This document shows, piece after piece, positions 1 to 64,000 of a stretch of DNA of 64,000 bases. The stretch is from Flavobacteriales bacterium. GTDB lineage: Bacteria > Bacteroidota > Bacteroidia > Flavobacteriales_F > PHOS-HE28. How positions within the stretch are numbered: position 1 is the first letter of the stretch; every line of letters begins with the position of its first letter. The translations under genes and the position numbers were made by a program. A model generated the notes under the pieces. It was not told where the DNA came from. It made no database searches and saw only the letters and a list, made by a program, of their open reading frames with translations. The stretch spans positions 701,031 through 765,030 of the forward strand of contig JADJVC010000002.1 in the NCBI GenBank assembly GCA_016710685.1, written 5' to 3'.

Positions 1-1
1 C

Positions 2-325
2 AAAGCGAACGCAGGAGGGGATGGACGTTTGGCATTGGCGCCGCGCTTGGAAAACGAAGCATCGCCCATTCAGCCGGCCAACGTGCGTATTGCGATAGAG
101 GCCAGGCCCAAGTTCGAGAGCACTCCCGTAGTGCCCGTTCGTCACAAGGACGTGGTAGTGGAGCCCAACCAAGTGATCACGGTGGTCCGTGTGGAGCAAG
201 GTGAAAATGCCAACGAATACCGCAAGGTGGTGCGCAAGTATAGCGGCACGTTCTACTTCAAGGACGGCAGCAGTTGCAGCCAGTCCACCTACGAGCGGGA
301 AGCCTTGGCCGTTGCGGGTGAGTAG
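2..325 (+). CDS. C-terminal fragment of a hypothetical protein; the ORF is open to the window edge
   Basis: Reading frame is open from base 2 with no upstream stop. The track shows a 98 aa ORF from a TTG at 29. No recognisable family. Confidence 0.3.
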   Translation, partial: KANAGGDGRLALAPRLENEASPIQPANVRIAIEARPKFESTPVVPVRHKDVVVEPNQVITVVRVEQGENANEYRKVVRKYSGTFYFKDGSSCSQSTYEREALAVAGE

Positions 326-332
326 GAACCAC

Positions 333-1574
333 CTACCAAAGCACTTGCAGGTTCAGAGCCACCGCCTTACCGGCCGCATTTTCGGAGACGAGCCCGATCG
401 CGTTCGGTGTTTCCAATTCGAAGGCAAGGCCATTCTTGGTGTAGAAGCCGACACGGGCCAAGGCACGCAGGCCGCCAAAACCGCCATACGCAGCACCGGC
501 ACCGGCGATGAACGAGCGCCCCAAGCTGAAGTTGCGCATCAACCGGATTTTCGGAACGTATCCCGGCAACCACCGTTGGTCCAGCGCCGCCTCGTAGGCA
601 TAACGATCAGGTGCATGGCCGGGCTTCCGTAATGTGCCGAATTGAAAAACACCTTCGATCCTTCCCGGCAAATGGCGTAACAACGTTCCCGTTTCGTAGC
701 CCAGCCCCAAGCTGTCCTGCAAAGTTGTGCGGTCGATCACCGGTCCGCTCAGGTCAAGTATGTCGTTCACCGAAACGCCCTCGAAGCGGATAACGGAATC
801 CTGCGAAACGGAACGTGTGTTGGCGTTCCATTGCATGAATCCGGCATCGGTGACCTCCAAAGAAAAACGTGCGGGCGCACCAAAGGCTTGGACGGCCTTG
901 GCCCATTTGGCATTGACCGCAGCACCGATGCCTTGTGAGAAACCGGTGTTGGCGGCTGTATCGCTCCGGTGGTATTCACCGGCGAGGTCCAACTCCAGGT
1001 AACGGCCGTCCGTGGCGGTGAACAGGTCCGCGCGGCGCACGTCGGCGCTGTTAAAATTGGTGCCATTGACGAAAGCCAGTTCCAGAAAGGATCCGCTCGC
1101 GGCATCTTCAATTCCGAAGCCGATGCTTTGGTAATTCCACTGCTCGAACCGCAGCGGTGCGAGCTTGGCCGTGCGGTCCTCGAAGGCGGCATTGCCGAAA
1201 AAGCCCACCGCGAACGCATCCGGGGAGAAGCGCACGCCCAGTGCGTATTGCCATGCTACGGATGTGCGCATTTGCCAAGCATCGTGGCCGAAAATGCAGT
1301 TGCCCCAAGTACCGGAAATGCGGCCGCCGAGTTCAACGCCGCCGCGACCATGATCGCCAATGGCGTCCAGGGCGCGCTGCCGGGCTTCACGCGTGATGGT
1401 TCCACCGAATACGAGCGGGTCCAACACGTCGTTGTGGATCGCATCGCTGTCGAAATTGCCGACACCTTCAACCGTGAACCGGTGCCGGATCTCCAGCGAA
1501 TCGACGGCCTGTGCCGATGCCATGGCCGGCAGCAAAAGGAAGGGAGCCCAACGCAACGGTTCACTGATCGCCAT
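333..1574 (-). CDS. Putative outer-membrane beta-barrel protein, signal peptide, C-terminal aromatic residue
   Basis: 413 aa. N-terminal signal (…LLLPAMASAQA). Gly/Ala-rich alternating beta-strand pattern, ends …LNLQVLW. Overlaps the upstream lipoprotein gene by 14 nt, so likely an operon. Confidence 0.5.
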   Translation of the reverse strand: MAISEPLRWAPFLLLPAMASAQAVDSLEIRHRFTVEGVGNFDSDAIHNDVLDPLVFGGTITREARQRALDAIGDHGRGGVELGGRISGTWGNCIFGHDAWQMRTSVAWQYALGVRFSPDAFAVGFFGNAAFEDRTAKLAPLRFEQWNYQSIGFGIEDAASGSFLELAFVNGTNFNSADVRRADLFTATDGRYLELDLAGEYHRSDTAANTGFSQGIGAAVNAKWAKAVQAFGAPARFSLEVTDAGFMQWNANTRSVSQDSVIRFEGVSVNDILDLSGPVIDRTTLQDSLGLGYETGTLLRHLPGRIEGVFQFGTLRKPGHAPDRYAYEAALDQRWLPGYVPKIRLMRNFSLGRSFIAGAGAAYGGFGGLRALARVGFYTKNGLAFELETPNAIGLVSENAAGKAVALNLQVLW

Positions 1575-3177
1575 TCACCACGTAGTTCGCGTCCATCGTT
1601 ACTTGCAGGCCCATGCTGTACGAATCCAGGATCTGTACATGTTGCACTTGGTCGGCCGTGTTGAAAGTTGCGGTGATGCGGATGTTTCCGCCGATGTAAA
1701 GCTGGTCCACTTGTTCCTGACTGAGTTCCACGTCCAAGCGGCTAGAGACTGGTGCGTTCACTAGGCCGTCCGCGCCCAACGTGGCGGAAGCCACGGTGCC
1801 CAGTGGACCAAGCATGGAAAGGACTTGCCCGTTGACATCCACAATATCAATTCCGATCGCAGCGGAAAACGGAAAGCCATTGTCCGCGAAAAGGTGCAGC
1901 ACGCCGCTTTGCAGCGCGTGGCCGTCGGTAGATCCGGGCAGGTCCACGGCCACGGTGCGTTGCAGGGTGAGGTTGGTGGCGATGAGACGGAGCGGTACGT
2001 CCACCTGCATTTCGGCGGTGAGCTTGCTTTCGTAGTAGAGGAAATCGTGCCCGTTGCTGATGTTTCCCAGCGGGTCGATGGTGATGCCCAAAGCGTATTC
2101 GATCTGGTCGGGCAAATTCTCCAGAAAAGCTTCGATGTTGCTGTTGCCTTGCGAAAGCGTGAACGTGTTCTCCGCCGATTGAAAGGATCCGCCAAGGTCC
2201 AACGCGCGGTCGATGTTGACCGGTCCCGTGGTGATCGCGTTCTGCAAGTCCACGCTGTTGCCCGTGCCGGAGTTGACGGAGCGGAGGTATTCAATGTTGG
2301 CACGCACGTCCACGCCGATGCCGTTTCGGATGCGCAGGGTGGCCGTGACCTCGTCCAGGTCCAGCGTGCCGCTGATGCCTTCGAAAAGATCAAGCGGGGT
2401 GGAGGCGGGGTCCACGGCGATGTCGCGCATTCCGAAGTAGCCGGTAGCGTATTGCGGCACGATACCGAAGTAGCTCACCGTGGCCAAAAGGCTGTCCTGC
2501 CCGGTGATGCTGATTTCGCCGTAGTCCGGCGAGCTGGCGTAGGCAAGGCTGGTGGCCAGGGTGTTCACATCGTCAAAAAATGGACCGCGCAGGTCGAGCG
2601 AATAGCCGCTAAGATCGCGGCTCGCGGAAGCTATGGAAGGGGCATCGGGGGTTCCCGGCTGAAGGGCCAATTGGATGTTGAACGGATTGCCGCCCGATGT
2701 GGCGCCCGGCAACGAGAAATCGCCGTTGATGTGGCCGGGCATGCTGTTGGCGATCCGCATTTCCACGGTGCCGGAGCGGATGTCCAGCCGGGTGAGCTGA
2801 AGGTCCTCGAGCTCGAAGCGGGTAACATCCTGGCTGGCCTCGAAGGTGGTACCGGGCGGGAAGTTCACCGGGCCGGGCACGGGCAGGGCATAGGCATATT
2901 GGAAACTGGTGTCCGGCGCAGTGAGGATCGTGTCCAGCGAAAGGGTGAACAGCTCCGCCGTGTACAGGATGCTCACGTTCCCAGCGTCATCCGTGGAAAG
3001 CAGGCTGTCAGGGACGATGTCGCCTATGGTTAGTATAGTGGTGGCTAATGGTGCCAGCAGGTCCAGGTCCCATTGCGCGGGCCGTGGTTCTTTGCGGCAT
3101 GCGGTAAGCAGCGCAGCCCATGCGACCATAACGGCAAGGCGGGAAACGGTTCGGCAGGGCCGGATCATGGCGGACAA
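1561..3177 (-). CDS. Hypothetical lipoprotein (signal peptide with Cys)
   Basis: 538 aa. N-terminal …ALLTACRKEP is lipobox-like. Co-directional and overlapping with the OMP gene downstream. Confidence 0.5.
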   Translation of the reverse strand: MSAMIRPCRTVSRLAVMVAWAALLTACRKEPRPAQWDLDLLAPLATTILTIGDIVPDSLLSTDDAGNVSILYTAELFTLSLDTILTAPDTSFQYAYALPVPGPVNFPPGTTFEASQDVTRFELEDLQLTRLDIRSGTVEMRIANSMPGHINGDFSLPGATSGGNPFNIQLALQPGTPDAPSIASASRDLSGYSLDLRGPFFDDVNTLATSLAYASSPDYGEISITGQDSLLATVSYFGIVPQYATGYFGMRDIAVDPASTPLDLFEGISGTLDLDEVTATLRIRNGIGVDVRANIEYLRSVNSGTGNSVDLQNAITTGPVNIDRALDLGGSFQSAENTFTLSQGNSNIEAFLENLPDQIEYALGITIDPLGNISNGHDFLYYESKLTAEMQVDVPLRLIATNLTLQRTVAVDLPGSTDGHALQSGVLHLFADNGFPFSAAIGIDIVDVNGQVLSMLGPLGTVASATLGADGLVNAPVSSRLDVELSQEQVDQLYIGGNIRITATFNTADQVQHVQILDSYSMGLQVTMDANYVVNGDQ

Positions 3178-3246
3178 GGTAGCTAATGCCCACGTTTCAG
3201 CCTTTCAATAAAGCTTCACGCAGTGCCAGTTGGTTGCAATAACCCC

Positions 3247-4230
3247 TCAAGGCAAAACCACCAACCGCCCACTATACTGCGGTGTATTTGTGGCAACGGT
3301 GGCTGAGGCTCTCGAAGCCACAGTAGCCACATAAGCCCCCGGTGCAACAGCCCCGGCCTGCAACTGGCATTGCGCACTACCCGCAGGCCAAGCCACCTGC
3401 AGCACTACCCGCCCACTGGCATCATGCAGTAAAAGCTGCGCGTTTTGCAAGGGTTGTTCTACGGAAAGCAACGCCTTGCCTGCAGTAGGGTTGGGGGCAA
3501 TGGTAAGCGGCTTGGGTTTTAATTGGTCTTTTTCTGAAATGCCCACATAACCTTCAGTATAGCTGAGGTCGTCTATATAGTATTCGCCCGCGAAACCATC
3601 ATAGCCCGAAGAAGCTATGAATCGCAGCGATCCAAGGACATTCGGTGTTGTGGTTCCGCTGGGCATTGTAGCAAAGGCCCAACTGCCTAAGAAGTGGTTG
3701 TTAACGGAAAGGGAAGCCAATTGGGCATCCAGGTCGAAGCTGAATACAACAGGGAACCATACGTTGTGCGGATAGCTTCCTGACAGCGATCCACCGTTCA
3801 CATGGCAGTCCACTGCCCCAATCGTTTCGGGCGTGAAATAGATAACTGCTGCCGGGTCCGCAGAAGGTCCTACACCGTGAAGAACTTCTATGAATGCGCC
3901 AAGTTCTCCCACCACGTACATGGAAAATTGAAGCACGAACGCACCCGTGGTGTGGTAGCCCAAGTTCAGCACGGCATCAACAGGACCGCCTTGATAACCA
4001 GGAATGGCTTGGATAAATGCCAAACTGTTCGGGCTGGTATGACTGTAGGCTGTGGTTACTGGCACGTCTTGTGTGCTACCCGGCTGTGTGCTCCACGGTT
4101 GCCACTGCCCCGGCACGTTCACGGCCATGCGGGTGCCCGTGCCGTAGCTGTCAAAATTATCCGAATAGATGGACTGAGCCTGTACGCTTGATAGTACAAG
4201 ACCGAGAACGAAAAACGGGACGCTCCTCAT
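3247..4230 (-). CDS. Secreted protein with T9SS C-terminal sorting domain (por_Cterm-like)
   Basis: 327 aa. Clear signal peptide MRSVPFFVLGLVLSSVQAQS. The C-terminal ~80 aa beta-rich tail is typical of T9SS cargo. Lower GC than flanking core genes. Confidence 0.6.
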   Translation of the reverse strand: MRSVPFFVLGLVLSSVQAQSIYSDNFDSYGTGTRMAVNVPGQWQPWSTQPGSTQDVPVTTAYSHTSPNSLAFIQAIPGYQGGPVDAVLNLGYHTTGAFVLQFSMYVVGELGAFIEVLHGVGPSADPAAVIYFTPETIGAVDCHVNGGSLSGSYPHNVWFPVVFSFDLDAQLASLSVNNHFLGSWAFATMPSGTTTPNVLGSLRFIASSGYDGFAGEYYIDDLSYTEGYVGISEKDQLKPKPLTIAPNPTAGKALLSVEQPLQNAQLLLHDASGRVVLQVAWPAGSAQCQLQAGAVAPGAYVATVASRASATVATNTPQYSGRLVVLP

Positions 4231-5960
4231 TGAACAACAATTCGGGTACCTGTTAAAATGCGCAGGTTGTCACTTAAATGGGCCGAGTACAAACCCGCTG
4301 GTTGATCCGTAAGGTCAACTGCGATGGATTGTTTGAGTTGTAACCCAAGATCACGATCCATTACCGACCTGCCAAGAGCATCGAAAACCTGTAACCGGAG
4401 ATTTCCTTCTAAGTGCAAATCGGCGGGCAGGTCCAAGTCCAAAGTGAATTGCCCGGTTGAAGGGTTAGGCCATGCCTTCAGTGCGTTGTCCAATCCATAC
4501 GCAATGGTTTCAATGCCTACGAATTGGCAACCAGGCACCAAACAACCCAAGCTGTCCAGTTTCAGCAACCACATATTTAGATTGCTGTATGGCGGAACGG
4601 TATCTTGGTTCCACGTTTCACCCGTCAACACCATACCGCCATCGCTGGTGGGTTCAATGTCCCAAGGAATTTCCGGGTAGAGATTGCTAAGGTTGCCAAA
4701 ATGTGCGTACTCCCTCCGCCATAGGGAATCACCGTATTGCGTCATGCGGTAAAGAACGGCCCGGTTGTAGTAGAGTTGCTGAATGCCGCCGCAGGCAATA
4801 AATGTGCTGTCCGTGTCTTGGTAGCCGTCCGTGAATGACCCGAAATTAAAACCGAACGGTTTGCTGCGTAACCCTTCAAAATCCCAATCCAAGCTGCCGT
4901 TCAAGGAATACATCGCCAAGTGCATGGTATTGATATCCGGAGTGCCGGGCAATGGGCTCGATTCATTCCAATTGCCCATACACAGTAGTTTGTCTCCAAA
5001 CATCCGTTTTACCCCGTACCAAAGGCCTCGGGGTTTATTCTGCTCCGCGATCCAACTTCCTCCGCCGTCGCTGCTTATTTTATGTAAGATTCCTTTATTT
5101 GACCCAAATCCAGCGATGTAAATATTTCCAACCTCGTCGATGTCCATCGATAGTGATTCCATATAGGGTGTTAAGCAATACATTTCAATGCTTCCAGTGC
5201 TGTCTGTTCGGAGGACGTAGCTATTGTTAGATAATAGAACACCTGATGCCTCCAAACCCGTGAAATAATACTTCGAATCACCATAACATGTTTTTCGGGC
5301 AGTTAAAAAAGTATCAGTCAGCAACGGTTTGGTCCAAAGTGTATCACCCAATGGGCTATATTTCACCAATGTTAGAGTATCAGGGACAGAGCTAACGTCG
5401 AAACTGCAAAGAGTGTTGCAATTGGGTCGCTAATTCCTTGAAAATCAAATCGTGGCCATGAAATGAACTGGTCAACTATAAAATTTCCTTGGGCGTCAAA
5501 TTTTGAAACAGTGCAATCTTGAAATGCGGTATCCGGTTGTGTTTGACTGCCAAAAACGATAAACCCCATAGGTGTTTCACGCACGGACTTCCCGACGGCA
5601 AAGCCACTGGACTGGTTGTAATGAACTATGTTAAATGTTTGGCCATGCACAAATAGCACGGCCAAAAGAGGCTGGCCGCTGTGGCCAGCTTTGGGATGAC
5701 TTTCAGTAATCTGATGGCACGCAGAATCGGCTTCTTCTTCAGGATGCCCGATGCATTGCTCACAGTTCGGGTTGCGTAGACCAGATTCGTTCTCATCTTT
5801 TGATTTCGCGTCGGCAAGCTACCACAACCCGTTTCCAATGGAAACCAACTTCGGCTTTCCATATACCGGTCCAAAACTAGCCCCACGGCAACACTTTGGT
5901 CAGTTCAGTTTGACAGGCCATGGCAGGGGAAGGGATTTGGAAGGCACACAACTCTAGGTT
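4227..5960 (-). pseudogene. Disrupted T9SS cargo gene. The C-terminal sorting domain is intact; the N-terminal part is split across at least three frames and has no signal peptide.
   Basis: Track ORFs 5626..5886, 5372..5665 and 4227..5369 abut in different frames. The 380 aa part ends …LSDNLRILTGTRIVVQ (T9SS CTD) but starts at a TTG with no signal peptide. The upstream frames carry contiguous sense-looking sequence. Confidence 0.45.
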
Positions 5961-6106
5961 GGTACACATCCCCACTCCGTGGCGGCGTGCTGCTCCTTGG
6001 CATCCTTACAATGCTCACCACTTTCTCCACAATTGCCGATCGCAATAGGCAACCACTCAAAATACTCACTTCGTTTCATGCGGAATGCGTGCGCTAATTT
6101 CGCGCC

Positions 6107-6574
6107 ATGGGCCGATCCGCCCAAACTGGCTTGTTGAACCGCGGAAAAATCATCCCTTGGCTACTGAGCGCGGTAGTGATGTACGGCATCTCGTATGCTT
6201 GGCACGGCCTGCTGTTGAACGACATTTCGGAGATGCGGATCGGGCTGGGCCTTTATTTGGCTCTTGCCGGGGTGGCGTACCTGTTGATCGGTCTCGGGCT
6301 CACGTTTTTGGTCCATACGGGCTTGCAACGCGGCTATATCTCCATGAAGACGGGATTCCCGTACAAGGGCATGGCCATAGGCGCGGTTTCGGGGTTAGCG
6401 GTTTACCTTTTGGTCTTCATATCGGGATTGTCCTTCGCCAGCCATGAAATTCATCACGTCTTTCTGGACGCAGTGTGGCAGGTGATCGAGCAAATGGTCG
6501 GTGGTTTGATGGTATGCCTCGGCATCATCTACGACATGCACCGCAGGTTTTTGGAGACGGAGCGGGCGAGTTGA
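6107..6574 (+). CDS. Hypothetical integral membrane protein (3-4 TM helices)
   Basis: 155 aa with hydrophobic segments (LLSAVVMYGISYAW, GLGLYLALAGVAYLLIGLGLTFLV, AIGAVSGLAVYLLVFISGL). ATG start at 6107. Confidence 0.5.
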   Translation: MGRSAQTGLLNRGKIIPWLLSAVVMYGISYAWHGLLLNDISEMRIGLGLYLALAGVAYLLIGLGLTFLVHTGLQRGYISMKTGFPYKGMAIGAVSGLAVYLLVFISGLSFASHEIHHVFLDAVWQVIEQMVGGLMVCLGIIYDMHRRFLETERAS

Positions 6575-6580
6575 TTTGCG

Positions 6581-6700
6581 AATTCCTAATTGCTGATCGC
6601 TGATTGCTAATTCCTAATTGCTGATTCCTAATTCCTAATTCCGGGATGCAGCTTCGGCAGCCGGGATCAGGATTTAGGAATTGGCAATCAACTCAGATAC
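6581..6700. repeat. Intergenic palindromic element with arms made of AATTCCT/TAATTGCTGAT units. Bidirectional terminator-like, between convergent genes.
   Basis: ttgcgaattcctaattgctgatcgctgattgctaattcctaattgctgattcctaattcctaattccggg …center… ccgggatcaggatttaggaattggcaatcaa. The arms are reverse complements. Confidence 0.55.
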
Positions 6701-7971
6701 TTCCCACCCCAAATTCGCTTGAGCAGCGCTTGGAATTCCTGCTCCTTCCGGTTGTCGCCCGGTTGGTAGAACGCGGTGCCGGTTATTTCCGCAGGCATGA
6801 ATTCCTGGTCGTTGAAATGCCCTGGACTGTCGTGGCTGTATTGGTAATTCTTACCGTGGCCCAGGTCCTTCATCAGCTTGGTGGGGGCGTTGCGCAGGTG
6901 GATGGGCACGGGCAGGTCGCCGGTTTGTTGCACGGCTGCTTGGGCTTTTCCAATAGCCACATAGCTCGCGTTGCTTTTCGGTGAACAGGCCAAGTAGATC
7001 GCGCATTGCGAAAGCACGATGCGGCTTTCGGGCCAGCCGATGAGCTGCACGGCCTGCATGCAGGTGGTGGCCATCAACAGCGCGTTGGGGTTGGCGTTGC
7101 CGATGTCCTCACTGGCCAGGATGAGCATTCTGCGGGCGATGAACTTCGGGTCCTCGCCGCCTTCCACCATGCGCGCTAGCCAGTACACGGCGGCGTTCGG
7201 GTCGCTGCCGCGCATGCTTTTGATGAATGCGCTCACGATGTCGTAGTGCTGTTCACCTTGCTTGTCGTAGCGGGCGGCGTTGGTCTGCACCACTTGGTGG
7301 ACCAGCGCGTCCGTAATGGCGATGGATCCGTCTTCCGCCGGGTCCGCGGCGCGCACGCACAGTTCAAATGTGTTCAGCAAGCGGCGTGCATCCCCGCCGC
7401 TGGCGCGCATCAGTGCGGCGGTTTCGCGCAGCGTGATGGATTTCGTCTTCAGGTCGGCATCTTCACGCATGGCGCGTTGCAACAGTCCCAACAGGTCTTC
7501 TTCCGCCAACGGCTTCAGTACGTACACCTGAGAGCGGGAAAGCAATGCGCCGATCACTTCGAACGACGGATTTTCCGTGGTGGCGCCGATGAGGGTGATC
7601 ACGCCTTTTTCCACAGCGCCGAGTAGGGAATCCTGTTGGGCTTTGCTGAAGCGGTGGATCTCGTCGATGAAGAGCACGGCGTTGCGTTGGAACAGCCCCG
7701 CGCCCTCGGCTTTGGCGATCACCTCGCGGATGTCCTTCACGCCGCTGCTGATGGCGCTCAGCGTGTGGAACGGCCTTCCCAGTTCCAATGCCATGAGCCG
7801 TGCCATCGTGGTCTTCCCCACGCCGGGCGGCCCCCACAGGATCATGCTGGGCAGCATTTTAGCGGCCAAGGCCTGATGAATAATGCCGCCCGGGCCCACC
7901 AGGTGCTCCTGGCCCACCACCTCACCGAGGTTTTTGGGCCGCATGCGTTCGGCTAGCGGAGCGGGGTCCAT
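6688..7971 (-). CDS. rarA: Replication-associated recombination protein A (AAA+ ATPase, MgsA/RarA)
   Basis: 427 aa. Walker A GPPGVGKTT, Walker B LFIDEIHRF. Collinear with RarA along its length. Confidence 0.9.
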   Translation of the reverse strand: MDPAPLAERMRPKNLGEVVGQEHLVGPGGIIHQALAAKMLPSMILWGPPGVGKTTMARLMALELGRPFHTLSAISSGVKDIREVIAKAEGAGLFQRNAVLFIDEIHRFSKAQQDSLLGAVEKGVITLIGATTENPSFEVIGALLSRSQVYVLKPLAEEDLLGLLQRAMREDADLKTKSITLRETAALMRASGGDARRLLNTFELCVRAADPAEDGSIAITDALVHQVVQTNAARYDKQGEQHYDIVSAFIKSMRGSDPNAAVYWLARMVEGGEDPKFIARRMLILASEDIGNANPNALLMATTCMQAVQLIGWPESRIVLSQCAIYLACSPKSNASYVAIGKAQAAVQQTGDLPVPIHLRNAPTKLMKDLGHGKNYQYSHDSPGHFNDQEFMPAEITGTAFYQPGDNRKEQEFQALLKRIWGGKYLS

Positions 7972-8048
7972 GGCGCGAAATTACCGCGCGGGGCCTTGGG
8001 TTCCGGCGTGACATGCGAAAAGTGTCCGTTCCACGTTGATGCGGGGAC

Positions 8049-8056
8049 TACATTTG
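8049..8056 (+). promoter_or_regulatory. Candidate Bacteroidetes sigma-A -7 element (TAnnTTTG) upstream of bamD
   Basis: tacatttg lies 10 nt upstream of the lipoprotein-type start at 8066. Matches the phylum -7 consensus TAnnTTTG. Confidence 0.35.
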
Positions 8057-8065
8057 CCGCCCCTT

Positions 8066-8875
8066 ATGTTCAAGAAGTCACTTCTTTTCCTGTTCATCGC
8101 CCTTGCCGCCAGCTCGTGCAGCGACTTCAACAAGGCGGTGAAGAGCACCGACAAGCAATACAAGTACGAGAAGGCGGTGGAGTATTTCAACAAGCCGGAT
8201 TACGACCGGGCCATGCCGTTGCTAGAGGAATTGCTGGGCCTTACCCGTGGCGACACCCTGTTCGAGCCGGTGAGCTACTACTACGCAAAAGGCTATTACG
8301 GCACGAAGGACTACATCCTTGGCAGCTACTACTTGGAAAACTTCGCGAAGACCTTCCCCAACAGCGTGCATGCCGAGGAATGCAGCTTTTTGGCGGCTTA
8401 CTGCCACTTCAAGGAAAGCCCGGAGTACGAGCTGGATCAGACCGACACGCAGATGGCCATCGACAAGATGGAGCTCTTCATGGTACGATTCCCGGAGACG
8501 AATTTGAAGGACAGCTGCAACAACCTCATTGACGGGCTGCGGCTGAAGCTGGAGAAGAAGGACTATGCCTCGGCCTACCAATACCTGCACACGCGGAATT
8601 ACCGGTCTGCAAGCCTTGCCTTCGCTGATTTTCTGAAGAAATGGCCCAATTCGGACCGGCGTGAGGATGCCTATTTCAACATTCTGGAAGCCGATCATGA
8701 CCTGGCGGTGAACAGCGTGGAAAGCAAGAAGGCGGAACGGGCCGAGGCCGGTGTCCGATCATTTAATACCTTCGCGGACGCTTTTCCGGAAAGTAAGCGC
8801 ATGGGCCAGGCCCGCGCCATGCTCCGCGACCTCAACGCACAGCTGCAACGAACACCCGATCCCAGTACCCCATGA
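8066..8875 (+). CDS. bamD: Outer membrane protein assembly factor BamD (TPR lipoprotein)
   Basis: Lipoprotein signal MFKKSLLFLFIALAASSC. TPR-like repeats. Followed by rpoZ-like and coaBC as in Bacteroidota. The track ORF starts 30 nt earlier at 8036. Confidence 0.8.
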   Translation: MFKKSLLFLFIALAASSCSDFNKAVKSTDKQYKYEKAVEYFNKPDYDRAMPLLEELLGLTRGDTLFEPVSYYYAKGYYGTKDYILGSYYLENFAKTFPNSVHAEECSFLAAYCHFKESPEYELDQTDTQMAIDKMELFMVRFPETNLKDSCNNLIDGLRLKLEKKDYASAYQYLHTRNYRSASLAFADFLKKWPNSDRREDAYFNILEADHDLAVNSVESKKAERAEAGVRSFNTFADAFPESKRMGQARAMLRDLNAQLQRTPDPSTP

Positions 8876-9207
8876 ACACCAAGTTCCAGACCGCCGCAAA
8901 GACCACCGTTACCCGTAACGTGGACCAGCTCGACAAGGAGACCGGCAACATCTACGAAAGCATTGCCATCCTCGGCAAACGCGCCAACCAAGTTGCCGTG
9001 GAGATCAAAGCGGAACTGCAGGAAAAGCTGGAGGAGTTCGCAGTGGTGGGGGAGAACATCGAAGAGGTGTATGAGAACCACGAGCAGATCCAGATGAGCA
9101 AGGAGTTCGAGCGTATGCCGAAGCCGGCCGCCATCGCCATTGAGGAAATGCTGGAGGACCGCATCGTTTTCCGCCGTCCCGGGGCCGAACAGCCAACGGA
9201 CATTTGA
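8872..9207 (+). CDS. rpoZ: DNA-directed RNA polymerase omega-like subunit (Bacteroidetes type)
   Basis: 111 aa. The motif NIYESIAILGKRANQ fits the omega signature (N-Y-l-a-RA-Q). 4-nt overlap with bamD; sits between bamD and coaBC. Confidence 0.7.
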   Translation: MNTKFQTAAKTTVTRNVDQLDKETGNIYESIAILGKRANQVAVEIKAELQEKLEEFAVVGENIEEVYENHEQIQMSKEFERMPKPAAIAIEEMLEDRIVFRRPGAEQPTDI

Positions 9208-10445
9208 TCGCGCCTACGGGCATGGGCGACGCACGCACGCTTCCCCGTAAAGTACTGCTGGGCGTAACCGGCGGCATTGCCGCATATAAAGTGCCTTTGC
9301 TGGTCCGTGCCTTGGTGAAGGCAGGAGCTGACGTGCAGGTGCTGATGACGCCCGCCGCGCACGATTTCGTTTCCCCTTTGGTGCTTTCAACACTTAGCGG
9401 GAAACCTGCGCTTACCGAATTGGTGGACAGGAATGACGGCACTGCCGTTTGGAATGACCACGTGCATTTGGCACGCTGGGCGGATGTGCTGCTCATCGCT
9501 CCGGCAACAGCGCATACGCTTGGTAAAATGGCCCACGGCCTGTGCGACAATTTGATGCTGGCCTGCTGGCTCAGCGCGGAATGCCCGGTATACATTGCTC
9601 CTGCGATGGACTTGGAGATGTACCGGGACCTGTCCGTAGCCGGCAACATCGCAGCGTTGAAAAAGCGCGGCGTACGCATGATCGGTCCGGAGACCGGGGA
9701 ACTCGCCAGCGGCCTAATCGGAGAAGGAAGGATGACCGAGCCGGATGACATCGTTGCCGCGCTGGTGGCGGGTTTGAAGAGCGGTTCGGCTTTGGCCGGG
9801 AAGCGGCTGTTGATCAATGCCGGCCCCACGCAGGAGGCAATTGACCCCGTTCGTTACATCGGCAACCGGAGCTCCGGCAAGATGGGCTTCGCGTTGGCGT
9901 TGGAAGCTGCAACACGCGGGGCCTTGGTGGAGTTGGTTGCGGGCCCAGTTACGTTGAAGGCCGAACATCCGGGGATCCATCGCACCGATGTGGTCTCCGC
10001 CGCGGAAATGGCGGAAGCCTGCAAAAAGCTTTTCACTGCCGCCGACCTGGCCATACTCAGCGCCGCCGTCGCGGATTGGCGCCCGGCCACCGTTGCGGGG
10101 AAGAAGCTGAAGAAGAAAGCAGGCATGGAAGCGCTGGCCTTGGAGGGCACCGAGGATATTCTGGCCTGGATGGGCGCCAACAAGCGCAAGGGCCAACGGT
10201 TGGTGGGATTCGCGCTGGAGACCAACGACGGTGAAGCGCATGCACGCGAAAAGCTCAAGCGTAAGAAGCTTGACCTCATCGTGTTGAACACATTGGGAGA
10301 ACCCGGGGTAGGCTTCGGGCATGACACCAACCAAGTAACCTTGATCGACAAAGGCACGGCGGCGCGACATTTGCCGTTGATGTCAAAGGCTGACGTGGCA
10401 CGTGCCGTGCTGGACCGTTGTGAAACCCTGTTATCGAATGCGTAA
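9204..10445 (+). CDS. coaBC: Bifunctional phosphopantothenoylcysteine decarboxylase / phosphopantothenate-cysteine ligase
   Basis: 413 aa. N-terminal flavoprotein domain (KVLLGVTGGIAAYK). C-terminal CoaB domain (LLINAGPTQEAIDPVRYIGNRSSGKMG). Confidence 0.92.
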   Translation: MIAPTGMGDARTLPRKVLLGVTGGIAAYKVPLLVRALVKAGADVQVLMTPAAHDFVSPLVLSTLSGKPALTELVDRNDGTAVWNDHVHLARWADVLLIAPATAHTLGKMAHGLCDNLMLACWLSAECPVYIAPAMDLEMYRDLSVAGNIAALKKRGVRMIGPETGELASGLIGEGRMTEPDDIVAALVAGLKSGSALAGKRLLINAGPTQEAIDPVRYIGNRSSGKMGFALALEAATRGALVELVAGPVTLKAEHPGIHRTDVVSAAEMAEACKKLFTAADLAILSAAVADWRPATVAGKKLKKKAGMEALALEGTEDILAWMGANKRKGQRLVGFALETNDGEAHAREKLKRKKLDLIVLNTLGEPGVGFGHDTNQVTLIDKGTAARHLPLMSKADVARAVLDRCETLLSNA

Positions 10446-11340
10446 AACGCTCGTTCTCCTTCTTGCGATCTTGGGCGGCGGCATGGCCGTGGCACAAGAG
10501 TTCAATTGCAAGGTTTCCGTATTGGCACCCCAGGCACAAAGCACGCCAAAGCGCGTGTTCGAGAGCATGGAAACGAGCATTTCGCAGATGATGAACACGC
10601 GGCGCTGGACCGCGTTGAACTTCAGCCCCCAAGAGCGAATCGACTGCAACATGCTGCTCACCATCAACGAGCAAAGTGGCACCACCACCTACAAGGGCAC
10701 GTTGCAAGTGATCTATTCCCGGCCCGTTTACGGCTCCGATTACATGAGCCCGGTAGTGGACATCCTGGACAACAACGTACAGTTCACCTTCTTGGAGAAC
10801 ACCCAGATCGAGTTTGCGCCGGAGCGATTCACCAATAACCTTTCATCTGTCATCGCCTTCTACGCTTATTACATCCTGGGCGTGGACGCGGACACGTATT
10901 CGCCCAACGGTGGCAGCGATTTCTATGCCCAGGCACAGACCGTGGTGACGAATGCACAGAACGCCAGCGAGTCGGGCTGGAAAGCCTTTGAGGATCAGAA
11001 GAACCGCTATTGGCTCATCGACAACCAGCAGCAGGCGGCGTTCCGTCCGCTGCGCGATTTTCTGTATGAATACCACCGCGACGGCTTCGACGCCATGGGA
11101 ACGGATGTTGCCGGCGGGCGCAAAGCATGCGCAGCGGCCATTGAGAAGTTAAAGGCTGTGCATCAGGCCAAGCCCAGCAGCTACAACCTCCAGGTGGTGT
11201 TCAACGCCAAGTACAATGAGCTGGTGCAGCTCTTCAAAAGCAGTGACCCGCAGGAACGTGCCAAGGTCTACAACACGTTGCAGATCATCGATCCCGGACA
11301 CATCAACCAGTATCTGGAGATGATGCGTGGCGGGCGGTAA
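10438..11340 (+). CDS. DUF4835-family secreted protein, the conserved partner downstream of coaBC
   Basis: The signal-peptide start MRKTLVLLLAILGGGMAVAQ overlaps the coaBC stop. Position and size are typical for the family. The track ORF starts at 10402. Confidence 0.6.
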   Translation: MRKTLVLLLAILGGGMAVAQEFNCKVSVLAPQAQSTPKRVFESMETSISQMMNTRRWTALNFSPQERIDCNMLLTINEQSGTTTYKGTLQVIYSRPVYGSDYMSPVVDILDNNVQFTFLENTQIEFAPERFTNNLSSVIAFYAYYILGVDADTYSPNGGSDFYAQAQTVVTNAQNASESGWKAFEDQKNRYWLIDNQQQAAFRPLRDFLYEYHRDGFDAMGTDVAGGRKACAAAIEKLKAVHQAKPSSYNLQVVFNAKYNELVQLFKSSDPQERAKVYNTLQIIDPGHINQYLEMMRGGR

Positions 11341-11508
11341 GACGTTCCTTTAGCCTGAGCGAAGGCCCATAAAGTCCGGCATTGCGATGGAACGCCCATG
11401 TTGCTGCGATCCCATTCGGGGGCGATAGTCACGCTGGTCGGGTGTTCTTCTCATTTCCGTGACCCCGTCAGGCGTCAAGTTCCCGGATCCAAAGGCTTGG
11501 CTTCGTCC

Positions 11509-13143
11509 TCAAGCCTTCTCGCTCACTTTGCGTTCCGCCTGTTTCAGCGCTTGCGCCGTGAAGGCGATGAACAGCGGGTGCGGCGTGGCCACTGTGCTGC
11601 GGTATTCCGGGTGGAACTGCACGCCCACGAACCACGGGTGATCCTTCAGTTCCACCACTTCCACCAACGTCGTCTGGGGGTTTATGCCGGTGGCCTCCAT
11701 GCCGCCCTTGGTGAACGCGGCGAGGTACTTGCCATTGAATTCGTAACGGTGCCGGTGGCGTTCGGAAATGGACGTTTTTCCATAGGCGATGGCCGCGTTC
11801 GACCCGGCTGTCAATTTGCAGGGATAAGCGCCTAACCGCATGGTGCCGCCCTTGCCGCTTTTGGCCTTTTGCTCCTCCATCATGTCGATCACCGGTGCGG
11901 GTGAATCGGCATCCATTTCCGTGCTGTTGGCACCTTCAAGCCCCAGCACGTTGCGCGCGAAATCGATTACGGCGCATTGCATACCGAGGCAGATGCCGAG
12001 GAACGGGATGGCGTTTTCACGGGCGAATTTGATGGCCTCGATCTTGCCCTCAATGCCGCGATGGCCGAAGCCCGGCGCGACTAAAATCCCGTTCAATCCA
12101 CCAAGCTGCTTTTGGATGTTCTTTGGTGTCAGCTTTTCGCTGTGGACCCACTTCACCTCCACGCGGGTTTCGTTGGCTGCACCGGCATGGTCGAGCGCTT
12201 CCTTGATGCTCTTGTAAGCATCGTGCAGCTCCACGTATTTGCCCACCAAACCTATGGAAACATGGTGCTTCGGTTCCTTGAAACGCCGAAGAAAGTCCTT
12301 CCAGTGCGTGAGGTCCGCTTCCGGAAAATTGGTGATGCCGAGCTTTTCCAACACTACCAGGTCCAGTTTTTCATCCTGCATCAGCAGGGGCACGTCGTAG
12401 ATCGTTTCCGCGTCCGCGCTCTCGATGACGGCGGTGGGCAGCACGTTGCAGAACAAGGCGATCTTCTCCTTCATGCCTTTTTGCATGGGGTGCTCCGTAC
12501 GGCACACCAAGATGTCCGGCTGCACGCCGAGGCTCAACAGCTCCTTCACGCTGTGTTGGGTGGGCTTGGTCTTCAGTTCGCCGCTCGTGCTGAGGTAGGG
12601 CAGGAGGGTGAGGTGGATGGAAAGCGCGTCGCGGCCTTTTTCCCACTTCAACTGGCGGATGGCCTCCACGTAGGGCAGGCTCTCAATGTCGCCCACGGTG
12701 CCGCCTACTTCAGTGATGACGAAATCGTAGATTCCCTTGCGGCCCAAGGCTTGGATGTTCCGCTTGATCTCGTCGGTGATGTGCGGCACCACCTGTACCG
12801 TCTTGCCTAGGTAATCACCTTGGCGCTCCTTATTGATCACGTTCTGGTAGATCCGCCCGGTGGTAACGTTGTTGGCCTGCGAGGTATGCACGTCCAGGAA
12901 ACGCTCATAGTGCCCCAGGTCCAAGTCCGTTTCAGCCCCGTCTTCCGTTACGTAGCACTCGCCGTGCTCGTATGGGTTGAGCGTTCCGGGGTCGATATTG
13001 ATGTACGGATCGAGCTTCTGGATGGTAACGGTGAAGCCCCGCGCCTGAAGAAGCTTGGCGAGCGAAGCACTCACAATGCCCTTGCCGAGGCTGGATGTAA
13101 CGCCCCCGGTAACAAAAATATACTTGGTGGATCCCGTCATCAC
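11509..13143 (-). CDS. pyrG: CTP synthase
   Basis: 544 aa. N-terminal [17 protein letters not shown]-terminal glutamine amidotransferase domain with GICLGMQ. Confidence 0.95.
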
Positions 13144-13245
13144 ATGTTGATACCTCCCTGTTTGGGGGTGGTGATCACGGGGCGTAAAGCTAAGAGGAAG
13201 TGGGGAGCGGGAGCGGTTCGGGTTGAAATTGGTGGTGCAACTACC

Positions 13246-15573
13246 TTAGAACGTGTAGGACAATCCCACGCTGGGCAGGAATGGCAACTGGTTCACCCTG
13301 CTACCGGTTACACGGTCGCTGTAGAAAATATTTTCGCGGTCGTAGGCGTTCGTAATGCTGATGTCCGCTTGCACCACTTGGTGCTCATCGAGCTTCCACG
13401 TCTTGGTGATGCCGAGATCGAGACGGTGGTAATCGGGGAGGCGGCCTCCGTTAAGCGGTCCGTAGATGATGGCGAGATCGCCGTTGGCGGAGGTGATGTC
13501 CGTACTGGTGCCGTTGGAAAAGGGGAGCCGCTCATAGAAGCCTTGGTTCTGGGTGAAGGGGAAGCCCGATCCGTAGTTCCAACGGGCGCTGGCTTTCCAG
13601 CTTTCATGTTTTCCGAAGGTGTAGCTGGTCACGAGGTTCACGTTGTTGCGGCGGTCCCAGATGGGGTTGTACGTGTTCTCACCGTCGAAACGGTCCACGA
13701 AGTTGAGGGAGTAAACGAACCAGACGTACAGGCCTTTGTTCTCGTATTTTACCAGCATGTCGGCACCGTATGCGCTACCGGTTTCCACAACGAAGTCCTT
13801 CTTCAGTTCGTCGGGCTTGTCCGCGAATTCGGGAGTGTCGTTATAAAGCTTGTCGCGGTTCAAGTTGGTCACTTCGCGGAAGTCCTTGTAGTAACCCTCC
13901 ACGTTGAGGCTCGTCTTCGTGGTAAGGTCGTACTCAAATCCGGCGATGAAGTGGTTGGCGCGCTGAAGTGGGTCTTTCAATGTGCGCACGGTGCCGTCGG
14001 ATTGGGTAATGGAACCGGGGATGTCCGAAGGCGCGGTTATGAAGCCATAGAACAGGTTCACTACATCGCGATCGCTGTTGGTGGCGATGAGGTTCTGGGT
14101 GTACATGCCAGCGGCTCCCTTCAAGCGGAGCCGGTCGCTAAGATTGAACTTGACACCAAGTCGCGGTTCGGGGCTGAGCACCGCGAGCGTGGCGTAGTAC
14201 TGCAGGCGGACGCCGGGGTCCAGCACCAATTTGCCTGTATGGATCTTGTAATTGATATAGCCCGCGAGTTCGCTGCTCACCTTGTCCTGCTGCAGTTTGT
14301 AGCCGAGCGAATTGAAGTAGCTGAGGTTGGTTTTCACGCCGGCCACCTCGATGCCGTAGCGCACTTCATTGTCGCCAATGAAGTACTTGAAGTTGAGGCC
14401 GCCATTGAAGTTGTTGATGCCGCTGCTGCGCGGGTCGAGGTTGCCCTCCTTCAGGCTAATGTCGTAATTGCTTAAGGCGAAGATGCCTTCAATGAGCACG
14501 GCGCTGCCGGAGGGAACGAGCACGAAGTTGATGCCAGCGCCCCAGTTTTTCCAATCCAGATCACTGATGCCGCGGTACTTCACCCCATCGGTGAAATTGA
14601 AGCCGAACAGGTTCACCTTGCTGCCGTTGGATGCGTTGAGCGACACCTTCCCATAGATGTCGGTAAAGTTGAATGGCAGTCCCGCGCTGTCCACATAGTT
14701 GTACAACGTTTTGCTGGATTGGTCCAAGTAGCTGTGCTTGAAATTCAGCAGGAAGGAACTGCTTCCGTCGCCGGGCTTTTCGGGCTTTTTCAACGGGCCT
14801 TCCAGCAGGGCTTTGGCAGCGAAGGTGCTGGCGGCCACTTTTCCGCTCAAGCGGTTCTTGTTTCCGTCGCGCGTGGTGATGTCCATCACGCTGCTGATAC
14901 GACCGCCGTATTCGGCGTTGAATCCGCCGGTGATGACATCCGCGTTGCGGATCACGTCATTGTCGAACACGCTGAAGAGGCCGATGCTGTGGAAGGGGTT
15001 GTAGAGCACCATGCCGTCTATGTGCACCAAGTTTTGCACGGTGCTGCCGCCGCGGATGTAGAGCTGCCCGCCTTGGTCGCCGGTGAAGATCACGCCGGGG
15101 ACCACCTGCATGTACTGGGCCAGATCAGCCTGCCCGCCAATGGCGGGTAAGCGTTCGATCTGCTTCGGCGTAAGCTTGGTAACGCCTACACGCACGGTGT
15201 TTTCGGCTTCGCGCTTTTCGGCGCTTATCACTACGGTCTGCAAGCCCACGGAGCCTTTTTTCAAATGAAGCTGCTCGGTAAGGATCTGATCGGCCTTCAG
15301 GTCCACTTCCATGCTCAGGGTATCGAAGCCGAGGTAGACCACGCGGAGCGTGTAGTGCCCCGGCGGCACTTTGCTGATGGAGAAGTAACCGTTCACATCG
15401 GTTTGTGCACCGTGGGTTTCCGCACCACGCAATTGCACGGGCGTGAAAATGGAAGGTTCGCCGTTGGATGAATCGTATACGAAGCCACGCACAGTGGCGG
15501 TCTGCGAGAATGCGATAAGCGGAAAGGCAAATGCGCAAAGCAGCGCGAGGCGGTGGTTCAGTGTCGGTATCAT
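13246..15573 (-). CDS. TonB-dependent outer-membrane receptor with N-terminal carboxypeptidase-regulatory-like domain
   Basis: 775 aa. Signal peptide, CarbD-like segment (TVRGFVYDSSNGEPSIFTPVQL…DVNGYFSI), plug domain, C-terminal beta-barrel ending in F. No SusD partner adjacent. Confidence 0.85.
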   Translation of the reverse strand: MIPTLNHRLALLCAFAFPLIAFSQTATVRGFVYDSSNGEPSIFTPVQLRGAETHGAQTDVNGYFSISKVPPGHYTLRVVYLGFDTLSMEVDLKADQILTEQLHLKKGSVGLQTVVISAEKREAENTVRVGVTKLTPKQIERLPAIGGQADLAQYMQVVPGVIFTGDQGGQLYIRGGSTVQNLVHIDGMVLYNPFHSIGLFSVFDNDVIRNADVITGGFNAEYGGRISSVMDITTRDGNKNRLSGKVAASTFAAKALLEGPLKKPEKPGDGSSSFLLNFKHSYLDQSSKTLYNYVDSAGLPFNFTDIYGKVSLNASNGSKVNLFGFNFTDGVKYRGISDLDWKNWGAGINFVLVPSGSAVLIEGIFALSNYDISLKEGNLDPRSSGINNFNGGLNFKYFIGDNEVRYGIEVAGVKTNLSYFNSLGYKLQQDKVSSELAGYINYKIHTGKLVLDPGVRLQYYATLAVLSPEPRLGVKFNLSDRLRLKGAAGMYTQNLIATNSDRDVVNLFYGFITAPSDIPGSITQSDGTVRTLKDPLQRANHFIAGFEYDLTTKTSLNVEGYYKDFREVTNLNRDKLYNDTPEFADKPDELKKDFVVETGSAYGADMLVKYENKGLYVWFVYSLNFVDRFDGENTYNPIWDRRNNVNLVTSYTFGKHESWKASARWNYGSGFPFTQNQGFYERLPFSNGTSTDITSANGDLAIIYGPLNGGRLPDYHRLDLGITKTWKLDEHQVVQADISITNAYDRENIFYSDRVTGSRVNQLPFLPSVGLSYTF

Positions 15574-15762
15574 GTATCAAAGTTCCGTGCAGGGGGCGCT
15601 AATGTAACGGTCGCTCGTTTGAGGCAATGGCCTCGGCGGGAAAAGGCAAGTGCGGGGCGAGGAACGGGGTTGGCCACAGCTGGTGTATGGGCAAAGCATG
15701 CATCCCCATGCACATTCCACCCGCGCGGCCCATCTTTGCGAACTCCGACAACACGCACGAAA

Positions 15763-16380
15763 ATGGCACTCAGCTCCGCATTGCTCGACCAGGCGGTGGA
15801 CCAATTGGCCACCTTGCCCGGCATCGGGCGGCGCACGGCCATGCGGCTTGCGTTGGACCTGTTGCGACGCGAAACGCATGAAGTGGTGCGGTTCAGCGAG
15901 GCCGTGCGGCGGTTGCGCGAAGAAGTGATGTACTGCTCGGAATGCTGCAACATCAGCGACCGGCCGGTGTGCGATATTTGCGTCAACCCCGCGCGCGACC
16001 GGAGCATGATCTGCGTTGTGGAAGACATCCGGGACGTGATCGCCATTGAGAACACGCGCCAGTATAAAGGGCTGTACCATGTGTTGGGCGGGGTCATCAG
16101 TCCCATGGACGGCCGTGGGCCGGAGGAATTGCATACGCAGGAACTCTTCACCCGCGTGGGTCGCGGAGGGATAGCGGAAGTGGTACTGGCCCTTGGCGCC
16201 ACCTTGGAAGGGGATACCACGTGTTTTTTCCTCGACCGCAAACTACAGGGCATCGTGCCGCGTGTAAGCATGATCGCGCGCGGCATCAGCATCGGCGGCG
16301 ACTTGGAGCAAGTGGACGAGATGACGTTGGGCCGCAGCATAGCCGACCGCAAACCGTATGAGCAAAGTGTTCGGAAGTAA
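15763..16380 (+). CDS. recR: Recombination protein RecR
   Basis: True start MALSSALLDQAVDQLATLPGIGRRTAMRLA (HhH). C4 zinc finger CSECCNISDRPVCDIC. Toprim domain. The track ORF is extended upstream to 15553. Confidence 0.9.
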   Translation: MALSSALLDQAVDQLATLPGIGRRTAMRLALDLLRRETHEVVRFSEAVRRLREEVMYCSECCNISDRPVCDICVNPARDRSMICVVEDIRDVIAIENTRQYKGLYHVLGGVISPMDGRGPEELHTQELFTRVGRGGIAEVVLALGATLEGDTTCFFLDRKLQGIVPRVSMIARGISIGGDLEQVDEMTLGRSIADRKPYEQSVRK

Positions 16381-16396
16381 TGTTGATCGGTGCCCA

Positions 16397-18301
16397 ATGA
16401 AGCTCAGCGTCATCATCGTAAATTACAACGTAAGGTCCTACTTGGAGCAGTGTCTGCGTTCGGTGGAGGAGGCGTTGCGCGGGCTGGACGGCGACATCTA
16501 CGTAGTGGACAACTTAAGCACCGACGGCAGTGTGGAGATGGTGCAGGCGCTTTTTCCCGCCGTGAAGTTGATGGCCAACCGGGAGAACGTGGGTTTCAGC
16601 CGGGCCAACAACCAGGCCATACGGGCAAGTGATGCGGAGTACGTGGTGCTGTTGAACCCGGACACCGTGGTGGGGGAAGACGTTTTCCAAAAGGCTGTGG
16701 CATTCATGGACAACGACCCGAAAGTGGGCGGGCTGGGCGTGAAGATGATCGATGGCACGGGGCGGTTCCTTCCTGAAAGCAAACGAGGACTGCCCACACC
16801 GGGCGTAGCGTTCTTCAAGATCACGGGACTGGCCAGGTTGTTCCCGCGCAACCGCATTTTCGGCCGTTACCACCTTGGACATCTGGCGGAGAACGAAGCA
16901 GCGCCGATCGAGATCCTCTCCGGTGCCTGCATGTTCCTGCGGCAGAAAACGTTGGAGGAGGTCGGCTTGCTGGACGAGAGCTTTTTCATGTACGGCGAGG
17001 ACATCGACCTGAGCTACCGGATCACCCTTGGCGGCTATACCAATTGGTATTTGCCCGAAGCGCGGATCATCCACTACAAAGGCGAGAGCACAAAGAAGAG
17101 CAGCGTGAACTACGTGTTTGTTTTCTACAATGCGATGGCCATTTTTGCGCGGAAGCACTTCGCGCGGCGGGAGCCGCAGTTGTTCTCCCTGTTGATCCGC
17201 GCGGCCATTTACCTCAGCGCAGCGGGGGCCATCGTGGTGCGGTTCCTTCGGGGGGCATTGCTTCCCATGTTGGACTTTCTGCTCATCGTTGCGGCGTATT
17301 CGGCGTTGCGGATGGCCGGGCATTTCCCGTGGCCGGGGCGTGAAGCACCGCTGCTGGCAGGAGCTTTGGCCGTATTGGTCCTGGCGCTTTTTGGGGCATA
17401 CGATCTACCGGTAAAGCGCATCAATGCGGCAAAAGGTGCCGGAGCGCTAGCAGTGGTGGGCGCAGCATTAGCTGTTGTGCTCGGAGGTCCTGGCGTGGAG
17501 TTTGTTTGGGCCTGGGCCACGCTGGTGGTGGTTGTTTTTTTGGTGCGGATGATGGTGCATTTTTTGCCCAAAGGCCGGTTATCCGCGATGCCGGCGGAGG
17601 AGGCCCGGATCTTGGCGGTGGGATCTGAAAAGGAGGCCAGGGAAGCTTTGGGACTGCTCTGGCAAACGCATTATGGCCTAGGCCGTGAGATCGTGCTTGG
17701 GCCCGAGGCCGTGGAAGGGATGACACGCGTGGCCGAAATTCGCCAATTGGTGCGCACCCAGCGGATGGACGAAGTGGTTTTCTGCGCGAAAGACCTGCCG
17801 ATGCACCGGGTGATCTCTTTGATGGAGGAACTGGCCGACACGGGCGCGGTGTTCAAGATCTCCAGGCCCGGCGCGGCTTTCATCATCGGACCCAGCACTA
17901 CCGAAAGCTTACAGGACCTGCTCGTACTGCGCGACCATTCGGCAGGCAATGCCGAATCACGCCGCAAACGCCGGATCTTGGACGTCGGGCTCGCAGCACT
18001 GTTCAGTCTGGGCTTGCCTTTAATGCTGTTCGTGGTAACGGATCGCGGTGGATTCCTGCACAACTTGGCCGAAGTATGGCAGGGGCGCCGGAGCTGGACG
18101 GGTTACCGCACGGCCTCAGGTCGTACCAAATTGCCCAAACTGCGGCCTGGTGTGCTCGATATTGTTTCCACCGACCGGAAGGGTGCCGCGCCGCTCACCG
18201 TGCAGCGCATGAACCTTGAATACGCCAAGGATTACCGGACTTGGAAGGATCTGAGGCGCGTACTCGGCCATGCAAGCCTCTTGGGGGCACGGCCTGCATA
18301 G
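16397..18301 (+). CDS. Family 2 glycosyltransferase fused to a polytopic membrane and Rossmann-like segment with a truncated sugar-transferase-like tail
   Basis: N-terminal GT2 (KLSVIIVNYN…YVVDNLSTDGS…GEDIDLSYR). Then several TM helices. Then a CoA-binding-like segment (ILAVGSEKEAREAL…). Then a WbaP-like start (RRILDVGLAALFSLGLPLMLFVV) that diverges and ends early. Confidence 0.65.
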   Translation: MKLSVIIVNYNVRSYLEQCLRSVEEALRGLDGDIYVVDNLSTDGSVEMVQALFPAVKLMANRENVGFSRANNQAIRASDAEYVVLLNPDTVVGEDVFQKAVAFMDNDPKVGGLGVKMIDGTGRFLPESKRGLPTPGVAFFKITGLARLFPRNRIFGRYHLGHLAENEAAPIEILSGACMFLRQKTLEEVGLLDESFFMYGEDIDLSYRITLGGYTNWYLPEARIIHYKGESTKKSSVNYVFVFYNAMAIFARKHFARREPQLFSLLIRAAIYLSAAGAIVVRFLRGALLPMLDFLLIVAAYSALRMAGHFPWPGREAPLLAGALAVLVLALFGAYDLPVKRINAAKGAGALAVVGAALAVVLGGPGVEFVWAWATLVVVVFLVRMMVHFLPKGRLSAMPAEEARILAVGSEKEAREALGLLWQTHYGLGREIVLGPEAVEGMTRVAEIRQLVRTQRMDEVVFCAKDLPMHRVISLMEELADTGAVFKISRPGAAFIIGPSTTESLQDLLVLRDHSAGNAESRRKRRILDVGLAALFSLGLPLMLFVVTDRGGFLHNLAEVWQGRRSWTGYRTASGRTKLPKLRPGVLDIVSTDRKGAAPLTVQRMNLEYAKDYRTWKDLRRVLGHASLLGARPA

Positions 18302-18381
18302 GTTGACGAAGGAAATGGGAATGTTCCGCCGGTACCGATAACTTCGCCGCCGACCGGCCCATGGGCCGCCTATTGAACGCA

Positions 18382-19749
18382 CACATGCCACAACTGGAGA
18401 TCCTGCTGCCCAAAATGGGCGAAAGCGTGGCCGAGGCCACCATCATTAAATGGTTGAAAAGTGAAGGCGACACCGTCTTGGCCGATGAAGCCCTGGTGGA
18501 GATCGCCACCGACAAAGTGGACAGTGAAGTGCCTGCGCCGCAAGACGGCACCTTGGTGAAACGCTTGGTGAGCGACGGTGACGTTGTGAAGGTGGGCCAG
18601 CCCATCGCCATACTGGGCATCGGCGGCGATACGCAAGCGCCGGTCGCACCGGCGGCTACCGCGGCGAGCGCGACAAACGGCGGCAGCGCTCAAGCCGCAG
18701 CGCCCAAAGCCACGCCTGTAGCTGTCAGTGCCCCGGTTGAGCGCAACGGTCCCGGTGGCAAGTTCTACAGCCCGTTGGTGCGCAACATTGCGCAGAGCGA
18801 AGGCGTTTCCATGGAGGAATTGGACGGAATTCCCGGCACGGGTGAAGGAGGTCGCGTAACGAAGAAAGATCTGCTGGATTACCTGCCACGGCGCGGTGCC
18901 GCACCGGCAACGGCCACCCAGCCGTCACCAGTGCAGGCCACTGCACCAGCATCGCAGGCGACAGCCGAAGCAAAGGCACCGGCACCATCCGCAGCAACGG
19001 TGAAACCAGCCCCGCAAGCGCCTAAAGTGGTCCCAGGCCCGGGGGACGAGCTTATCGAGATGGACCGTATGCGCAAGCTGATCGCCGACCATATGGTGAT
19101 GAGCAAGCACACCAGCCCGCACGTCACCAGCTTCGTGGAAGCCGATGTCACTAACCTGGTCCTGTGGCGCAATAAGGCGAAGCATGCATTCGAGAAGCGG
19201 GAAGGGGAGAAGATCACATTTACGCCGGTGTTCATCATGGCCATCGCGCAAGCGATCAAAGAGATGCCGATGATCAACATCCAGGTGGATGGCAGCACCA
19301 TCATCAAAAAGAAAGACATCAACATCGGCATGGCGGCAGCGTTGCCCAGCGGCAACCTCATCGTGCCGGTGGTGCGCAATGCCGACCGGCTCAACTTGAC
19401 CGGCTTGGCCAAAACAGTGAACGACCTGGCGAACAGGGCCCGCCAGGGTAAGCTTACACCGGACGAGGTCAGTGGCGGCACGTACACAGTGACCAACGTG
19501 GGCACTTTCGGCAACGTGCTGGGCACCCCCGTGATCAACCAGCCACAAGTGGCCATCATGGCCACAGGCGCGATACGGAAAAAGCCGGCGGTGTTGGAAA
19601 CGCCCACTGGCGACGTTATCGCGGTACGGCACATGATGTACCTGAGCCACAGCTACGATCACCGGGTGGTGGACGGGGCCCTTGGTGGCAAGTTCGTACG
19701 GCGCGTTGCCGACATTTTGGAAAGCTGGTCCCTAGAGACGGAAATCTGA
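18382..19749 (+). CDS. Dihydrolipoamide acyltransferase (E2) of a 2-oxoacid dehydrogenase complex
   Basis: Lipoyl domain (LPKMGESVAEATIIKWL…ATDKV). Ala/Pro linker. E3-binding domain (YSPLVRNIAQSEGV). Catalytic domain with SHSYDHRVVDGA. Confidence 0.85.
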   Translation, partial: HMPQLEILLPKMGESVAEATIIKWLKSEGDTVLADEALVEIATDKVDSEVPAPQDGTLVKRLVSDGDVVKVGQPIAILGIGGDTQAPVAPAATAASATNGGSAQAAAPKATPVAVSAPVERNGPGGKFYSPLVRNIAQSEGVSMEELDGIPGTGEGGRVTKKDLLDYLPRRGAAPATATQPSPVQATAPASQATAEAKAPAPSAATVKPAPQAPKVVPGPGDELIEMDRMRKLIADHMVMSKHTSPHVTSFVEADVTNLVLWRNKAKHAFEKREGEKITFTPVFIMAIAQAIKEMPMINIQVDGSTIIKKKDINIGMAAALPSGNLIVPVVRNADRLNLTGLAKTVNDLANRARQGKLTPDEVSGGTYTVTNVGTFGNVLGTPVINQPQVAIMATGAIRKKPAVLETPTGDVIAVRHMMYLSHSYDHRVVDGALGGKFVRRVADILESWSLETEI

Positions 19750-19826
19750 ACTGACCTCCGGGAGCCGAAAAAAGTTACATTTAGCCGCCATAATTACACC
19801 CGGTCGGGTGATTGACGCAACCATTC

Positions 19827-22168
19827 ATGAAGATACTTCAACGCGCCGTATTGTTCGCCATCGCGCTTTTCGCCGCAGGCTCCGCGGTAACCGCACAGGA
19901 TACCCCGCTTACGGGCGGACGTTCTCTCTTCGAAGAGGCCAACATGCTGATGGAGGAGAAGTTCTACAACCAGGCGGCGGACCGCTGGCTTGAACTGCTT
20001 GATCAAAATCCGCAGAACTCCAACTACAATTGGAAGCTTGGTGAGGCCTACATGAAATCCTACAACCAAAGAGCAAGGCGCTGCCCTACCTTAAAGTTGC
20101 AGCGGAGTTGCGGGGTTCGTCACAAGGCGGCTTCAATACTTCGGGGTACGACCCGTTCGACCCAAAGGAGAAGAATGCACCGCCGCAAGTAGATTACTAC
20201 CTGGGTAAGGCTTACCACCTCAACGGTGAGTTTGACAGTGCTGACCAGTACTACCAGAAATTCATTGACGAGTCCGAGCCGAAAAACGATTTCTATCCAT
20301 TGGCACTGCATGGAATGGAGCAAACGGCGAATGCCCGGAAATTGACCGTGCATCCCGGTAAGTTCAACATCAGCAATGTTGGCCCGGTGATAAACAGCGA
20401 ATACCCGGACTTCAGTCCGGTGATCAGTGTGGACGGCAACGCGCTGTTCTTCACTTCGCGTCGCGTTCGGCCGGACAGCAGCAACGTGGGCATCATCGAC
20501 CCCATGGCCGGTCTTCCGTACGAGAACATTTTCGTGAGCTATAAGGACCGCACGGGCATCTGGCAAACTCCGGAGGCGCTGAACATCAACCCGGTCGAAG
20601 GGCACATCGCCAGTGTGAACGTGTCCGCTGATGGCCAAACGTTGATCATCTACAAGGACGATGCCGGCGACGGCAATCTTTACGAAAGCAAACTGGTCGG
20701 CGAACTCTGGAGCGAGCCGGTGAAAATGGGCTCGGACATCAACACCAAGTCTTGGGAGACGCACGGTGCCCTGAGCGCGGACGGAAATACGTTTTACTTC
20801 GTGAGCAACCGCGCAGGCGGCTACGGCGGGCGTGACATCTACCGCGTAGTAAAGCTGCCCACCGGCGAATGGAGCAAAGCGCAGAACATCGGCAATGTGG
20901 TGAACACGCCGTACGAAGAGGATGCCGTGTTCATCCATCCAAACGGTCGCACCATGTACTTCGCAAGCACGGGCCACAACAGCATGGGTGGCTTCGACAT
21001 CTTTACCACCGACCTGCAAGCCGACGGCACTTGGAGTGCTCCCAAAAACATCGGTTACCCGTTGAATACGGTGGATGACGACATCTTCTTCGTGACCACG
21101 GCGGATGGTCGCAGGGGTTACTTCAGTTCCGATAAGACCGGCGGTTTCGGCGAGAAGGACATCTACTTCGTGGACTTCCCCGAGGAAATGGGCGCTGAAG
21201 GTCTGGCCGTGCTGAAAGGCTTCATCGTGCCGCCGCCGGGCGAGCAACTTTCGCCCACCACCATTCTCTATGTTACCGATAAAGAGACCGGCGAAGTGAA
21301 AAGCTACAAGCCACGTCAACGCGATGGGGTCTACGTGGCCATTTTGCCACCGTGCAAGAACTATAACCTGGACTATCGTGTGGATGACAAGACGATCCAC
21401 ACGGAAGACATTTTCGTGGAATGCGAAAGCGCCTACCAGGAGATCAACAAGGAAGTGTACCTCAATCCAGTGGCATTGGACGGCAAGGCGGACATTAAGA
21501 ACCTGCCCGAAGGCGCCCCTCCGGGAGGAAAAGAAGAAGGCGTGCCGGTGAAGCCGGAAACCCAATTGAAGGAGGGGGAACAAGGGACCCCTGAAGTGGA
21601 GGGTGCCGTTGTGCCCGGTGCCGTGGGCACGACCAAGGAGGCAGCGGAGAAAATGACAGCGGAGGAAAAAAAAAAAAAGGTCGCCGCGGAAAAAGAAGCG
21701 TTGGGGGTGAAAAGCGAGGCTGTGATCGAAAAACAGGACCTCACCGATGCACAACGGAATGAACTTGGCGAGAAACACGTAACGCCGGAAGCCAAGTTCA
21801 GTGCGGAGTTCACCAAGTACTATCCATACAATGCCAAGGGCATCGACACCAACGATCCGAAATGGAAAGAATTCATAGGCAAAGTGGTAGGCTTGATCGA
21901 AAAGGACGGCAACGCGAAGATCACCATCGATGCATGCGCGTCGCATGTGCCCACCCGCACCTTCGGCACCAACGAGAAACTTAGCAACACACGCATGGAA
22001 GCCGCCCGGAAGAGTTTGCTGGATGCGATCAAAGCGGCCGGCAAGAACACCGATGCCCTCCTGTTGGAAAGCGTGAACCACTTGGTGCAAGGCCCTAAGT
22101 ACGAGGGCGATTGGAAGAACACGGACAAATACTCCAAGTTCCAATTCGTGAAGTTGAAGGTGAAATAA
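19827..22168 (+). CDS. Surface/periplasmic protein with signal peptide, TPR, PD40 (TolB-like beta-propeller) repeats, a low-complexity linker and a degenerate OmpA-like C-terminal domain. Carries a frameshift.
   Basis: Signal peptide MKILQRAVLFAIALFAAGSAVTAQ. Track ORFs 19812..20192 and 20108..22168 overlap in different frames. A 1-nt shift at the aaa run (20068..20070) joins …KSYNQ to KSKALPYLKVAAEL…. Repeated GG(Y/F)G.DIY/F motifs. C-terminal IDACASHVPTRTFGTNEKLSNTRMEAARKSL is OmpA-like. Confidence 0.6.
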
Positions 22169-22191
22169 CCTCCTGTTCAAAAAAAGCGAAA

Positions 22192-22218
22192 GGCCCCCGC
22201 CACAACGGGGGCTTTTTC
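22192..22218 (+). terminator. Rho-independent terminator
   Basis: ggcccccg-ccacaa-cgggggc followed by ttttt, immediately after the 22168 stop. Confidence 0.7.
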
Positions 22219-22234
22219 GTACCAACTTGCGTGG

Positions 22235-23005
22235 ATGAATTTACAATTGGAACGGCCCCTGGCCGTGTTTGATCTGGAGACCACGGGCATCAAGGTGGGC
22301 CAGGACCGCATCGTGCAGGTGGCCGTGGTGCGCATCCTGCCGGACGGCTCGCGGGAAAAATGGCAAAGTCTGGTGAACCCGGAGATGCCCATACCTGCGG
22401 AAGCCACTGCGGTGCATGGCATCTCCGATGCGGACGTATCCGACGCACCGGTGCTAAGTGAAGTTGCAGACGAGCTATTGGCGCAAATGAAAGACTGCGA
22501 CCTGTGTGGCTTCAATGTGCTTCGCTTCGATCTGCCATTTCTATCGGAAGAACTCTATCGCGTGGGCATTACTTGGGACACCACTGCGATCCGCGTAGTT
22601 GATGCCTTGCGGATTTACCACCACTTCGAGCGGCGCGACCTCAGTGCCGCCGCGCGTTTTTATTTGGATCAAGAGCATGGCGGTGCGCACAATGCGCTGG
22701 CCGATGTGGAGATGACGGCCGACGTCCTGTTAGCCCAGTTGGATCGCTATGCCGACTTACCCAAGGATGTAGCGGCGTTGGGCGAATTCTGCGGCGACCG
22801 CAAGCGTGCTCCGGATGCGGCAGGCAAGCTGCTGTTCGACGATCACGGCAACGTTTGCTTGTCCTTCGGGAAGTACAAGGGCTGGACCATTGAGAACATC
22901 GGCCGGAACGACCCCGGATACATGCAATGGTTGATGACCAAAGCGGAACTGCCCGGAAGCACGATGGCCGTTATGAAAAACATATTGGCAGACATTCAAA
23001 CATGA
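22235..23005 (+). CDS. DEDDh 3'-5' exonuclease (DnaQ / DNA polymerase III epsilon-like)
   Basis: Exo I VFDLETTG, Exo II CGFNVLRFDLPFL, Exo III HNALADVEMTADVL. Confidence 0.8.
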   Translation: MNLQLERPLAVFDLETTGIKVGQDRIVQVAVVRILPDGSREKWQSLVNPEMPIPAEATAVHGISDADVSDAPVLSEVADELLAQMKDCDLCGFNVLRFDLPFLSEELYRVGITWDTTAIRVVDALRIYHHFERRDLSAAARFYLDQEHGGAHNALADVEMTADVLLAQLDRYADLPKDVAALGEFCGDRKRAPDAAGKLLFDDHGNVCLSFGKYKGWTIENIGRNDPGYMQWLMTKAELPGSTMAVMKNILADIQT

Positions 23006-23167
23006 AGGTCTAGGACGCTGAGACGCAGAGGCGCGGAGCAGTTCATTTCATAGCTTCGGGCGTTGCTTGAAGTTCGTCATTGTACCGTTCGTGCAGTGTT
23101 TATTCTTCTTCTCCGCGCCACCGCGCCTATGCGTCCAAAAACCTTGCCCGTCGAAAATCCTCTCCCC

Positions 23168-23787
23168 ATGAAAGTCATCTGCATCGGTCGCAACTACGCC
23201 GACCACGCCAAGGAACTCGGAAATGACGTGCCCTCCGAGCCCATGTTCTTCCTGAAGCCCTCCACGGCGTGCCTCTTTGCCGGACAGCCCATCCGGATGT
23301 CCTCCATCCCGGGCGAAATTGCCTACGAACTTGAGCTGGTAGTGGCCATTGATGGCTATGCCACCAACGTGCCTGCAAGCATGGCATTGGGCATGGTTTC
23401 CCACTACACGTTGGGCTTGGACCTCACTGCGCGTACCCTGCAGAACGAACTGAAGGCAAATGGTCATCCTTGGGAAAAAGCCAAAGCATGGGGCGGCAGC
23501 GCGGTGCTCGGCGACGTGGAACTACCCTTGACCTCCAGCACGGATCTGCAAGCCATGGCCATCGAGCTAAAGAAAAACGGCGAAACCGTGCAGAAGGACA
23601 GCACCGCGAACATGTTGTTCAAGGTACAGGACCTCATTGCGCATGTGTCGCGCTACATCACGCTGGAGCCGGGCGACCTTCTTTCACGGGAACGCCAGCG
23701 GGTGTGGGGCCCATTGCGGAGGGTGATGTGCTCGAAGGATTCCTCAACGGAAAGCGCTTGCTGCAAGCAACCGTTGGGAAACGGTAG
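23168..23787 (+). CDS. Fumarylacetoacetate hydrolase (FAH) family protein. The C-terminus is reached only through a 1-nt frameshift.
   Basis: Start MKVICIGRNYADHAKELG. The conserved tail …FTGTPAGVGPIAEGDVLEGFLNGKRLL is in the frame of ORF 23470..23787. The shift is at the ttt run 23682..23684 (expected cttcttttcacg). The track ORF 23063..23863 reads through into nonsense. Confidence 0.65.
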
Positions 23788-23887
23788 ATTTGCATCCTTG
23801 CGGAACGGTGTTCCGTTGTTCGTTGTCGGGCATTGCCCAGGTCGTTACAGCACATTTTTCTGATCAGCGTTTCATCACAAGCCCAGC

Positions 23888-24736
23888 ATGACCAAGCACG
23901 TAAAAGTCGGCAACATCGATTGCGGCGCCGATCAGTTGTTCCTCATCTCCGGTCCCTGCGTTATCGAAGACGAGAGCATCATGATGCGCACTGCGGAGAA
24001 GCTCCGCGAGGTGAGCGAGCGCACCAAGGTGCCTATGATCTACAAGAGCAGTTTCATGAAGGACAACCGCAGCAGCGTGGAGTTCTACATGGGCCCCGGC
24101 CTCGATGAAGGTTTGAAGGTGCTGGAGAAAGTGAAGAAGGAATTCGGTTTCCCACTGCTCACGGACATTCACTATCCCTCGCAGGTAAAAGCTGCGGCCG
24201 AGGTTTGTGACGTACTCCAGATCCCTGCTTACCTGTGTATGCAGACCACGCTGGTCACCGAGGCCGCGAAGACCGGTGCCGTGATCAACCTGAAGCACGG
24301 CCAGTTCCTTGCACCGGACAACATGGTAAAGCCGGTGAAGAAGATCGAGAGCGTCGGCAACGAAAAGATCATCCTCACTGAGCGCGGCTTCGTGCTGGGC
24401 TACAACGACCTTGTGGTGGATCCGCGTGCCTTCTACCACCTGCGCCAAGCGGGCTATCCCGTAGTGTTCGACATTACGCACAGCATCCGCAAATACGGCA
24501 TTCCCAGTGCTGATCCGCGCGGCGGAAACCGCGAATTCCTGCCCACCATTGCGCGCGCCGGCGTAGCAGCAGGCGTGGACGGCGTATTCATTGAAACACA
24601 CCCTGACCCCAGCACCGCCCTCTGCGATGCCGCCAGTCAGCTTTGCGTTTACGACCTCGAAGAATTCCTGAAGCCGCTGCTCGACCTGCACGCGGTGGAA
24701 GTGCAATACCGAGAGGAAGTAGCCTTGAGTAAATGA
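23888..24736 (+). CDS. kdsA: 3-deoxy-8-phosphooctulonate (KDO8P) synthase
   Basis: 282 aa. Collinear with KdsA (FLISGPCVIE…GFPLLTDIH…PAYLC…GVDGVFIETHPDP). Confidence 0.92.
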   Translation: MTKHVKVGNIDCGADQLFLISGPCVIEDESIMMRTAEKLREVSERTKVPMIYKSSFMKDNRSSVEFYMGPGLDEGLKVLEKVKKEFGFPLLTDIHYPSQVKAAAEVCDVLQIPAYLCMQTTLVTEAAKTGAVINLKHGQFLAPDNMVKPVKKIESVGNEKIILTERGFVLGYNDLVVDPRAFYHLRQAGYPVVFDITHSIRKYGIPSADPRGGNREFLPTIARAGVAAGVDGVFIETHPDPSTALCDAASQLCVYDLEEFLKPLLDLHAVEVQYREEVALSK

Positions 24737-24782
24737 GCGCAGATCAGTTCTGTCCCATGTCCGATATCTCATGCGCGCACCT

Positions 24783-24826
24783 GACATAAGACATAAGACA
24801 ACAGACATAGGACATCAGACATCAGA
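24783..24826. repeat. Heptanucleotide tandem repeat (GACATMA) x6 in the kdsA-fsa intergenic region
   Basis: gacataa gacataa gacaaca gacatag gacatca gacatca. Confidence 0.6.
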
Positions 24827-24898
24827 CCCAAAACAAATTCTTCAACCAACCCCGCATTTCATAGCGCTCGTAGCGTTCTTTGCGGTAGAAACTTCACC

Positions 24899-25609
24899 AT
24901 GGAACTTTACCTCGACAGTGCCGACATCAAAGAGATCGACGAAGCCTTCAAGCTCGGCTTTCTAACCGGTCTTACCACCACGCCAACTTTCATGCACCGG
25001 GGCGGGGTTACGAACATCGACAAGATGATCTTGGACCTTGCCAAGAAGGTGCCAATCCTGCAAGTAGAAGCCTTGGGCGAGACTGCCGAAGATGTGGTAA
25101 AGGAGGCCAAGCGCCAACTGAAGATGGGCCTCAAGAAAGAGACCACCGTCTTCAAGATCCCTGTTAGCCTTGAAGGCCTGCGCGCCTGTAAAATGCTGCG
25201 CGATCAAGGCATCATGGTGAACGTTCACCTCGTTTACACGCTGCAACAGGCGTACATGGCGATGCAAGCCGGTGCCAACTACGTGTGTCCGCTTGTGGGC
25301 CGCTTACAGGACCAAGGCCACGATGCGCTTAGTCTCGTGCGCCAATGCGTAGAAGCCGTGAACTACTACGGCTACAACAGCAAGGTCATGTTCAGCAGCG
25401 TGCGTACCGTGGAGCATGTGCGCAACGCGGTGGAGATCGGCGTACACACCATCACCGTGCCTTGGAAGCTGATGAAACAGCTCACCGACAACCACTTCAC
25501 CGCGATCGGTACGCAACAGTTCTATGAGGACACGCGGTTGATCGCCCATGAAGGTGAAGGACGTGCTATCGCGCAGCAATCCCATCGTGAAGGAGACCGC
25601 AACAGTTAG
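24899..25609 (+). CDS. Fructose-6-phosphate aldolase / transaldolase-fold protein (TalC/FSA subfamily)
   Basis: N-terminus MELYLDSADIKEI is near-identical to the E. coli FSA start (MELYLDTSDV). About 220 aa TIM-barrel aldolase. The 3' end overlaps the next gene by about 60 nt. Confidence 0.8.
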   Translation: MELYLDSADIKEIDEAFKLGFLTGLTTTPTFMHRGGVTNIDKMILDLAKKVPILQVEALGETAEDVVKEAKRQLKMGLKKETTVFKIPVSLEGLRACKMLRDQGIMVNVHLVYTLQQAYMAMQAGANYVCPLVGRLQDQGHDALSLVRQCVEAVNYYGYNSKVMFSSVRTVEHVRNAVEIGVHTITVPWKLMKQLTDNHFTAIGTQQFYEDTRLIAHEGEGRAIAQQSHREGDRNS

Positions 25610-25922
25610 CGAAGCGCTTGTGGAAATGACCAAGCACGGCTTCGGCGCTGTGATGGTGGTAGACGCGAAAGGGAAGAACTTGGGCGTCTTCACCGATGGT
25701 GGCTTGCGACGCGGCATTGAAAAGGAAGGCAACAAATTCCTTGCGAAGAAGCTCAGCGCGTTAAAGTTCAACGCACCGTTCACCGTGGCTCCGGAAGCAT
25801 TGCTCGATGAGGCCAAAAAACTGTTCAAGGAACACAAGGTGGACACCCTCAGCGTGAGCGAGAATGGCAAGCAGCTCGGCATGTTGGACATTCAGGACAT
25901 GATGAAGGCCGTGGCTGGGTGA
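25548..25922 (+). CDS. Standalone CBS-pair domain protein
   Basis: 124 aa with two CBS motifs (MKVKDVLSRSNPIVKETATVSEALVEM…VMVVDAKGKNLGVFTDGGLRR and …KKLFKEHKVDTLSVSENGKQLGMLDIQDMM). Confidence 0.7.
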   Translation: MKVKDVLSRSNPIVKETATVSEALVEMTKHGFGAVMVVDAKGKNLGVFTDGGLRRGIEKEGNKFLAKKLSALKFNAPFTVAPEALLDEAKKLFKEHKVDTLSVSENGKQLGMLDIQDMMKAVAG

Positions 25923-25926
25923 AAAA

Positions 25927-26103
25927 GTTGTCAGTTGTCGGTTGTCAGGTGCTGCCGAGAGCTTTGTCATTCTGGAAGGAGGAACGACGAAGCAGTCTTT
26001 ACTTGAAAAATGACCAAGGGAGTTTGGCTAAAGATCGCTTCGTCGTTCCTCCTCGCGAACCGGAGATGGGCAGCCTGACAACTGACAACCAACAACTGAC
26101 AAC
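25927..26103. repeat. Nested inverted-repeat element. Outer arms are built from GTTGTCA heptamers. Inside is a perfect 16-bp stem with a 43-nt loop.
   Basis: Outer arms gttgtcagttgtcggttgtcaggtgctgcc (25927..25956) and ggcagcctgacaactgacaaccaacaactgacaac (26069..26103). Inner stem ggaggaacgacgaagc (25978..25993) pairs with gcttcgtcgttcctcc (26037..26052). Ends 12 nt before the kdsC-like start. Confidence 0.6.
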
Positions 26104-26114
26104 TAAACCCTGAA

Positions 26115-26768
26115 ATGCACGAGACCCGCTACTTGCACGCACAAGAGGAACTACAACGCCGAGCAAAGCAGATCAAAGCCGTCCTCTTTGACTGGGACGG
26201 AGTCTTCAACGACGGCTGGAAGGATTTTGAGAACGGCAGTCCATTCAGCGAGGTGGGCAGCATGGGCGTGAACATGTTGCGGTTCGCGTTGTGGCTGCGG
26301 AACGGCGTGAATCCCCCGGCCGCAGTGGTCACTGGGCAGATCAATCCGCATGCCGAAAAATTTGTGCAGCGGGAGAAATTCCATGGCATCTACATGGGCT
26401 TTATCAACAAGCCCGATGCATTCGCCGAGTTCTTGAAGAAGCACGGGCTAAAGGCCGAAGAGGTAGCTTTTTTCTTCGACGATGCTATCGACCTTGCTTT
26501 GGCCAAACAGTGCGGCTTGCGTGTAATGATCGGGCGGAAAGCCGGCATGCGCTTCACCGAGCATGTGATCGCACGTGGCGATGCGGACATCGTAACGGCA
26601 AACAGCGCTGGCGAAAATGGTCTTCGCGAAGCCACCGAAGCTGTGATCGAGCTGCTCGGAAATTTCGCGGACGTGTTCGACCAGCGTGCGGCATATACCG
26701 AGGATTATCAACGGTATTTGAAGGAGCGCAACGCGACAGAACCCGCTGTGGAACGCGGGAAGCGCTGA
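26115..26768 (+). CDS. HAD-superfamily phosphatase, KdsC-like (putative KDO8P phosphatase) with a C-terminal extension
   Basis: HAD motif I AVLFDWDGVFNDG. Motif III/IV region FFFDDAIDLALAKQCG. About 40 aa extra at the C-terminus. Sits next to kdsA. Confidence 0.55.
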   Translation: MHETRYLHAQEELQRRAKQIKAVLFDWDGVFNDGWKDFENGSPFSEVGSMGVNMLRFALWLRNGVNPPAAVVTGQINPHAEKFVQREKFHGIYMGFINKPDAFAEFLKKHGLKAEEVAFFFDDAIDLALAKQCGLRVMIGRKAGMRFTEHVIARGDADIVTANSAGENGLREATEAVIELLGNFADVFDQRAAYTEDYQRYLKERNATEPAVERGKR

Positions 26769-26779
26769 TGTGTTAGTTC

Positions 26780-27196
26780 CTACCGCAACCGGATCCGGGC
26801 GGTCTGTTCTCCAGACTTCAACACTATGGCAGCCAGTTTGAAAGAGGGCGGCCCCATGTTCACAGGTGCGTCGTTACTGAATCCGTAAGGCTCCTGTGGC
26901 CAGCCGATCCAGCTCGTGTCCAACTCTCCGTTTTCGTTCACATCGTGAAAAACCTTCACCGCATAGGTGCCCGGCGTAAGGCTGTCGAAGGTGCAGGCCA
27001 TGGTATTTCCTTCGGCCTTAATGGATTTCGTCAAGCACCCATTTTCGGTTTTGTAGGTTTCGCTGGACGGGCATAGCGCTACGCGCAACACACCACCAGC
27101 GTCGGGCTTGTTCAAGATCACCTCCACGTTTAGATCGCATTGTGCCATGCTGAATGCCGGAGCCGCGAGAAGATAGAGGAGTTGTGCGATGCGCAT
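26780..27196 (-). CDS. Small secreted protein with Ig-like beta-sandwich fold (DUF2141-like)
   Basis: Start MRIAQLLYLLAAPAFSMAQ (signal peptide), 138 aa. The track ORF is extended upstream to 27610 through low-quality sequence. Confidence 0.5.
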   Translation of the reverse strand: MRIAQLLYLLAAPAFSMAQCDLNVEVILNKPDAGGVLRVALCPSSETYKTENGCLTKSIKAEGNTMACTFDSLTPGTYAVKVFHDVNENGELDTSWIGWPQEPYGFSNDAPVNMGPPSFKLAAIVLKSGEQTARIRLR

Positions 27197-27301
27197 GAGG
27201 CCAATGTTAATCACTGAAAACTTACGAGACCAAGGAAGCTCAGGGATTCCTCTAAGTCCCTTCAACGGTCTCCGTTTCGCGACACAGAGGTTCGTATTTT
27301 C

Positions 27302-28324
27302 GTGCAATCGCCGTTGGCAATGCTCGACCGAAGAAAATTCCTGAGGCTCTCCGCCATAAGCTCCGCCGCCGCATTGGTGGGCCGTTCGTTTGCTGCACAC
27401 CGCAGCCCATTCGCAACTCCGGCTGCAAATGGTACACCCATCGTGATCTCCACATGGGATTTCGGAAAGGAGGCCAACGCCGCCGCATGGGAAATTTTGA
27501 AGGCAAACGGGAGTGCCTTGGATGCCGTAGAGGCCGGAGCGCGTGTGCCAGAGGCAGATCCCACCAATCAGTCCGTGGGCCTCGGCGGAAGGCCGGACCG
27601 CGACGGGCACGTCACCTTGGATGCCTGCATCATGGATGCTCTTGGGCGCTGCGGATCAGTGGCTGCATTGGAACACGTCGTGCACGCGGTTTCCGTGGCG
27701 CGCATGGTGATGGAGCGCACGCCCCACGTGATGTTGGCCGGTGAAGGCGCATTACAGTTCGCACTGGAGAACGGTTTCGCGAAAGAAAACCTCTTGACCG
27801 AACAGAGCCGTGCGGAATGGCAGGAATGGCTGAAGACGGAGAAGTACGAGCCGGTGCGGAACATCGAGAATGCGCTGCCGGGCGGAGCGCCGAACCACGA
27901 CACAATCGGAATACTCGCGCTGGACGCAGCCGGTGACCTGGGCGGTGCATGCACCACCAGTGGCATGGCCTACAAACTGCATGGGCGGGTAGGCGATTCG
28001 CCCATCATCGGTGCGGGCCTTTTTGTGGACAATGAGGTGGGTGCGGCCACCAGCACCGGTGTGGGCGAGGAGGTGATGCGCATCGTTGGCAGCCACACCG
28101 TGGTGGAGTTGATGCGCCAAGGCCATTCCCCCGAAGAAGCCTGCCGTGCCGCGGTGGAGCGCATTGTGCGCCGCGATGCCGCCGCAGCGAAAGCGGTGCA
28201 AGTTGGTTTTCTTGCATTGGGACGCGATGGTTCGTATGGCGCGTATGCACTGCAGGACGGCTTCACCTTCGCAGTAAAAAGCGGGGCCACAGAGCAGATC
28301 ATTCCGGTGAAACACCATTTTTAA
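27302..28324 (+). CDS. N4-(beta-N-acetylglucosaminyl)-L-asparaginase / isoaspartyl peptidase (Ntn hydrolase), Tat signal
   Basis: Tat motif RRKFLRLSAISSAAAL. Autoprocessing/nucleophile region HDTIGILALD…GACTTSG. Asparaginase-2 family. Confidence 0.85.
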   Translation: MQSPLAMLDRRKFLRLSAISSAAALVGRSFAAHRSPFATPAANGTPIVISTWDFGKEANAAAWEILKANGSALDAVEAGARVPEADPTNQSVGLGGRPDRDGHVTLDACIMDALGRCGSVAALEHVVHAVSVARMVMERTPHVMLAGEGALQFALENGFAKENLLTEQSRAEWQEWLKTEKYEPVRNIENALPGGAPNHDTIGILALDAAGDLGGACTTSGMAYKLHGRVGDSPIIGAGLFVDNEVGAATSTGVGEEVMRIVGSHTVVELMRQGHSPEEACRAAVERIVRRDAAAAKAVQVGFLALGRDGSYGAYALQDGFTFAVKSGATEQIIPVKHHF

Positions 28325-28325
28325 A

Positions 28326-29006
28326 ATGCTGTTGGAGGTCTGCGCTTATTCGCTCGCGTCATGCAAAATAGCGGTGGAAAACGGTGCGGACCGCATTGAA
28401 CTATGCACGGATCCGTTGCAAGGAGGCACTACGCCGAGCTGGGGTTTGGTGACGGCCGCGATGGAATTGGGGTTGCCGGTTTTTCCCATGATCCGGCCAC
28501 GCGGCGGTGATTTTCTTTACATCGCGGAGGAGTTGGATGTGATGTGGCGTGACATCAAGGCTTGCCGCGAACTGGGCTGTCCGGGGATTGTGTCGGGAGT
28601 GCAGAGCAACAACGGCTCTTTGGATGTTGAATTGATGAAGCGCATCGTTGAGCAAGCAGGTCCGATGGCGGTGACGTGCCACAAAGTTTTCGATCAAGTG
28701 CCGGATGCATCTGTTGCGCTGGAAGCCTTGGTGGCGGCGGGATGTACACGGGTGCTGACCTCCGGTCTTCAGTCAAGTGCTGTAGAAGGCGCGCGGACCA
28801 TTATGGAGTTGGTGGCGCAGGCGGCCGAGCGTATCGTCGTGGTGCCGGGCGGCGGAGTGCGAAGCGGGAACATCGCTGAGATCATTGCGGCAACGGGCGC
28901 GAACGAATTCCACAGCTCGGCGATAACAGCAAGGTCAAAGGACCATGTCGCAGATCCACAAGAAGTTCATGCGTTGGTTGAAGCGATGAAGCTTGCTGGG
29001 CGCTGA
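28326..29006 (+). CDS. cutC: Copper homeostasis protein CutC
   Basis: LEVCAYSLASCKIAVENGADRIELC…TCHKVFD…VLTSG. Full-length TIM-barrel CutC. Confidence 0.85.
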   Translation: MLLEVCAYSLASCKIAVENGADRIELCTDPLQGGTTPSWGLVTAAMELGLPVFPMIRPRGGDFLYIAEELDVMWRDIKACRELGCPGIVSGVQSNNGSLDVELMKRIVEQAGPMAVTCHKVFDQVPDASVALEALVAAGCTRVLTSGLQSSAVEGARTIMELVAQAAERIVVVPGGGVRSGNIAEIIAATGANEFHSSAITARSKDHVADPQEVHALVEAMKLAGR

Positions 29007-29609
29007 TCAGAAATTAGAAGGCCGTTTGGTTGCGTCGTTCAACAATTCCAAGAAGTCAGCACGTGGTATTTCGACTGCGCCTAAGGTCACCGTGTGATCG
29101 TTAGCGTATTGTGAGTCGAACAAGATGAAGCCGTGTTTCCGTAGGTTTTCTGCAAGATGGTGGAAGGCCGTCTTACTCGCATTGGGCACCAGGCTGAACA
29201 TGCTTTCCCCAAAAAATGCCGCGCCGATGCTGACACCATAGATCCCGCCAACAAGCGTATCACCTTGCCAAGTTTCCACACTGTGAGCGTGCCCGATGTG
29301 TTGGAGCGCGGTGTACGCCGCGATCATCTCCCCGGTAATCCATGAGTCGCCATGCACGGTGGCGCATTGGCGCATCACCCCTTCAAAATCCGCATCGATG
29401 GTACAATGCAGGTCGCTGTTGCGAAGCCAGCGCCGGAAACGGGCATTGGGCCTTGTGGTTTCCAAAGGGAAAATGGCGCGCGGGTCAGGGTTGTGCCAAT
29501 TAATTTGCCCCAATTCATCAGCCATCGGGAAGAACCCCTGCGAATAAGCGGCCAGCAGAAGCTCCGCGCTGAGCTTGGGGCGGTCCGTTGCGGGATCGCG
29601 TTTGCTCAT
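29007..29609 (-). CDS. aat: Leucyl/phenylalanyl-tRNA--protein transferase
   Basis: LLAAYSQGFFPMAD…GESMFS…HHLAENLRKHGFILFDSQ. Start MSKRDPATD. 4-nt overlap with the upstream S8 gene. The track ORF is over-extended to 29756. Confidence 0.85.
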   Translation of the reverse strand: MSKRDPATDRPKLSAELLLAAYSQGFFPMADELGQINWHNPDPRAIFPLETTRPNARFRRWLRNSDLHCTIDADFEGVMRQCATVHGDSWITGEMIAAYTALQHIGHAHSVETWQGDTLVGGIYGVSIGAAFFGESMFSLVPNASKTAFHHLAENLRKHGFILFDSQYANDHTVTLGAVEIPRADFLELLNDATKRPSNF

Positions 29610-31297
29610 TCGGCCTTCACCACGCGTTGCGTAAGCCGCGATCCACCTACGCACACATCCACAATGTACAGGCCCGCGCGCAAATGCGAGAGCAGGTCGT
29701 TCTGGATGCGCACACGGCCATACGTTCCCGACTCCAGTGCCGAGGAAGTGGACCAAACGAGTTTTCCGAGCACGTCGTACATCTTCAGGTCCATCGAATT
29801 TGAAGAGCCGGCGTAAAGCTCAATGTCCAAGAAATCCGCAAAGGGAACGGGCATCACGTTCAGCACGGTGGGTGTTGAGAGTTGGGTCAAGTCACGGCCA
29901 CTGAGCAGCAGATGCGCACGCCAAAAATCCGGAATGCCGTATCCGAGGTCGTTATCTGGATGCGTGTATTGCGATGCACTTTTCCGGATCGCGTCCATGA
30001 TGTCGTGCGCGGTCCGGTCGCGGTGCAACTGCCACAGGCACGCGCTAAGGCCCGCCACCAATGGCCCGGCGAAAGAGGTGCCATTTATCGGCCCCACGTT
30101 CTCCCCACCAACATCCAAGCCGATGGTTCCCAAGCCCACGGCGCTCACGTCCGGTTTCACGCGGCCGTCGGCAGCGGGTCCACGTGAACTAAAGCTGGCC
30201 AGTACGCGGTCGTTGTCCACTGCACCAACAGCGAGAATGTCGAACGCATCCGCAGGTACGCCGATGAAATGCCAGTCGTTCGCGCCGCTGTTCCCGGCGC
30301 TGTTCACCGGGATCATCCCTTTGCGCGTGGCGATGTCCGCTGCGATCGTCATGTGCGAGGTAAGCCCGTTTAGGTCCGCGTAGGTATGGTCCTGCGTGCT
30401 GTCATCGAAGGTGGTGTAGCCCAGCGACGTGTTGAGCACGTCGCAACCGATGCTGTCACATACTTCAGCTCCGCTCACCCAGTTGTCTTCTTCCACAATG
30501 TGTTCACTATCGGCGTCCTCGGTGCGCAACAGAACGTAGTCCGCTGCTGGCGCGGTTCCCAGCAGTTCACCTTCCACCTTTCCGGCCATCACGGAAAGCA
30601 CGGAGCGGCCATGGAAATGTTCCGCATACACATTGCCGCCAGCCTGCACGAGGTCGCGTGTGTACAGAATGCCGTTGCGGGCGCGTAGGGCGGCCAAGCC
30701 CGGCAACACGTCCGCATTTTGGTAGCCTGCGTCCAGTATGCCGATCAACAGGCCTTCGCCCTTCGCGCCGCCCACTTTGTGGAGGAGATGCCCGTTCATC
30801 ATTTCAACCTGGCGGTAGGAAGTGCCGTAATCATTGGCGTAGGATTTAGTAGCGCTGCCAAACTTGTTGGGATGTCTAGCCGGGCGGACATTTCCGTCTA
30901 CGAGCATCTTGATTACATGCACAAAAGGCAGTAGCCCCAATGTGTCCAACGCAAGTGTGTCCGTGCTACGGATGGTCACGGCGTTGAACCACTTGCTGCG
31001 GTTCAGCAGTTGCATGTCGCCAGAAGCGAGCAACTGCGCGATGTACGCGGGGTCCACGGGCAGGTCCAACGAATCGATGGCGATGTTCTGCCGCTGCCTG
31101 CGTTCCAGCGCGCGCTGCGATAGGTATGCCTCTGGCGCGGTAAGGCTATACGGCGTTTGGGCCTTGTCGATGAATTGCACCCAATACGTGGCGGGGGCGG
31201 TTTGAGCGAAAAGGGGGGAGAAGAGAAGAAAGACGAAAAACAGGCCACAAATTCGGCCAACGGAAGTTGGTTGCACATGGATTGCAAAGGATTTCAT
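29606..31297 (-). CDS. Subtilisin-like (S8) serine peptidase with T9SS C-terminal sorting domain
   Basis: Signal peptide. Catalytic triad motifs (GILDAGY = Asp region, HGRSVLSVMAG = His, GTSFAGPLVAG = Ser). C-terminal beta-rich CTD ending …LYIVDVCVGGSRLTQRVVKAE. Confidence 0.85.
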   Translation of the reverse strand: MKSFAIHVQPTSVGRICGLFFVFLLFSPLFAQTAPATYWVQFIDKAQTPYSLTAPEAYLSQRALERRQRQNIAIDSLDLPVDPAYIAQLLASGDMQLLNRSKWFNAVTIRSTDTLALDTLGLLPFVHVIKMLVDGNVRPARHPNKFGSATKSYANDYGTSYRQVEMMNGHLLHKVGGAKGEGLLIGILDAGYQNADVLPGLAALRARNGILYTRDLVQAGGNVYAEHFHGRSVLSVMAGKVEGELLGTAPAADYVLLRTEDADSEHIVEEDNWVSGAEVCDSIGCDVLNTSLGYTTFDDSTQDHTYADLNGLTSHMTIAADIATRKGMIPVNSAGNSGANDWHFIGVPADAFDILAVGAVDNDRVLASFSSRGPAADGRVKPDVSAVGLGTIGLDVGGENVGPINGTSFAGPLVAGLSACLWQLHRDRTAHDIMDAIRKSASQYTHPDNDLGYGIPDFWRAHLLLSGRDLTQLSTPTVLNVMPVPFADFLDIELYAGSSNSMDLKMYDVLGKLVWSTSSALESGTYGRVRIQNDLLSHLRAGLYIVDVCVGGSRLTQRVVKAE

Positions 31298-31351
31298 TCC
31301 TCGTCTTCTCGTTTCTCCGAAATCCTCCTCCGCGCCCTCCGCGGTTAAACC

Positions 31352-32038
31352 TTATTGCGGTCCGTACCCCGTAACAACCTGCTTATACCATGTACCCCGA
31401 ACACCGGAGAACTGTGTGTTGGTGCTGTCCACCTCACGGTACACAAGGCCGATGTGTTTCGCGTAGCGCTCGAAGTAAGTGTTGGTAATGATCGCGTTGT
31501 TGAAGTAGGTGGTCTTCACCAGCAGCGTGCTGTCGAAGCTCATTCCGTTCACGGACCATGGAACATCGATGGCTTCGTAGGTAAGTTCGTAAGGTGCACC
31601 GGTGTTGGTCGCATTGGTGTTCCAATCCGCGCCGGTGCGCGCGGGGAAGATCAGTTTGACGCGCCTTTCATTTTCTTCGGCACGTTCGGCGTTCGTGGAC
31701 GTGCGGACCTGCCACCAGACGTCTTTTGGAAGCCACTCGCCGCTGGCGGTGTCCTGCCGGTAACGGATCAATTGCTGCGCAGGGCGGCCTTCGGGATCGG
31801 TGAAGGCGTTGGTAATGCGCTCCCTCAGCGGATAGTGCAGGCTGTCGTGTTGGGCTGTAAGGTCGTTGCGCCACACGGAATCAACGGTGTATTCAACCCA
31901 ACGCCCAGTGTCGGTGGGGAAGTAGGCATAGCCGAGGTCGATGGAAGCGGGAGTCTCTCCGTCCTTCTTGCAACCGGTATTGGCAGCAATGAGTAAGCCG
32001 ATTATCCCAAATAAAGGAAGTGCGTGTTTCATGTTCAT
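31352..32038 (-). CDS. Hypothetical lipoprotein
   Basis: Signal with lipobox LLIAANTGCKKDG. 228 aa, no recognisable domain. 4-nt overlap with mnmA upstream. Confidence 0.5.
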   Translation of the reverse strand: MNMKHALPLFGIIGLLIAANTGCKKDGETPASIDLGYAYFPTDTGRWVEYTVDSVWRNDLTAQHDSLHYPLRERITNAFTDPEGRPAQQLIRYRQDTASGEWLPKDVWWQVRTSTNAERAEENERRVKLIFPARTGADWNTNATNTGAPYELTYEAIDVPWSVNGMSFDSTLLVKTTYFNNAIITNTYFERYAKHIGLVYREVDSTNTQFSGVRGTWYKQVVTGYGPQ

Positions 32039-33132
32039 TGGGGCTCGCGGTCAATGAATCCTCCGCCGACCACATCGTCCCCATCGTAAAAGACGGCACT
32101 TTGCCCCGGTGCGATGCCCGCCACCTTGGCATGAAGATCAACACGCACATGTGTACCGTCCATCTGGATGGTGGCCGGCGTGCCTTTGTCTTTGTACCGG
32201 ATCTTGGTAACGGTTTCCATTTCACCCTTTAACGACGGCACTTTTTGGAAGTTGGGCTGACGCACCCAAGCGATTTGCTTGTCCAAGTCCTCCTTGCTGC
32301 CAAGCACCACGGTATTCGTCTCGGGGATGATCTCCGTAACGTACTTCGGCGTGCCGGTCGCAATGCCTAAGCCTTTGCGTTGGCCGATGGTGAAGAACGG
32401 GTAACCATCGTGTTCGCCGAGCGCGGCACCGTCCGTGCCCACGAGTTTACCGTGCGCCAGTTTTTCAAAGGCTTCGGGGTCCTTGCGTTTCAGGAAACCG
32501 CGGTAGTCGTTGTCCGGGATGAAGCAGATCTCGTAGCTCTCACTTTTCTTGGCCAATTCCGGAAAGCCGCTGTCAACAGCCATCGCGCGGATGTCGCTCT
32601 TCTTGAAACCACCGATGGGAAAGCGCGTGCGGGCGAGATTTTCCTGCGCCAGACCCCACAGCACGTAGCTCTGGTCCTTTCCGGGATCGAGGCCTTTGCT
32701 CACTACGAAACGGCCAGCGTCCTCGCGCACTTTCGCATAGTGCCCGGTGGCGATCAGTTCGCAATCCAGCATGTCAGCGCGCTTCAACAAGGCTTCCCAC
32801 TTGATGAAGGTGTTGCAAAGCACACAGGGATTAGGTGTGCGACCGGCCATGTATTCGCTGGTGAAGTTGCCGATGATAGCAGACCCGAACTCCTCGCGTA
32901 TGTCGATTATCATGTGGTGGAAGCCACGGCTCACGGCCATCTCGCGGGCATCGTTAATGCTGTCCAAGTCGCAGCAGCCGGTCACGCGCTTGCCGGTACC
33001 GTTGGCTGCGTAATCCCACGTTTTCATGGTTACGCCGATCACCTCGTAGCCTTGGTCATGCAGCATCAACGCGGTCACGGAGCTGTCCACTCCGCCGCTC
33101 ATGGCCACCAATACTCTTCCGTGCTTGCTCAT
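32035..33132 (-). CDS. mnmA: tRNA-specific 2-thiouridylase
   Basis: PP-loop VAMSGGVDSSV. Catalytic Cys region. Full-length 365 aa. Confidence 0.93.
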   Translation of the reverse strand: MSKHGRVLVAMSGGVDSSVTALMLHDQGYEVIGVTMKTWDYAANGTGKRVTGCCDLDSINDAREMAVSRGFHHMIIDIREEFGSAIIGNFTSEYMAGRTPNPCVLCNTFIKWEALLKRADMLDCELIATGHYAKVREDAGRFVVSKGLDPGKDQSYVLWGLAQENLARTRFPIGGFKKSDIRAMAVDSGFPELAKKSESYEICFIPDNDYRGFLKRKDPEAFEKLAHGKLVGTDGAALGEHDGYPFFTIGQRKGLGIATGTPKYVTEIIPETNTVVLGSKEDLDKQIAWVRQPNFQKVPSLKGEMETVTKIRYKDKGTPATIQMDGTHVRVDLHAKVAGIAPGQSAVFYDGDDVVGGGFIDREPQ

Positions 33133-34148
33133 TGCTTTTGCGTCCCGTCCACGGGCGCTCCGTTCACGTAAACCAATGTGGACACGAGGTTTCCCTTCTC
33201 ATCGTATTCCTTCACCGGACCTTCCATCACATCGTTCTTATATGTGCCTTCGCGCTTTTTCGTTTGACCTTTCAGTTCGCGTTCCACGTCGGGTCTTTCT
33301 TCACCTTCCGGACCCAGTTTAAAAGGTGCATCCGTCCAAGTGCCGTTGCCATACCACTCCGTGAACGGTCCTTCGCGCTTGCCGCCTTTGTAAGTGGTCT
33401 CGCTCTTTTTTTGTTGATCATCCCAGTACTCCGTGAAGAGGCCGTTCTCGTATTTCTGTTTCACGAAGGTGCCTTGCGCGTAAAGAACCTGCATCTGCAC
33501 GGAGCCGTCCTCGTTGTAGTACGTCCAGCCACCATCCCTGCTTCCGTTCACGTAATTGCCTTGGATTTCTTTGTTGCCCTTGGGGAAGAAGAATGTTTCG
33601 CTTCCCTCAGGAGCGCCCTTCACATACGTGGCTTGGTACTTCGGTTTGCCGTCGTTGTAAAACTGCTCCGCCTTTCCGTTTTCCTTTCCGTTTTTGAAAT
33701 TCCGGCGTTCCGCAACTTTCCCATCGGTGTAGAAGGCGGTCATTTCGCCGTCCATCTTACCGGCATTCCAGTGTTCGGTGCTGCGGAGAATTCCCGCGTC
33801 ATCGTAATAATTCCAAGTGCTGTCTTTTTCTTGGCCGAGATAGCGCCCTTCGGCCATCAGCTTGCCGTTGGGATGGAAGTGCTTACCGTGCGCGGCATTG
33901 GATCCGGCGTAATGGCTCACTTGGCTTTCCACCTTCCCGGTGGTGCTGTAATAGGTGAAGCTGCCCACGGGCTTATCGTCCTTGAATTGGCCAGTGTAGC
34001 GTAGTTGGGTGCTTTCGGCCCAAGTGCGTTGCCAAGGCCCTTGCTTATGGCCTAGGTCGTCTTTTTGGTTGATGGCACCGCCGGGCTGGGCCATGCAGAA
34101 GCTGGCCGTAACAAGGAAACTTAAAAGTGCGAACGAGCGAGTGGTCAT
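33129..34148 (-). CDS. MORN/YwqK-type repeat protein, secreted
   Basis: Signal peptide. About 12 tandem ~23-aa repeats with G-x-Y/F-x-x-Y-Y-x-N-G-K periodicity. Confidence 0.6.
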   Translation of the reverse strand: MTTRSFALLSFLVTASFCMAQPGGAINQKDDLGHKQGPWQRTWAESTQLRYTGQFKDDKPVGSFTYYSTTGKVESQVSHYAGSNAAHGKHFHPNGKLMAEGRYLGQEKDSTWNYYDDAGILRSTEHWNAGKMDGEMTAFYTDGKVAERRNFKNGKENGKAEQFYNDGKPKYQATYVKGAPEGSETFFFPKGNKEIQGNYVNGSRDGGWTYYNEDGSVQMQVLYAQGTFVKQKYENGLFTEYWDDQQKKSETTYKGGKREGPFTEWYGNGTWTDAPFKLGPEGEERPDVERELKGQTKKREGTYKNDVMEGPVKEYDEKGNLVSTLVYVNGAPVDGTQKQ

Positions 34149-34253
34149 GTTGAAATATGCGGGAATTCCGCCGCGCGAAGGTAAGAACGGCGCAGGGGCG
34201 GACTTGGTGTGGGGGATCGTACTTCAAGATCCGCGCCAACAACTTGCGTGCTT

Positions 34254-34691
34254 TCACAATATCCGCCGCAAGTAGTTCACCTGTCCCAAATGGTAGTTGA
34301 GGTGCCCGTGCAGATGCAGCAGAAAGTAGCCGGTAGTGGTTTCCTCCGGCAATACCCGGATCGGGAACGGCTGGGTCAGTCGACTTTTATCCAATGCCAC
34401 TAGGGTGTCATCCACGGCAGTAATGGTCTTTTTTAATTCCTCCAGAAGCTCCAGCTTAGGAATGCTCTTTGCGGCGAATTCACGCTCCCGATCCCGCGAA
34501 TAGGCACTGCCGCCGAGCACTGCTCCTATGAAGTGCCTCAGGTTGCCGCAGATGTGGAGAGCCAAATTGCCGGCGCTGTTTGTAACGCTGCCTGTGGTTC
34601 GCCAAATGTCCTCTTCCGCCTTGAAAGCATCGATCTCATTGCACAATTTGTGCAGGTCGCGGGCAAACAGACTACGGAGGTCAGTAAGCAT
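34254..34691 (-). CDS. DinB/DUF1572-like four-helix-bundle protein
   Basis: About 146 aa from MLTDLRSLFARDL. Spaced His residues (HICGNLRHF…HLHGHLNYHLGQ) typical of the DinB_2 metal-binding fold. The track ORF starts 41 codons earlier. Confidence 0.45.
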   Translation of the reverse strand: MLTDLRSLFARDLHKLCNEIDAFKAEEDIWRTTGSVTNSAGNLALHICGNLRHFIGAVLGGSAYSRDREREFAAKSIPKLELLEELKKTITAVDDTLVALDKSRLTQPFPIRVLPEETTTGYFLLHLHGHLNYHLGQVNYLRRIL

Positions 34692-34763
34692 GGGGGCGCT
34701 CTTTTCAACGCTGAAGGTAATCAAAAGCGGGAGCTTCGGGTCTGGGTCTGGTCCTGAAATGAA

Positions 34764-34801
34764 GAAAGCCCCAAAAGAGGGGCTTTCTTGCGGTCCGGAC
34801 G
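34764..34801. repeat. Terminator-like hairpin plus a 14-nt copy of the tRNA-Asp 3' end (att-like remnant A)
   Basis: aaagcccc-aaaaga-ggggcttt followed by tgcggtccggacgg, identical to the sequence at 38929..38942 (the tRNA-Asp acceptor end, complement strand). Confidence 0.5.
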
Positions 34802-34867
34802 GTCCTTCCCGCATCTACGCTTCACTTCGTGCGGGATAAACTTCTCGTCCCGTCGGGTTAAACGAAA

Positions 34868-34917
34868 AAAGCTCCCAAAAGAGGGAGCTTTTTGCGGTCG
34901 GACGGGACCTGAACCAT
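34868..34917. repeat. Terminator-like hairpin plus a 24-nt degenerate copy of the tRNA-Asp 3' end (att-like remnant B)
   Basis: aaaagctccc-aaaaga-gggagcttttt followed by tgcggtc-ggacgggacctgaacc. Compare the tRNA tgcggtccggacgggactcgaacc. Same orientation as the tRNA. Confidence 0.5.
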
Positions 34918-35920
34918 TCTTATCCCCCTTTGTCGAATTGTGGTTTGCCTACGCGCCAACGGTGGGATTCGCAGAAGGCTGAATAAAGACGAAACGGGGA
35001 AAGGAACGACAACGGACCGACAACCGACTATATTCCCCGTTATACCTAGCATCACACACGGCACGGATCGAACCTGCGGACCCCCCAGCCCGGGGGCCGG
35101 CTGGGGTGTCGTTGCGGGGGCGGACCGGTGGGGCGGCCCTGAACAACGGGGCGTTCCCCGCGTCCTGTCAACCAAAGTGAACGACTACCTGGAGTTGCAG
35201 GATGGTTCCAGTCTACAGCAGCCGTTCACGAAAACGGTTGCGGGGTCGACGGAACAAGGCAAGGCCGAGGTCATACGGCGGCCGGCGACAAATGCCTCGG
35301 GGGACGGCTCGGAACCCACCCGACGCGCTCGATAAGGCGATAACGGGACACACAAGGCAATCGTTTCGGGTCTACATCCGCTAAAGCGCGGCGCCGGGGC
35401 CGTGGGGGCCCGGGCGGGGCAGCGAGTTGGGGAGGGGGGACAAAATGCCCTCTAGTGAGGTTGGCCCTTGGCTATCGGAGGAATTAAACCACACACTATC
35501 GGTCTGCACATATTCTGCACTGTGCAACGGGGTGCCAATACAAACTGCAATCGAGCAGAATTTCAAGATCCAATGGATTCAAACGCTTGAGGATAGGCTA
35601 TAAACCGGAATCACCTAGTCAGCCGCTCAACCGCCTAGAGTGGAATTGCTCAACCGCCGTCTACGTTCATATCGTGAAGGAACTACTTAATAGAGGGTAC
35701 CTCTTTCTGCGGGAAGACGCCAGGATGCGGCATATCCGACTGTTCGCGGCTTCACAGTCGATTACCGTTTCCGGTCGAGACGGTACGGAATTATCCCCGG
35801 ACGAACGGCGATTCATGGTCGGCCTGGCAAGGCAAAGGCAAGACGACGTTACCAGGGGCAGAGGACATGAAAGCGTTTCAACGTTGGGTCCGATTACCTC
35901 GACCCTAGGCATGGGTTCGT

Positions 35921-36253
35921 TTGCGTCAGGTTCGCCAACAATGGCAACCCAAACGCAAATGGAACAGGTATTTTCTCACAGGTCCCGTCGCTGACCTACA
36001 GGGCTACATCGCCCAAACGATCCAACGTGAATTATCGGTCATCCTGAAGGCGGACCCCGCCCCGGATCCCGATGAACTGGTCACCCGCAAACAGGCCGCG
36101 CAATACTTGGGGTTGTCGTTGCCGACGTTGCATGAGTACACCATGCGCGGACTGGTGACGGCCTATCGGCTGGGGTCGAGGGTGCGCTATCGGAAAGGCG
36201 ATCTACTGAACTGCCTGCTGAAGGTTCAGACCGTGAAACACCGCGCCGCCTAA
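35921..36253 (+). CDS. Helix-turn-helix DNA-binding protein of the Bacteroidetes excisionase-like (HTH_17/Xis) type
   Basis: …IQRELSVILKADPAPDPDELVTRKQAAQYLGLSLPTLHEYTMRGLVTAYRLGSRVRYRKGDLLNCL matches the layout of CTn/mobile-element HTH proteins. Start uncertain (TTG in the track). Confidence 0.55.
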   Translation: MRQVRQQWQPKRKWNRYFLTGPVADLQGYIAQTIQRELSVILKADPAPDPDELVTRKQAAQYLGLSLPTLHEYTMRGLVTAYRLGSRVRYRKGDLLNCLLKVQTVKHRAA

Positions 36254-36615
36254 TGGATACCCCTGCATTCGCCAAACACCACCGCATCACCTTCGACCTC
36301 GACATTGATTCGGGCTGGTACATCCGCAGACCCGCCCCGATCCACTTCGCCAAGTTGCCGGGGAAACTGAAGGTCGAGCAGACACAGATCGAACGGTTCA
36401 GGAACCAAGGGGCTGAAACGATCATCACCGGACCAATGAGGGACAAACGGCGCACGTTCTATACTGGTCTGCGACAACTACCTGTCGAGGGTTGCTATGT
36501 GGGCAACGACTACGAACAGCGCAACGGGAAGGTCCTCGTTGGTCCTGTTCCAGTTCAGCGCGGATCATTCGAACTGACCTTTCTATTTCAACGGGTACTA
36601 CAAGGCGGCATCTGA
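36253..36615 (+). CDS. Hypothetical protein in the island
   Basis: 120 aa ORF with an ATG start directly after the HTH gene. No recognisable family. Confidence 0.3.
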   Translation: MDTPAFAKHHRITFDLDIDSGWYIRRPAPIHFAKLPGKLKVEQTQIERFRNQGAETIITGPMRDKRRTFYTGLRQLPVEGCYVGNDYEQRNGKVLVGPVPVQRGSFELTFLFQRVLQGGI

Positions 36616-36957
36616 AGACCGCAGCCGTTACCGTGTTATTCTTTCAGGACCAGCACCAGGGGCGCGTGACGGCCCCTGCCCTGTTATCGCCTTTACACAG
36701 GCATCACCCTGCAATGACGACTACGCGAGTTACTACACCTGCGAGGTAGGGCGCGCCTTTGGATCACCCTTACTGTCGTTCAGCGACCAGTGAATGAGGA
36801 TACCGGGGAACTGTTGGGACCGATGCACGATGCGCGGAATATGGCCGCATGACCTTACCATTACCCCAGCGGACGTACCACGATGCGGATCGTTCCACAA
36901 ACCGCGCACGGGGCAACTGGGACGAATACACGTTCACGCAATTCCTGGAGACTGTAG

Positions 36958-37827
36958 ATGAACTATGCAGAACCTTCGACCTCGACCCCCATACACGATA
37001 AAGGATGCCAGTACGGCCTACCCTTCGACCTGCTGCGGGATGAAGTGAAGTTCACCAAGGCCGCGCCTTTGCATCGCATGGGAATCTATACGTTGAACGA
37101 CCTACTGAACCCCGGCGCATGGAGACAACTACAGGCCCGCATCTTGGGCATATACGATGAACTGTTCATCCTCGAACCGTCGATCACCAAGGCCCCATTG
37201 ACACCTTCGCAGCGCACGTTCACCACCGTAGCCACCGCACCGGGTTACTGGCAAGGGCTGACCAAGGGACAACGATACAAGGCCCGCGCGCGCTATGCCG
37301 ACATCGTGGAACAGTTCGCCAGTAGCAACCTGAAGGGCGAACTACGCGAGGAGCTGGTCGGCAAGTTGAACGACCTGCTGAACGATGCCGAAACCACTGT
37401 CGAAAAGGGTGACCCTTTCACCAATATCCTAGGGCCTACGATCCAAGGTAAAGGGGGACCCTTTCACGGTTCAGTTAATGTGGGAACTGGTCACCCTACG
37501 GACACCGGGAACGATGGACCGGTCACCGCCCCTTGTACTGTTAAAGAAACAAGGGATAACAAAGGCGAAACAAAGGTGGAGGCCCGGTTTTGCCTGACCT
37601 GCGGTCATGACATTAGCGACCAGCGGAAAGGATCACGCTACTGTTCAGAGAGCCGGTACGGCAAGGCCGCTAAACAGTGCCGGAACGCAGGTAGCAACCC
37701 TCGGAACAATCGTCTGCGATCCTTGGAACTGATCGAGCGTGACCCGCTACTGTTCGACCATCGGCCATACATCGCCGCGTACGTCGCTGAATCACCACGC
37801 ATCACAATCTATAATAGAACAAAGTAG
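36958..37827 (+). CDS. Hypothetical protein with C-terminal C4 zinc ribbon
   Basis: 289 aa. C-terminal CLTCGHDISDQRKGSRYCSESRYGKAAKQCRN (CxxC…C…C with an R/K-rich spacer) resembles nucleic-acid-binding Zn ribbons of phage/plasmid proteins. Confidence 0.4.
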   Translation: MNYAEPSTSTPIHDKGCQYGLPFDLLRDEVKFTKAAPLHRMGIYTLNDLLNPGAWRQLQARILGIYDELFILEPSITKAPLTPSQRTFTTVATAPGYWQGLTKGQRYKARARYADIVEQFASSNLKGELREELVGKLNDLLNDAETTVEKGDPFTNILGPTIQGKGGPFHGSVNVGTGHPTDTGNDGPVTAPCTVKETRDNKGETKVEARFCLTCGHDISDQRKGSRYCSESRYGKAAKQCRNAGSNPRNNRLRSLELIERDPLLFDHRPYIAAYVAESPRITIYNRTK

Positions 37828-37830
37828 ACC

Positions 37831-38196
37831 ATGGCACGAGGAAGAAAAACAGGCGGTCGGCAATTTGGCACCCCGAACAAGGCCACGTCTACACTAACGG
37901 AACAGGTCGAACAGGCCACAGGCGGTGAACCTATCCCTGTGCTATTGGCACGCATCGGGGCGAAGGCCATGAAGGATCGGGATTACCAGACCGCTATCAA
38001 CGCATTGAGCAAGGCCGCTGCATACGTCTATCCACGGCTGCAATCAATTACCACCCCGGATACTCCCAACGTTCTACTCCCGCACTTAGTGGTGAATGCG
38101 GACGGGATGGCGAAGGTTCCCGAAAATTGGCCGGGACCAGTTATTCGGTTCGCAATGCGTAGCCCGCAGGATCCGCCGTCTACTATACTGGTTTGA
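37831..38196 (+). CDS. Hypothetical protein in the island
   Basis: 121 aa, begins 4 nt after the preceding gene. No recognisable family. Confidence 0.3.
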   Translation: MARGRKTGGRQFGTPNKATSTLTEQVEQATGGEPIPVLLARIGAKAMKDRDYQTAINALSKAAAYVYPRLQSITTPDTPNVLLPHLVVNADGMAKVPENWPGPVIRFAMRSPQDPPSTILV

Positions 38197-38930
38197 AGTA
38201 GGATTCACCCGGCCCGTATCCAGACCGTATTTATCGGCTATTAACGGGACGACTATGCGATCACGGCCCCGGAACATGCAGAGGTTTCCCGTCACATCGC
38301 GCACGTAAGGCGCACGCACACGCAAGGCCATGCAGACGGGGTTTCCGAAACCATCGCGCGCGTAACGGGACCCCGTGTTCACCTTGTTTCCGCCTTGTTA
38401 CACCGTGTTTTCACCGTTATAACAGCGGAATAACAGCGGTGAAAACAGACGAACTACTGCGCCAGAGAAAGGCCCTGTTTGCGTTTAGCGTCCTTTTTCC
38501 TTGCGCCAACGTTCAGGGGGATTGTAACCGCTGCAACGGTCCCGCAAAAGATCAACACAGGCGCGGCCAGTTCATTCTGGTTCCAGCTCGTGGAGGTCAT
38601 GAAATTCCCCGCGATCAACATCCCGAATGTCATGATTCAGCAGGTGCAACTAAGTCGTCTGGTTGAACGCCTTGATCTCATTCGGATGATACACATCTGG
38701 GGCCGGTGGAAGATCTTGCCATGCCCTCTAATGCACACATCAACAATGCTATGACTAGGAATCTCTGGGACGAAACTATGCATCGCTGTGTTCCCATCTT
38801 GTATTGTGTCAAATCTCAATAACAGGCGAGGAACAGGTGGCAATCGCCACAAACCGACAACCCAGTGACAACGCTACAACGAGGATCGCCGGAACCCTTT
38901 GCTATTGCTAGGATTGCGGCGAAACTTATG

Positions 38931-39004
38931 CGGTCCGGACGGGACTCGAACCCGCGACCTCCGCCGTGACAGGGCGGCATTCTAACCAGCTGAACTACCG
39001 AACC
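38931..39004 (-). tRNA. tRNA-Asp (anticodon GTC)
   Basis: Complement reads GGTTCGGTAGTTCAGCTGGTTAGAATGCCGCCCTGTCACGGCGGAGGTCGCGGGTTCGAGTCCCGTCCGGACCG. D-loop AGCTGGTTAGA. Anticodon loop CTGTCAC. T-loop GGTTCGAGTCC. 7-bp acceptor stem. Confidence 0.85.
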
Positions 39005-39150
39005 GTTTTGCTTCAACTTTCGCCGAAGCGGCTGCAAATGTAATCCGTTCGGTGGATCCCGCAAGCTGTGGTTTTTCGGAAGCTGGAAAATGAAGTGGCA
39101 CGAGTGCGCTACATCAGCCTGAGTCCCCCGTCTACCCTGACAACTGACAA

Positions 39151-40080
39151 CTAATACAGTCGGCTCCGCTTAATCAAAAATTGCAACAGCACATTTTCAA
39201 ACCCCGCATTGATGTCCGCCTCCACCAGCTCAATGCGGTATTGGCCGCATTTCAACTTCAGCTCGTGCCAAAAGGCGTTCATGGCGGTTTTGTAGGCGGT
39301 GCGCACTTCGGCGGCGTGGGCCTTCACTTGTTCGCCGCTTTCCAGGTCCACGAAGGTGTACGGGCGGTCTTCCAAAGCGAGTTCCAGCTCGTGCTTGCGG
39401 TCCACCACGTGGAAGAGGATCACATCATGCTTGTTGTAGCGCAGGTGCTGCATGGCGTCGAAAAGCTCCTCACGGCGGGCGCTGTTGTCCATCATGTCGC
39501 TGAAGAGCACCACGAGCGAGCGGCGGTGGGTGCGGCGGGCAATGTCGTGCAGGGCTTCCACCGCGCTGGTGCCTTGCTCGCGTGCGGGTGCTTCAGTGCT
39601 TAGCAGGCCGTCCAACTGGGCCATGAGGTGGCGCAGGTGTACGGCATTGCTGCGGGCCTGTTCCGTAAGCAGCACGTGGTCGGAGAAAACAGTGAGCCCC
39701 ACGGCATCGCGCTGTTTGCGCAGCAGCGCTATCAACGCAGCGCTGGCGTAGGTGGCGAATTCAATTTTATTGAACTGCTTCGGTGCTTTTTCCGAAGTGG
39801 CCGGGTAGTACATGCTGCTGCTGGCATCGATCACCAATTGGCAACGCAGGTTCGTTTCTTCCTCGTAGCGTTTCACGAACAGCTTGTCGGTGCGCGCGAA
39901 GAGCTTCCAATCAATATGGCGCGTGCTTTCGCCGGGATTGTAAGCGCGGTGCTCCGCAAATTCCACACTGAAGCCATGGAACGGGCTTTTGTGCAGGCCG
40001 GCAAGAAATCCTTCCACCACTTGGCGGGCATGGAATTCCAACTGGCTAAGGGCTTGAATATGGTGTTGGTCTATCGGCAT
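39151..40080 (-). CDS. DUF58 (vWA-fold) protein, solitary
   Basis: 309 aa. GESTRHIDWKLFARTDKLFVKRYEEE and LVIDASSSM (MIDAS-like) are typical of DUF58 proteins that normally pair with MoxR ATPases. No MoxR gene nearby. Confidence 0.75.
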   Translation of the reverse strand: MPIDQHHIQALSQLEFHARQVVEGFLAGLHKSPFHGFSVEFAEHRAYNPGESTRHIDWKLFARTDKLFVKRYEEETNLRCQLVIDASSSMYYPATSEKAPKQFNKIEFATYASAALIALLRKQRDAVGLTVFSDHVLLTEQARSNAVHLRHLMAQLDGLLSTEAPAREQGTSAVEALHDIARRTHRRSLVVLFSDMMDNSARREELFDAMQHLRYNKHDVILFHVVDRKHELELALEDRPYTFVDLESGEQVKAHAAEVRTAYKTAMNAFWHELKLKCGQYRIELVEADINAGFENVLLQFLIKRSRLY

Positions 40081-40108
40081 CGAAGGGGCAAAGGTCGGGT
40101 ATGTGGTT

Positions 40109-40186
40109 GAAGCTGCAAGCCTTTAGCCACAAGCCACAAGCTTGGTCGAGCTTGTGGCTTGAAGCTTGCAACTTGGGGCTTGAACA
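40109..40186. repeat. Intergenic palindrome built from CCACAAG/AAGCTTG units
   Basis: gccacaagccacaagcttgg-tcga-gcttgtggcttgaagcttgcaacttgg, between DUF58 (-) and a small ORF (+). Confidence 0.5.
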
Positions 40187-40230
40187 AGTCTGATGCATCT
40201 ACCTTCGTTCCTCACCAAAATGCTTATACC

Positions 40231-40470
40231 ATGTCGAATCAACGTTTTCCTCAAGTACGCTTGACCCATCCCAAAGGCCCCTCGGATCACGTGGATTCCG
40301 GTGCCGGCCTGGACTTTTATCTGGACAATGATACCGTGGTCCGCGTAGGTCTCCTTGAACGGCCGGAACACGGCGATTGGGTAGTGCAGGTGGAAGGCGC
40401 GAACGGCACGTCGATCACCGTGGAACCTGGTGAGGGCAAGGCTTTTGTGGCGGGGAGAGCAAGGGAGTGA
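40231..40470 (+). CDS. Small hypothetical protein
   Basis: 79 aa from MSNQRFPQV…. The track ORF starts at 40159. No family recognised. Confidence 0.3.
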   Translation: MSNQRFPQVRLTHPKGPSDHVDSGAGLDFYLDNDTVVRVGLLERPEHGDWVVQVEGANGTSITVEPGEGKAFVAGRARE

Positions 40471-40545
40471 AGGAAAAACCCAGAAGCAGCGAATGGAAAC
40501 TGACCAACGTCCATTGATTACATTCGAGAACCCAAACCTGCGGAA

Positions 40546-42066
40546 ATGAGATTATTCATACTCCCACTGCTATTTGTTTTTTCCTTCACGGCCAATGCCC
40601 AGAATTGGGATTTGTTCCCATTGAATCAGAAGTCGGTTTACGTGGATAGCACGCAAGCCTTGCTTAGCACAGAGCAGCATGTGGTGGATTCCATTCGAAT
40701 TTCTGGTAATGTTCGCACCCTTTACTTTGACCAAGAGAGCAGCAGTGGTTCCGCTTACGGCTGTGAAGGAATAACCGGCGTTCCGCAACAGTGGGCTTTT
40801 AATTCCTATATCATCGATTCGTTGGTCGAAGTTTCGGATACTGTCTATTTTCAATCCACCTTCAGCACAACGCCCTTCTACTTTCTCCCTCAAGCATCAG
40901 TAGGCCAAAGCTGGTCGGTGATTTCATCGTCATTCGCTAATGGATATAACACCATTACGATAACATGCGCAATGGCTGGTGTACAAACTTTCTTGGGACT
41001 TACGGACAGCGTCAAGGTCTTTTCGCTACTGCCCAACGGCAACTCTCCGGGGCAACTACCCATAAGTAATCAGCATATTGTGCTGAGTAAGAATTATGGC
41101 CTGCTATCCTATGTGCCTTTTGATCAATTCATGTACCACCCGGCAAATTCGCAATTCCAGACAAGGGAACTGGTCGGGTTGCAAATTGGAGCCATTACGG
41201 CAGGATATCAGCGGCCTGTAGTTTCCGGCTATTTCCATTTAAGTCCAGGAGATTTGCGCAGTTGGGAATTGCATTTTATGCCAGCTTGGATCATCGAACC
41301 TGAAACGCTGGAATACATGAAGGACAGCATTACAGGGGCTGTAAGCACGAGCGACTCTGTGGTTTACACGTTTGACCGAACGTTCTATCATTATGACCAG
41401 TCGGTTTCGTTCCATGAAGGGTTAACCGAGCGCTATTGGTTGCCCGATTTAAAAGCGATGCTTGAAGCGCCGGGCTATGGGATTGCAATCGGGGCTGGCT
41501 TGCAGTATAATAGCTTTGGCATTTTCGAACCGGTTTATGGGCAACCTTTGGTTTGGACTGCGACTCCACATGAATGGATATACGAGCCATTACTCGAAGC
41601 AACGGTGGAGCATCTTTCCCTTTATTATTCGGGCTCATTTTTAGATACAGCACAATGCCAGTTTCTCGAAGCGTCTGATCTCGCTGCTCAGGTTGACGTG
41701 GATAATTGGGCCGGGGTAACGCGCAAATACTTGTACAATATCAACGAAACTACCCAAACGCTCCTCGGCTTTCGTATCAACGGAATAGTAAAGGGCTTGT
41801 TAACCGTCGGAGTCAATCAAGCCCGAATAATCAATCGCACAGCCCTCACGATCCAACCCAATCCCGCCAAGGAAAGCATCACCCTCCAAGGCATACCGCA
41901 CGGCACAACCGGCCTTTTCACCGTATACGACGGCCTTGGCCGGGAGGTCATGAGCGGTTCGCTTGCCACTTCCCCGGTTTCCGTTGGAGGACTCCAACCC
42001 GGCCTTTATGTGGTGCAGTTGCGGTTGCAGGACAGAACGACAACGGCGCGCTTCGTGAAGGAGTGA
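40546..42066 (+). CDS. Secreted hypothetical protein with T9SS C-terminal sorting domain
   Basis: Signal peptide MRLFILPLLFVFSFTANAQ. C-terminus …LQPGLYVVQLRLQDRTTTARFVKE is the por_Cterm pattern. Lower GC. Confidence 0.6.
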   Translation: MRLFILPLLFVFSFTANAQNWDLFPLNQKSVYVDSTQALLSTEQHVVDSIRISGNVRTLYFDQESSSGSAYGCEGITGVPQQWAFNSYIIDSLVEVSDTVYFQSTFSTTPFYFLPQASVGQSWSVISSSFANGYNTITITCAMAGVQTFLGLTDSVKVFSLLPNGNSPGQLPISNQHIVLSKNYGLLSYVPFDQFMYHPANSQFQTRELVGLQIGAITAGYQRPVVSGYFHLSPGDLRSWELHFMPAWIIEPETLEYMKDSITGAVSTSDSVVYTFDRTFYHYDQSVSFHEGLTERYWLPDLKAMLEAPGYGIAIGAGLQYNSFGIFEPVYGQPLVWTATPHEWIYEPLLEATVEHLSLYYSGSFLDTAQCQFLEASDLAAQVDVDNWAGVTRKYLYNINETTQTLLGFRINGIVKGLLTVGVNQARIINRTALTIQPNPAKESITLQGIPHGTTGLFTVYDGLGREVMSGSLATSPVSVGGLQPGLYVVQLRLQDRTTTARFVKE

Positions 42067-42067
42067 A

Positions 42068-42197
42068 GTCAGTTGTCCGTTGTTAGTTGTCAGTTCTCAG
42101 GCGTTGCAGCGCCAAGGCGCTCTGGTGGCAGCGTACATTGCATCGTCCCGTCGGGGCGGCATTTAGTGCAGCCTGACAACTAACAACTGAAAACTAA
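42068..42197. repeat. Long inverted repeat with GTTGTCA-heptamer arms between convergent genes. The right arm overlaps the uvrA stop.
   Basis: gtcagttgtccgttgttagttgtcagtt (42068..42095) …GC-rich core… cctgacaactaacaactgaaaactaac (42171..42197). Confidence 0.6.
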
Positions 42198-45154
42198 CCA
42201 AGAACCGCTTTCAAATAATGCGCGGTATGGCCAATGCCACTGGCCACCAACCCGTCCGGAGTGCCTTCAAATACGATAGAACCACCGGCATCACCGGCTT
42301 CGGGACCAAGGTCGAGCAGGTGGTCCGCGCAGGTGATCACTTCCAAGTTGTGTTCGATCACCAGCACGCTGTGGCCATTGTCTATCAAGGCGTTCAGGGC
42401 TTTCAGCAACTTGGCGATGTCATGGAAATGCAGGCCCGTGGTTGGTTCGTCGAAGATGAAAAGCGTGGGCTTTTCATCGCTGCCTTTTATTAGGAATGAA
42501 GCCAGCTTGATACGTTGCGCTTCGCCGCCGGAAAGCGTGCTGCTGCTTTGGCCAAGCTTCACATAGCCTAAGCCGGTTTCCTGCAAGGGCAGCAGCTTGT
42601 CCGCGATGCGCTTTACGGCGTTGTGCTTTTCCTTGTGCTGGTTGAAGAAGAGCAGGGCATCATCCACCGTCATGTCCAGCAGGTCCGCAACGTCCTTGCC
42701 TTGGAATTTCACTTCCAAAATTTCTTCCTTGAAGCGTGTTCCGTGGCAGACTTCGCAGACCAAATTGATGTCCGCCATGAACTGCATTTCGATATGCACT
42801 TCGCCTTCGCCTTGGCACACTTCGCAGCGTCCGCCGTCCACGTTGAAGCTGAAGTATGCGGGCCTGTAACCGCGCATCTTGGCGGCTTCTTGCTCGCTGT
42901 ACAATTGGCGGATGTCGTCCCACGCTTTCACGTAAGTCACAGGATTGCTGCGCGAAGAACGGCCGATAGGATTTTGGTCGATCATCTCCACGGCTTTTAT
43001 GCGGTGCAGATCGCCGGTAAGTTCCTTGAATTCGCCGGGCCGTTCGCCACCGCCGCCTTCCAGCTCGCGGCGCAGGGCAGGGTAGAGGATGCGCTTAACC
43101 AACGTGGTTTTACCGCTGCCGCTTACGCCGGTCACCACGGTCAGCATGTGCAGCGGGAAAGCCGCGTCGATGTTTTTCAAATTGTTCTCGCAAGCGCCCT
43201 TTACGTTAATGCGGTCGCGCACCGGGCGGCGGCGGTCAGGTCGTTTGATCTGCTCGCGGCCGGTGAGGTACTTGGCCGTGAGGCTGTCGCTCTCCATCAA
43301 CTGGTCGTGCGTTCCGCTGAACACCACTTCGCCGCCGTGCGTGCCTGCTTCCGGGCCCATGTCGATGATGTGGTCCGCAGCGCGCATCACCTCTTCATCG
43401 TGCTCCACCACGATCACGGTATTGCCGAGATCACGCAGTTGCTTCAACACTTCGATCAAGCGGTGCGTATCGCGCGGATGCAGGCCAATGCTGGGTTCGT
43501 CCAGAATGTACATGCTGCCCACCAAGCTGCTGCCGAGCGAGGTGGCCAAGTCGATGCGTTGCGTTTCGCCTCCGCTGAGCGTGTTGCTACGGCGGTCCAA
43601 GGTCAAGTAACCCACGCCCACTTCGTCGAGATAGCGCAAGCGATTGGTGATCTCTTTCACTAAGCGTTCGGCCACCTTGGCATCGTTGCCGGGCAACTTC
43701 AGCGCTTTGAAAAACGCCAAGCATTTGGTGATGGGCAGGCGTGCCAGCTCGGTGATGTCCGTGCCCGCCACCTTTACATGCAGCGCTTCCGGACGCAGGC
43801 GCGAGCCGTGGCACAGTGTGCAGGTGGTTTTTCCGCGGTAGCGGCTGGCCAACACACGGTATTGGATCTTGTAGCTCTTTTGCTCACAGTACTGGAAGAA
43901 GGCATCGATGCCGTGCAGGCCGCGCGTGCCATTCCACAACAACCGCCGCTGTGCCTCGGAAAGTTCGCGGTATGGGCGGTGGATCGGGAAGTCACGATCG
44001 CCGAGGTCGCGGATGAAATCGCGTTTCCATTCGCTCAGTTTTTCGCCGCGCCATGGAGCAACGCAATCGTCGTAAAGCGAAAGCGATTTGTCGGGGATCA
44101 CCAAGTCGGGGTCCACGCCAAGAATGCTGCCGTGGCCTTCGCAACGCGGGCAAGCACCCACGGGATCGTTGAAGCTGAAAAGCTTGGGACTGGGTTCCTC
44201 GAAGGTGATACCGTCCAGTTCGAAACGGTCGCTGAACCGCATTTCCTTCGGCTTTCCCTTGGCGTCCGTGCCCAACAGCACGCAGGCGCCTTGGCCCTCG
44301 AAGAACGCGGCTTCGGCACTGTCTGCGATGCGGCCCTCCGATTCGTCTTCGCCAGAGAGCACGGTAATGCGGTCCAACACGATGCTCCACGGTCCGTCGC
44401 TGAGGTTTTTCGCGATCAACAGGTCTTCAATCCGCACAACATCACTGCCATCGTGAACGCGCGCAAAGCCTTGCTGTTGCAGCACGTCCAAGTGTTCGCG
44501 CAAGCTGCGACCTTCAGGCAAATGCACCGGCGCCATTAATAGCACGGTGCTGTCCTTCGGGAAGGAGTTTGCGCCCGCCACCACGTCTTCTATGGTGTCA
44601 CGCTTCACTTCGCGGCCACTTTCGGGGCTGAAGGTGTGGCCCGCGCGGGCGAAGAGCAGTTTGAGGTGGTCGTACACTTCGGTGCTGGTACCCACGGTGC
44701 TGCGCGGGTTGCTCGTCATCACCTTCTGTTCAATGGCAATGGCAGGGCTGATGCCGGTAATGCGGTCCACATCGGGCTTTTCCAAGCGGCCCAGAAACTG
44801 GCGCGCGTAGCTGCTAAGGCTCACCACGTAGCGGCGTTGGCCCTCAGCATAGAGCGTATCGAAGGCCAACGAGCTTTTGCCGCTTCCGCTAAGGCCGGTG
44901 ATCACCACCAGTTTGCCGCGCGGAATGTTCACCGTGATGTTCTTCAGGTTGTGGACGCGCGCGCCCTGCACGCTGATAAAGGCTTGTTTGATCACAGGCT
45001 TGGGGACGGAAGCCAGGTCCGGCACAGCGGCTTTGGGCTGCGGCGGTGCCTTGGCCTTCTTTTCTTGGGAACGGGAATGGGGTCGGGGCTTTTCACGGGG
45101 CCGCGAATTTACGGAGCATGGTCCAGTATCGAAGAGATCCCGTATATTTGGCAT
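42194..45154 (-). CDS. uvrA: Excinuclease ABC subunit A, with a basic/Pro-rich extension of about 55 aa before the first ABC module
   Basis: Two ABC ATPase modules, two zinc fingers (CPRCEGHG…, CEVCQGEGE…). The conserved core starts at …[13 protein letters not shown]. The track ORF extends further to 45214. Confidence 0.93.
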
Positions 45155-45349
45155 AGTAGGACGTTCCGGGAACGACATTTGCAACAGGCCGAACAATAAT
45201 TCAGCAACAGGCAACGTTTAGCCCGTACCCAGCGTCTACTTATCTGCAAAGGCGAACTTTCGCCGCCCCACAAACTAAACAGGACAACCTATAGCAAGAC
45301 CTCTACTCCGAAGTCCCCTGAACCCTCTTCGGGCAAAAACAGTAAGGTC

Positions 45350-45961
45350 ATGTTGTCCACCCCATCGGGTCCTGCGAAATCAGGTACTCCCACAGATGTC
45401 GAGCTCGTTCGCCGCTATTGCGGTGGCGAAGAATATGCCTTCGAGCTGCTGCTCATGCGGCATAAGCGCAAAGTGTGGTCCCACATCTTCCTTATGGTGC
45501 GTGATCGCGAGGTAACAGAAGATCTTTTCCAGGAAGCCTTCATCAAAGTGGTACACCACTTGAAGGCCGGCAAGTACAATGAGGAAGGGAAATTCCTGCC
45601 TTGGGTTATGCGCATTGCGCACAACTTGGTCATCGACCATTTCCGCCGGTTGAAAAAGATGCCGATGAGCCGCAGCACCGACGAATACGACGTATTCGCC
45701 ACGCACGCCCAATCGGAAAAGAACGTGGAAGAACGCATCGTGAACGCCCAGATCGACGAGGACGTGCGGAAGCTCATCGACCAATTGCCACCGGAACAAA
45801 AAGAGGTAGTGGTGATGCGGACTTACTTGGACATGAGCTTCAAGGAGATCGCCGAACACACGGACGTAAGCATCAACACGGCTTTGGGCCGGATGCGTTA
45901 CGCCCTCATCAACATGCGCAGACTGATCAAGCAACACAAGATGGTGCTTGAACGGGCCTGA
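45350..45961 (+). CDS. ECF-type RNA polymerase sigma-70 factor
   Basis: Region 2 (LFQEAFIKVVHHL…LPWVMRIAHNLVIDHFRR). Region 4 HTH (EVVVMRTYLDMSFKEIAEHTDVSINTALGRMRYA). Confidence 0.85.
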   Translation: MLSTPSGPAKSGTPTDVELVRRYCGGEEYAFELLLMRHKRKVWSHIFLMVRDREVTEDLFQEAFIKVVHHLKAGKYNEEGKFLPWVMRIAHNLVIDHFRRLKKMPMSRSTDEYDVFATHAQSEKNVEERIVNAQIDEDVRKLIDQLPPEQKEVVVMRTYLDMSFKEIAEHTDVSINTALGRMRYALINMRRLIKQHKMVLERA

Positions 45962-45980
45962 TCCCTACGCGTGAGGGATC
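45960..45980 (+). terminator. Perfect 7-bp hairpin (gatccct-acgcgtg-agggatc) overlapping the sigma stop codon. No U-tract.
   Basis: Stem-loop seen directly in sequence. Followed by further GC hairpins (cgcgc-ttgca-gcgcg; ccccggc-gaag-gccgggg). Confidence 0.4.
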
Positions 45981-46273
45981 CCGCCCCAGGAACGTCGGCC
46001 CGTAAGCCGGCGTTCGTGTTTTATACAATTGCCGGTCCGCGCTTGCAGCGCGAGCCTCTGTCACCCCGGCGAAGGCCGGGGTCGCACTCGACGGCGGTGC
46101 AGCAGGACTTTCTTAAGCGTGACCATCCTCAGCACGCGGCTCGGCATCCGCAATTGTCCGATGACCCGAGATGAGCTGAGCTACGCAGGTCTAATCACCA
46201 ATCACCCCTCGCCAATCACCCAGTCCCCACAATAACCCCTTTCGCCCGGCGTTTATCCACAAAACCACAACGC

Positions 46274-46435
46274 ATGGCACACGCTACTCTTCGGAAAGCA
46301 AGTCGTAAACGGATGGAAATGCCCGCCCAGCAGGGCCCCAGGGAGGCGACGATAAAGTCCATCCTCAGCTACAGCAAGGCCTTAAAGGTCGTAACAGTCC
46401 CGCCAGTAGGGCAGGTGGACATTGTATTGAACTGA
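46274..46435 (+). CDS. Candidate 53-aa basic small protein
   Basis: ATG…TGA gives MAHATLRKASRKRMEMPAQQGPREATIKSILSYSKALKVVTVPPVGQVDIVLN. Below the track's 60-aa cutoff. Preceded by AATCACC x3 repeats. Confidence 0.3.
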   Translation: MAHATLRKASRKRMEMPAQQGPREATIKSILSYSKALKVVTVPPVGQVDIVLN

Positions 46436-46520
46436 CGGAACACGGAATTTATGGGATCGGGGCTCCAGCAATGGTGCCCCGTTCTTGTTTCCCCATGTTC
46501 CGGTCCTGCTGTATGGTGAA

Positions 46521-47156
46521 TCACCGAAACATGGCCTTCCTCCCAATTTCCTTGCAAATGGGGCACTTAAGCGGGTCATGCCGCTGCGCTGTACAATACT
46601 CCCGGCCGAAGTAGATGATCTGCAGGTGAAACACGTTCCAAGTGTCTTCCGGGAATAAACGTTTCAGGTCCGCTTCAGTCTGCTCCACGTTCTTGCCGGT
46701 GCTCAATCCCCAGCGCCTGGCGAGGCGGTGTATGTGCGTGTCCACCGGGAAGGCAGGCACGCCGAAGGCTTGTGACATCACCACACTGGCGGTCTTATGG
46801 CCGACGCTGGGCAAGGCTTCCAGCTCCGCGAAGGTGTTCGGTACTTGTCCACCGTGTTTCTCCAAAATGATCTCCGAAAGCCCATGGATCCCCTTGCTCT
46901 TCGCCGGTGAAAGTCCGCAAGGTTTGATGATCTCGCGGATTTCCTCCACTTCCAGTGCCGCCATCTGCTTTGGGTTGCGGGCTTTGGCGAACAACACCGG
47001 TGTTATCTCATTCACCTTTTTATCGGTGCATTGGGCACTCAGCACCACGGCAACCAACAGGGTGTACGGGTCCACGTGGTCCAGCGGTATCGCTGGCTGC
47101 GGATATAGCTTTTTCAATGTTTTCGCCACGAAGGCAGCTTTTTCTTTCTTGGTCAT
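46521..47156 (-). CDS. nth: Endonuclease III (DNA glycosylase/AP lyase, [4Fe-4S])
   Basis: HhH-GPD motif (LPSVGHKTASVVM). Catalytic K/D. C-terminal Cys cluster CTAQRHDPLKCPIC. Confidence 0.9.
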   Translation of the reverse strand: MTKKEKAAFVAKTLKKLYPQPAIPLDHVDPYTLLVAVVLSAQCTDKKVNEITPVLFAKARNPKQMAALEVEEIREIIKPCGLSPAKSKGIHGLSEIILEKHGGQVPNTFAELEALPSVGHKTASVVMSQAFGVPAFPVDTHIHRLARRWGLSTGKNVEQTEADLKRLFPEDTWNVFHLQIIYFGREYCTAQRHDPLKCPICKEIGRKAMFR

Positions 47157-47288
47157 GGGTGCACACAAAGGTGCGGTTGGAATGTAGGTCCATCAATCCG
47201 CCTCACTGTAAAACAGTTGTAACGGGGAGAATTTGCCGGACTTGAATCGAATTTTACCGTTCAGGGGCGATCATCAGATCGTAGCGCC

Positions 47289-47624
47289 TCACAGCTCTTC
47301 CAAAACGGATTTCCCGCTCGACCCATCTCCTGAAGTCCAGCGCCAGGTTTCGTGAAGCCGGATCTTACCATTGGGCATTACTTCAGGTTTTGAGGTACAG
47401 ACACCCGTCATAAGTTCCCCTCTCAGGTTGACCTGGTGGTAGCGCATTTCAATAAGGCCATTTTTGTCCACCAATCCGATCAAGTGTCCTTTGCTAATCT
47501 GGCCTCCCTGATATTCAGAGGTTAAAATGTTGCCACTTTGTTTATAGGCGAAAACGGTCTCGGCTGTCGTTTCACCATTATCGGTGTTCTCAACCGGCCT
47601 GAATAGTTTGTTGTTGTAGTCCAT
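47289..47624 (-). CDS. Hypothetical protein, lower GC
   Basis: 111 aa ORF. No confident family assignment. Confidence 0.4.
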   Translation of the reverse strand: MDYNNKLFRPVENTDNGETTAETVFAYKQSGNILTSEYQGGQISKGHLIGLVDKNGLIEMRYHQVNLRGELMTGVCTSKPEVMPNGKIRLHETWRWTSGDGSSGKSVLEEL

Positions 47625-47871
47625 TCACTTCACGACCTTATTTCTTAATCCTCACGTAGTGTCTTTAACCCACTCGCAGGGTCTTCGCCAATAAATGTGC
47701 GCTCCAGCAAGCATGACCCTGCGACCGCATGGACCCAGGCCGACCGGGTCCCGGTACCCTCGCTGCGCTCTTTTCCACCCTCGCACCCCTAGTCAATTCG
47801 GCTCCCCTACCTTGTTGGCCCTTCTCCTGACAGGGCACTTCCGTACTCGAACGTGCCTGTCGTCAGTGGCT

Positions 47872-48258
47872 CAATGGCACAACGGCCACGCCTTCCATTT
47901 TTAGTTCAGCAACAAGCGCTTCAAGGTCTGCCACGCGGTAGTTGACCATAAAGTCCTTGCTGGAAGGCTCGAAGTACTTGGTATCTTCGGCAAACGGCCT
48001 CATTGGGTTTGCCCTTTCTTGGTACTGTCCGCGCCTTCAAACCATTCGAAGGTGGCCCCGTAGTCGTTGGTGTTCAATCCGAGGTGGGTTTTGTACCACG
48101 TGGCCAGGGACCTTAAGCGCAACACTCGAAGAAGATGCACCGATGCCTGTTGCCTCCTTCATCCCCCTTTTGGGTTGTTCAGTGGTGGCTGCTTTGAATG
48201 CGAAGCCGAGGCTGAAGGTGGCTGCGAAGGCTATGGGCAAAATTAGTGGGCTTTTCAT
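47872..48258 (-). pseudogene. Frameshifted VOC/glyoxalase-family gene fragments behind an N-terminal signal-peptide ORF
   Basis: Three minus-strand frames carry consecutive VOC-like segments: …VHLLRVLRLRSLATWYKTHLGLNTNDYGATFEWFEGAD…, then …MRPFAEDTKYFEPSSKDFMVNYRVADLEALVAELKMEGVAVV…. The listed 73-aa ORF carries only the signal peptide. Confidence 0.35.
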
Positions 48259-48316
48259 GGGTTTCTAATTAAAAGGATAACTAGCGGACTACCAAGGATG
48301 GGTCACAGTGCGTCCG

Positions 48317-48553
48317 TCAAGTGCAGGGGGCATGTATTGTTGCAAGGCATTGAAGGCCAGTTAGGTGTGAATCCGGCTTCGATATGATCCTTGGTAATGC
48401 GCGGTGGCTTCTTAGGGTGTATAATGGGCTTAAGGTCCGTCCAAATGTGCGAGGCGAATCGTGGGCGTAAATCTCAGTTGTCCTTGTGCTGGCATGGCCA
48501 AGGTAACTCTTGGAAGCATCGCCTACCACACAAACATTAGCAGCGAACTGCAC
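48317..48553 (-). pseudogene. C-terminal remnant of a tyrosine recombinase/integrase (box II motif only)
   Basis: …VGDASKSYLGHASTRTTEIYAHDSP… matches LGHxxxxTTxxYxH with the catalytic Tyr. Motif at 48461..48502. An in-frame stop lies 2 codons upstream of the fragment, and there is no N-terminal or catalytic RHR region. Confidence 0.5.
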
Positions 48554-48559
48554 CTCCGG

Positions 48560-49423
48560 TCACCCCACAACCCAAAGCCGCTTCGCCTCCAAACGGAACC
48601 GCACTTCTTGCCCGATCTCCACCGGTTCACCATCCAAATGCGCGAGTGTACCGTCTTGGTGTACCATGGCATTGTCCGTTGCGATGTTGGTGATGTAGGG
48701 GCTGCCATCGATGCGCCCGTTATACATGCGGATGAAAGCGGCGAGCATGGGCAGCAGGGGCGGCTTGGACACGATGCGCAGTTCCGCCAGACCATCATCG
48801 GGCAGGGAACCAGGGCTGATCACGGCCCCGTTGCCGAACTCGCGGGTGTTGCAGAACACGAGCATCAGCACGCTGTCTTCGCGGGTTTGGTTGTTCGCCT
48901 TCGTCACCGTGTGCATGGGCTTGGCCCCAAGGATGTGCTGAATGATGAGCCGCATGTAATTCCACATGCCGCGCCCTTTGCTTTGGTCGAAGGCATGGGC
49001 TACGCGGGCATCGAAGCCGATACCGGCAGTGCCGAGGAAAAGGTGGTCGTTGAGGTAGCAAACGTCCAATTGACGTGCCTTTCCGTTGAAGGCTGTGCGC
49101 AAGGCTTGCGCTGGATCACGTGGCAGTTTCAAGGATCGCGCGTAGCCATTTCCGGAGCCCATGGGCACAATGCCAAGCTGCAATGTGGAGCCTACCATGC
49201 CAGATGCTACGGCGTTCAGCGTGCCATCGCCTCCGATGGAAATGATGCGTTCCGATCCGTTGGCATTGGCCTCCTCCGCAAAGCGTTTGCCGTCGCCTGG
49301 CGCGGCGATGGTGCAGAACTCCAACTCGTGGTCATTGGCACGACCAAGCTCTTCGGCGAGACTGCGCAGGCTTTCAGCGCGCTTTTTCCCGGAACGGGGA
49401 TTGATGACCACTGTGATCTTCAT
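48560..49423 (-). CDS. Diacylglycerol/lipid kinase family protein (YegS/DagK-like)
   Basis: MKITVVINPRSGK…ISIGGDGTLN…GIVPMGSGNG. DAGK catalytic domain. Confidence 0.75.
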   Translation of the reverse strand: MKITVVINPRSGKKRAESLRSLAEELGRANDHELEFCTIAAPGDGKRFAEEANANGSERIISIGGDGTLNAVASGMVGSTLQLGIVPMGSGNGYARSLKLPRDPAQALRTAFNGKARQLDVCYLNDHLFLGTAGIGFDARVAHAFDQSKGRGMWNYMRLIIQHILGAKPMHTVTKANNQTREDSVLMLVFCNTREFGNGAVISPGSLPDDGLAELRIVSKPPLLPMLAAFIRMYNGRIDGSPYITNIATDNAMVHQDGTLAHLDGEPVEIGQEVRFRLEAKRLWVVG

Positions 49424-49561
49424 TTTCTGTTTTCCACGGGAGCTATTGGAATGGGAATATAGACTGGCCACAGATTACACAGATACCAGCTTCGCGGGGC
49501 GTGAAAGCGACGGTTGGCAGTATATGCGTAATCGGCGCAATCTGCGGCTAAACCTTGGAAC

Positions 49562-51412
49562 TTATTTGTGGATTACCAGTTCATGGCTCAGCAGCCGGTT
49601 GTTGTACTGCTGTATCGCGGCTTGCAACGTAGGCAGCAAGTCTGTTTCCGTTTCAGCAGGAGCGTGTTCTTTTCCATCCGGAGAAGCCGCCCACAAGATG
49701 CGCTCACCATCGGACCGCAACTGGCAACTGTCGCCTACGATGAGCCAGGTTGCGCTGCCTTCGCTAACGGCCGCCGGTGCGCGTTCATGCCGCAAGGTGC
49801 TGCTGCCAAAGGCGAAGAAGGGCTTCGGGTACCCGATGATGTCGAGCACCGTTGGCAGGATGTCGATCTGTTGGGCCACGCGGTTTTCCATGCGTGGTGC
49901 AAGGGCTGCGGGCATGTAGAAGAGCATCGGCACCCAATGATCGTACGCCGCGCCACTGGTCTGTCCGGTGCGCTCCAAGTCGGCGGTGTGATCGGCAGTG
50001 ATTACGAAGAGCGTGTTGCGGAACCACGGCATGGTTTCCGCCGTGGCGAAGAACTGGCGCAGGGCATCATCGGCGTAACGTAATGTGGGCATAATGGGCA
50101 GGTCGCCGCCCGCAAAGCGTTTGGCGTCGGCCTCAACCAGTTTGTACGGGTGGTGGGAGCTCAGTGTGAAGAAACAGTTCACGAAAGGCTGCTTTTGCTT
50201 GTCCATTTCATGGGCGAAGAATTGGAGAAAAGGCCGGTCGCGGATGCCCCAAGTGCCGTCGTAGTCTTTTGTGTCCGGGTACTGGTCGCGGCCCACGTAG
50301 CGTTGGAAACCCGCGGTTTTTGCAAAGGCATCGAAGCCCATGGTTCCGTTGTGGCCACCGTGATAGAAGGCGGAACTGTAGCCTTCGCGACCAAGCAGAC
50401 CCGGCAAGGCCGTAATGGGCTGCTGCGCGTATGGCGATTCAATGAAAGCCTCATCCATCATTTTCGGTAATGAGGCCAAGACCGCTGGAATGCCGTCGAT
50501 GCTTCGCCGTCCGTTAGCGTATGCGCGGTTGTAGGAAAGGCTTTGGCCCATGAGCGAATCGAGGAAGGGCATGTAGCCTTGGCCGGTACCGTTCAGTCTT
50601 CCGCTGTATGCTGCGCTGAAACTTTCGAGGATGATCACCACCACGTTCGGCTTCGTTGCTGCCAGCGCAGTGTCGCCGTACAGGTGCTGCACGGGCCATA
50701 AGCGATCGGCCTCTTCCTGCGGAAGCAAAGTCTTCTCGGAAAGCGTTGGTTTTCCGATGCTTGTCATCACGGTGAAGGGCGTGTTGAGCACCAGCGGCAT
50801 GTATGCGGGCTGGGCGTATTTGCTGGAATCCAGCACGCCGAGCGGGATGTACTGCAGGCCGCCGCGTGAGCAAAGAACCACCAGCGCCACCACTGCTGCG
50901 CGCCAAGCCCACCAAGGGGTTGCGGGTCCATCGACCTGTTTCCGTCCGGCCCAGCGGTAGCCCATTTCGGCGATGGCCATGGACGCGATGAAGATCACTG
51001 CGATGTACCAGAAATCCTTCAGAAAAACCGGAACGAGGCTGGCCAGGTCGTTGCCACCGGTGGCAATGCCGAAGAGGTCTGCTGTGCTTCGCTTTAGCGT
51101 GAATTTGAAGTATTCAATATCAATGGAATTCAGGAAAAAGCAGAACGCGTTGCTGAGGTGGAAGAGCACTTTTTGCACCGTTCGGAAAACGCCTGAAGGG
51201 GTTGGTGCTATCAGAAAAGTGAGTATCCACGGCATGTACAGCCATGCGATAGCGCTGAGGTCGAAGCGCACGCCACCCAGAAATGCCGACAACGGTGTTG
51301 CAGGGAACGTGGTATGGTTCAGCACGCCGAAGAGGATCCGCTGCGCGGTGAAGAGCACGACCAACACGCCAAGGCGAAGCAGCAAAACACGGAGCGGACG
51401 GAAGTTTGGCAC
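49562..51412 (-). CDS. LTA-synthase/sulfatase-family (alkaline phosphatase superfamily) membrane protein
   Basis: N-terminal TM helices then an extracellular sulfatase-like domain (VVVIILESFSAAYSG…, HHPYKL…ITADH). The track ORF starts at a GTG at 51580 and runs through an AT-rich promoter-like stretch. A GTG near 51412 (VPNFRPLRVLLL) is more plausible. Confidence 0.7.
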   Translation of the reverse strand: MPNFRPLRVLLLRLGVLVVLFTAQRILFGVLNHTTFPATPLSAFLGGVRFDLSAIAWLYMPWILTFLIAPTPSGVFRTVQKVLFHLSNAFCFFLNSIDIEYFKFTLKRSTADLFGIATGGNDLASLVPVFLKDFWYIAVIFIASMAIAEMGYRWAGRKQVDGPATPWWAWRAAVVALVVLCSRGGLQYIPLGVLDSSKYAQPAYMPLVLNTPFTVMTSIGKPTLSEKTLLPQEEADRLWPVQHLYGDTALAATKPNVVVIILESFSAAYSGRLNGTGQGYMPFLDSLMGQSLSYNRAYANGRRSIDGIPAVLASLPKMMDEAFIESPYAQQPITALPGLLGREGYSSAFYHGGHNGTMGFDAFAKTAGFQRYVGRDQYPDTKDYDGTWGIRDRPFLQFFAHEMDKQKQPFVNCFFTLSSHHPYKLVEADAKRFAGGDLPIMPTLRYADDALRQFFATAETMPWFRNTLFVITADHTADLERTGQTSGAAYDHWVPMLFYMPAALAPRMENRVAQQIDILPTVLDIIGYPKPFFAFGSSTLRHERAPAAVSEGSATWLIVGDSCQLRSDGERILWAASPDGKEHAPAETETDLLPTLQAAIQQYNNRLLSHELVIHK

Positions 51413-51717
51413 GGCGCGAAGATCGGGTTGCGGAAAAGAAAGAACGCCGATTTCTCTGATTGTTATGATTTGCGTTGATATGATTTGGTCGGAGATTTTG
51501 TTTTTGGTACTGGGTACAGGGTATTGCGTACCGGGTACTGCCGATGCTGCCGACTGCACGCTGCCGCCGCCTTCTGTCACTGCCAGCAGTATCTATAAGA
51601 ATTCAACGTTTCGTCCGTTGCGTCCGTTGCGGTTCAAATTCAGGATTTTGCGGTAACCCCAACCCATCTTCCCCGCTACCTTTGCCACCAATCGCAACGC
51701 TTGTGGTACCTACAGCC

Positions 51718-53742
51718 ATGTTTCAAGAAACCATCGACAAGAAGCAGCTCACCTTCGAGCGTAAAAAGCTCACCGACGCGGAGCTTTTGGACATTTACGA
51801 GCAGTTATTGCGTCCGCGCCTCATCGAGGAGAAAATGCTGAGCATGCTGCGGCAGGGGCGGATCAGCAAGTGGTTTAGCGGCATTGGCCAGGAGGCCGTG
51901 GCCGTCGGTTCGGCCATTGCGATGCTACCGGACGAATACATTTTGCCGATGCACCGCAACCTCGGCACGTTTACAACGCGCGGAGTGCCGATGGGCCGCC
52001 TCTTCAGCCAATTCCAAGGGTATGCGAACGGCTTCACCAAGGGGCGCGATCGCAGTTTCCACTTCGGTTCGCAGGAGTACAAAATGGTGGGCATGATCAG
52101 CCATTTAGGCCCACAGCTCGGCGTGGCCGACGGCATCGCCTTGGCGCACAAACTGCGGAAGGAAAGCAAATGCACGCTCGTCTTCACCGGCGACGGGGCC
52201 ACCAGCGAGGGCGACTTCCATGAAAGCGTGAACACCGCCGCCGTGTGGGACCTGCCGGTGATCATCGTGGTGGAGAACAATGGCTACGGACTCAGCACGC
52301 CCAGCAGTGAGCAGTTCCGCTGCCGCTACATCAGCGACAAGGCGCTCGGCTACGGCATGGAAAGCCGCGTGGTTGCGGGCAACAACATTTTGGAGGTCAT
52401 GCATACGCTGCGCGAAGTAGCGGAGAGCATCCGGCGCCGCCCGCGGCCCATCTTGGTGGAGTGCATGACCTTCCGCATGCGTGGGCATGAGGAAGCCAGC
52501 GGCACCAAATACGTGCCCAAGGAATTGATGGCGGAATGGGAGAAGAAGGACCCGGTAGCTAATTACGAAAGCTGGCTGGTGGAGGAGGGTATATTGAGCG
52601 AAACGGTGAAGGACGCCACGCACAACGCCATCAAGCAGGAGATCGCACACGAAGTAGAGGCTGCTTTCGCGGAAAGCCCGGTGAAAGCCGAACTTTCCGT
52701 TGAGTTGAATGACGTTTATGCCAAGCCGATCGTTTTGGGCGATCGCGGCAAAGCCGTGGTGGAGCCGGTCGCGGAAGCCAAAGAGATGCGTTTCGTCGAT
52801 GCGATATCGGACGGCCTGCGGGAGAGCATGAAACGCCATGACAACCTGGTGTTGATGGGGCAGGATATCGCCGATTACGGCGGTGCTTTCAAAGTGACGG
52901 ACGGGTTGATGGCGGAGTTCGGCAAGGATCGTGTGCGCAACACGCCGCTTTGCGAAAGTGCGATCCTCGGCGCAGGCCTTGGCTTAAGCATCAACGGCAT
53001 GAAGAGCATGGTGGAGATGCAGTTCGCGGACTTTGTGAGCGAAGGCATGACGCAGATCTGCAACAACCTCGCGAAGACCCATTGGCGCTGGGGCCAGAAT
53101 GCGGACGTGGTAGTGCGCATGCCTACCGGCGCGGGCAGTGGCGCGGGGCCGTTCCACAGTCAAAGCAACGAGGCGTGGTTCTTCAAAACGCCGGGCTTGA
53201 AGATCGTGTACCCTTCCTTCCCGTACGATGCGAAAGGCTTGCTGTGCGCAGCTTTCGACGATCCCGACCCGGTGATGTACTTCGAGCACAAGAACCTCTA
53301 CCGCAGCCTTTCGGGGCCGGTGCCTGAAGGTTGGTACACATTACCGATCGGTGAAGCGGCGTTGCTGCGCGAAGGCACGGACCTCAGCATCATTACGTAT
53401 GGCATGGGGGTGCATTGGGCGCTTGAGGCGTTGGACGCCGAACCCGGCATCAGCGCAGATCTCATCGACTTGCGCACTTTACTCCCGTGGGACCGGGAGC
53501 GTGTGCTGGAAAGCGTACGCAAGACCGGCAAAGCCTTGGTATTGCACGAGGACACGTTGACCGGAGGAATTGGTGGCGAGATCTCTGCGACCATCATGGA
53601 GGAATGTTTCAACAGCATGGAGGCCCCGGTGGTCCGGATTGCGTCCATCGACACGCCAGTGCCGTTTTCGCACGCGTTGGAGGCGCAATTTTTGCCGAAG
53701 GAACGGTTGAAAGCGGCGTTGGTGAAGTTGGCGAATTTCTGA
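51718..53742 (+). CDS. Fused 2-oxoacid dehydrogenase E1 component alpha/beta subunit (ThDP-dependent)
   Basis: Start MFQETIDKK. Alpha part with the ThDP motif GDGATSEGDFHES…VVENNGYG. Beta transketolase-like part (NTPLCESAILGAGLGLS…EMQFADF). 674 aa. Confidence 0.85.
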   Translation: MFQETIDKKQLTFERKKLTDAELLDIYEQLLRPRLIEEKMLSMLRQGRISKWFSGIGQEAVAVGSAIAMLPDEYILPMHRNLGTFTTRGVPMGRLFSQFQGYANGFTKGRDRSFHFGSQEYKMVGMISHLGPQLGVADGIALAHKLRKESKCTLVFTGDGATSEGDFHESVNTAAVWDLPVIIVVENNGYGLSTPSSEQFRCRYISDKALGYGMESRVVAGNNILEVMHTLREVAESIRRRPRPILVECMTFRMRGHEEASGTKYVPKELMAEWEKKDPVANYESWLVEEGILSETVKDATHNAIKQEIAHEVEAAFAESPVKAELSVELNDVYAKPIVLGDRGKAVVEPVAEAKEMRFVDAISDGLRESMKRHDNLVLMGQDIADYGGAFKVTDGLMAEFGKDRVRNTPLCESAILGAGLGLSINGMKSMVEMQFADFVSEGMTQICNNLAKTHWRWGQNADVVVRMPTGAGSGAGPFHSQSNEAWFFKTPGLKIVYPSFPYDAKGLLCAAFDDPDPVMYFEHKNLYRSLSGPVPEGWYTLPIGEAALLREGTDLSIITYGMGVHWALEALDAEPGISADLIDLRTLLPWDRERVLESVRKTGKALVLHEDTLTGGIGGEISATIMEECFNSMEAPVVRIASIDTPVPFSHALEAQFLPKERLKAALVKLANF

Positions 53743-53767
53743 GTTGCCGAGAACCGACGAAAATGCT

Positions 53768-53895
53768 GCGACCTCTGCGGGGTCGTGGCGCGCGCAGGGG
53801 GCAATCGGGGCTTATTTCTATGACCCCTTCGGGGTCGGCAGAACCAGGGGCTTAGAAAATCGCTACGCAAACGCGGTTCGACCCCGCAGGGGTCG
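53768..53895. repeat. Cluster of three REP-like GC-rich hairpins (GACCCC…GGGGTC stems) between convergent genes
   Basis: cgacc-tctgc-ggggtcg, gacccc-ttcg-gggtc, cgacccc-gca-ggggtcg within 130 nt. Confidence 0.5.
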
Positions 53896-53933
53896 CAGCC
53901 ATTGGCCCAGATTATCTAAAGTGGCAGCGAATG

Positions 53934-54683
53934 CTACTTGCTCGCGGACCCTTCAAGCGACTGGTACAGCGACTTGAATTCGGGGTTGTCCATGAAGTAG
54001 TCCTTGCCCAAGGCGATCGTTTCGCGGGCTTTGTCCACTTGGCCTTTTGCTTCTTGGGAGCGCGCAGTCCGGAGCAAACTTTCGCGTAGCAAATTGCGCT
54101 GGTCCAAAGGCAAGTGAGCCACATCTGGAACGGCTTTTAGCGCTTCCTTGAATTGCTTGGTGCTTTCCTGTGCGTCGCGCACGGCCTTGCCTTTAGTCTG
54201 CGCTAAAGCGAGCATCTGCCATGCGCCGGGATTTTCCGGGTTGTAACGGGTGATGCGCTGAAACTGTTGCTTCGCTTTGCTGAAGGATTTTTCGTCCATG
54301 TAGTTCAGTCCCATTTCTTGGGCCACGGTATTCAGCTCGCTCCAAAAATCCTCGTAGTTGGCGAAGAATTCGAGGTTCTTGTCCTTGCGGCGGTATTTCG
54401 AGGCCCACTTCAGCGCTTCGCGGTCGGCGCGCTTGTACTCGTCCATAGCGGTGAACTTCGGAATTTTGCTGATCTCGAACCAGCACATGCTGGCATAGAG
54501 GTAGGGCAGGGCATCACGGTGGGTGGCATCGCGATCTACATAGCGTTCAGACTTTTCAATGCACTTTTCGTAATTCTCGTCCACGTAAAGCACAAGAAGG
54601 TCGTCATAAGGTTTTTCTTGGGAGAAGGTGGGAAAATGAGCAAGCAAGAATGGCAGGCAGAATGCTAAATTTTTGAGTTTCAT
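53934..54683 (-). CDS. TPR-like secreted protein
   Basis: Signal peptide from MKLKNLAFCLPFLLAHFPTFSQ. Helical repeat content (…YNPENPGAWQMLALAQ…). The track ORF starts at 54734. Confidence 0.5.
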   Translation of the reverse strand: MKLKNLAFCLPFLLAHFPTFSQEKPYDDLLVLYVDENYEKCIEKSERYVDRDATHRDALPYLYASMCWFEISKIPKFTAMDEYKRADREALKWASKYRRKDKNLEFFANYEDFWSELNTVAQEMGLNYMDEKSFSKAKQQFQRITRYNPENPGAWQMLALAQTKGKAVRDAQESTKQFKEALKAVPDVAHLPLDQRNLLRESLLRTARSQEAKGQVDKARETIALGKDYFMDNPEFKSLYQSLEGSASK

Positions 54684-54876
54684 CATTGCTACGAAGGGCC
54701 GCAAGGATGGTGCCGAAACCTGTTGGGATGCCAAGAGTGCGAGGAATCCGGTGGAAGTGTAATTGCTATGAGCGCAATTGGGTGGAGTTCTTCAAGCCGC
54801 AAGGAGTTGGTTGCGAGGACCCCATTGCGTTACTCCAGCGGTCGCTGTACTTTCATCTATGAGGAAAGACAACGCT

Positions 54877-55212
54877 CTATCCCCCCGCCTTCTTCGCCTT
54901 ATACCCCGCTTCCGCCAGCAATTTCAGCACTTTGTCGCGGTGGTCGCCTTGCAGCAAGATCACGCCATCTTTGGTGTTGCCGCCTACGCCGCATTTGCTT
55001 TTCAGCGTACGTCCCAGATCGGAGAGGTCGTCGCCCTTGCCGATAAATCCCACTATGCGTGTCACCTCCTTGTTGCCTTTCAAGCGGTCCAGATGGACGC
55101 GCAAGTCCTGCTGTGGTGGCGGCAATGTAGAAGGCTCACGGTCGCCGAAGCCGGATACGTTTTGGTTGGGGTTGGTGCTGTAGACCAAGCCACCGGTGGG
55201 GCGCTTCTTCAT
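54877..55212 (-). CDS. Translation initiation factor SUI1/YciH family
   Basis: SUI1 domain core GFIGKGDDLSDLGRTLKSKCGVGGNTKDGVILLQGDHRDKVLKLL. Confidence 0.8.
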   Translation of the reverse strand: MKKRPTGGLVYSTNPNQNVSGFGDREPSTLPPPQQDLRVHLDRLKGNKEVTRIVGFIGKGDDLSDLGRTLKSKCGVGGNTKDGVILLQGDHRDKVLKLLAEAGYKAKKAGG

Positions 55213-55225
55213 TGTGCAATGCTAC

Positions 55226-55313
55226 GTGATCGGTGAATAGTGATAGGTGATTGGGGCCGCTCGGAGTCGTCACGTGCTTTTCGCCGATCACCGATCACCA
55301 GCGACCAATCACC
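55226..55313. repeat. Inverted repeat with GGTGATT/GATCACC unit arms in a divergent promoter region
   Basis: gtgatcggtgaatagtgataggtgattgg … ccgatcaccgatcaccagcgaccaatcacc. Confidence 0.5.
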
Positions 55314-55417
55314 ACACTCATTTCCGCCACGAAATTAAAAAAGCCTTGGCGTTCTCTTGGCGAACTTTGCGTCTTGGCGGTGGATGGATCCTATTTTTGC
55401 GACCTATTTCACACACC

Positions 55418-56623
55418 ATGCCCGGAACCGAACTGTTTGGAAAAGAAGAGAAGAAGGAAGTAATGGACGTCCTGGAAACGGGAGTGCTTTTCCGATACAA
55501 CCACGATGCACAGCGCCAAGGCCATTGGAAGGCTAAGGACTTCGAGGCGGAGATCGCGAAGTTCACCGGCGCGAAGCAGGCACTGGCCGTGAGCAGCGGT
55601 AGCACCGCCGTGAGCACTATGCTGGCCGCGTGTGGCGTGGGCTACGGCGACGAAGTGATCGTGCCGCCTTTCACCTTTATCGCCACGATTGAAAGTGTAT
55701 TGCTCGCTGGCGCGATACCGGTGTTTGCGGAGATTGACGAGACGCTGTGCATGAGCGCGGAAGGCATCCGCGCGGTATCCGGGCCGAAAACGAAGGCTGT
55801 GCTGCTCGTCCACATGTGCGGCGCGGCTGCGGATCTCGATGGCATACTCACCGTGTGCAAGGAAAAGAACGTGATGCTGATCGAGGACACCGCGCAAGCG
55901 TTGGGTGCCACATACAAAGGCAAACACCTCGGCCTCTATGGAAAGATGGGCAGCTTCAGCTTCGACTTCTTCAAGATCAATACATGCGGTGAAGGCGGCA
56001 TCATCATTTCGAACGATGCGGAATTGATGAGCACCGCGGAACATTTCAGCGACCACGGCCACAGCCACGAGGGCGACAATCGCGGCATGGAGCCCCACTA
56101 CATCATGGGCACCAACTACCGCATGGGCGAGATCAATGCGGCGATCGGCTTGGCCCAAGCGCGGAAGCTGCCGTACATCATCAGCCAGCAGCGCAAGCAC
56201 AAAGCGATCATACAGGAACGGTTGTCGAAGATCTCTGGCCTGGCTTTCCGCAAGCAATGCGACGATGTCGGCGACAGCGCAACTTTTTTCCACATGCTAT
56301 TTCCAAACGAGGCCACGGCGCGCGCGGCGAATAGAGCGATGGGCGATGCCGGCGTGGGCGGTGCGTACTGGTACGACAACAGGTACCACTACATCAAGCA
56401 GTGGAACCAGCTAAAGGACATGAGGATGCCTTTCCGCACGGTTGCGCACGAGCTCGGCCTGCCGCAAGACCTCAAGACGTTGAAGTTCCCCAAGAGCGAT
56501 GCAGTGCTCAGTCGTTTGATCAGCTTCAACATCCGCGTAACGTGGACGGAAGCGGAGCTGAATGCCTACTTGGACAAGGTGGAGAAGGCGGTGCGGGGGG
56601 CGATGGAAAGTGTGGCTGTGTGA
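55418..56623 (+). CDS. DegT/DnrJ/EryC1/StrS-family PLP-dependent sugar aminotransferase
   Basis: Start MPGTELFGKEEKKEV. PLP-lysine region (FSFDFFKINTCGEGG). Fold-type I AAT-like layout, 401 aa. The track ORF starts at 55247. Confidence 0.85.
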   Translation: MPGTELFGKEEKKEVMDVLETGVLFRYNHDAQRQGHWKAKDFEAEIAKFTGAKQALAVSSGSTAVSTMLAACGVGYGDEVIVPPFTFIATIESVLLAGAIPVFAEIDETLCMSAEGIRAVSGPKTKAVLLVHMCGAAADLDGILTVCKEKNVMLIEDTAQALGATYKGKHLGLYGKMGSFSFDFFKINTCGEGGIIISNDAELMSTAEHFSDHGHSHEGDNRGMEPHYIMGTNYRMGEINAAIGLAQARKLPYIISQQRKHKAIIQERLSKISGLAFRKQCDDVGDSATFFHMLFPNEATARAANRAMGDAGVGGAYWYDNRYHYIKQWNQLKDMRMPFRTVAHELGLPQDLKTLKFPKSDAVLSRLISFNIRVTWTEAELNAYLDKVEKAVRGAMESVAV

Positions 56624-56633
56624 GGTTTGTAAC

Positions 56634-57095
56634 TCACGCTAGAAAGAACCACAGCCCGCCAACGGCCATTAAAAAATACGGCACCAGAGCAGCCGCCCCG
56701 CCATAGTCTTTCGCCATGCGCTGGCCGAAGAATAACATGATGAGCGCAGATACGGCGCAGAGCATGCCTGCCGTGCCCAAGCCGGTGTTGCCTGTAAGGA
56801 GCACTTGGCCGAAGCCTAAAGCGCAAAACAGCCCTGCGGAGAATTCGACCAGCGTGATCACTGGTAGAAGCAGCGGCACGGAACCGTTTAGTGGGCTTTT
56901 GCTGAATTGCTTGGTCAAGTATTCCTTCTGGTCCTTCCAGTTGAAAAGCTTGTCCAAACTGGATTGCAGGAAAAGCACGGCTGCGAAGGCGGCGAAGGCC
57001 AGCTGCATAAGGTGGGCTGGTGTGAGGCCAAATTCAGCGAGGCAGGAGGCGGTGCAGTTCATGTGTTGGGAATTAGAGGCCACAAGGATAGGCAT
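56634..57095 (-). CDS. DoxX-family membrane protein
   Basis: Four hydrophobic segments. DoxX-like LAEFGLTPAHLMQLAFAAFAAVLFL…. Confidence 0.55.
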   Translation of the reverse strand: MPILVASNSQHMNCTASCLAEFGLTPAHLMQLAFAAFAAVLFLQSSLDKLFNWKDQKEYLTKQFSKSPLNGSVPLLLPVITLVEFSAGLFCALGFGQVLLTGNTGLGTAGMLCAVSALIMLFFGQRMAKDYGGAAALVPYFLMAVGGLWFFLA

Positions 57096-57245
57096 GCGCA
57101 GTATTGAGCTGAGGGTTCCCGTTTAATTGCAGTCGGGCCCGGGGTGGACGGGAAATGAACAGGTCCACAGGAACAACTGCTTTACGGACAATTATCCTTT
57201 TGCTCGGCGATCGTGTACATTTGAAGTGTTCAAAACGAACGAAAG

Positions 57246-58775
57246 ATGAGGTTGACTTGGGCCATCATTGCATTTTGGATGGCATTTGGCCATGCACAGG
57301 GCCAAAGCTGGATCTGCCAGTCACCGCTTATGACCGACAAAGTTGTCGTAGGCACATGGAGTGAGACCTTGTTGCCATTCGCCCAATGTGTAAACAGCGC
57401 TTGTGCTGTGCAAGGCGACACGCTTTTGATGCGCGTTTACAAACCCACAAGTTTGTTGAGCGGCGATCCCTTGCCGGCGAAACTACCTTTTATGCTCATG
57501 CTATCAGGTGGTGGATTTTTGCGCGGGGACCACGACCTCAAGCAATGGCCTGAAGCCTTTACCCGGCGTGGCTTTCTGGTCGCGACGATTGACTACCGAG
57601 TAGGCTGGGATGTGAATGGGGACGGGTTGGTCAATGAACAAGATGATTCGGACGATGATGACATAGACCCATCGGATTGCGTGGGTGACTTCAACACATT
57701 CTTGCGAGCCGTTATTCGATCTGCGAATGATGCGGACAAGGCCGTTCGCTATATCATCGGGAATCCTGATCTTTATCCGATAGACACTTCCTTGATGTAC
57801 ACGGGTGGTCCAAGTGCTGGGGGGTCATTAGGATTGATGATGGGATTATCCACAGAGGCAGAGCGGTTGGCGCTCTGGGACCAGATCGTACCCGGTTCAG
57901 TTCCGTTGATTCACAACCCGTGTGATATGAGCGTGGACCCCATTCCTTGTCTTGCTATGTTGAACGGCGCGGATACGGTGCCATGGTATGATGGGAGCTA
58001 CCGTTTTCGGGGAGTAGTGAACTGTTGGGGGCAATACTTGATGGACCTGAATTCAGATGCCATTCAAGCCGCCCATGGCGATGTTTCAGTAATTAATTTT
58101 TATGGTGCTTTGGATCGCGTTGATCCACCCTACACTGGTGCGGGCTACGATTGTGCTGGCGGTGCACCTGGTATGGGCAGCATACGTATCCATGAAATCC
58201 AGATCGCCCATGGAAACTGCTCGCAATTATTCGATGATCCAGATGCGGTGCATAAAGCGGTGTTTCTAGACGGTACGGAAACCGCCACTCCTTTGGAGGC
58301 ATCTATTCTAAGGAACGACCGGTCCTTGTTCATTGCTAAACGAGCATGCTGTTTTTTCAAGAGCGCAATCTGCGGCACTCCCTGCTCGTATCCGCAAGCT
58401 TTTGTAATGGATGAAGTAGGCGATTGGGAACAAGCTTGGTACAATGTGGAAGGGCGCGATCGTGGAGAACCAAGAGGTTGCCAATCCGACGGTACATTGA
58501 CTTTTGGTCCCATTCTTCCAGATGGTGCATTTGAAAATGGTGACCTTTTGATCTCGCCGAATCCCAGCTATGGTCCAGTGCAGATCGCATGGGAAACTGA
58601 CAACCCCAAAGCCGTAGTAACCGTTCGAGATGCCCAAGGACGCATGGTGTTCCAGGAAAAAGTCGGGAACAACGAATTCGCTTTCGACAGCTCGGTCCTT
58701 GAGGATGGCGTGTACATTGTTGAGGCTGCGGATTTCGGTTTGCGCTACACCGGTCGGCTAATGGTGATGCACTAA
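57246..58775 (+). CDS. Alpha/beta-hydrolase (esterase/lipase-like) with T9SS C-terminal sorting domain
   Basis: Signal peptide. Oxyanion-hole-like LSGGGF. Nucleophile elbow GGPSAGG. C-terminal CTD …VYIVEAADFGLRYTGRLMVMH. Lower GC. Confidence 0.65.
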   Translation: MRLTWAIIAFWMAFGHAQGQSWICQSPLMTDKVVVGTWSETLLPFAQCVNSACAVQGDTLLMRVYKPTSLLSGDPLPAKLPFMLMLSGGGFLRGDHDLKQWPEAFTRRGFLVATIDYRVGWDVNGDGLVNEQDDSDDDDIDPSDCVGDFNTFLRAVIRSANDADKAVRYIIGNPDLYPIDTSLMYTGGPSAGGSLGLMMGLSTEAERLALWDQIVPGSVPLIHNPCDMSVDPIPCLAMLNGADTVPWYDGSYRFRGVVNCWGQYLMDLNSDAIQAAHGDVSVINFYGALDRVDPPYTGAGYDCAGGAPGMGSIRIHEIQIAHGNCSQLFDDPDAVHKAVFLDGTETATPLEASILRNDRSLFIAKRACCFFKSAICGTPCSYPQAFVMDEVGDWEQAWYNVEGRDRGEPRGCQSDGTLTFGPILPDGAFENGDLLISPNPSYGPVQIAWETDNPKAVVTVRDAQGRMVFQEKVGNNEFAFDSSVLEDGVYIVEAADFGLRYTGRLMVMH

Positions 58776-58866
58776 GGAGGGTGCCCGTAAAGGTTCGTTT
58801 CTTTCCTTTGTACACCTCATCCAATAGACTTGAGCCGAGTGCTACGGGCCACCAGCAAATCACTGC

Positions 58867-59949
58867 ATGAACCTATTCCGAAATTTCAAGTCCGTTACCA
58901 AAACGTGCTATGGCCGTGGTTCCTTCGATAGGTTGGGGGAGATATTGGAGCCGCAGCGTGGGGTGAACGGACAGTTCATGGTCTTCGTGGTTGATGACTA
59001 CTTCGCCGACAAAGAGGACTTCAAAAAGCGCATTCCTGCCCGTTCCGAAGATGAGGTCCACTTCATCAGTTCTTTGAAAGAGCCAAGCACTGTGCAGATC
59101 GATGCGCTGCGCGATGATGTATTGGCCCGTCGCGGCATGCCTGCGGGCATTGTGGGCATCGGCGGAGGCACGTTGATGGACATCGCAAAGGCCACCTCGT
59201 TGATGTTCACCAACGAAGGCAGTAGCGTTCCGTTTCAGGGGCTGAACTTGATAAAAAAGCCCGGCATCTACCATTGTGGTGTGCCCACCATCAGCGGAAC
59301 GGGCGCGGAGGTAAGCATGACGGCAGTGCTCACCGGACCGGTGAAAAAGCTTGGCTTGAAATGCGATTGGACGGTCTTTGACCAGATCGTTTTGGATCCG
59401 GACCTAATTGCGACCGTGCCGCAAGACCAGTGGTTTTACACGGGCATGGACACGTTCATACACAGTGTGGAAGCGATCACCGGCACGAAGAAGAACACCT
59501 TCGCGGAAGCGTATAGCGAAAAGGCCTTGGAACTGTGCCGCGAGGTATACATGAAACGCGATCGGAAGGACCCCAAGAGCGATGAGCTCCTGATGGTTGC
59601 GAGTTACATGGGCGGACTTAGTCTTACGTACAGCGAGGTGGGCGTTTGCCATGCTTTGAGCTACGGATTAGGCAAAGTGCTGGAGATCCACCATTGCTTG
59701 GCCAACTGCATCGCCTTCGATAAGTTGGAAGACGTTTACGGTGATTACGTGCAGGAATTTAAGGGCATGGTGAAGCACAATGGTGTAACCGTGCCGCAAG
59801 GCCTGGCCAAGGATTGGAGCGAAGAAACCATCAGCGCCATGGCGGAAGTTGCTTACAACTTGCCGCACATGTGGGACCATGCCTTCGGGCCGGAATGGGA
59901 GAAGGTGCTGGACCGCGAGCGGATCAAGGGGTGGTACCGCAGGATGTGA
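58867..59949 (+). CDS. Iron-containing alcohol dehydrogenase / dehydroquinate-synthase-like superfamily oxidoreductase
   Basis: NAD(P)-binding GIGGGTLMDIAKA. Metal-binding His residues (…HSVEAITG…CHALSYGLG…). 360 aa. Confidence 0.75.
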   Translation: MNLFRNFKSVTKTCYGRGSFDRLGEILEPQRGVNGQFMVFVVDDYFADKEDFKKRIPARSEDEVHFISSLKEPSTVQIDALRDDVLARRGMPAGIVGIGGGTLMDIAKATSLMFTNEGSSVPFQGLNLIKKPGIYHCGVPTISGTGAEVSMTAVLTGPVKKLGLKCDWTVFDQIVLDPDLIATVPQDQWFYTGMDTFIHSVEAITGTKKNTFAEAYSEKALELCREVYMKRDRKDPKSDELLMVASYMGGLSLTYSEVGVCHALSYGLGKVLEIHHCLANCIAFDKLEDVYGDYVQEFKGMVKHNGVTVPQGLAKDWSEETISAMAEVAYNLPHMWDHAFGPEWEKVLDRERIKGWYRRM

Positions 59950-59981
59950 TCTGAACAACGTTCGTAACCGAAAAATCGCGC

Positions 59982-60707
59982 TTACTGATTTGCGTGTTCA
60001 GCTCTCGGAGTGCCCGGTTTGGCTGGAAACACGTAGGCTACCCCTGCGGTCAAGTGAGCTTCCCACATATGCAATGCTCCAACTTCCACAAGAGGGGATG
60101 TAAATGACCGGGAAAGCAAGAGGGTTCCGTAAAGTTTGAATTTTTCGGAAAGTTGTTTGTTCCAAAACAAACGGCCTTGAAGGCTGAAAGAAACGTCATT
60201 AACCGTGCCAGTTGCAGAGCCATCCAAGAGTTCTGGCCCTTTCACCAGTTTATCATCGTTGAACAAGGACAATTCCCCTTTTTGTTGGGAGCCAAGCATG
60301 AACGATGCTGCGGGACCTACGGAAAACCACCAAGTTCCATCATCGGTAGCTCGCCACCAAGGACCAGCGTAGAGTTCCACATTGTTCGTTTGTATATCCA
60401 CGGTTCTAACCGAAGTATTTTTCTGACCCTTCAAGGTTTGCGTTAACCCGAATGCACGATGTAGAAATGCTACTTCCGTGCACAGCCCGGAATAGAAATA
60501 ACCACTTTGCGGCCAAGGCAATCGGAATGCAATACCCGAACGCCAACCCCCCAAGCCGGCATCAATATCGGCATCGGCAACATCCGAAACGGCATTTTGG
60601 CTGATCCAAGTGTAGGTTGGCCCCGCATTTACGATCACCTCTGTTTGCGCGTCCAATACCCCGCTGGCTAAAATCAAACTAAAGAGGAGGGTGTACTTCG
60701 AAACCAT
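59982..60707 (-). CDS. Outer-membrane beta-barrel protein (OmpW/porin-like)
   Basis: Signal peptide MVSKYTLLFSLILASGVLDAQ. Alternating amphipathic strands. Aromatic-rich. Confidence 0.5.
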   Translation of the reverse strand: MVSKYTLLFSLILASGVLDAQTEVIVNAGPTYTWISQNAVSDVADADIDAGLGGWRSGIAFRLPWPQSGYFYSGLCTEVAFLHRAFGLTQTLKGQKNTSVRTVDIQTNNVELYAGPWWRATDDGTWWFSVGPAASFMLGSQQKGELSLFNDDKLVKGPELLDGSATGTVNDVSFSLQGRLFWNKQLSEKFKLYGTLLLSRSFTSPLVEVGALHMWEAHLTAGVAYVFPAKPGTPRAEHANQ

Positions 60708-60789
60708 GCTATGCCTTGGGTCAAAGCTATTCAGACCGTGCTATCCTTGGCAATAGTACCGAATGAAATTCTTAAACACTGTCAACTCT

Positions 60790-61386
60790 TCAAAACTCAG
60801 TTCCCATCACCCGTACCAAAGTAATCCGGTCCAACTGGTGCCCACCGGCAAATTGAATAGTGCGCTGTTTTAGCGCGCTTTCGCGCATTGTTTGCTGGTT
60901 CCGCAGCAGCACGTCCTCTTTCGTGACGGCATCCGAAGTTCCGTGTACCAGCGTGAGTTCCGTTTTTCCGAACGCACGCTTGAGTTCATCTGGTTTGAGT
61001 TCCGGCGGCATGGTACCGGACCACAGCACGGCTTTCGCAAACGTGGTTTTCCCTCGCACGGCCCAACGACAAGCAGTGGCCACGCCCTGTGAAAAGCCGA
61101 GGACGTTCACCGGAACGGGTTTTCCGCATTCGGCCAGCAATCGTTGCACCAAATGGTCAAGGTATTCCACTTGATCGGCCATTTCATGTTCGCGGTCTTC
61201 GCGCGTCATCCACGTGGCGCCTACGCGGGTGTGGGCTTCATCGGTGTAGAACCGTGAAAGTGCTTCGGGCGCGGCGATGAAACGGCCTGTTTCCAAGCCT
61301 ACGAACGGGCGGATGAAGAAGCGCGCCAACTGCCCATAGCCATGGAGCACGACCCAGATCTCCGCAGCGCTACGGGCATTGCCCAT
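60790..61386 (-). CDS. Phospholipase/carboxylesterase-family alpha/beta hydrolase
   Basis: From MGNARSAAEIWVVLHGYGQ… (HG oxyanion motif). Nucleophile GFSQGV. About 198 aa. The track ORF is extended upstream to 61650 through the neighbour's coding region. Confidence 0.6.
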   Translation of the reverse strand: MGNARSAAEIWVVLHGYGQLARFFIRPFVGLETGRFIAAPEALSRFYTDEAHTRVGATWMTREDREHEMADQVEYLDHLVQRLLAECGKPVPVNVLGFSQGVATACRWAVRGKTTFAKAVLWSGTMPPELKPDELKRAFGKTELTLVHGTSDAVTKEDVLLRNQQTMRESALKQRTIQFAGGHQLDRITLVRVMGTEF

Positions 61387-61438
61387 GGTGTGGAAACGCG
61401 CTGTGCGCGGTACGCGGATGAATCGCTCCTCCACCGGA

Positions 61439-63537
61439 TCAGTAAGCCAAAAGTTCACCGAGCACGGCACCGACTTTTTCCGCGCTGGGCACCATGGCAG
61501 CTTCCAATGTGGAGTTGAGCGGAATGGCGGGCATGTCTTGCGCGCCGATGGTCCGCACAGGTGCGCCGAGATGTTCAAAACATTCCGAAGCAATGCGGCC
61601 GGCCAGTGCTTGTGCGAAGGAATTGGTAACGGCTTCTTCAGTAACCACAAGGCAACGGCCGTGCGCTTTTACAGCGGCCATAACGGTTTCTTCGTCCAAG
61701 GGTACCGGCGTGCGCAAGTCGATTATGGTGACACGACCGGGGAATTCCTTCGCCGCGGTCTTAGCCCAGTACACGCCCATTCCGTAGGTGACGATCACTG
61801 CGGCTTGTCCATTTTCCAAGTGGTCCCCTTCAGCTTGCTGCACAATGCGCGCTTTTCCGAAAGGGATGACATAGTCTGCAGATGGCTCAATGCTTTTAGC
61901 CTCTTCGGTCCCCGGAAGTTTGCTCCAGTACAGGCCTTTGTGCTCCAGCATCACCACGGGATTCGGGTCGAGATAGGCGGCTTTCATCAAACCCTTGAGG
62001 TCCGCGCCGGTGCTGGGGTAAGCCACCTTGATGCCTTTAATGTTGCAGAGAATGCTCTCCACGCTGCTGCTGTGATAAGGCCCACCACTTCCGTAGGCTC
62101 CGATGGGCACGCGCATGATGCTGCTCACCGGCCATTTGCCATTGGAGAGGTAGCAGCTACGGGCAACTTCGGTGAAAAGTTGGTTCAGCCCCGGCCAGAT
62201 GTAGTCTGCGAATTGTACCTCCACGATCGGCTTCAATCCTGCGGCACTCATGCCCACGGTGCTTCCGATGATGAAGGCTTCCTGGATCGGCGTATTGAAA
62301 ACGCGATGGTCGCCGAAGTCGCGGCCCAGTGTAGCCGCCTCGCGGAACACCCCGCCCAAGCGTGCGCCCACGTCCTGTCCATACAGCAGGCATCGCGGGT
62401 CTTGTTGCATCAGTTCGCGGATAGCGAACAGCGCACAGTCCACCATCAACGTGGGCTCGTTTCCTTTCGGCGCGCGCTCGCCGGTTTCTTCGGTCACAGG
62501 CGTAGGCGCGAACATGTGCGTGAAGAGGTCCTCGGGCCGTGGGTCTTCAGCGGCTTTGGCCAGTTCATAGTCCGCTTTACGGTGGCGATGGCCCTTTTCT
62601 CCAATTCCTTCAGGCCTTGAAGTTGAATGCCGAAGTCGAGCAATTGCTGGAAGAAGCGTGGTTGTGGGTCGCGCTTGCGGTGCTCGGCAAGGTCTTTTTC
62701 GTCCCGGTAGAATTCCATCCGTACCCCGCTGGTGTGGTGGTTCAGCAAGGGAACTTTGGCGTGAACGAGGAACGGTCTGCGTTCGCTCCGCACGGTGGCG
62801 ATCACACTGTGCAAGGCAGCGTAACATGCGGCGAAGTCGGTGCCATCGAGCTCGATCACTTCCAGGCCGGGAAAGCCTTGCGCAAATTGGGCTGCGTCGC
62901 CAGCGCGGATCTCCTTCGCAGTGGCGCTGATGTCCCATTCATTGTCCTGCACCAGGTAAATGATGGGCAGTTGTTTCAGCGCGGCCATGTGGAGCGCTTC
63001 GGCGACCTCTCCCTCGGTCATGGCGGCGTCGCCGATGGAGCAGACCACAATGGGTGCTTCGCCCCGTATATCGTGTGCGATGCCGGCTTTCTCTTTGTAC
63101 TGGATGCCGAGCGCCACGCCGGTCGTAGGTATGGCCTGCATGCCTGTCGCGCTGCTCTGGTGCGGGATTTTCGGCATGTCATCGCGACGCAGGCTGGGGT
63201 GGCAATAGTAGGAGCGGCCCCCGCTGAAGGGGTCGTCGCGTTTCGCCATCAATTGCAGCATCAGTTCGTAGGGCCGCAAGCCGATGCCAAGTAAAATGCT
63301 GTCATCCCGATAATAGGGTGCCACGAAATCCTGCGGCTTCAATTGCAGGCCGAGTGCGAGCTGTATGGCCTCATGGCCGCGCGATGTGGCGTGGACGTAC
63401 TTGCTGGTGAACTTTGCGTTCTCCTCGTAGATGTCCGTCATGGCCTTGGCGGTGCACATGAGTTCCCAAGCTTTCAGGAGGGTTTCATGCGTAAGGACGG
63501 CTTCTTCCTGTGGCGTGCGGATGATGGTAGCGGGCAT
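61439..63537 (-). CDS. Second fused 2-oxoacid dehydrogenase E1 alpha/beta gene, split by a frameshift between the alpha and beta moieties
   Basis: Alpha part 62494..63537 (from MPATIIRTPQEE…, ThDP motif GDAAMTEGEVAE…VQDNEWD). Beta part in another frame from …KADYELAKAAEDPRPEDLFTHMFAPTPVTEE to the end. The shift is near 62570..62590 (ccgctttacgg). Collinear with the intact paralog at 51718..53742. Confidence 0.7.
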
Positions 63538-63580
63538 GGTTTGGATCAAGGCTGCAAAGTAGGGAAGCTGGGTGGAAGGA

Positions 63581-63710
63581 GTTGTCGGTTGTCGGTCGGC
63601 AGCGGCAGTAGCAGTAGGCAGTGGCAGTGGCATTAGGCTGTGGCAGTAGGCAGTTGGCAGCGGCAGCCGTCTAATCGCCAGTCACCATCAACCGACCACC
63701 AAGTCCTTAC
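63581..63710. repeat. Hexamer/heptamer tandem repeats (GGCAGT/GGCAGC x~10, GTTGTCG x2) in the region upstream of the E1 gene
   Basis: gttgtcggttgtcggtcggcagcggcagtagcagtaggcagtggcagtggcattaggctgtggcagtaggcagttggcagcggcagcc. Confidence 0.55.
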
Positions 63711-63994
63711 TTCTTTCCGCCATCCAGTGAAAAGAGTACGCTTTGCACGGCCCACATCACCACGCTGAATGCGAGTGCCCACCAAAACCCGTCCACAGTG
63801 AAACCTGGCACTATGCGGGCTGCCAAGAGCACCATGGCCGCATTGATCACAAGCACGAACAGTCCCAAGGTGAGCAGTGTTACCGGCAAGGTGAGCAGCA
63901 GCAAAATGGGGCGCAGCACGCCGTTCAGCAGGCCGAGCACCACCGCCACGAGCAGTCCAGTTTTTAGATCGATCGCGGAAACGCCACTGAGCAA
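63707..63994 (-). CDS. Phage-holin-family-4 / YvlD (DUF360)-like small membrane protein
   Basis: …LRPILLLLTLPVTLLTLGLFVLVINAAMVLLAARIVPGFTVDGFWWA… matches the holin_4/YvlD signature (RPILxxLTLPxTxLTLGLFxLVINA…VPGFxVDGFW). Confidence 0.55.
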   Translation of the reverse strand: MLSGVSAIDLKTGLLVAVVLGLLNGVLRPILLLLTLPVTLLTLGLFVLVINAAMVLLAARIVPGFTVDGFWWALAFSVVMWAVQSVLFSLDGGKK

Positions 63995-64000
63995 CAGGTC

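Follow-up and report, generated by a model that had tools for sequence, protein, structure and literature searches.

In the window, that is, the whole 64,000-nucleotide stretch of DNA that was analysed, a long palindromic element lies in the spacer between two plus-strand genes. The upstream gene (24899..25922) encodes a TAL_FSA + CBS fusion, which has 340 aa in other strains; in the window, a 1-nt insertion (an extra C at 25545) splits it. What the first-pass annotation had called a CBS gene is the C-terminal portion of this fusion. The downstream gene (26115..26768) encodes a HAD-like phosphatase of 217 aa, annotated in the sources as KDO 8-P phosphatase or as phosphatase, for which no Pfam match was obtained. 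The left outer arm of the element begins 4 nt past the TGA stop of the fusion gene, and the last heptamer of the right arm ends at 26103, with 11 nt between it and the ATG at 26115, in agreement with the earlier description of an element of about 177 nt ending just before the KdsC-like start codon. Upstream of kdsA, TAGATTTG (23785..23792, plus strand) matches the Bacteroidetes -7 promoter consensus TAnnTTTG. Every orthologous locus keeps this match, and no other box of the kind lies between there and the HAD gene.

The hairpin in this spacer is made of two unrelated palindromic repeat families, one nested in the centre of the other. The left arm of the outer element holds three to four GTTGTCA units, with three heptads at 25927..25947 (GTTGTCA GTTGTCG GTTGTCA), and its right arm holds four TGACAAC units at 26076..26103 (TGACAAC TGACAAC CAACAAC TGACAAC). 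Two remnants of the outer interior follow inwards: on the left GGTGCTGCCGAGAGCTT (25948..25964), which on comparison by eye resembles the 'strong block' GGCTGCCGACGCTTTGCC of the orthologous copies, and on the right GGAGATGGGCAGCC (26063..26075), which ends in the GGCAGCC junction of the outer family. The inner element, a degenerate REP-doublet, occupies 25965..26062, with a TGTC tag at 25965-25968, two cores at 25978-25993 and 26037-26052, and extended arms at 25977-26001 and 26029-26053 on either side of a spacer or loop (26002..26028). The cores correspond to the perfect 16-bp inverted repeat that had been noticed previously (GGAGGAACGACGAAGC, plus strand in the first core and minus strand in the second, with 43 nt between them). 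This repeat extends to 25 nt at 92% over the extended arms, and no further copy of the 16-mer was found in the 64 kb with up to 2 mismatches allowed (0.03 expected by chance). The outer inverted arms of GTTGTCA heptamers were also recovered as described, over 26 nt (25926-25951 / 26079-26104), as arms of GTTGTCA and TGACAAC units that are 92% complementary to each other.

The region 25927-26103 folds as one hairpin of about 85 bp. Its RNA fold reaches -95.2 kcal/mol, vs -52 +/- 4.3 for shuffled sequences (z = -10.1; 0 of 200 shuffles as stable), and its DNA fold -51 kcal/mol (z = -8.5). The concentricity of the inner and outer palindromes was considered as a sign of insertion targeted to the hairpin tip; since the centre falls at 26015 or at 26011.5 depending on the heptamer register chosen, it is weak evidence for such targeting. 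The loop at 26002..26028 also holds a chance ATG opening the frame ...IASSFLLA..., which is the usual spurious peptide of the inner repeat. In L003 and L004, gene callers placed ORFs of 64-101 aa across the element; the ORFs called across the hairpin in some assemblies are spurious.

Neither a TAnnTTTG box nor a sigma-70-like promoter was found in 25700-26300. No terminator-like site was detected either (0 sites); the hairpin is followed by TAAACCCTGAAATG, with no U tract. A terminator was rejected on this ground, together with the lack of a 3'-end preference among the outer-family members and of a promoter box proper to the downstream gene. An invertible promoter in the interior was also discarded, no Bacteroidetes or sigma-70 motif being present there on either strand. 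Rfam searches with the whole window (gathering threshold), with the element (E<=10) and with 8 inner-family loci returned only a tRNA and chance miRNA-like matches. In the relatives that have no element at this place, the spacer is 12-14 nt long, which implies co-transcription, and the only conserved box is the one upstream of kdsA; the element is therefore probably transcribed inside the kdsA operon.

By sequence comparison, the inner element, including the perfect 16-mer, can be assigned, as a degenerate copy, to a REP-doublet family that spans several phyla, (C/T)GTCATTGCGAG...GATTGCTTCGTCGTTCCTCCTCGCAATGAC, also written (C/T)GTCATTGCGAG...CTCGCAATGAC, with the unit CGTCATTGCGAG. Members of this family occur in Bacteroidota-rich metagenomes, on cyanobacterial plasmids and in alphaproteobacteria, with full-length copies in Methylosinus and Novosphingobium and a 30-nt core that is 100% identical in plasmids of Calothrix and Aulosira. 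The extended consensus is present in 94 of the 127 16-mer matches listed from metagenome contigs, both figures being lower bounds, and at least 50 full doublets of 69-139 nt were collected, tagged with CGTC (30) or TGTC (20). An HMM built from the 50 full doublets matches positions 25961-26059 of the window (E=6.6e-10 on the plus strand and 1e-7 on the minus strand; model positions 8-82 of 84), with the caveat that its seeds were gathered with the window's own 16-mer and that, once both 16-mers are masked, the flanks are not significant alone. The window copy matches 24 of the 25 bases of GATTGCTTCGTCGTTCCTCCTCGC and has a start-to-start spacing of its cores of 59 nt, as in L138. Its left tag is kept as TGTC; its right end has decayed (TCGCgAAc...), reading TCGCGAACCGG vs TCGCAATGACA, and has lost the tag.

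At this locus the inner copy is present only in the window species and is absent in every other species examined. A search of the 64-kb window and of about 210 kb from related loci of the clade gave no second copy. GTTGTCA arrays are rare around inner copies (3 in 735 kb), and an association of the two families was rejected. A transposase or RAYT partner was found for neither family in this small sample; the transposase near one Calothrix plasmid copy is an IS1595 zinc-ribbon fragment.

The outer family was found in Hymenobacter, Cytophagales and Flavobacteriales, and the 16-nt arm pattern matches at least 119 genome stretches. In its canonical form, TA is followed by GTTGTCA GTTGNNN GTTGTCA GTTGTCA and GG, then by the interior, and then by CC, TGACAAC TGACAAC NNNCAAC TGACAAC and TA, the ends being TAGTTGTCAG...CTGACAACTA. 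In about 1.1 Mb of DNA of retrieved loci, 47-51 pairs of left and right arms were surveyed. Four units per arm were counted on each side in 28 of 47 elements. The second unit from the outside is the variable one, with GTTGTCA in 9 of 56 arms vs 30, 39 and 36 for the other units, and its variants in the left and right arms of the same element covary (16 mismatches vs 33 +/- 3.8 with shuffled partners, p < 1e-4). The polarity GTTGTCA...TGACAAC was observed in 49 pairs vs 2 reversed, and in 11 vs 0 among the pairs not seeded by the search pattern. TA flanks the left end in 18 and the right end in 16 of 47 elements, and as TA is itself palindromic it continues the palindrome; the window copy has AA before its first GTTG and TA after its last CAAC. 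The 28-mer of the window's right arm is identical in Hymenobacter saemangeumensis (L023), H. rigui (L071) and a Cytophagales MAG (L057). Moreover, a neighbouring heptamer array differs between strains by exactly 7 nt.

In the outer family, conservation of the interior is limited to the clade, and an interior-only HMM retrieved a second locus, L008, from the same MAG as L128 (E=1.4e-5). No target-site duplication could be demonstrated among 47 elements, and the retrieved loci, a tiny sample, hold no clean pair of left and right ends 1-3 kb apart around a transposase-sized ORF. Members lie between divergent genes in 5 cases and between convergent genes in 3.

The window itself contains 12 matches to the arm pattern, vs 0.45 expected, and the arms of the same type that had been reported elsewhere in it are present. 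A second full copy, with arms of 4 and 3 heptads, fills the gap between two convergent genes at 42068..42198; its interior of 74 nt has the same length as in the orthologs of the first copy, and the two window copies are alike in arms and size and not in interior sequence. A solo right-type arm, CCTGACAACTGACAACTA, abuts the 3' end of a minus-strand ORF at 39137..39155, beside a tRNA gene (38931-39004), and a short GTTGTCG array at 63581..63596 is followed by a GGCAGT-type tandem array (63598-63666). Other heptamer-armed hairpins of the window are built from the unrelated units AATTCCT, GACATAA and AGCCACA.

The outer element occupies the same TAL/CBS-HAD spacer in 8 lineages (window, L131, L127, L128, L133, L129, L134 and L258), across about 28% divergence of the HAD protein. 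It is missing in L130 and in L132, the latter about 92% identical to L127, and the alignments break exactly at an indel of 119 nt. Because of the tree, this indel is more parsimoniously read as a deletion. L127 and L128 have interiors that align with those of the other lineages when reverse-complemented (for example, 71.5 vs 33 for L131-L127), and since these two lineages are not sisters, the interior must have been inverted at least 2 times. In keeping with a flip, the marked arm unit GTTCTTG/GTTCTTC lies to the left of the interior in L131 and to its right in L127. The right arm ends 4 nt before the ATG in L127, L128, L131 and L133, and 11 nt before it in the window; the distance from hairpin to start codon is 4-12 nt in most orthologs. 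When 7 orthologs were folded, every minimum-free-energy structure had the outer arms paired; in L133 (z = -0.7) and L129 (z = -0.3) the stability of the fold is no longer significant. Within the species, the window and 7 contigs from different samples have an identical element in one orientation. This 100% identity over 8 contigs was not retained as a sign of conservation: the window and L001, although different strains, have the same sequence all the way from 25546 to about 27000, and an identical element within that tract is therefore uninformative. The first-pass annotation had weighed the case of a single-copy feature fully conserved in relatives. Such a feature does not correspond to what we found: each part belongs to a family with many members, close relatives differ in whether they carry the outer part, and no other species examined has the inner part at this locus.

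Several known systems resemble one or the other part. CGTC-tagged REPs occur as head-to-head dimers with 8-9-bp stems and 4-5-nt loops, and no dedicated transposase is reported for them (Di Nocera, De Gregorio & Rocco 2013, PMC3733652). REPIN doublets are another close known system for the inner element (Bertels & Rainey 2011, PMC3116915). Like the CGTC REPs, the inner family has a terminal CGTC or TGTC tag, a unit stem starting with AT (ATTGC...GCAAT), a CCA-type tail (GCAATCCAG) in some copies and an intergenic location, in alphaproteobacteria, Bacteroidota and cyanobacteria; like them and like REPINs, it consists of two inverted units, here with a 10-77-nt spacer. Unlike the units of the published CGTC families, its unit, ATTGC-(10-16 nt)-GCAAT, forms only 5 canonical pairs, with loops of 10-16 nt. 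On account of this 5-pair stem, we file it as REP-like and CGTC-tagged; its stem and loop lengths would set it apart from the four published CGTC families. The window copy differs further from the CGTC REPs by the loss of its right tag and by having no other copy in the sampled part of the genome.

For the outer arms, the nearest relatives are tandem heptamers. TAACTGA direct repeats are found in Beggiatoaceae, cyanobacteria and some Bacteroidetes, with one inverted repeat among 170 sets (MacGregor 2015, PMC4679880). A search of the literature for the exact arm and core sequences returned only a Nostoc hyp-operon paper with (TTGTCAG)n, plus unrelated primer matches; (TTGTCAG)n is a 44-copy repeat in Nostoc PCC 7120 (PMC2408588). 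As in the TAACTGA and STRR repeats, the outer arms are intergenic tandem heptamers in the same phyla, their unit being one base from TAACTGA; like TAACTGA repeats, they have a forward array ending a few nt before a start codon and indels in 7-nt steps. They differ from the TAACTGA repeats in their inverted pairs, fixed polarity, preferred number of four heptads, variable second unit and partly conserved interior. Moreover, their unit is CAACTGA (equivalent to TGACAAC) and not TAACTGA, and units of the TAACTGA type are confined to minor variants (CAACTAA in the arm at 42173). The STRR heptamers of cyanobacteria were reportedly described by Mazel and co-workers in 1990.

Correia and Nezha MITEs are dispersed, inserted beside or between cistrons and co-transcribed as long hairpins. 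Both the Neisseria Correia elements and the cyanobacterial Nezha are named as MITEs in PMC3733652. The outer element shares with them this dispersal and placement, probably the co-transcription as a long hairpin, a total size of 100-180 nt, terminal inverted repeats of about 26-30 nt, frequent flanking TA and a presence that varies among relatives; unlike them, it has tandem-heptamer ends and an interior not conserved across genera, and neither target-site duplication nor transposase was found for it. Invertons, invertible promoters between inverted repeats, are said to have been reported in Bacteroidota by Jiang and co-workers in 2019. The outer element, too, is a segment bounded by inverted repeats that is found in both orientations among lineages, but it lacks a promoter motif, no invertase was found for it and orientations are not mixed within the species.

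Taken together, we favor, with a probability of about 0.7, the notion that the feature is a selfish or neutral nested palindromic repeat with, at most, a modulating influence on expression of the gene downstream. The outer element would have entered the TAL/CBS-HAD spacer of the kdsA operon in an ancestor of this Flavobacteriales clade. Its later evolution may have involved slippage in 7-nt steps, decay of the interior, recombination between the arms that inverted the interior, and occasional deletion. The inner doublet, REPIN-like and CGTC/TGTC-tagged, would have reached the outer interior in a single lineage, that of the window species. Given an operon promoter upstream of kdsA and neither promoter nor terminator in the element, we infer transcription within a polycistronic mRNA, where the element should form a very stable stem-loop from -12 to about -190 of the HAD gene. 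Most likely, neither part serves this locus as a dedicated regulator, and any effect is a by-product. By analogy with REP/BIME and Correia elements, such an effect would consist in protection or processing of the upstream message and in damped translation of the downstream cistron. Among the three options put forward in the first-pass annotation, a MITE-like insertion comes closest, although it is incomplete in that two nested families, and not one element, are involved.

The other two options were an attenuator or long 5'-UTR structure and an operator, and a locus-specific attenuator, riboswitch-like leader or operator of the KdsC-like gene now appears largely refuted and scarcely credible. 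It would account for a very stable structure directly upstream of a start codon. Nevertheless, no U-tract terminator, promoter-like motif or Rfam match was found, both halves belong to dispersed families, the outer half is dispensable (it is absent from two relatives) and the inner one is absent from all of them, and the interior is unconserved and flipped between species. Moreover, the upstream gene ends 4 nt before the hairpin, and there is therefore no separate leader. We also regard as very improbable an invertible phase-variable switch, in which recombination between the arms would flip the interior and turn HAD expression on or off. At least two flips in the clade and the marked unit that changes sides between L131 and L127 are what such a switch would produce, but they are explained without any function by rare homologous recombination between inverted repeats of 26-28 bp, and the interior is poorly conserved, without a promoter motif on either strand and in a single orientation in 8 of 8 contigs of the window species.

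Against the favored reading, the same 28-nt arm persists in different orders of Bacteroidota and the outer element has been retained at this locus, which could point to selection on the arms, for instance as a binding site, instead of neutrality. A selected intercistronic stem-loop of the REP/BIME type, setting the ratio of TAL/CBS to HAD expression through a block to 3'-5' exonucleases, through processing by RNase III or by masking the site of ribosome loading downstream, is unlikely in our opinion. It is consistent with the pairing of the outer arms in 7 of 7 folded orthologs, with the persistence of the element in the spacer through deep divergence, with its position inside an operon that has a single upstream promoter box and with the short distance from hairpin to start codon. 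The covariation of the arms would fit as well, yet it is equally expected from concerted evolution of a palindrome. The loss of stability in L133 and L129, the loss of the element without replacement in L132 and L130, and family members as often between divergent as between convergent genes argue against a selected stem-loop. Alternatively, the heptad arrays might be binding sites for a sequence-specific RNA- or DNA-binding protein, in a network like that proposed for TAACTGA, the palindrome arising because the array has to be oriented in a fixed way for each flanking gene. This is a distinctly improbable reading, for which no binding protein is known or was found. CAACTGA is one base from the TAACTGA repeats, which lie 'forward' just upstream of start codons (PMC4679880), and the right arm is likewise forward and ends 4-12 nt before the HAD ATG; the identical 28-mer in distant Bacteroidota and the fixed architecture of four heptads are also in line with it. 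The strict polarity equally fits a transposon with defined ends, and the window hairpins with unrelated heptamers are better explained by a generating process than by one recognition code. A broader proposal can be made, which we hold to be quite unlikely: far from being junk, heptamer-armed palindromes would form a functional class that is conserved in Bacteroidota and may extend to Planctomycetota and Acidobacteriota. Their 28-bp arm of four heptads, one of them an 'address' unit, would be read by a putative heptad-recognising protein or nuclease, the fixed GUUGUCA...UGACAAC polarity would mark gene boundaries in the mRNA, and the interior could be flipped. If true, it would give a first mechanistic handle on the STRR and TAACTGA heptamer repeats.

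For the locus itself, the preferred reading of a selfish or neutral repeat disposes of a misleading clue: the striking hairpin that precedes the KdsC-like gene is made of repeat DNA and does not serve as a dedicated regulator. The element would be ordinary bacterial 'junk' or mobile DNA, of unusual architecture. Tandem heptamers such as STRR and TAACTGA have been catalogued for decades and remain unexplained; here they occur in an organised form, as inverted pairs of four heptads with a covarying second unit, a strict polarity and an interior that decays, flips and is sometimes deleted. The defined ends predict a transposase or a binding protein, and the flipping of the interior predicts arm-to-arm recombination; cultivable Hymenobacter species with many copies are suited to testing such predictions. 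As for the inner family, its 30-nt core is identical between Bacteroidota-type metagenome contigs and cyanobacterial plasmids, and some REP-like sequences are thus far more widely spread than the patchy literature suggests.

The feature at 25927-26103, between the TAL_FSA+CBS gene (24899-25922) and the KdsC-like HAD gene (26115-26768), consists of two repeat elements, one nested in the other. Arms of 26 nt made of GTTGTCA/TGACAAC heptamers (25926-25951 and 26079-26104; 92% complementary) bound the outer element, and the inner one is built on a perfect inverted repeat, the 16-mer GGAGGAACGACGAAGC (25978-25993) with its reverse complement at 26037-26052, which can be extended to 25 nt at 92%. 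The whole starts 4 nt past the upstream stop codon and ends 11 nt ahead of the ATG at 26115. As RNA, the region folds into a single long hairpin (-95.2 kcal/mol against -52 +/- 4.3 for shuffles, z = -10.1), and as single-stranded DNA it reaches -51 kcal/mol (z = -8.5). No further copy of the 16-mer exists within the window, even with two mismatches allowed (0.03 expected), and other arms of the GTTGTCA type lie at 42068-42198, 39137-39155 and 63581-63596. The 16-mer pair, the heptamer outer arms and the same-type arms elsewhere are all present as the first-pass annotation described them; its interpretation is supported in part, since the feature is repeat or mobile-type DNA, one of the options it offered, but it had proposed a single element and we found two nested families instead.

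When the 16-mer was scanned against metagenome contigs, at least 120 stretches matched, nearly all with a much longer consensus, (C/T)GTCATTGCGAG-(variable)-GCAATC-(spacer)-GATTGCTTCGTCGTTCCTCCTCGCAATGAC(G/A), and they were not mere repeats of the window locus. Among the matches listed, the right-hand stem is present in 94 of 127 core matches, and the doublets are tagged CGTC (30) or TGTC (20); at least 50 doublets are complete (69-139 nt, mode 78 nt). The outer tags covary, CGTC pairing with GACG and TGTC with GACA, each half is able to fold alone (ATTGC...GCAAT), and the spacer ends are complementary despite differing in sequence from copy to copy (3.5 nt vs 0.7 nt shuffled). In the metagenome contigs L135-L254 and in L255 and L256, such complementary ends (for example TCGTAGC...GCTACGA or CAACCTGA...TCAGGTTG) are usual, not universal. 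The 30-nt core is identical between phyla, with 100% identity in Calothrix and Aulosira plasmids and 96.7% in Trichormus and Tolypothrix, and Methylosinus and Novosphingobium carry full-length copies of about 78-79% identity. The family has no Rfam match and its sequence was not found in the searchable literature. The window copy, at about 25965-26062, is matched by the family HMM on either strand (E = 6.6e-10 and 1e-7). The match depends on the doublet geometry and the pair of cores, since nothing significant is left once the cores are masked. Its outer stems are eroded, reading GTCATTctggaaGG at the left and TCGCgAAc at the right.

The inner element belongs to a known kind of repeat. The CGTC-tagged REP superfamily is reported mostly from alphaproteobacteria and also from Bacteroidetes, without a dedicated transposase, and the inner family is like this superfamily and its head-to-head dimers in tags, inverted doublets and phyla (PMC3733652). 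Unit geometry differs, however, the inner family having a 5-bp stem and a 10-16-nt loop whereas the published CGTC families have 8-9 bp and 4-5 nt (PMC3733652), and we therefore call it REP-like and not a member of a published family.

A scan of CCTGACAACTRACAAC against one genome per species matched at least 119 stretches. Many of the matches listed in Hymenobacter (at least 12 species) and in Cytophagales and Flavobacteriales MAGs, and a few in Planctomycetota, Acidobacteriota and Chloroflexi, share the architecture of the outer family: GTTGTCA units form the left arm, TGACAAC units the right one, and between them lies a variable interior of 3-162 nt. Over 47 elements, exactly four heptads make up 28 left and 28 right arms (both arms in 17), and TA adjoins the left end in 18 and the right end in 16. 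The second unit from the outside is the variable one, being GTTGTCA in 9 of 56 arms vs 30, 39 and 36 for units 1, 3 and 4; it fits its own partner arm far more closely than it fits arms taken from other elements (16 mismatches vs 33 +/- 3.8, p < 1e-4). The window right arm, TGACAAC TGACAAC CAACAAC TGACAAC, exactly matches copies in H. saemangeumensis, H. rigui and a Cytophagales MAG. The order GTTGTCA...TGACAAC was seen 49 times and the reverse twice, each time adjoining a normal pair; in pairs outside the seeding by the search pattern the count was 11 to 0. Because an inverted repeat is identical on either strand, this polarity is intrinsic to the element, and an element with defined ends is the simplest explanation of the near-invariant arm order. 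By a crude open-frame test, the genes around family members are co-directional in 14 cases, divergent in 5 and convergent in 3, and gene 3' ends are not favoured. The outer element is an organised, palindromic variant of known heptamer repeats, of which no description was found in the searchable literature.

At the kdsA locus the outer element is old and dispensable, and slippage, decay, inversion and deletion all shape its evolution. It occupies the same spacer in the window and in the orthologous loci L131 (the closest other species), L127, L128, L133, L129, L134 and L258, with HAD identity to the window protein from 88% down to 72%; L259 (66%) has two GGTTGAA units only. It is missing in L130 and also in L132. 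Between L132 and its sister L127 the flanks are about 92% identical, and the two BLAST alignments end precisely at a 119-nt indel; given the tree, the absence from L132 is most simply a deletion. The interiors are homologous among orthologs (71-74 nt in most), with a well-kept block, GTCGCGGCAAGGCGTCGGCAGCC, adjoining one arm. In L127 and L128 the entire interior is reverse-complemented relative to L131, L129, L134 and L133 (alignment score for L131-L127, 71.5 flipped vs 33 unflipped; for L131-L129, 68.5 unflipped vs 40 flipped), and since these two are non-sister lineages, at least two inversions took place. Moreover, a marked arm unit, GTTCTTG/GTTCTTC, is in the left arm in L131 and in the right arm in L127, the pattern expected if recombination takes place in the outer part of the arms. 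With an HMM restricted to the interior, one more locus was found, L008, which lies on a different contig of the MAG that holds L128 (E = 1.4e-5), so that the family of this clade has a conserved interior besides conserved arms. At L008 1977-2227 an extra left arm precedes the copy and the left interior is partly duplicated, GTTGTCAGGAC...CGGT being present twice, likely through tandem partial duplication or a nested copy.

By contrast, the arrival of the inner element was lineage-specific: it is present in all 8 window-species contigs and missing from the orthologous outer element in every other species, L131 included, and it is still flanked by about 30 nt that belonged to the outer interior. 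A search of the window and of about 210 kb of related loci found no second copy. Around inner-family copies elsewhere GTTGTCA arrays are rare, with 3 in 735 kb, compared with 12 in the 210 kb from the clade; hence the two families are independent of each other and their nesting is a one-off. No general association of the doublets with GTTGTCA arrays was seen; in L160, L163, L244 and L122 (4610-4700), REP-like doublets abut other heptamer arrays (CAACTGA/CAACTAA, GGCTNAT, CATAACT, ATGAGGA). The element is 100% identical in the 8 contigs, which is uninformative because it sits in a 1.5-kb tract (25546 to about 27000) identical to L001, with 2-10% divergence on either side. This mosaic suggests a recent recombination spanning the TAL/CBS 3' end, the element and the HAD gene.

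The source is an uncultured Flavobacteriales bacterium frequent in wastewater-type metagenomes. All relatives examined keep the gene order FAA-hydrolase, kdsA, TAL_FSA+CBS fusion and 217-aa HAD-like phosphatase, the last annotated in sources as KDO-8-P phosphatase. All orthologs carry, upstream of kdsA, a sequence that matches the Bacteroidetes -7 promoter box (TAGATTTG, 23785-23792 in the window); none was found in or close to the element, and the TAL/CBS-to-HAD spacing is only 12-14 nt in two relatives. Scans for sigma-70 promoters and terminators over 25700-26300 gave zero sites. From these observations, the HAD gene would be read from the kdsA promoter through the element. No known RNA motif was found inside the element. 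The locus-specific regulator that the first-pass annotation had also offered is very unlikely, as the feature consists of nested repeat families without promoter, terminator or known RNA motif, and its outer part is dispensable.

The element might nevertheless act at the RNA level. Carried within the kdsA-TAL/CBS-HAD mRNA, it would form a very stable stem-loop leaving the HAD start codon free and burying the stretch from -12 to about -190. If it acts as REP/BIME and Correia elements do, such a stem-loop could make the upstream message more stable or subject it to processing, and could lower HAD translation. The decayed hairpins of L133 (z = -0.7) and L129 (z = -0.3) and the losses in L132 and L130 argue against strong selection on structure. 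That the arms themselves are functional keeps a low probability, since their 28-nt sequence recurs in different orders of Bacteroidota and is similar to the TAACTGA repeats found close to start codons (MacGregor 2015, PMC4679880).

Some further observations concern the same locus. An extra C at 25545 (GCCC vs ACC) splits the TAL_FSA+CBS gene into two overlapping frames, and an intact 340-aa ORF is present in L001, L002 and L004-L007; the frameshift is either real in the window strain or an assembly error. The KDO cluster (23888-26768; orthologs L127-L134, L258, L259) sets kdsA and the KdsC-like phosphatase beside a transaldolase/FSA-family domain fused to CBS domains, and this fusion keeps its place throughout the clade. 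The usual partner in KDO clusters is the SIS+CBS arabinose-5-phosphate isomerase KdsD, and the fusion may be a non-orthologous route to arabinose-5-phosphate. ORFs of 101 aa (L003 4694-4999) and 64 aa (L004 4805-4999), called over the element in other assemblies of the window species, are almost certainly not real genes; a recurrent '...IASSFLLA...' string is what the inner repeat encodes.

Other repeats occur in the window. In the kdsA-TAL spacer (24755-24830), a second heptamer-armed hairpin has (NNATGTC)n as its left arm and (GACATAA)n as its right arm; strains differ by exactly one 7-nt unit (the window having one GACATAA fewer than L001, L003 and L007), which shows slippage in action, and the window strain has several left-arm substitutions. 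Hairpins with period-7 arms of unrelated units also occur at 6576-6690, exactly filling the gap between two convergent ORFs, and at 40106-40185 (AATTCCT/TTGCTAA and AGCCACA/AGCTTGA types, respectively). Heptamer-periodic palindromes are thus general in this genome and not tied to a single unit. Finally, an inverted repeat at 23013-23136, based on GACGCAGAGGCGCGGAG / CTCCGCGCC...GCGTC, is found also in the L128 and L133 spacers, with similar CCTCTGCG(T/C)CTCCGCG strings in other spacers of related genomes, and looks like a third dispersed repeat family.

Follow-up and report, generated by a model that had tools for sequence, protein, structure and literature searches.

In the Flavobacteriales bacterium assembly GCA_016710685.1, the last 14–24 nt of a tRNA-Asp gene recur in two further copies, approximately 4 kb downstream of the tRNA 3′ end and each beside a strong hairpin. 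The gene lies in the 64,000 nt stretch analysed here, referred to as the window (contig JADJVC010000002.1, 701,031 to 765,030, forward strand). A first-pass annotation read the repeats as the att cores of site-specific integration into the tRNA gene, possibly left by two successive events. It suggested that the enclosed segment, in which it saw no recombinase, was either a decayed island or a satellite-like element that uses an integrase supplied in trans. The locus therefore raises the question of what kind of element occupies the tRNA gene.

The repeats were found as first described, with coordinates differing by at most 1–2 nt (Table 1). The 14-mer TGCGGTCCGGACGG has two exact occurrences in the 64 kb (34789–34802 and 38929–38942) against 0.13 matches expected, and two occurrences were reached in 0 of 100 shuffles. 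Copy 2 equals 38929–38952 except for a TC>CT swap and a 1-nt deletion, the latter not seen in intact sister copies. The similarity of copy 1 extends weakly into the T-stem (GCGGG), and copy 1 is thus a more decayed copy of approximately 27 nt. The terminator-like hairpins reported beside the two copies fold strongly and have U-rich tails when read on the tRNA strand; a simple terminator scanner missed them, having counted the T run as part of the stem. Hairpin 1 is approximately 91% identical to the hairpin directly 3′ of tRNA-Asp in two related species (L001, L002).

Table 1. Features of the tRNA-Asp locus, in window positions
Feature	Position	Strand	Evidence or remarks
DinB/DUF1572-family gene, left chromosomal flank	34254..34694	-	Pfam; syntenic in all relatives
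Hairpin 1, ancestral tRNA-Asp terminator of the clade	34763..34788	-	-20.0 kcal/mol, z -4.1
Copy 1 (34789-34802) and 64-nt stub	34789..34866	+	Older scar predating the present element
Hairpin 2, tRNA-Asp terminator of the unoccupied site	34867..34892	-	-19.1 kcal/mol, z -4.6; directly 3′ of the intact tRNA in L105
Copy 2, distal att core of the present element (displaced tRNA 3′ end)	34893..34915	+	Counterpart in L105 is the real tRNA 3′ end
P arm	34916..35047	+	CCGACAACC intact at 35017-35025; attP alignment across the family, comparison with L081 and L106
Tyrosine-integrase pseudogene	35048..35391	+	blastn 78.5% to L081 8005-8297; alignment and ORF translations against the L081 integrase
Variable Zn-ribbon gene remnant	35392..35930	+	tblastn 56% identity over 41 aa; homologous to the L091/L093 allele
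HTH_17 (Xis/excisionase-like) gene	35921..36253	+	Pfam HTH_17 E 4.8e-8; phrog_66 excisionase
143-aa gene remnant	36253..36690	+	tblastn matches in two frames; deletions from 36529 on
434-aa Rep_trans-fold (predicted) pseudogene	36714..37827	+	
121-aa ORF, intact	37831..38196	+	phrog_15261 E 3e-5
Non-coding region ('730-nt gap')	38197..38853	+	Nearly identical in intact L081; includes repeat D9
P′ arm	38854..38928	+	CCGACAACC (38854-38862), GTGACAAC (38866-38873), hairpin (38886-38922)
Proximal att core, 3′ part of tRNA-Asp	38929-38952		
tRNA-Asp(GTC), integration target	38930..39004	-	ARAGORN; Rfam tRNA 66.6 bits
DUF58 gene, right chromosomal flank	39151..40080	-	Pfam DUF58 E 7e-39; syntenic in relatives

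Empty and occupied forms of the tRNA-Asp site

Comparison with relatives, which the first-pass annotation had proposed, reveals the segment to be absent and tRNA-Asp uninterrupted in four genomes. L105 matches the window with 99.7% identity in the left flank and 97.9% in the right, and its order is DinB, hairpin 1, copy 1, 64-nt stub, hairpin 2, intact tRNA-Asp and DUF58. Three related species (L001, L002 and L006) have empty sites with a single hairpin each, and the tRNA-Asp sequence is identical in all four. Copy 2 is the exact point at which the empty and occupied alleles diverge. An intact 5.5-kb element is present at exactly the same place in more than 10 other assemblies, with the same junctions in L081, L091 and all 10 places that encode the exact 121-aa protein (L092–L101). 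The site is polymorphic among near-identical lineages: L105 is empty and L104 holds a different element, while the L102 and L103 contigs end at copy 2. Relatives thus show the opposite of conserved synteny without repeats. The empty sites and the intact sister elements at the same junctions support, by sequence comparison, the reading of the repeats as att cores, produced when an element integrated site-specifically at the 3′ end of tRNA-Asp.

That the repeats are instead terminator-associated motifs, or the remains of a tandem tRNA-Asp array, is extremely improbable. Hairpins 1 and 2 do share a loop sequence, 104 nt apart, and the unit between them (78 nt) is about the length of a tRNA. However, the 64 kb contains no further TGCGGTCCGGACGG 14-mer, the unit does not resemble tRNA-Asp in its 5′ part (z 0.62, p 0.30), a search for a second tRNA with ARAGORN and Rfam found none, and the exact difference of the two alleles at copy 2 also argues against this reading.

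Both the empty L105 site and every occupied strain have copy 1 and the stub, which L001, L002, L006 and L003 lack. Since copy 1, the stub and hairpin 2 already stand in the empty site, the two distal copies are attributable to separate events, as the first-pass annotation had supposed. Copy 1 and the stub are what an earlier insertion left behind, or else they stem from an older rearrangement; a decayed tandem tRNA was considered as their origin and rejected (p 0.30).

The window copy and its intact relatives

Intact elements of this family carry, from the tRNA-distal end, genes for an integrase, a Zn-ribbon protein, an HTH/Xis protein and proteins of 143, 434 and 121 aa. The tRNA-distal P arm has two to three CCGACAACC arm-type repeats followed by the integrase gene; the L081 integrase has Arm-DNA-bind_5, Phage_int_SAM_5 and Phage_integrase domains. 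The variable Zn-ribbon protein is of 193, 227 or 229 aa. The tRNA side consists of a ~700-nt non-coding stretch and the P′ arm, in which two arm repeats are accompanied by a hairpin that takes over as tRNA terminator after insertion. The module of integrase, HTH, 143-aa and ~430-aa genes is also found at tRNA-Glu (L082, L083) and tRNA-Leu (L085). Two relatives are free circles, with terminal overlaps of 30 nt (L087) and 21 nt (L090) and no tRNA gene in either. The attP order in both is arm repeats, P′ hairpin, tRNA-3′ core, ~110 nt, arm repeats and integrase. No circular form or attP junction of the window element was found; a single metagenome scan gave only another integrated copy. Conservation across the family suggests the roles assigned to the arm-type repeats, whose count in the window alone is only weakly significant.

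In the window, the P arm retains a 22-nt match to L003, and the repeat neighbouring its intact CCGACAACC (~35003–35012) is broken by deletions. The integrase gene has lost its start codon and approximately 830 nt of its body, and its C-terminal remnant is spread over two frames (...KAEVI...; ...AITGHTRQSFRVYIR). As first noted, none of the ORFs between the repeats encodes an intact recombinase. The HTH_17 product is 96% identical to HTH98 of L081 from residue 6; its native ATG is at 35959, but 1-nt deletions at ~35970 and ~35988 put the sequence beyond codon 4 out of frame, and the ORF is open only from an upstream TTG at 35921. A frameshift after approximately codon 92 of the 143-aa gene leaves an open ORF at 36253–36615. 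The 121-aa ORF is 100% identical to the L081 protein, and the exact protein occurs in 68 blocks of the collection.

The 434-aa protein has no sequence match in Pfam, PHROG or PDB, but its predicted Rep_trans fold suggests a putative rolling-circle initiator or MobT-like relaxase. It is 9–13% identical to RepD/RepDE/RepSTK1 (PDB 4cwc, 4cij) and the related MobT relaxases of Tn916 and ICESt3. It differs from these in an additional helical domain and a C-terminal Zn-ribbon, without Pfam match, and the window copy also lacks the N-terminal half and the Tyr. Its N-terminal third has ~20 small deletions, and a 176-nt deletion at 36994/36995 ends in the invariant Tyr158 codon and turns KIYDKG into PIHDKG. 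The remainder is a 289-aa ORF (36958–37827) that includes the CxxC...C Zn-ribbon; what had been taken for a separate Zn-ribbon protein is the C-terminal two-thirds of this truncated protein.

The ORF-less gap beside the tRNA had been pointed out as the usual seat of an integrase. The integrase of this family instead occupies the tRNA-distal end. The gap shows no integrase similarity in 38197..38853 and belongs, as ordinary non-coding DNA, to the intact element. It contains GTTTCC-N5-7-CATCGCGYRCG twice (38283–38308 and 38340–38365), a motif also present in L090 and L086, and a hairpin at 38410–38448 (z -3.8), and is probably an origin or regulatory region. The P′ arm aligns with attP and attL sites of the family, those of the free circles included. 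Its hairpin (-22.8 kcal/mol, z -2.9), 84% identical to the element end in L003, is supplied by the element and replaces the tRNA terminator. Judged from its sequence as written, the window copy should be unable to excise, replicate or integrate.

The segment could be an integrase-less, satellite-like element, maintained as such and mobilized by an integrase in trans. Streptococcal CIMEs are mobilizable in cis or trans (PMC5704250), the clade has related integrases in circulation that share the core and arm motif (L081, L003), and both att junctions, some arm-type repeats, the HTH/Xis-like ORF and three other ORFs survive. This is nevertheless very unlikely. Remnants of an integrase lie within the element, and an integrase is encoded by the element itself in all seven family contexts examined and in 10 of 10 contexts of the exact 121-aa protein. 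A second copy of the eroded form was sought and not found, nor is there an L081-type integrase elsewhere in the 64 kb. Further damage comprises one lost base in the distal core, a broken P-arm repeat, a frameshifted Xis and a Rep that lacks its Tyr. Of the two suggestions first made, the decayed island stands and the satellite does not: the absence of an integrase is a secondary loss. With a probability of about 0.9, window 34893–38952 is one deletion-riddled, dead copy of a ~5.5-kb tyrosine-integrase element in the tRNA-Asp 3′ end (T-loop to 3′ terminus).

Pattern and possible cause of the deletions

Deletions make up nearly all of the decay, which may be an artefact of assembly; the first-pass annotation had not foreseen this. 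Relative to intact copies, the window copy has approximately 130–160 deletions, 77 of them of 1 nt, and approximately 21 substitutions, and is nearly a pure subsequence: the longest common subsequence with an L093-type island is 3985 of 4035 nt, with ~21 mismatches. Against L081, nearly all gaps, a handful excepted, are on the window side. Not every difference is a deletion, since 35392–35930 shows real allelic divergence. Through the deletions the element has lost its integrase, the N-terminal half and putative catalytic Tyr of Rep and one base of the distal core; Xis and the 143-aa gene are out of frame, and one P-arm repeat is broken.

Being limited to deletions and to the island, the pattern resembles consensus erosion in a mixed population more than natural decay. 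The somewhat likelier explanation is technical: the real chromosome would carry an intact 5.5-kb element, and the assembly would have collapsed a population mixed for the island. Reads from island-free cells would vote 'gap' over the island columns only, and consensus building or polishing would drop bases patchily. Besides the excess of deletions over substitutions, the polymorphism of the site and the confinement of all deletions to island columns 34899–38877 are consistent with this. The flanks differ by substitutions (4.8% mismatch over 6.7 kb) but are not enriched in gaps (0), and against the 99.7–99.8% identical flanks of L102 and L105 the sole gap is that in copy 2. The 1-nt deletions do not favour homopolymers or microhomologies (0.69; random expectation 0.67), eroded and untouched blocks alternate on a scale of ~0.5 kb or multiples, and none of 12 other assemblies shares the window deletions. 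However, deletions of 176, 263 and 283 nt and a G-rich 60 nt at 35087–35147 are not obviously products of a polisher, the mechanism was not reproduced in this analysis, and the remaining open ORFs could instead reflect selection.

It is quite possible, if less probable, that the erosion is real and the segment a fossil, a CIME-like att-flanked remnant that underwent strongly deletion-biased decay after inactivation. Decayed integrative elements and CIMEs are common, typically in tandem with other elements at tRNA 3′ ends (PMC5704250). The deletions inactivated every mobility function, and the older scar shows that elements decay at this site. Bacterial pseudogenes are known for a bias towards deletions; even so, they are expected to show a substitution-dominated pattern, from which ~7 indels per substitution is far removed. 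The lack of homopolymer bias also stands against real erosion, as do 1.4 kb and 0.54 kb of island without any difference from intact copies. Since 99.7–99.8% identical flanks exist with an empty site or a different element, there was very little time for more than 130 events.

Comparison with known integrative elements

Bacteroides mobilizable elements of the NBU1/NBU2 type integrate in tRNA 3′ ends via IntN1/IntN2. The present family resembles them in its target, its Bacteroidota tyrosine integrase with an Arm-DNA-binding N-terminal domain and the arm-type repeats that flank the core on both sides. It differs in that no Mob relaxase/oriT module was recognized, in its size (half) and in its predicted Rep_trans-fold protein. 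The actinomycete element pSAM2 carries int, xis and repSA at a tRNA-Pro 3′ end. This element and the streptococcal IMEs with Rep_trans, such as IMESag-rpsI and IME_Sga2069_rpmE (PMC5704250, Table 1), share with the family a minimal int-xis-rep module, site-specific insertion at the 3′ end of a conserved gene and a circular form after excision. In contrast, the family Rep has the predicted fold only, with no detectable Pfam Rep_trans sequence similarity, and a C-terminal Zn-ribbon; there is no canonical relaxase, coupling protein or Tra gene, the elements are of 5.5–6.9 kb and the host phylum is another.

Islands related to ICESt1/ICESt3 in Streptococcus thermophilus include decayed elements, CIMEs and tandem accretion at tRNA 3′ ends (PMC5704250). 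Like a CIME, the window segment lies between attL and attR from the target 3′ end and has lost its integrase and mobility genes; unlike those of S. thermophilus, its attR is itself damaged, its older partner is only ~90 nt (hairpin 2 and stub), its host is Flavobacteriales-like Bacteroidota, and its almost purely deletional decay may not be biological. The three att-core copies in a row are consistent with tandem accretion of a newer element beside an older scar. The finding is largely ordinary, because an intact element or an empty site is present in close relatives. Within this clade, tRNA-Asp is a hotspot for at least three integrase lineages.

Alleles of the tRNA-Asp site

The tRNA-Asp gene is on the minus strand, so that its 3' end points towards lower coordinates (see table). 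The first-pass annotation had noted that this 3' end recurs downstream beside strong hairpins, and ARAGORN, a repeat search and folding bear this out. The first 14 nt have one further exact match, copy 1 (0.13 expected; no shuffled sequence reaches two), and a less perfect 23-nt version, copy 2, forms with the tRNA core the direct repeats that bound the island; in sister copies this core is undamaged. On the tRNA strand, each of the adjoining hairpins carries a U-rich tail; neither was flagged by a consensus terminator scanner, and an Rfam E-value scan returned only the tRNA and one sub-threshold chance match.

Related genomes were fetched via the neighbouring DUF58 protein. In those of three related species, L001 (a Cryomorpha ignava MAG), L002 and L006, the locus comprises DUF58, tRNA-Asp, one hairpin (approximately 91% identical to hairpin 1 of the window), DinB, MORN and MnmA, with nothing inserted. 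L105, a contig located through the exact DinB protein of the window, matches the window at 99.7% identity in its left flank and 97.9% in its right, and carries, in order, DinB, hairpin 1, copy 1, the 64-nt stub, hairpin 2, an intact tRNA-Asp and DUF58. The earlier proposal of site-specific integration is thus matched by an uninterrupted, island-free tRNA-Asp in all four, the unoccupied site of a tRNA-targeting integrative element. The L105 allele indicates that the island is a discrete insertion ending exactly at copy 2 and the tRNA core, that hairpin 2 is the terminator of the tRNA in the unoccupied state, and that copy 1 and the stub predate the arrival of the island.

The stub is found in every strain of the window's species for which the left flank was recovered and is absent from other species; it is probably the scar of an earlier insertion. 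Support for this comes from L104, a contig whose left flank is 99.8% identical to that of the window and whose tRNA-Asp site holds a different element. The integrase of this element is 34% identical to that of L081 (a strain described below), there are three arm repeats, GGGTCAAC (L104:1-1400), and its distal core, at only about 14 nt, equals copy 1 in length. The possibility that the 78-nt unit between the hairpins is a tandem-tRNA pseudogene was rejected, its alignment to tRNA-Asp being no better than that of shuffles (P=0.30).

A different species has yet another element, of 7 kb, at this tRNA-Asp site (L003:10395-17425). It encodes a distal integrase 43% identical to that of L081, an HTH_17 protein and a 713-aa primase/helicase-like protein, and shares the CCGACAACC arm repeats and a similar hairpin in the P' (tRNA-side) arm. 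Since the L104 and L003 elements lie at the same site, tRNA-Asp is an integration hotspot. At a tRNA-Glu gene, two distal partial tRNA copies lie 95 nt apart (L082:5400-5620 and L083:1-170). The outer one is preceded by an apparent decayed P'-arm hairpin, which suggests that this site also saw repeated insertion and decay. The multiple distal copies at tRNA-Asp and tRNA-Glu fit the tandem accretion known from IMEs, ICEs and CIMEs (PMC5704250). A tandem-tRNA pseudogene was likewise rejected for the analogous unit of L082 (P=0.11).

A sequence of approximately 32-36 nt, which may be a small interspersed repeat, recurs intergenically in the window at 91-94% identity, once inverted; it also matches the interval between tRNA-Asp and DUF58 in L081, where the window has a 14-nt gap. 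Two tandem 506-aa genes with Por_Secre_tail products are present in the related contigs L093 and L097, and one in the window and L081.

Features of the tRNA-Asp locus in the window, the intact L081 island (in order from the DinB side) and attP of the circular contigs L087 and L090
Feature	Position	Description
tRNA-Asp(GTC)	38930-39004, minus strand	sole tRNA in window (ARAGORN)
tRNA 3' end, top strand	38929-38952	TGCGGTCCGGACGGGACTCGAACC
Island	34893-38952	
Hairpin 1	34763-34788	adjoins copy 1; -20.0 kcal/mol, z -4.1
Copy 1	34789-34802	
Hairpin 2	34867-34892	adjoins copy 2; -19.1 kcal/mol, z -4.6
Copy 2 (distal core, attR)	34893-34915	one C missing, TC>CT swap
Integrase remnant	35048-35391	C-terminal only, two frames
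Zn-ribbon gene, window	35392-35930	fragments only
Zn-ribbon gene, relatives	L081:8414-9195; L091 revcomp 1629-2410; L093:3140-3865	
GTTTCC-N5-7-CATCGCGYRCG, window	38283-38308; 38340-38365	two copies
Same motif, relatives	L090:~1515-1545; L086:~10680-10720	
Hairpin after the motif copies	38410-38448	10-bp stem
Interspersed sequence	26071-26106; 42071-42102; L081:12621-12656	
14-nt gap	39145	
Por_Secre_tail genes	40546-42066; L093:8740-11986; L097:7117-10363	
L081 island, 1st		429-aa tyrosine integrase (Arm-DNA-bind_5, Phage_int_SAM_5, Phage_integrase)
L081 island, 2nd		193-aa Zn-ribbon protein
L081 island, 3rd		98-aa HTH_17 protein
L081 island, 4th		143-aa protein
L081 island, 5th		434-aa protein
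L081 island, 6th		121-aa protein
L081 island, last		~750 nt non-coding DNA, then tRNA
attP, part 1		two CCGACAACC-type repeats
attP, part 2		hairpin CGCCG..GCTATTGCT..CGGCG
attP, part 3		tRNA 3' core, 22-24 nt
attP, part 4		~110 nt
attP, part 5		two or three CCGACAACC repeats, 12-nt spacing
attP, part 6		integrase gene

The intact element and its family

An exact look-up of the 289-aa 'Zn-ribbon' ORF of the island found no record. This ORF belongs, in truncated form, to a family of proteins of about 430 aa, and a full-length, 99%-identical protein is encoded at the same locus in L081, a strain approximately 95% identical to the window, within an island of 5.5 kb. All ten places carrying the exact 121-aa protein have an intact element at the DinB/DUF58 site, as does L091, and the same module is present at tRNA-Glu (L082, L083) and tRNA-Leu (L085). 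Throughout this family the integrase is located at the tRNA-distal end, and the non-coding stretch beside the tRNA is an ordinary component of intact copies. The 730-nt gap beside the tRNA, which the first-pass annotation had taken for the usual place of an integrase, is therefore not where one is to be sought: in tblastn, the L003 and L081 integrases matched nothing in 38200-38930 or elsewhere in the 64 kb. The integrase remnants lie in the tRNA-distal part of the element.

The family also occurs as free circles of 6.5-6.9 kb: two relatives, L087 (6885 nt, with a terminal overlap of 30 nt) and L090 (6566 nt, with one of 21 nt), are circular contigs that share a conserved attP and lack a tRNA gene. 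Both junctions of the window align to this attP scheme, and the attP junction predicted for the window element would read ...GCGGCGAAACTTAT-GCGGTCCGGACGGGACNNGAACC-ATTCTTATCCCCC.... A metagenome scan for its attP circle, using the start of the P (tRNA-distal) arm, yielded only one more integrated intact copy. In the window alone, CCGACAACC occurs four times against 0.66 expected, only marginally above chance, and two of these occurrences lie beyond the island; it is therefore the conserved position of the repeats within the family that speaks for arm sites. The GTTTCC...CATCGCGYRCG motif of the non-coding region recurs in relatives; together with the hairpin that follows it in the window, it may represent an origin or nick site.

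The 434-aa protein is predicted to have a Rep_trans fold. Its comparison with the Rep_trans profile (PF02486) gave no Pfam match at E<=1, a profile search of PDB sequences returned no match, and a scan of viral contigs found no relatives. Y158, a putative catalytic tyrosine, is invariant in 32 sequences. No canonical Mob match was found by Pfam among the element proteins; by analogy with MobT (PMC5704250), the Rep_trans-fold protein could act in a similar way. Pfam and PHROG searches of the island ORFs found nothing beyond HTH_17 and phrog_15261.

In its anatomy this is a classical element of the tRNA-targeting, tyrosine-integrase kind, and its int-xis-Rep core resembles that of streptococcal Rep_trans IMEs and of pSAM2-type elements. 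This minimal (5.5-6.9 kb) integrase-Xis-Rep family of Flavobacteriales-like bacteria appears to be undescribed in Bacteroidota.

Some variation was noted among family members. Lying between the integrase and HTH genes, the Zn-ribbon gene is hypervariable, with 193-, 227- and 229-aa alleles and numerous indels in both directions in elements that are otherwise near-identical. The tRNA-Leu member (L085:5097-11160) has a variant arm repeat, AAACCGACCCC, and a 416-aa cargo gene with Laminin_G_3, PKD and Por_Secre_tail domains.

State of the window copy and origin of its deletions

Judged from its reading frames as written, the window copy is dead. Compared with L081, L091 and L093, the integrase has lost its start codon and about 830 nt of its body, and frameshifts follow codon 4 of the HTH gene and approximately codon 92 of the 143-aa gene. 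The N-terminal third of Rep has about 20 small deletions, and a larger one, of 176 nt, stops within the Tyr158 codon (junction CCCCCATAC/ACGATAAAGG), so that this tyrosine is deleted and KIYDKG becomes PIHDKG. One of the two P-arm repeats is broken in attR, while attL is nearly intact. The only intact gene is that of the 121-aa protein, at 100% identity. Loss of integrase and mobility genes, as seen here, is characteristic of CIMEs, and the decayed and scarred neighbours of the element match descriptions of CIMEs and tandem accretion.

The first-pass annotation had also proposed a satellite-like element using an integrase supplied in trans. The surviving att junctions are the sole point in favour of this reading, which is very improbable: every intact sister copy encodes its own recombinase, present in the window only as a pseudogene; Pfam and PHROG searches matched no hallmark genes of phage satellites or PICIs (packaging redirection, primase-rep, helper interference); viral contigs, scanned with the 434-aa protein, contained no relatives; and a single occurrence of the eroded form was seen. 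What was called an 'integrase-less element' is an ordinary self-integrating element whose copy here is damaged, so no new satellite biology is involved, and its integrase-less state is secondary whether the erosion is an artefact or real.

The differences between the window island and the intact copies (L081, L091, L093) are almost purely deletions in the window, within 34899-38877. There are about 130-160 of these, 77 of a single nucleotide and the largest of 176-283 nt, with approximately 21 mismatches; the LCS with an L093-type island is 3985 of 4035 nt. The flanks, compared with L081, show the reverse: one has 4.8% mismatches and no gaps, the other 3.4% mismatches and a few gaps that are balanced between the two sequences. 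Deletions cluster in stretches of about 0.5 kb, separated by blocks of 0.54 and 1.4 kb that are identical to the intact copies. The single-nucleotide deletions have no homopolymer or microhomology bias, which argues against slippage and typical homopolymer read errors. Such erosion does not look like ordinary pseudogene decay.

All of the deletions fall in columns absent from the empty allele, and none is shared by any other assembly compared. A consensus artefact, in which reads lacking the island would vote for gaps and so wear away its columns, is somewhat the likelier explanation (probability about 0.6), because near-identical lineages are polymorphic for the island. Genuine decay of the element is a serious, if less probable, alternative. 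In its strongest form, more than 130 small random deletions would have arisen within a very short evolutionary time, confined to an element otherwise identical to active copies, and this is considered very improbable.

Significance

The finding in the window is mostly a clarification. If the consensus artefact is the cause, deletion-only 'pseudogenisation' in a polymorphic island may create false 'decayed' or 'integrase-less' elements in MAGs, and calls for caution. If the erosion is real in the strongest form given above, it would imply an unrecognised deletion-generating process, host-driven or linked to element replication, that inactivates a resident element, possibly with selection holding the HTH, Rep C-terminal and 121-aa ORFs open. 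The Rep_trans-fold protein of the family would be invisible to sequence profiles and recognizable by its predicted fold only. The tRNA-Asp hotspot is well resolved: near-identical strains show it empty, occupied, occupied by another element or scarred, which makes it useful for the study of integrase specificity.

Follow-up and report, generated by a model that had tools for sequence, protein, structure and literature searches.

The window, by which we mean the whole 64,000-nt stretch of DNA analysed here, carries an integrated element between a DinB-family gene and a tRNA-Asp gene, the 3' end of which is the integration target (Table 1). The borders of the element are fixed by its 17-nt core and by four independent contigs with empty sites (L010, L020, L023 and L024), in which only one core separates the tRNA from the DinB side; the element thus occupies 4,036 bp in the window. 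The tRNA-Asp was the sole Rfam match in the window at gathering score, the only tRNA reported there by ARAGORN, and the sole match of the whole element to a phage database by blastn. At the other end, the distal att core is one C short relative to every other assembly, and contigs L007-L010 each show one gap there. The terminator-like hairpin beside this core directly adjoins tRNA-Asp in empty sites (L010 sequence). A second copy of the hairpin, with a tRNA-Asp 3' fragment, precedes the real att core by 104 nt in all strains, including L001 and the empty-site L010. Because this copy is also found in empty sites, it is an older chromosomal fossil rather than part of the element, and is probably the att site of an earlier integration.

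Table 1. Features of the tRNA-Asp locus, in window coordinates unless a contig is named.
Feature	Position	Strand	Remarks
DinB-family gene	34254-34814	-	Pfam DUF1572/DinB_2; left neighbour of the segment
Older terminator-hairpin duplicate and tRNA-Asp 3' fragment	34757-34802	.	direct repeats D1/D2
Terminator-like hairpin AAAAAAGCTCCC..GGGAGCTTTTT	34863-34896	.	inverted repeat I19
Element, full extent	34893-38945		L001 6883-12433; L012 2917-8433
Distal att core	34893-34908	+	TGCGGTC-GGACGGGAC; copy of tRNA-Asp 3' end
Integrase upstream region	34909-35057	+	CCGACAAC repeats; 14 small deletions; aligned to L001 6900-7080
Integrase codons 1-11	35058-35086	+	start ATG changed to ACG at 35058-35060; 5-nt deletion
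GC-rich filler 1	35087-35147	+	61 nt, ~85% GC; replaces 890 nt of integrase (L012 3149-4038); holds the 8-bp hairpin
Integrase 3' part (~aa 305-407)	35148-35385	+	frameshifted; blastn and tblastn
GC-rich filler 2	35386-35462	+	~77 nt, 83% GC; where the integrase end and first ~80 p227 codons are missing
p227/p193 remnant (aa 81-205), third allele	35463-35814	+	frameshift near 35586-35600; tblastn, and blastn to L012 4760 onward
HTH_17 excisionase-like gene	35921-36253	+	Pfam HTH_17 E = 4.8e-8; 98.9% identical to L001 HTH; 5' end eroded
p143 gene	36253-36660	+	frameshift after codon ~102; intact 143-aa forms exist elsewhere
p434 gene	36769-37827	+	broken by microdeletions and a 176-nt deletion at 36994/36995
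p121 gene	37831-38196	+	intact; 100% identical to L001
Proximal att core	38929-38945	+	17-nt TGCGGTCCGGACGGGAC, within tRNA-Asp 3' end
tRNA-Asp (GTC), integration target	38930-39004	-	ARAGORN; Rfam tRNA model 66.6 bits (38931-39004)

Between the segment with which this report is mainly concerned, 34918-35586, and the tRNA, the element carries the HTH_17, p143, p434 and p121 genes. The product of p434 adopts a fold like that of rolling-circle Rep proteins, of the Rep_trans type, and has an invariant K156-Y158-K160 motif; searches with its sequence gave no Pfam or NCBIfam family and no match among PDB sequences. In this respect the element resembles small integrative elements with a Rep_trans-type initiator or relaxase (pT181 RepC/RepD; Tn916 Orf20-type), but p434 lacks the Pfam Rep_trans sequence match, the element around it has no conjugation or capsid genes, and p434 itself is broken in the window. 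A direct repeat, GGTTTCC..ATCGCGC.CGTAA, is present at 38283-38308 and 38340-38365, within the ORF-poor 730 nt between p121 and tRNA-Asp, and may mark the origin or the iterons used by the Rep-like protein.

When homologues of the largest ORF of the element (289 aa) were sought, relatives of ~430 aa were found, and with them an intact 5.5-kb element at the same tRNA-Asp site in at least nine other assemblies (L001, where it is 5,534 bp long, and L012-L019, among which it measures 5,500 bp in L012). The chromosomal neighbourhood is shared, with mnmA, MORN_2 and DinB on one side and tRNA-Asp and DUF58 on the other. In the intact copies the integrase gene (429 aa) comes first, followed in order by a variable ORF (p193 or p227), HTH_17, p143, p434 and p121. 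The integrase contains Arm-DNA-bind_5 (aa 11-84), Phage_int_SAM_5 (aa 133-206) and Phage_integrase domains. Like the known tRNA-integrated tyrosine-recombinase integrases of this architecture (PF00589 with Phage_int_SAM_5 and Arm-DNA-bind_5), it is encoded by the first gene inside the distal att site and is transcribed inwards, and the element sits in the 3' end of a tRNA gene, flanked by a 17-nt core repeat. Repeats of the CCGACAAC type precede the integrase start and are kept across distant relatives (window 35006-35030; L012 3075-3100; L002 about 5400-5440); they are candidate arm-type or regulatory sites.

The intact copies hardly differ from one another. The integrase genes of L001 and L012 differ at 0 of 1290 nt, and eight other copies, from several samples, are essentially the same as L012 except in a variable cassette. 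This cassette comprises the 3' half of the ORF between integrase and HTH together with the spacer before HTH (window 35463-35900; L012 4700-5300; L001 8650-9200), and exists in three or more alleles, among them p193, p227 and the one in the window, while the rest of the element is invariant. Judged from sequence comparison, such near-invariance across assemblies suggests a recently spreading, active element.

Alignment to these copies accounts for the segment. Window positions 34800-35086, which hold the att core and promoter region as well as the first 11 integrase codons, align to L001 6790-7114; the codons themselves (35058-35086) correspond to L001 7081-7114, with the same flanks. The integrase 3' part then follows at 35148-35385, aligned to L001 8005-8297 by blastn at 78.5% identity with eight mismatches and 55 gap columns, every one of which is on the window side. 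From 35535 to 36994 the window aligns contiguously with L012 4760-6296, through the 3' half of p227, HTH and p143 and into p434. Translated searches agree with this. By tblastn the integrase is matched at 35123-35317 (aa 305-381, frame 1) and 35268-35390 (aa 366-407, frame 2), and p227 at 35463-35600 (aa 81-126) and 35590-35814 (aa 125-205), again in different frames. The segment therefore shows collinear nucleotide homology with an intact integrase at the orthologous locus, as expected for a remnant by descent.

What is left cannot encode a recombinase. No uninterrupted integrase ORF remains, since the start ATG has become ACG and the matches in frames 1 and 2 contain stops. The loss of codons 12 to ~304 removes the arm-binding domain, the SAM-like core-binding domain, the first half of the catalytic domain and catalytic Arg I, the 890 nt that correspond to the two N-terminal domains being gone from the window. 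As only the equivalents of about aa 305-407 survive, the R..HxxR..Y set of catalytic residues is incomplete: the HxxR box (TTHTARRSF) is mostly deleted, and the catalytic Tyr codon (in SFRVYIR) is kept but out of frame. Unlike the known integrases, then, the segment lacks a start codon, ~890 nt and HxxR, and carries several frameshifts. Given that it is collinear with the intact element, has lost its start codon and codons 12 to ~304, and is frameshifted in the rest, the segment encodes nothing. We conclude, with a probability of roughly 90%, that it is a non-functional remnant of the integrase and p227/p193 genes at the distal end of the tRNA-Asp element.

The segment had attracted attention in an earlier note, made from the sequence alone, as an ORF-poor, very GC-rich and highly structured stretch at the inner edge of att-like repeats, for which a structured ncRNA, a degraded gene or stacked att remnants were offered as readings. 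Its position was correctly described, the distal att core lying immediately outside it. The segment is also ORF-poor, as Pfam and PHROG searches of its ORFs gave no family match, and the exact sequences of the 131-aa and 105-aa ORFs dismissed in the earlier note are missing from a collection of 15 billion proteins. The GC content is high only locally, in two short patches of 83-85% (35080-35139 and 35380-35439); overall it is 59.9%, against 56.4% for the window. Among the three readings only the degraded gene holds, with its translated matches in shifted frames. The integrase and p227 matches by tblastn reveal known protein-coding sequence broken by frameshifts, which is the result that the earlier note had itself named as refuting an ncRNA.

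A novel ncRNA carried by the element would be expected to fold more stably than shuffled sequence and to be kept in relatives as a covarying non-coding unit. The stems on which that reading was built do exist: the 8-bp GC stem CCCCAGCC...GGCTGGGG is located at 35083-35106, and the ACGGGGA/TCCCCGT stem near 34994/35035. Their stability is, however, no greater than composition gives. Against dinucleotide shuffles, the minimum free energy of the whole segment has z = -1.46 on the + strand and -0.03 on the - strand; local z-scores are +0.42 and -0.19 for the GC hairpin region and -0.78 and -1.68 for 35380-35450. The lowest value, -2.04 for 34985-35050, is the one figure in favour of structure, but the ACGGGGA/TCCCCGT stem owes its 3' arm to a 6-nt deletion, intact homologues lack this arm, and the most conspicuous hairpins fall inside the two GC fillers. 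The Rfam scan that the earlier note had proposed returned no family in the segment at gathering score. When it was relaxed to E <= 10 over 34600-36000, it gave only sub-threshold, chance-level matches, mostly to terminator hairpins (34763-34789 and 34863-34896), every one below half the gathering score of its family. The sole match within the segment was radC, whose 15.2 bits fall well short of its gathering score (40); the further matches that touch the first few bases of the segment are to the terminator hairpin at 34863-34896. A scan for sigma-70 promoters and terminators gave one weak promoter-like site, within chance expectation. With a protein-coding counterpart in the intact element, and with stems that come from deletions or filler and are missing in homologues, we regard a structured ncRNA as extremely improbable.

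The same comparison disposes of the 'T-arm-like motif' that had been taken for another tRNA-derived fragment. The string GGATCGAACCTGCGGACC is indeed present at 35065-35082, and, read on the complementary strand, looks like the T-arm of tRNA-Asp, but it is integrase codons 3-10 minus 5 nt and not tRNA-derived. Intact copies have ATGGCACGGATCAACTTGAACCTGCGGACC at this site, the start of the integrase ORF, and the string is ATG-GCA-CGG-ATC-AAC-TTG-AAC-CTG-CGG-ACC after deletion of AACTT; the intact form is kept even in the distant relative L002. Neither ARAGORN nor the Rfam tRNA model detected a tRNA-like unit there, and ARAGORN found no tRNA anywhere in the segment. An att site is defined by identity to the tRNA 3' end at the element border, an identity shown by the distal core but not by 35065-35082. 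Repeated integrations that stacked att remnants or extra tRNA-derived fragments within the segment would fit with the fossil att and terminator copy upstream and with the real core next to it; nevertheless, the true att repeat lies outside the segment, no copy of the core is present within 34918-35586, and we give this explanation almost no weight. The stems and the 'T-arm' arise from the deletions and from GC-rich filler, and are therefore by-products rather than RNA features of the integrase and p227 remnant.

The fillers themselves have no match elsewhere in the window and none in viral_contigs. Longest-common-subsequence tests, in which pieces of the window were treated as possible subsequences of the intact genes, were uninformative for 35087-35147 and 35386-35534; 35613-35912 gave a mild signal, which was later accounted for by its being a different allele that aligns to L012. 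Global alignment of the latter two pieces to L001 was meaningless, and tblastx against the distant relatives L002-L005 gave low-complexity GC matches only.

We then considered how the element in the window came to differ from its intact counterparts. Relative to these it carries 66 small deletions (41 of a single base), no insertions and 28 substitutions, and the deleted bases are rich in A (52 A, 39 C, 24 T and 21 G). All of this damage lies between the att cores (34899-38880), in patches at 34899-35990, 36529-36915 and 38401-38880, while the core of the element at 36000-36500 and 37000-38400 shows essentially no differences. In the 6.9 kb of chromosome on the left flank there are zero indels and 1-15% substitutions per bin; on the right flank indels are few. 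Within the variable cassette, the stretch 35540-35683 shows ~15% ordinary substitutions and few gaps.

The damaged form appears to be confined to this assembly. The truncated 289-, 120- and 110-aa products occur in one record only, an NCBI MAG of a Flavobacteriales bacterium (IPL86_05425-05430, MBK8581285-87; contig of 1,154,578 bp), and exact look-up of the 289-aa product in a contig index returned nothing; the intact protein forms are found on 12-19 contigs from NCBI, JGI, Logan and ENA. An exact 52-mer from the eroded part was found in neither genome_contigs nor metagenome_contigs. An exact 42-mer from the element core was likewise missing from genome_contigs, and its one occurrence in metagenome_contigs was L006, an intact copy.

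At the same time, the locus is heterogeneous in the communities from which these sequences come, where the tRNA-Asp site may be occupied, empty, occupied by another element, or represented by a free circle. Occupied and empty sites occur together in single JGI samples (3300059061, with L013 and L020; 3300053041, with L019 and L023). Short-read contigs of the strain in the window (L007 and L021, with flanks 99.2-99.8% identical) end at or inside the att region, and in L009 (1-1260), which belongs to the same strain (flank 99.8% identical), the core is occupied by a different element that has its own integrase. The Logan contig L002 (1-5740) comes from a related element, whose p434 is 69% identical. 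Its 22-nt terminal overlap closes it into a 5,718-bp circle, with a 427-aa integrase ORF running across the junction, and it thus represents a free circle that has been excised or is replicating.

Neutral decay does not leave 66 deletions, no insertions and 28 substitutions next to stretches free of differences. We therefore lean towards the view that the deletion-only damage is an artefact of long-read consensus or polishing at a heterogeneous locus. A consensus drawn over occupied, empty, variant and circular reads could plausibly yield a deletion-rich sequence confined to the element, and the true sequence in the cells would then be the intact element, the empty site, or both. A MAG contig longer than 1 Mb suggests long-read sequencing, and accessions of the MBK8.../IPL.. 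series, to which this MAG (IPL86_) belongs, probably come from an activated-sludge Nanopore MAG project. In an activated-sludge MAG pipeline of this sort, CANU was run on Nanopore reads and was followed by Racon with --include-unpolished (PMC8012365). The damage resembles erosion of a noisy long-read metagenome consensus in consisting only of deletions, in being confined to a polymorphic mobile element with nearly indel-free flanks, and in occurring in one assembly only. It differs from such erosion in the 60-77-nt GC fillers and in the lack of a clear homopolymer context; classic Nanopore errors are homopolymer-linked, and the deletions in the window have no obvious link of this kind.

Alternatively, the assembly may be correct, and the integrase may have been lost by genuine deletions in vivo, leaving a grounded, pseudogenised remnant. 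A deletion bias is established for bacterial pseudogenes, the rest of the contig is accurate, as judged from the indel-free left flank, and the ordinary substitutions with few gaps at 35540-35683 mark the element in the window as a distinct allele. Against such decay stand the skewed ratio of changes beside a core of 2.2 kb with essentially none, the near-identity of the other copies across samples, which leaves too little time for it, the occurrence of the eroded products in one assembly only, and the absence of the eroded 52-mer from genome_contigs and metagenome_contigs. We consider real decay possible but doubtful. It seems to us very unlikely that the deletion-only, A-biased and patchy damage is real and stems from a mutational process specific to the element, such as error-prone repair of single-stranded intermediates of rolling-circle replication, or from a host mechanism in which microdeletions inactivate the integrated replicon and GC filler is left where the large breakpoints lie. 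The GC-rich fillers are explained neither by a consensus artefact nor by decay.

Whether the damage arose in the assembly or in the cell, the segment is an ordinary gene remnant. The element to which it belongs is of a known kind and mildly interesting for catalogues of mobile elements, given its Rep-like protein, its near-identity across many samples and its integrated, empty-site and free-circle forms; if the damage is real, the copy in the window is grounded and no longer self-excising. More generally, the locus is a caution that ORF-poor stretches with GC hairpins at the edges of mobile elements in long-read MAGs can be eroded ordinary genes. Such stretches should not be mined as candidate ncRNAs, and comparison with an intact orthologous locus settles their nature quickly.

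Follow-up and report, generated by a model that had tools for sequence, protein, structure and literature searches.

The 935 nt (positions 47625-48559) between an intact lipid-kinase gene and an intact Avidin_like gene in an uncultured Flavobacteriales genome are best read as inert relic DNA inside a small strain-variable islet, which lies between the gene for a DAGK/YegS-type kinase and the endonuclease III gene (nth). We assign this reading, including the history proposed for it, a probability of roughly 0.7. The relic consists of the 3' end of a tyrosine recombinase gene followed by a broken gene of the VOC/glyoxalase family. The locus is an ordinary product of gene-islet turnover and carries no working element. 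The analysis covered a 64-kb stretch of the genome (hereafter, the window), and all features studied are located on its minus strand.

The left anchor of the islet, the intact DAGK/YegS gene (48560..49423), encodes 287 aa from the ATG at 49423 to the TGA at 48560-48562, and its product matches Pfam DAGK_cat (1.3e-29) and YegS_C (2.6e-14). Exact-protein look-ups returned a match for the 287-aa protein, and no record for the 303-aa form of the DAGK ORF, the 111-aa protein or a 73-aa mini-ORF. The right anchor is nth (46521..47168; Pfam HhH-GPD, 3.2e-24), separated by a spacer (47169..47288) from the intact Avidin_like (PF26421) gene of 111 aa (47289..47624). Among the ORFs of the 935 nt there is no plausible gene, which agrees with an earlier note on this DNA that had described about 900 nt devoid of an intact gene. 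The same note had seen neither a tRNA nor a repeat boundary; indeed, the nearest and only tRNA of the window is at 38930-39004, and no flanking direct repeat was detected at the segment boundaries. The G+C content is 0.48-0.49 over 47300-47750 and 0.54 over the replaceable slot, a modest deviation from the 0.564 of the window, and reaches 0.58-0.62 in the flanking genes.

The part next to the kinase gene (48410..48555) is the 3' stub of an Xer/IntI-like tyrosine recombinase gene. It contains YLGHASTRTTEIYAH, encoded at 48461-48505, which is the box II motif with the catalytic nucleophilic Tyr. The open frame holding this motif begins with GTG at 48553, two codons past the DAGK/YegS stop and in the same frame; the in-frame stop that had been placed two codons upstream of the fragment does precede the open frame by that distance, while the motif itself is 18 codons away from it. 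Box II is followed by a C-terminal tail ending in SPLYTL and then by the former stop codon, which reads TGA directly after SPLYTL in contigs L001-L008 and AGA in the window and in contig L044. A 1-nt insertion just before LGH disrupts the frame in the window; in relatives, the stub is kept in a single frame, CFQELLGHASSRTTEIYTPDSPRTFERTISPLYTL followed by a stop, and the Tyr-x-His position reads YTP.

With the one inserted base removed, the stub matches recombinase C-termini through the final residue. In a phmmer search of 1.84e9 proteins, the best true match (P0123; E 1.7e-6, 71% identity) ends at the C-terminus of that protein, and the full-length matches P0141, P0136 and P0154 (E 3e-4 to 7e-4) carry PF00589 at E ~1e-43. 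The core-binding (SAM-like) domain PF13495 is present in the closest full-length homologues; the cluster names of the integrase homologues carry no taxonomic information. The two top phmmer matches, LRR and WD40 repeat proteins with 5-7 stretches each, were dismissed as spurious, and a word-indexed protein search with the 49-aa stub of the relatives gave no candidates. All six PDB matches are tyrosine recombinase C-termini, the best being IntI4 (2a3v, E 0.008). The tblastn search for further integrase fragments that the earlier note had proposed was run with five full-length or partial integrases: their last 33-37 residues aligned to 48413-48511, and no other integrase similarity was detected within the 64-kb window. 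A complete catalytic domain in one frame (Arg-I, Lys, His-II, Arg-II) and the N-terminal core-binding domain are both absent by this search, and the intact DAGK gene lies directly upstream of the stub. Since the start codon and the catalytic domain are missing, the stub is unable to encode an active enzyme.

A chance match in a noncoding spacer could be argued from the marginal Pfam score of the raw 80-aa stub frame (E 0.15) and from a looser version of the motif, which occurs ~0.11 times per shuffled window. However, translating the window in six frames gives the strict pattern LGHxxxxTTxxYxH a single time, against 0 of 300 dinucleotide-preserving shuffles, the similarity continues 16 residues past the motif to the exact C-terminus and stop, and the phmmer E-value of 1.7e-6 was obtained against 1.84e9 proteins. 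Tyrosine recombinases also account for every PDB match and for almost all of the weak plasmid tblastn matches listed, which, at E 1-7, are suggestive, though not significant, and fall inside annotated integrases. The probability of a chance origin is negligible, and the fragment is, on these similarities, a genuine remnant, as the earlier note had supposed for the box II motif at 48461.

The stub could alternatively be the end of an integron integrase, with the VOC and Avidin_like genes as cassettes of a decayed integron with an inverted integrase. The best PDB match is the Vibrio integron integrase IntI4, the best NCBIfam match of the raw fragment, itself marginal, is integrase_gron (E 0.034), the neighbouring genes are small and co-oriented, and the slot has alternative cassettes. 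Yet attC-like sites, sought as an R'' RYYYAAC ... R' GTTRRRY core pair (57-141 nt) after each cassette ORF, do not occur on either strand of 47000-48700, with four in the whole window, and the slot breakpoints are located in conserved flanks and not at attC sites. The nearest full-length relatives fall short of the cut-offs for integron integrases, and their alignment to that model is split into two pieces, so that they look Xer/XerA-type. The part of the gene that would hold an IntI-specific additional domain is deleted at this locus. The arrangement of stub and cassettes is also the opposite of the canonical one, as in integrons the cassettes adjoin the 5' end of intI, not its 3' end. The integron reading is largely refuted by these observations and is extremely unlikely.

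The second component of the relic (47789-48258) is a gene of the VOC/glyoxalase family that encodes a signal peptide and is interrupted by numerous indels and a stop codon. VOC-like pieces are found in all three minus frames behind the ATG at 48258 and a signal-peptide-like N-terminus, just as the earlier note had described them. The frame-stitched reconstruction gave 2113 matches, the best of them (P0001; E 8.6e-68, 82% identity over 97% of the query) being an orthologue that passes Pfam Glyoxalase_6 and Glyoxalase. The pseudogene measures 470 nt against 477 nt for the intact gene and contains a 3-nt deletion, at least five frame-shifting indels upstream of the scrambled block B described below, more indels within that block, and an internal TAA. 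Its longest piece has 73 codons, conserved motifs such as KCxDPK are lost, and the ancestral TAG stop is kept at 47789-47791. VOC homologues elsewhere occur in unrelated gene contexts in which the Avidin_like protein was not found, and the idea that the two genes travel as a pair was rejected.

Eleven further contigs assigned to the species (L001-L008, L037, L038 and L044) have an intact 158-aa VOC gene at this position. One of them, contig L044, shares private SNPs of the window genome. The private bases of the window match functional homologues in only 12 of 66 columns, and the L044 sequence matches them in 51 of 66. A metagenome scan with a conserved 29-mer yielded two more contigs, both of the intact type, and no second contig with the pseudogene allele. 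The damage is private to this assembly and restricted to a small number of sharply bounded blocks, with identical DNA around them. This rules out gradual erosion for the VOC gene, and its description as an anciently eroded passenger has to be given up. Of the old integration decayed by deletion and frameshifts that had been envisaged, the real remnant and the variability of the islet stand, and the gradual erosion of the VOC gene does not.

Relative to L044, all damage is contained in four sharp, indel-rich blocks that are 30-40% different, and the remaining DNA is identical. Besides the three blocks described next, the window departs from the L044 sequence at 48002. Block A (48104..48167), inside the VOC pseudogene, differs from the sister contigs by 14 substitutions and 7 gap columns in 70 columns and has identical flanks. 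Block B (47729..47897) comprises the last ~35 VOC codons, the VOC stop and ~60 nt downstream, with 28 substitutions and 37 gap columns in 186 columns, and ends where the leader common to all haplotypes starts. Block C0 (48300-48330) belongs to the spacer that separates the integrase stop from the VOC start (48259..48409), the former VOC promoter region, where relatives carry a length-polymorphic poly-C (C9-C10) and the window has C5. The substitutions are AT>GC biased (31 vs 10), and further scrambled blocks, e.g. 46217-46056, 53713-53884 and 41933-42332, are confined to unconstrained DNA. The 14-mer GGGATGAAGGAGGC of block A is identical to an alternative haplotype (H3; L039, 1549-1562), and block B has at its edge an 11-mer that equals the same haplotype.

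Three specific origins of the blocks were considered and rejected. For a template switch or quasi-palindrome, a comparison with the ancestral sequence nearby gave, apart from the collinear matches, none of >=9 nt in either direct or inverted orientation. Import from a functional VOC homologue is at odds with the 12 of 66 columns in which the private bases match outgroups and with the rarity in the family of motifs such as FEYG. As for a consensus chimeric with H3, the sequence shared with that cassette is limited to one 14-mer and one 11-mer, and blocks C0 and B have no general k-mer excess. The clustering is unlike ordinary pseudogene decay, and it is known from one assembly.

The VOC damage may reflect an unusual process of clustered mutation or conversion, or it may have arisen as a consensus artefact in a population MAG assembled from long reads. 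In the latter case the stub would be real, the dead VOC gene would have been produced by consensus building or polishing of a Nanopore/CANU population MAG, and the VOC gene of the organism would be intact as in L044; reads of co-occurring strains with a different slot cassette, or low local coverage, were proposed as the cause of the garbling. The confinement of the differences to four indel-rich blocks in identical DNA, the coincidence of block C0 with the C9-C10 homopolymer, and the sharing of the 14-mer and the 11-mer with the H3 haplotype are in line with this explanation. So are the source of the DNA (protein MBK8581294.1 is encoded on a 1.15-Mb MAG contig), the origin of L009, L018 and L021 as CANU 'tig' MAGs from an activated-sludge study, an obviously garbled uvrA in the sister assembly L006, and the confinement of the pseudogene allele to the window among the independent contigs found. 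On the other hand, not one of the neighbouring coding sequences in 16 kb contains an indel, the 64-kb window has intact long ORFs throughout, a divergence of 30-40% far exceeds the usual consensus error, and the other scrambled blocks occur in unconstrained DNA only, as expected of real mutation filtered by selection. The AT>GC bias resembles a mutational or conversion bias, and the window is itself only presumed to belong to the activated-sludge data set. On balance, we regard an artefact as a serious, though less probable, alternative to an organism that has lost its VOC gene.

A residual function of the stretch, either as a small ORF (a 78-codon frame at 48317-48553 or the 73-codon signal-peptide ORF at 48037-48258) or as a structured RNA, was also considered. 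The spacer part at 48265-48412 folds mildly better than shuffles (z = -2.2), and a hairpin at 47674-47724 is conserved between haplotypes. However, the relatives do not keep the frame that either small ORF has in the window, so that no ORF is conserved except the intact VOC gene; for the other two stretches, folding is no better than in shuffles; promoter-like (0 found) and terminator-like sites are no more numerous than in shuffles; and an Rfam search of the locus returned nothing, even with a cut-off as loose as E <= 1. An imperfect inverted repeat (48284-48299 / 48387-48402) is present in the integrase-VOC spacer. The conserved hairpin (stem CGCAGGGTC.../...GACCCTGCG, 10 bp; loop 31 nt) has its stem preserved in VOC-type and ATPase-type haplotypes alike; it lies at the right boundary of the replaceable slot and belongs to the leader of the Avidin_like gene, outside the scar. 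A residual function is very unlikely, and the stretch is treated below as inert.

The Avidin_like gene is evidently under purifying selection (dS 0.32 and dN 0.017 against L003). It has 3803 homologues, with 72-78% identity across Bacteroidota, and is absent from L009-L032. As this intact gene is part of the islet, the islet exceeds the span first noted; the variability of the segment among relatives, which had been anticipated, was observed. A segment of ~1.39 kb, comprising the stub, the VOC gene and the Avidin_like gene, is missing from the two nearest species (L009 and L010), in which DAGK and nth are roughly 90-100 nt apart. Homology with these genomes breaks at 48565-48567 and resumes at ~47176 (L010) or ~47157 (L009), in the region of the Avidin_like-nth spacer that holds the right end of the segment. 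The synteny comparison recommended in the earlier note therefore places nth next to DAGK in the two closest other species, and the stub-bearing segment is accordingly an insertion or a variable islet. This adjacency could itself be a derived deletion, as more distant relatives hold 4-7 kb of other genes at the same position.

Within the species, all haplotypes are common up to TGACCGG (48556) and then diverge. Contigs L039-L042 carry a cassette of an ATPase (AAA_21-type), a membrane protein and DUF6157 between the same breakpoints, and L011, L032 and the more distant relatives have other DNA between DAGK and nth. By these alignments, the slot varies between strains and has at least three alternative fillings, of which the stub and VOC part is one. 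The dS values of the neighbouring genes range from 0.02 to 0.32, as expected of a recombination mosaic. No genome with a full-length integrase at the DAGK-nth site was found, and tblastn revealed no other mobility gene at the segment edges. Given that there is no att-like repeat, tRNA or other mobility gene, it is solely the stub and the presence/absence pattern that point to a mobile-element origin.

We propose that an element with an Xer/IntI-like recombinase, and with a secreted VOC gene downstream as its probable cargo, arrived right after the DAGK stop in the ancestor of the species. A deletion that began at the DAGK stop and spared only ~40 codons at the integrase 3' end would then have left the stub. 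The VOC gene would have remained functional in most strains and died in the sampled genome through clustered indels, substitutions and a stop codon, and the slot is now filled, depending on the strain, by the stub with an intact VOC gene, the stub with a dead VOC gene, or the ATPase (AAA_21-type), membrane protein and DUF6157 genes. The exchange of these fillings most likely took place through homologous recombination within conserved flanking sequence, namely the DAGK gene and the Avidin_like leader. A bolder version of events would make the 3' end of DAGK/YegS, in this Flavobacteriales clade, a hotspot of site-specific integration used by an Xer-like recombinase to deliver small cargo islets and, at the same time, the blocks C0, A, B and 46217-46056 a product of real, AT>GC-biased clustered mutagenesis or conversion acting on the unconstrained DNA of the lineage. 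At least five different fillings are present at this 3' end among close relatives; we consider the combination unlikely.

For annotation, we advise labelling the locus as an integrase remnant and a VOC pseudogene (or possible assembly error) within a small strain-variable islet; its importance beyond annotation is small. It provides a worked example of how a motif of 14 residues can be established as the remnant of a real gene, how a within-species comparison can overturn a reading of ancient erosion, and why, at sites that vary between strains, an apparent pseudogene in a long-read population MAG has to be confirmed from the reads. The scrambled blocks, if real, would point to a clustered mutational or conversion process that is worth a closer look.

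The stub resembles the Xer/XerA- and integron-type 'simple' tyrosine recombinases (PF00589 with PF13495, NCBIfam NF040815; solved structures 2a3v (VchIntI4), 5hxy and 4a8e (XerA)) in its box II, ...QELLGHASxRTTEIYxH with the nucleophilic Tyr, and in a ~16-residue tail that ends in SPL(D/Y)xL with the stop codon at the same position. It differs from them in that only the last 33-48 codons remain, the Arg-Lys-His-Arg part, the core-binding domain, the start codon and the promoter being gone, with the frame broken in the window and YTP in place of Tyr-x-His in the relatives, as in a remnant. The VOC gene is similar to the secreted VOC/glyoxalase proteins of Bacteroidota (~157-159 aa, PF00903 with PF18029; e.g. 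P0001 and P0023, the Hanamia caeni VOC family protein), with which it shares length and signal peptide and is collinear throughout, P0001 being found at the identical position in sister strains; unlike them, the copy in the window has a 3-nt deletion, many frame-shifting indels, an internal stop and lost motifs (KCxDPK). Replacement-type flexible genomic islets, in which alternative cassettes occupy the space between conserved flanks within one species, are familiar from the population genomics of marine and freshwater bacteria. The slot differs from such islets in being very small (0.9-1.8 kb) and in the recombinase remnant in one filling, which hints at a site-specific origin of at least that filling. 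It resembles them in its identical flanks, its sharp common breakpoints, its unrelated cargo in different strains and its empty state in the sister species; presence in some lineages together with an intact empty site in close relatives (L009 and L010) is the pattern by which genomic islands are recognized.

On the minus strand, a sulfatase-family gene (49562-51580) and a DAGK/YegS lipid kinase gene (DAGK, 48560-49423) are followed by a 935-nt stretch holding no credible gene (47625-48559), an Avidin_like gene (47289-47624) and nth (46521-47168), beyond which lie a plus-strand sigma-70 factor gene (45350-45961) and then uvrA. The features that the earlier note described from the sequence were found again: the integrase-like motif (YLGHASTRTTEIYAH) is read at 48461-48505 of the minus strand, in an open frame that opens two codons past the DAGK stop and in the same frame; VOC-like pieces occur in every minus-strand frame, following an ATG at 48258 and a signal peptide; and no tRNA, Rfam family or boundary repeat was found at the gene-free stretch.

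Judged by similarity, the integrase fragment (hereafter the stub, about 48410-48555, minus strand) is a true gene remnant. Pfam matched the raw fragment marginally, over profile positions 152-169 of 172 (E 0.15). In L001-L008, eight near-identical metagenome contigs, the spacer lies in a single frame (...CFQELLGHASSRTTEIYTPDSPRTFERTISPLYTL) with a stop directly after; relative to them, the window has a 1-nt insertion just 5' of LGH, and the old stop is changed from TGA to AGA. A 41-aa sequence with the single inserted base corrected was used as the query for protein searches. Exhaustive phmmer comparison with 1.84 billion proteins yielded 44 matches at E <= 1e-3, and those inspected, repeat-protein matches aside, were tyrosine recombinase C-termini; the clearest of the repeat-protein matches were the two that ranked first, to an LRR and to a WD40 protein. 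The best relative, P0123 (protein end ...RYIQELLGHSSTRTTEIYTHVTPRTLGRIKSPLDEL), is 71% identical (E 1.7e-6), and the strict motif occurred in none of 300 dinucleotide shuffles of the window, so that the chance match named by the earlier note as its refutation does not hold. In the PDB, the six matches all fell at the very C-terminal end of tyrosine recombinases, the best being integron integrase IntI4 (2a3v, E 0.008, residues 285-318 of 320). The proposed tblastn search with integrase homologues aligned just the last 33-37 residues, at 48413-48511, and revealed no further integrase similarity anywhere in the 64 kb. Full-length homologues (P0141, P0136 and P0154) possess Phage_integrase and Phage_int_SAM_4 domains and score as Xer/XerA-type "site-specific tyrosine recombinase/integron integrase", under the integron-integrase cut-offs. 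An integron reading was rejected, there being no attC cores and the nearest full-length relatives not being true IntI. By descent the stub belongs to the Xer/IntI-like branch of the tyrosine recombinases, but it falls short of a complete domain; having neither a start codon nor a catalytic domain save box II, it cannot be functional.

Comparison of gene order places this remnant in a variable region. Of the other species found in the genome collection, the nearest two, L009 and L010 (DAGK 86-88% identical at the amino acid level), have ~90-100 nt between DAGK and nth; they match the window up to a point within the final two codons of DAGK (48565-48567) and again from shortly ahead of the start of nth (47157-47176). 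Since DAGK adjoins nth in these genomes, which is the outcome named beforehand as supporting integration, the stub, VOC and Avidin_like gene (~1.39 kb, the islet) are an extra segment in the window species. L011 and L032 hold ~1.2 kb of unrelated DNA at this position, and in more distant relatives the interval is 4-7 kb long and includes other long ORFs, among them one of ~800-850 aa. The G+C content of the islet is modestly below that of its flanks, and no att-type repeat was found at its edges. A 15-nt inverted match (93% complementary) between the nth interior (46967-46981) and the last DAGK codons (48564-48578) lies off the islet boundary and is probably due to chance. The window species appears to have no representative in the species-representative genome collection, where a scan found no genome of this species (best DAGK match 88% at the amino acid level).

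The stub and VOC part, or slot, is itself replaceable within the species. Contig L039, with 99.7% nucleotide identity to the window in the 3' part of DAGK, carries instead a cassette (L039 positions 781-2580) encoding a 263-aa AAA_21/AAA_15/ABC-type ATPase, a 140-aa hydrophobic protein without family and a DUF6157 protein; this cassette's right-hand end is seen in L040-L042. Partial PADLOC matches of the ATPase to AriA, PtuA and mad3 (E 1e-13 to 1e-16) were noted, and the cassette may be a small defence-like module. Its left breakpoint lies directly past TGACCGG (48556/48555), and its right one at a hairpin 5' of the Avidin_like gene (about 47730-47664). This hairpin (47674-47724; 10-bp stem CGCAGGGTC / GACCCTGCG, 31-nt loop) is part of the Avidin_like leader, is kept in both slot haplotypes and is the sole conserved noncoding feature nearby. 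The Avidin_like protein (111 aa, PF26421), labelled 'n-acetylglutamate synthase' in NCBI records, is strongly conserved across Bacteroidota (72-78% identity, 3803 matches). Within a few kb, synonymous sites diverge between L003 and the window by as little as 0.02 (sigma) and as much as 0.32 (Avidin_like, the neighbourhood's highest, where dN is low at 0.017), the mark of a recombination mosaic.

A frame-stitched reconstruction of the VOC gene matched 2113 VOC-family proteins, the best being P0001 (158 aa, 82% identity, E 8.6e-68), which passes Pfam Glyoxalase_6 and Glyoxalase. Its gene lies in L001-L008 in exactly the window's context (sulfatase, DAGK, 297-nt stub-containing spacer, VOC, Avidin_like, nth, small ORF, sigma, uvrA), within 15 kb collinear at 95.9% identity. 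VOC is also intact in L037 and L038 (metagenome scan) and in the Logan contig L044, and the 3' end in L043 is of the intact type. In the window, the ancestral frame (48258 to 47789) has lost 3 nt, contains an internal TAA and carries at least five frame-shifting indels upstream of its last 35 codons and further indels within them; it is a pseudogene belonging to a secreted VOC family common in Bacteroidota. The poly-C tract ~62 nt 5' of the VOC ATG varies among the intact-VOC contigs (L001-L008, L037, L038 and L044), being C10 in six, A+C9 in four and A+C10 in L044, and could be a phase-variable switch in the promoter region.

The earlier note took the multiple frameshifts as erosion of an old integration event, a reading contradicted by these intact relatives and by damage that is found in the window only and is blocky when compared with L044. 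L044 and the window encode one and the same DAGK protein, and L044 shares the window's private SNPs both in that gene and in the stub, among them the AGA in place of the old stop; it shares a K>M change in VOC too, although its own VOC is intact. The two differ by 0-2 positions per 100 nt outside block C0 (48300-48330, where the poly-C tract, C9-C10 in relatives, is cut to C5), block A (48104-48167; 70 columns, of which 14 are substituted and 7 gapped), an isolated 1-nt deletion at 48002 and block B (47729-47897; 186 columns, of which 28 are substituted and 37 gapped). Elsewhere in the slot, 3' of the VOC start codon, 363 columns contain three substitutions, and the equally unconstrained stub has no differences over 48352-48451; therefore, gradual neutral decay cannot explain the blocks. 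Their substitutions are AT>GC biased (31 vs 10), no template was found in nearby sequence, no likeness to functional VOC homologues was detected, and they have just one 14-mer and one 11-mer in common with the L039 cassette. Intact-VOC relatives have a second hairpin of the same stem just upstream of the leader hairpin (L003 about 8500-8600), which block B swaps for a different one (GGGACCCGG...CTGGGTCC). The spacer between sigma and nth contains another such block (46056-46217; ~55-60% identity with indels in otherwise >99% identical DNA), where relatives call a 96-aa ORF and the window keeps just a 53-aa ORF (46274-46435, plus strand); similar blocks occur at 53713-53884 and 41933-42332.

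We favour, with a probability of about 0.6, real clustered events, arising by error-prone repair or by patchy conversion whose donor would be a diverged copy outside the window: over 16 kb not one indel falls in a neighbouring coding sequence, the ORFs along the window are intact, and the scrambled blocks are confined to unconstrained DNA. A consensus artefact is less likely. In its favour, the identical 111-aa protein (MBK8581294.1) lies on a 1.15-Mb MAG contig; L009, L018 and L021 are CANU "tig" MAGs from a Danish activated-sludge study, to which the window presumably also belongs; and uvrA in a sister metagenome assembly, L006, looks like garbled consensus. There (11147-14065, JGI 3300047159), uvrA falls into some eight ORFs and differs from that of L003 by ~5% substitutions and ~1% gaps, the upstream sequence being identical; uvrA is also split in L001, L002 and L004.

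The most likely history, in part inferred, would begin with an element directly 3' of DAGK whose Xer-like tyrosine recombinase gene read towards a downstream VOC. All of the recombinase gene but its last ~40 codons would then have been deleted, the deletion reaching no further than the DAGK stop, which is indispensable; VOC, which has a promoter region and poly-C tract of its own, would have stayed functional in most strains and be dead, or mis-assembled, in the window genome. Present-day slot exchange among strains would proceed by homologous recombination in the flanks. Of the proposed decayed mobile-element scar, the scar itself stands on stub similarity and on synteny with L009 and L010, but the age and nature ascribed to the VOC decay do not. 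The locus is an ordinary relic without working function; the scrambled blocks are its sole unusual aspect, for which read-level data should precede any biological claim. Small replacement-type flexible islets are known from population genomics, and the islet between DAGK and nth resembles them.
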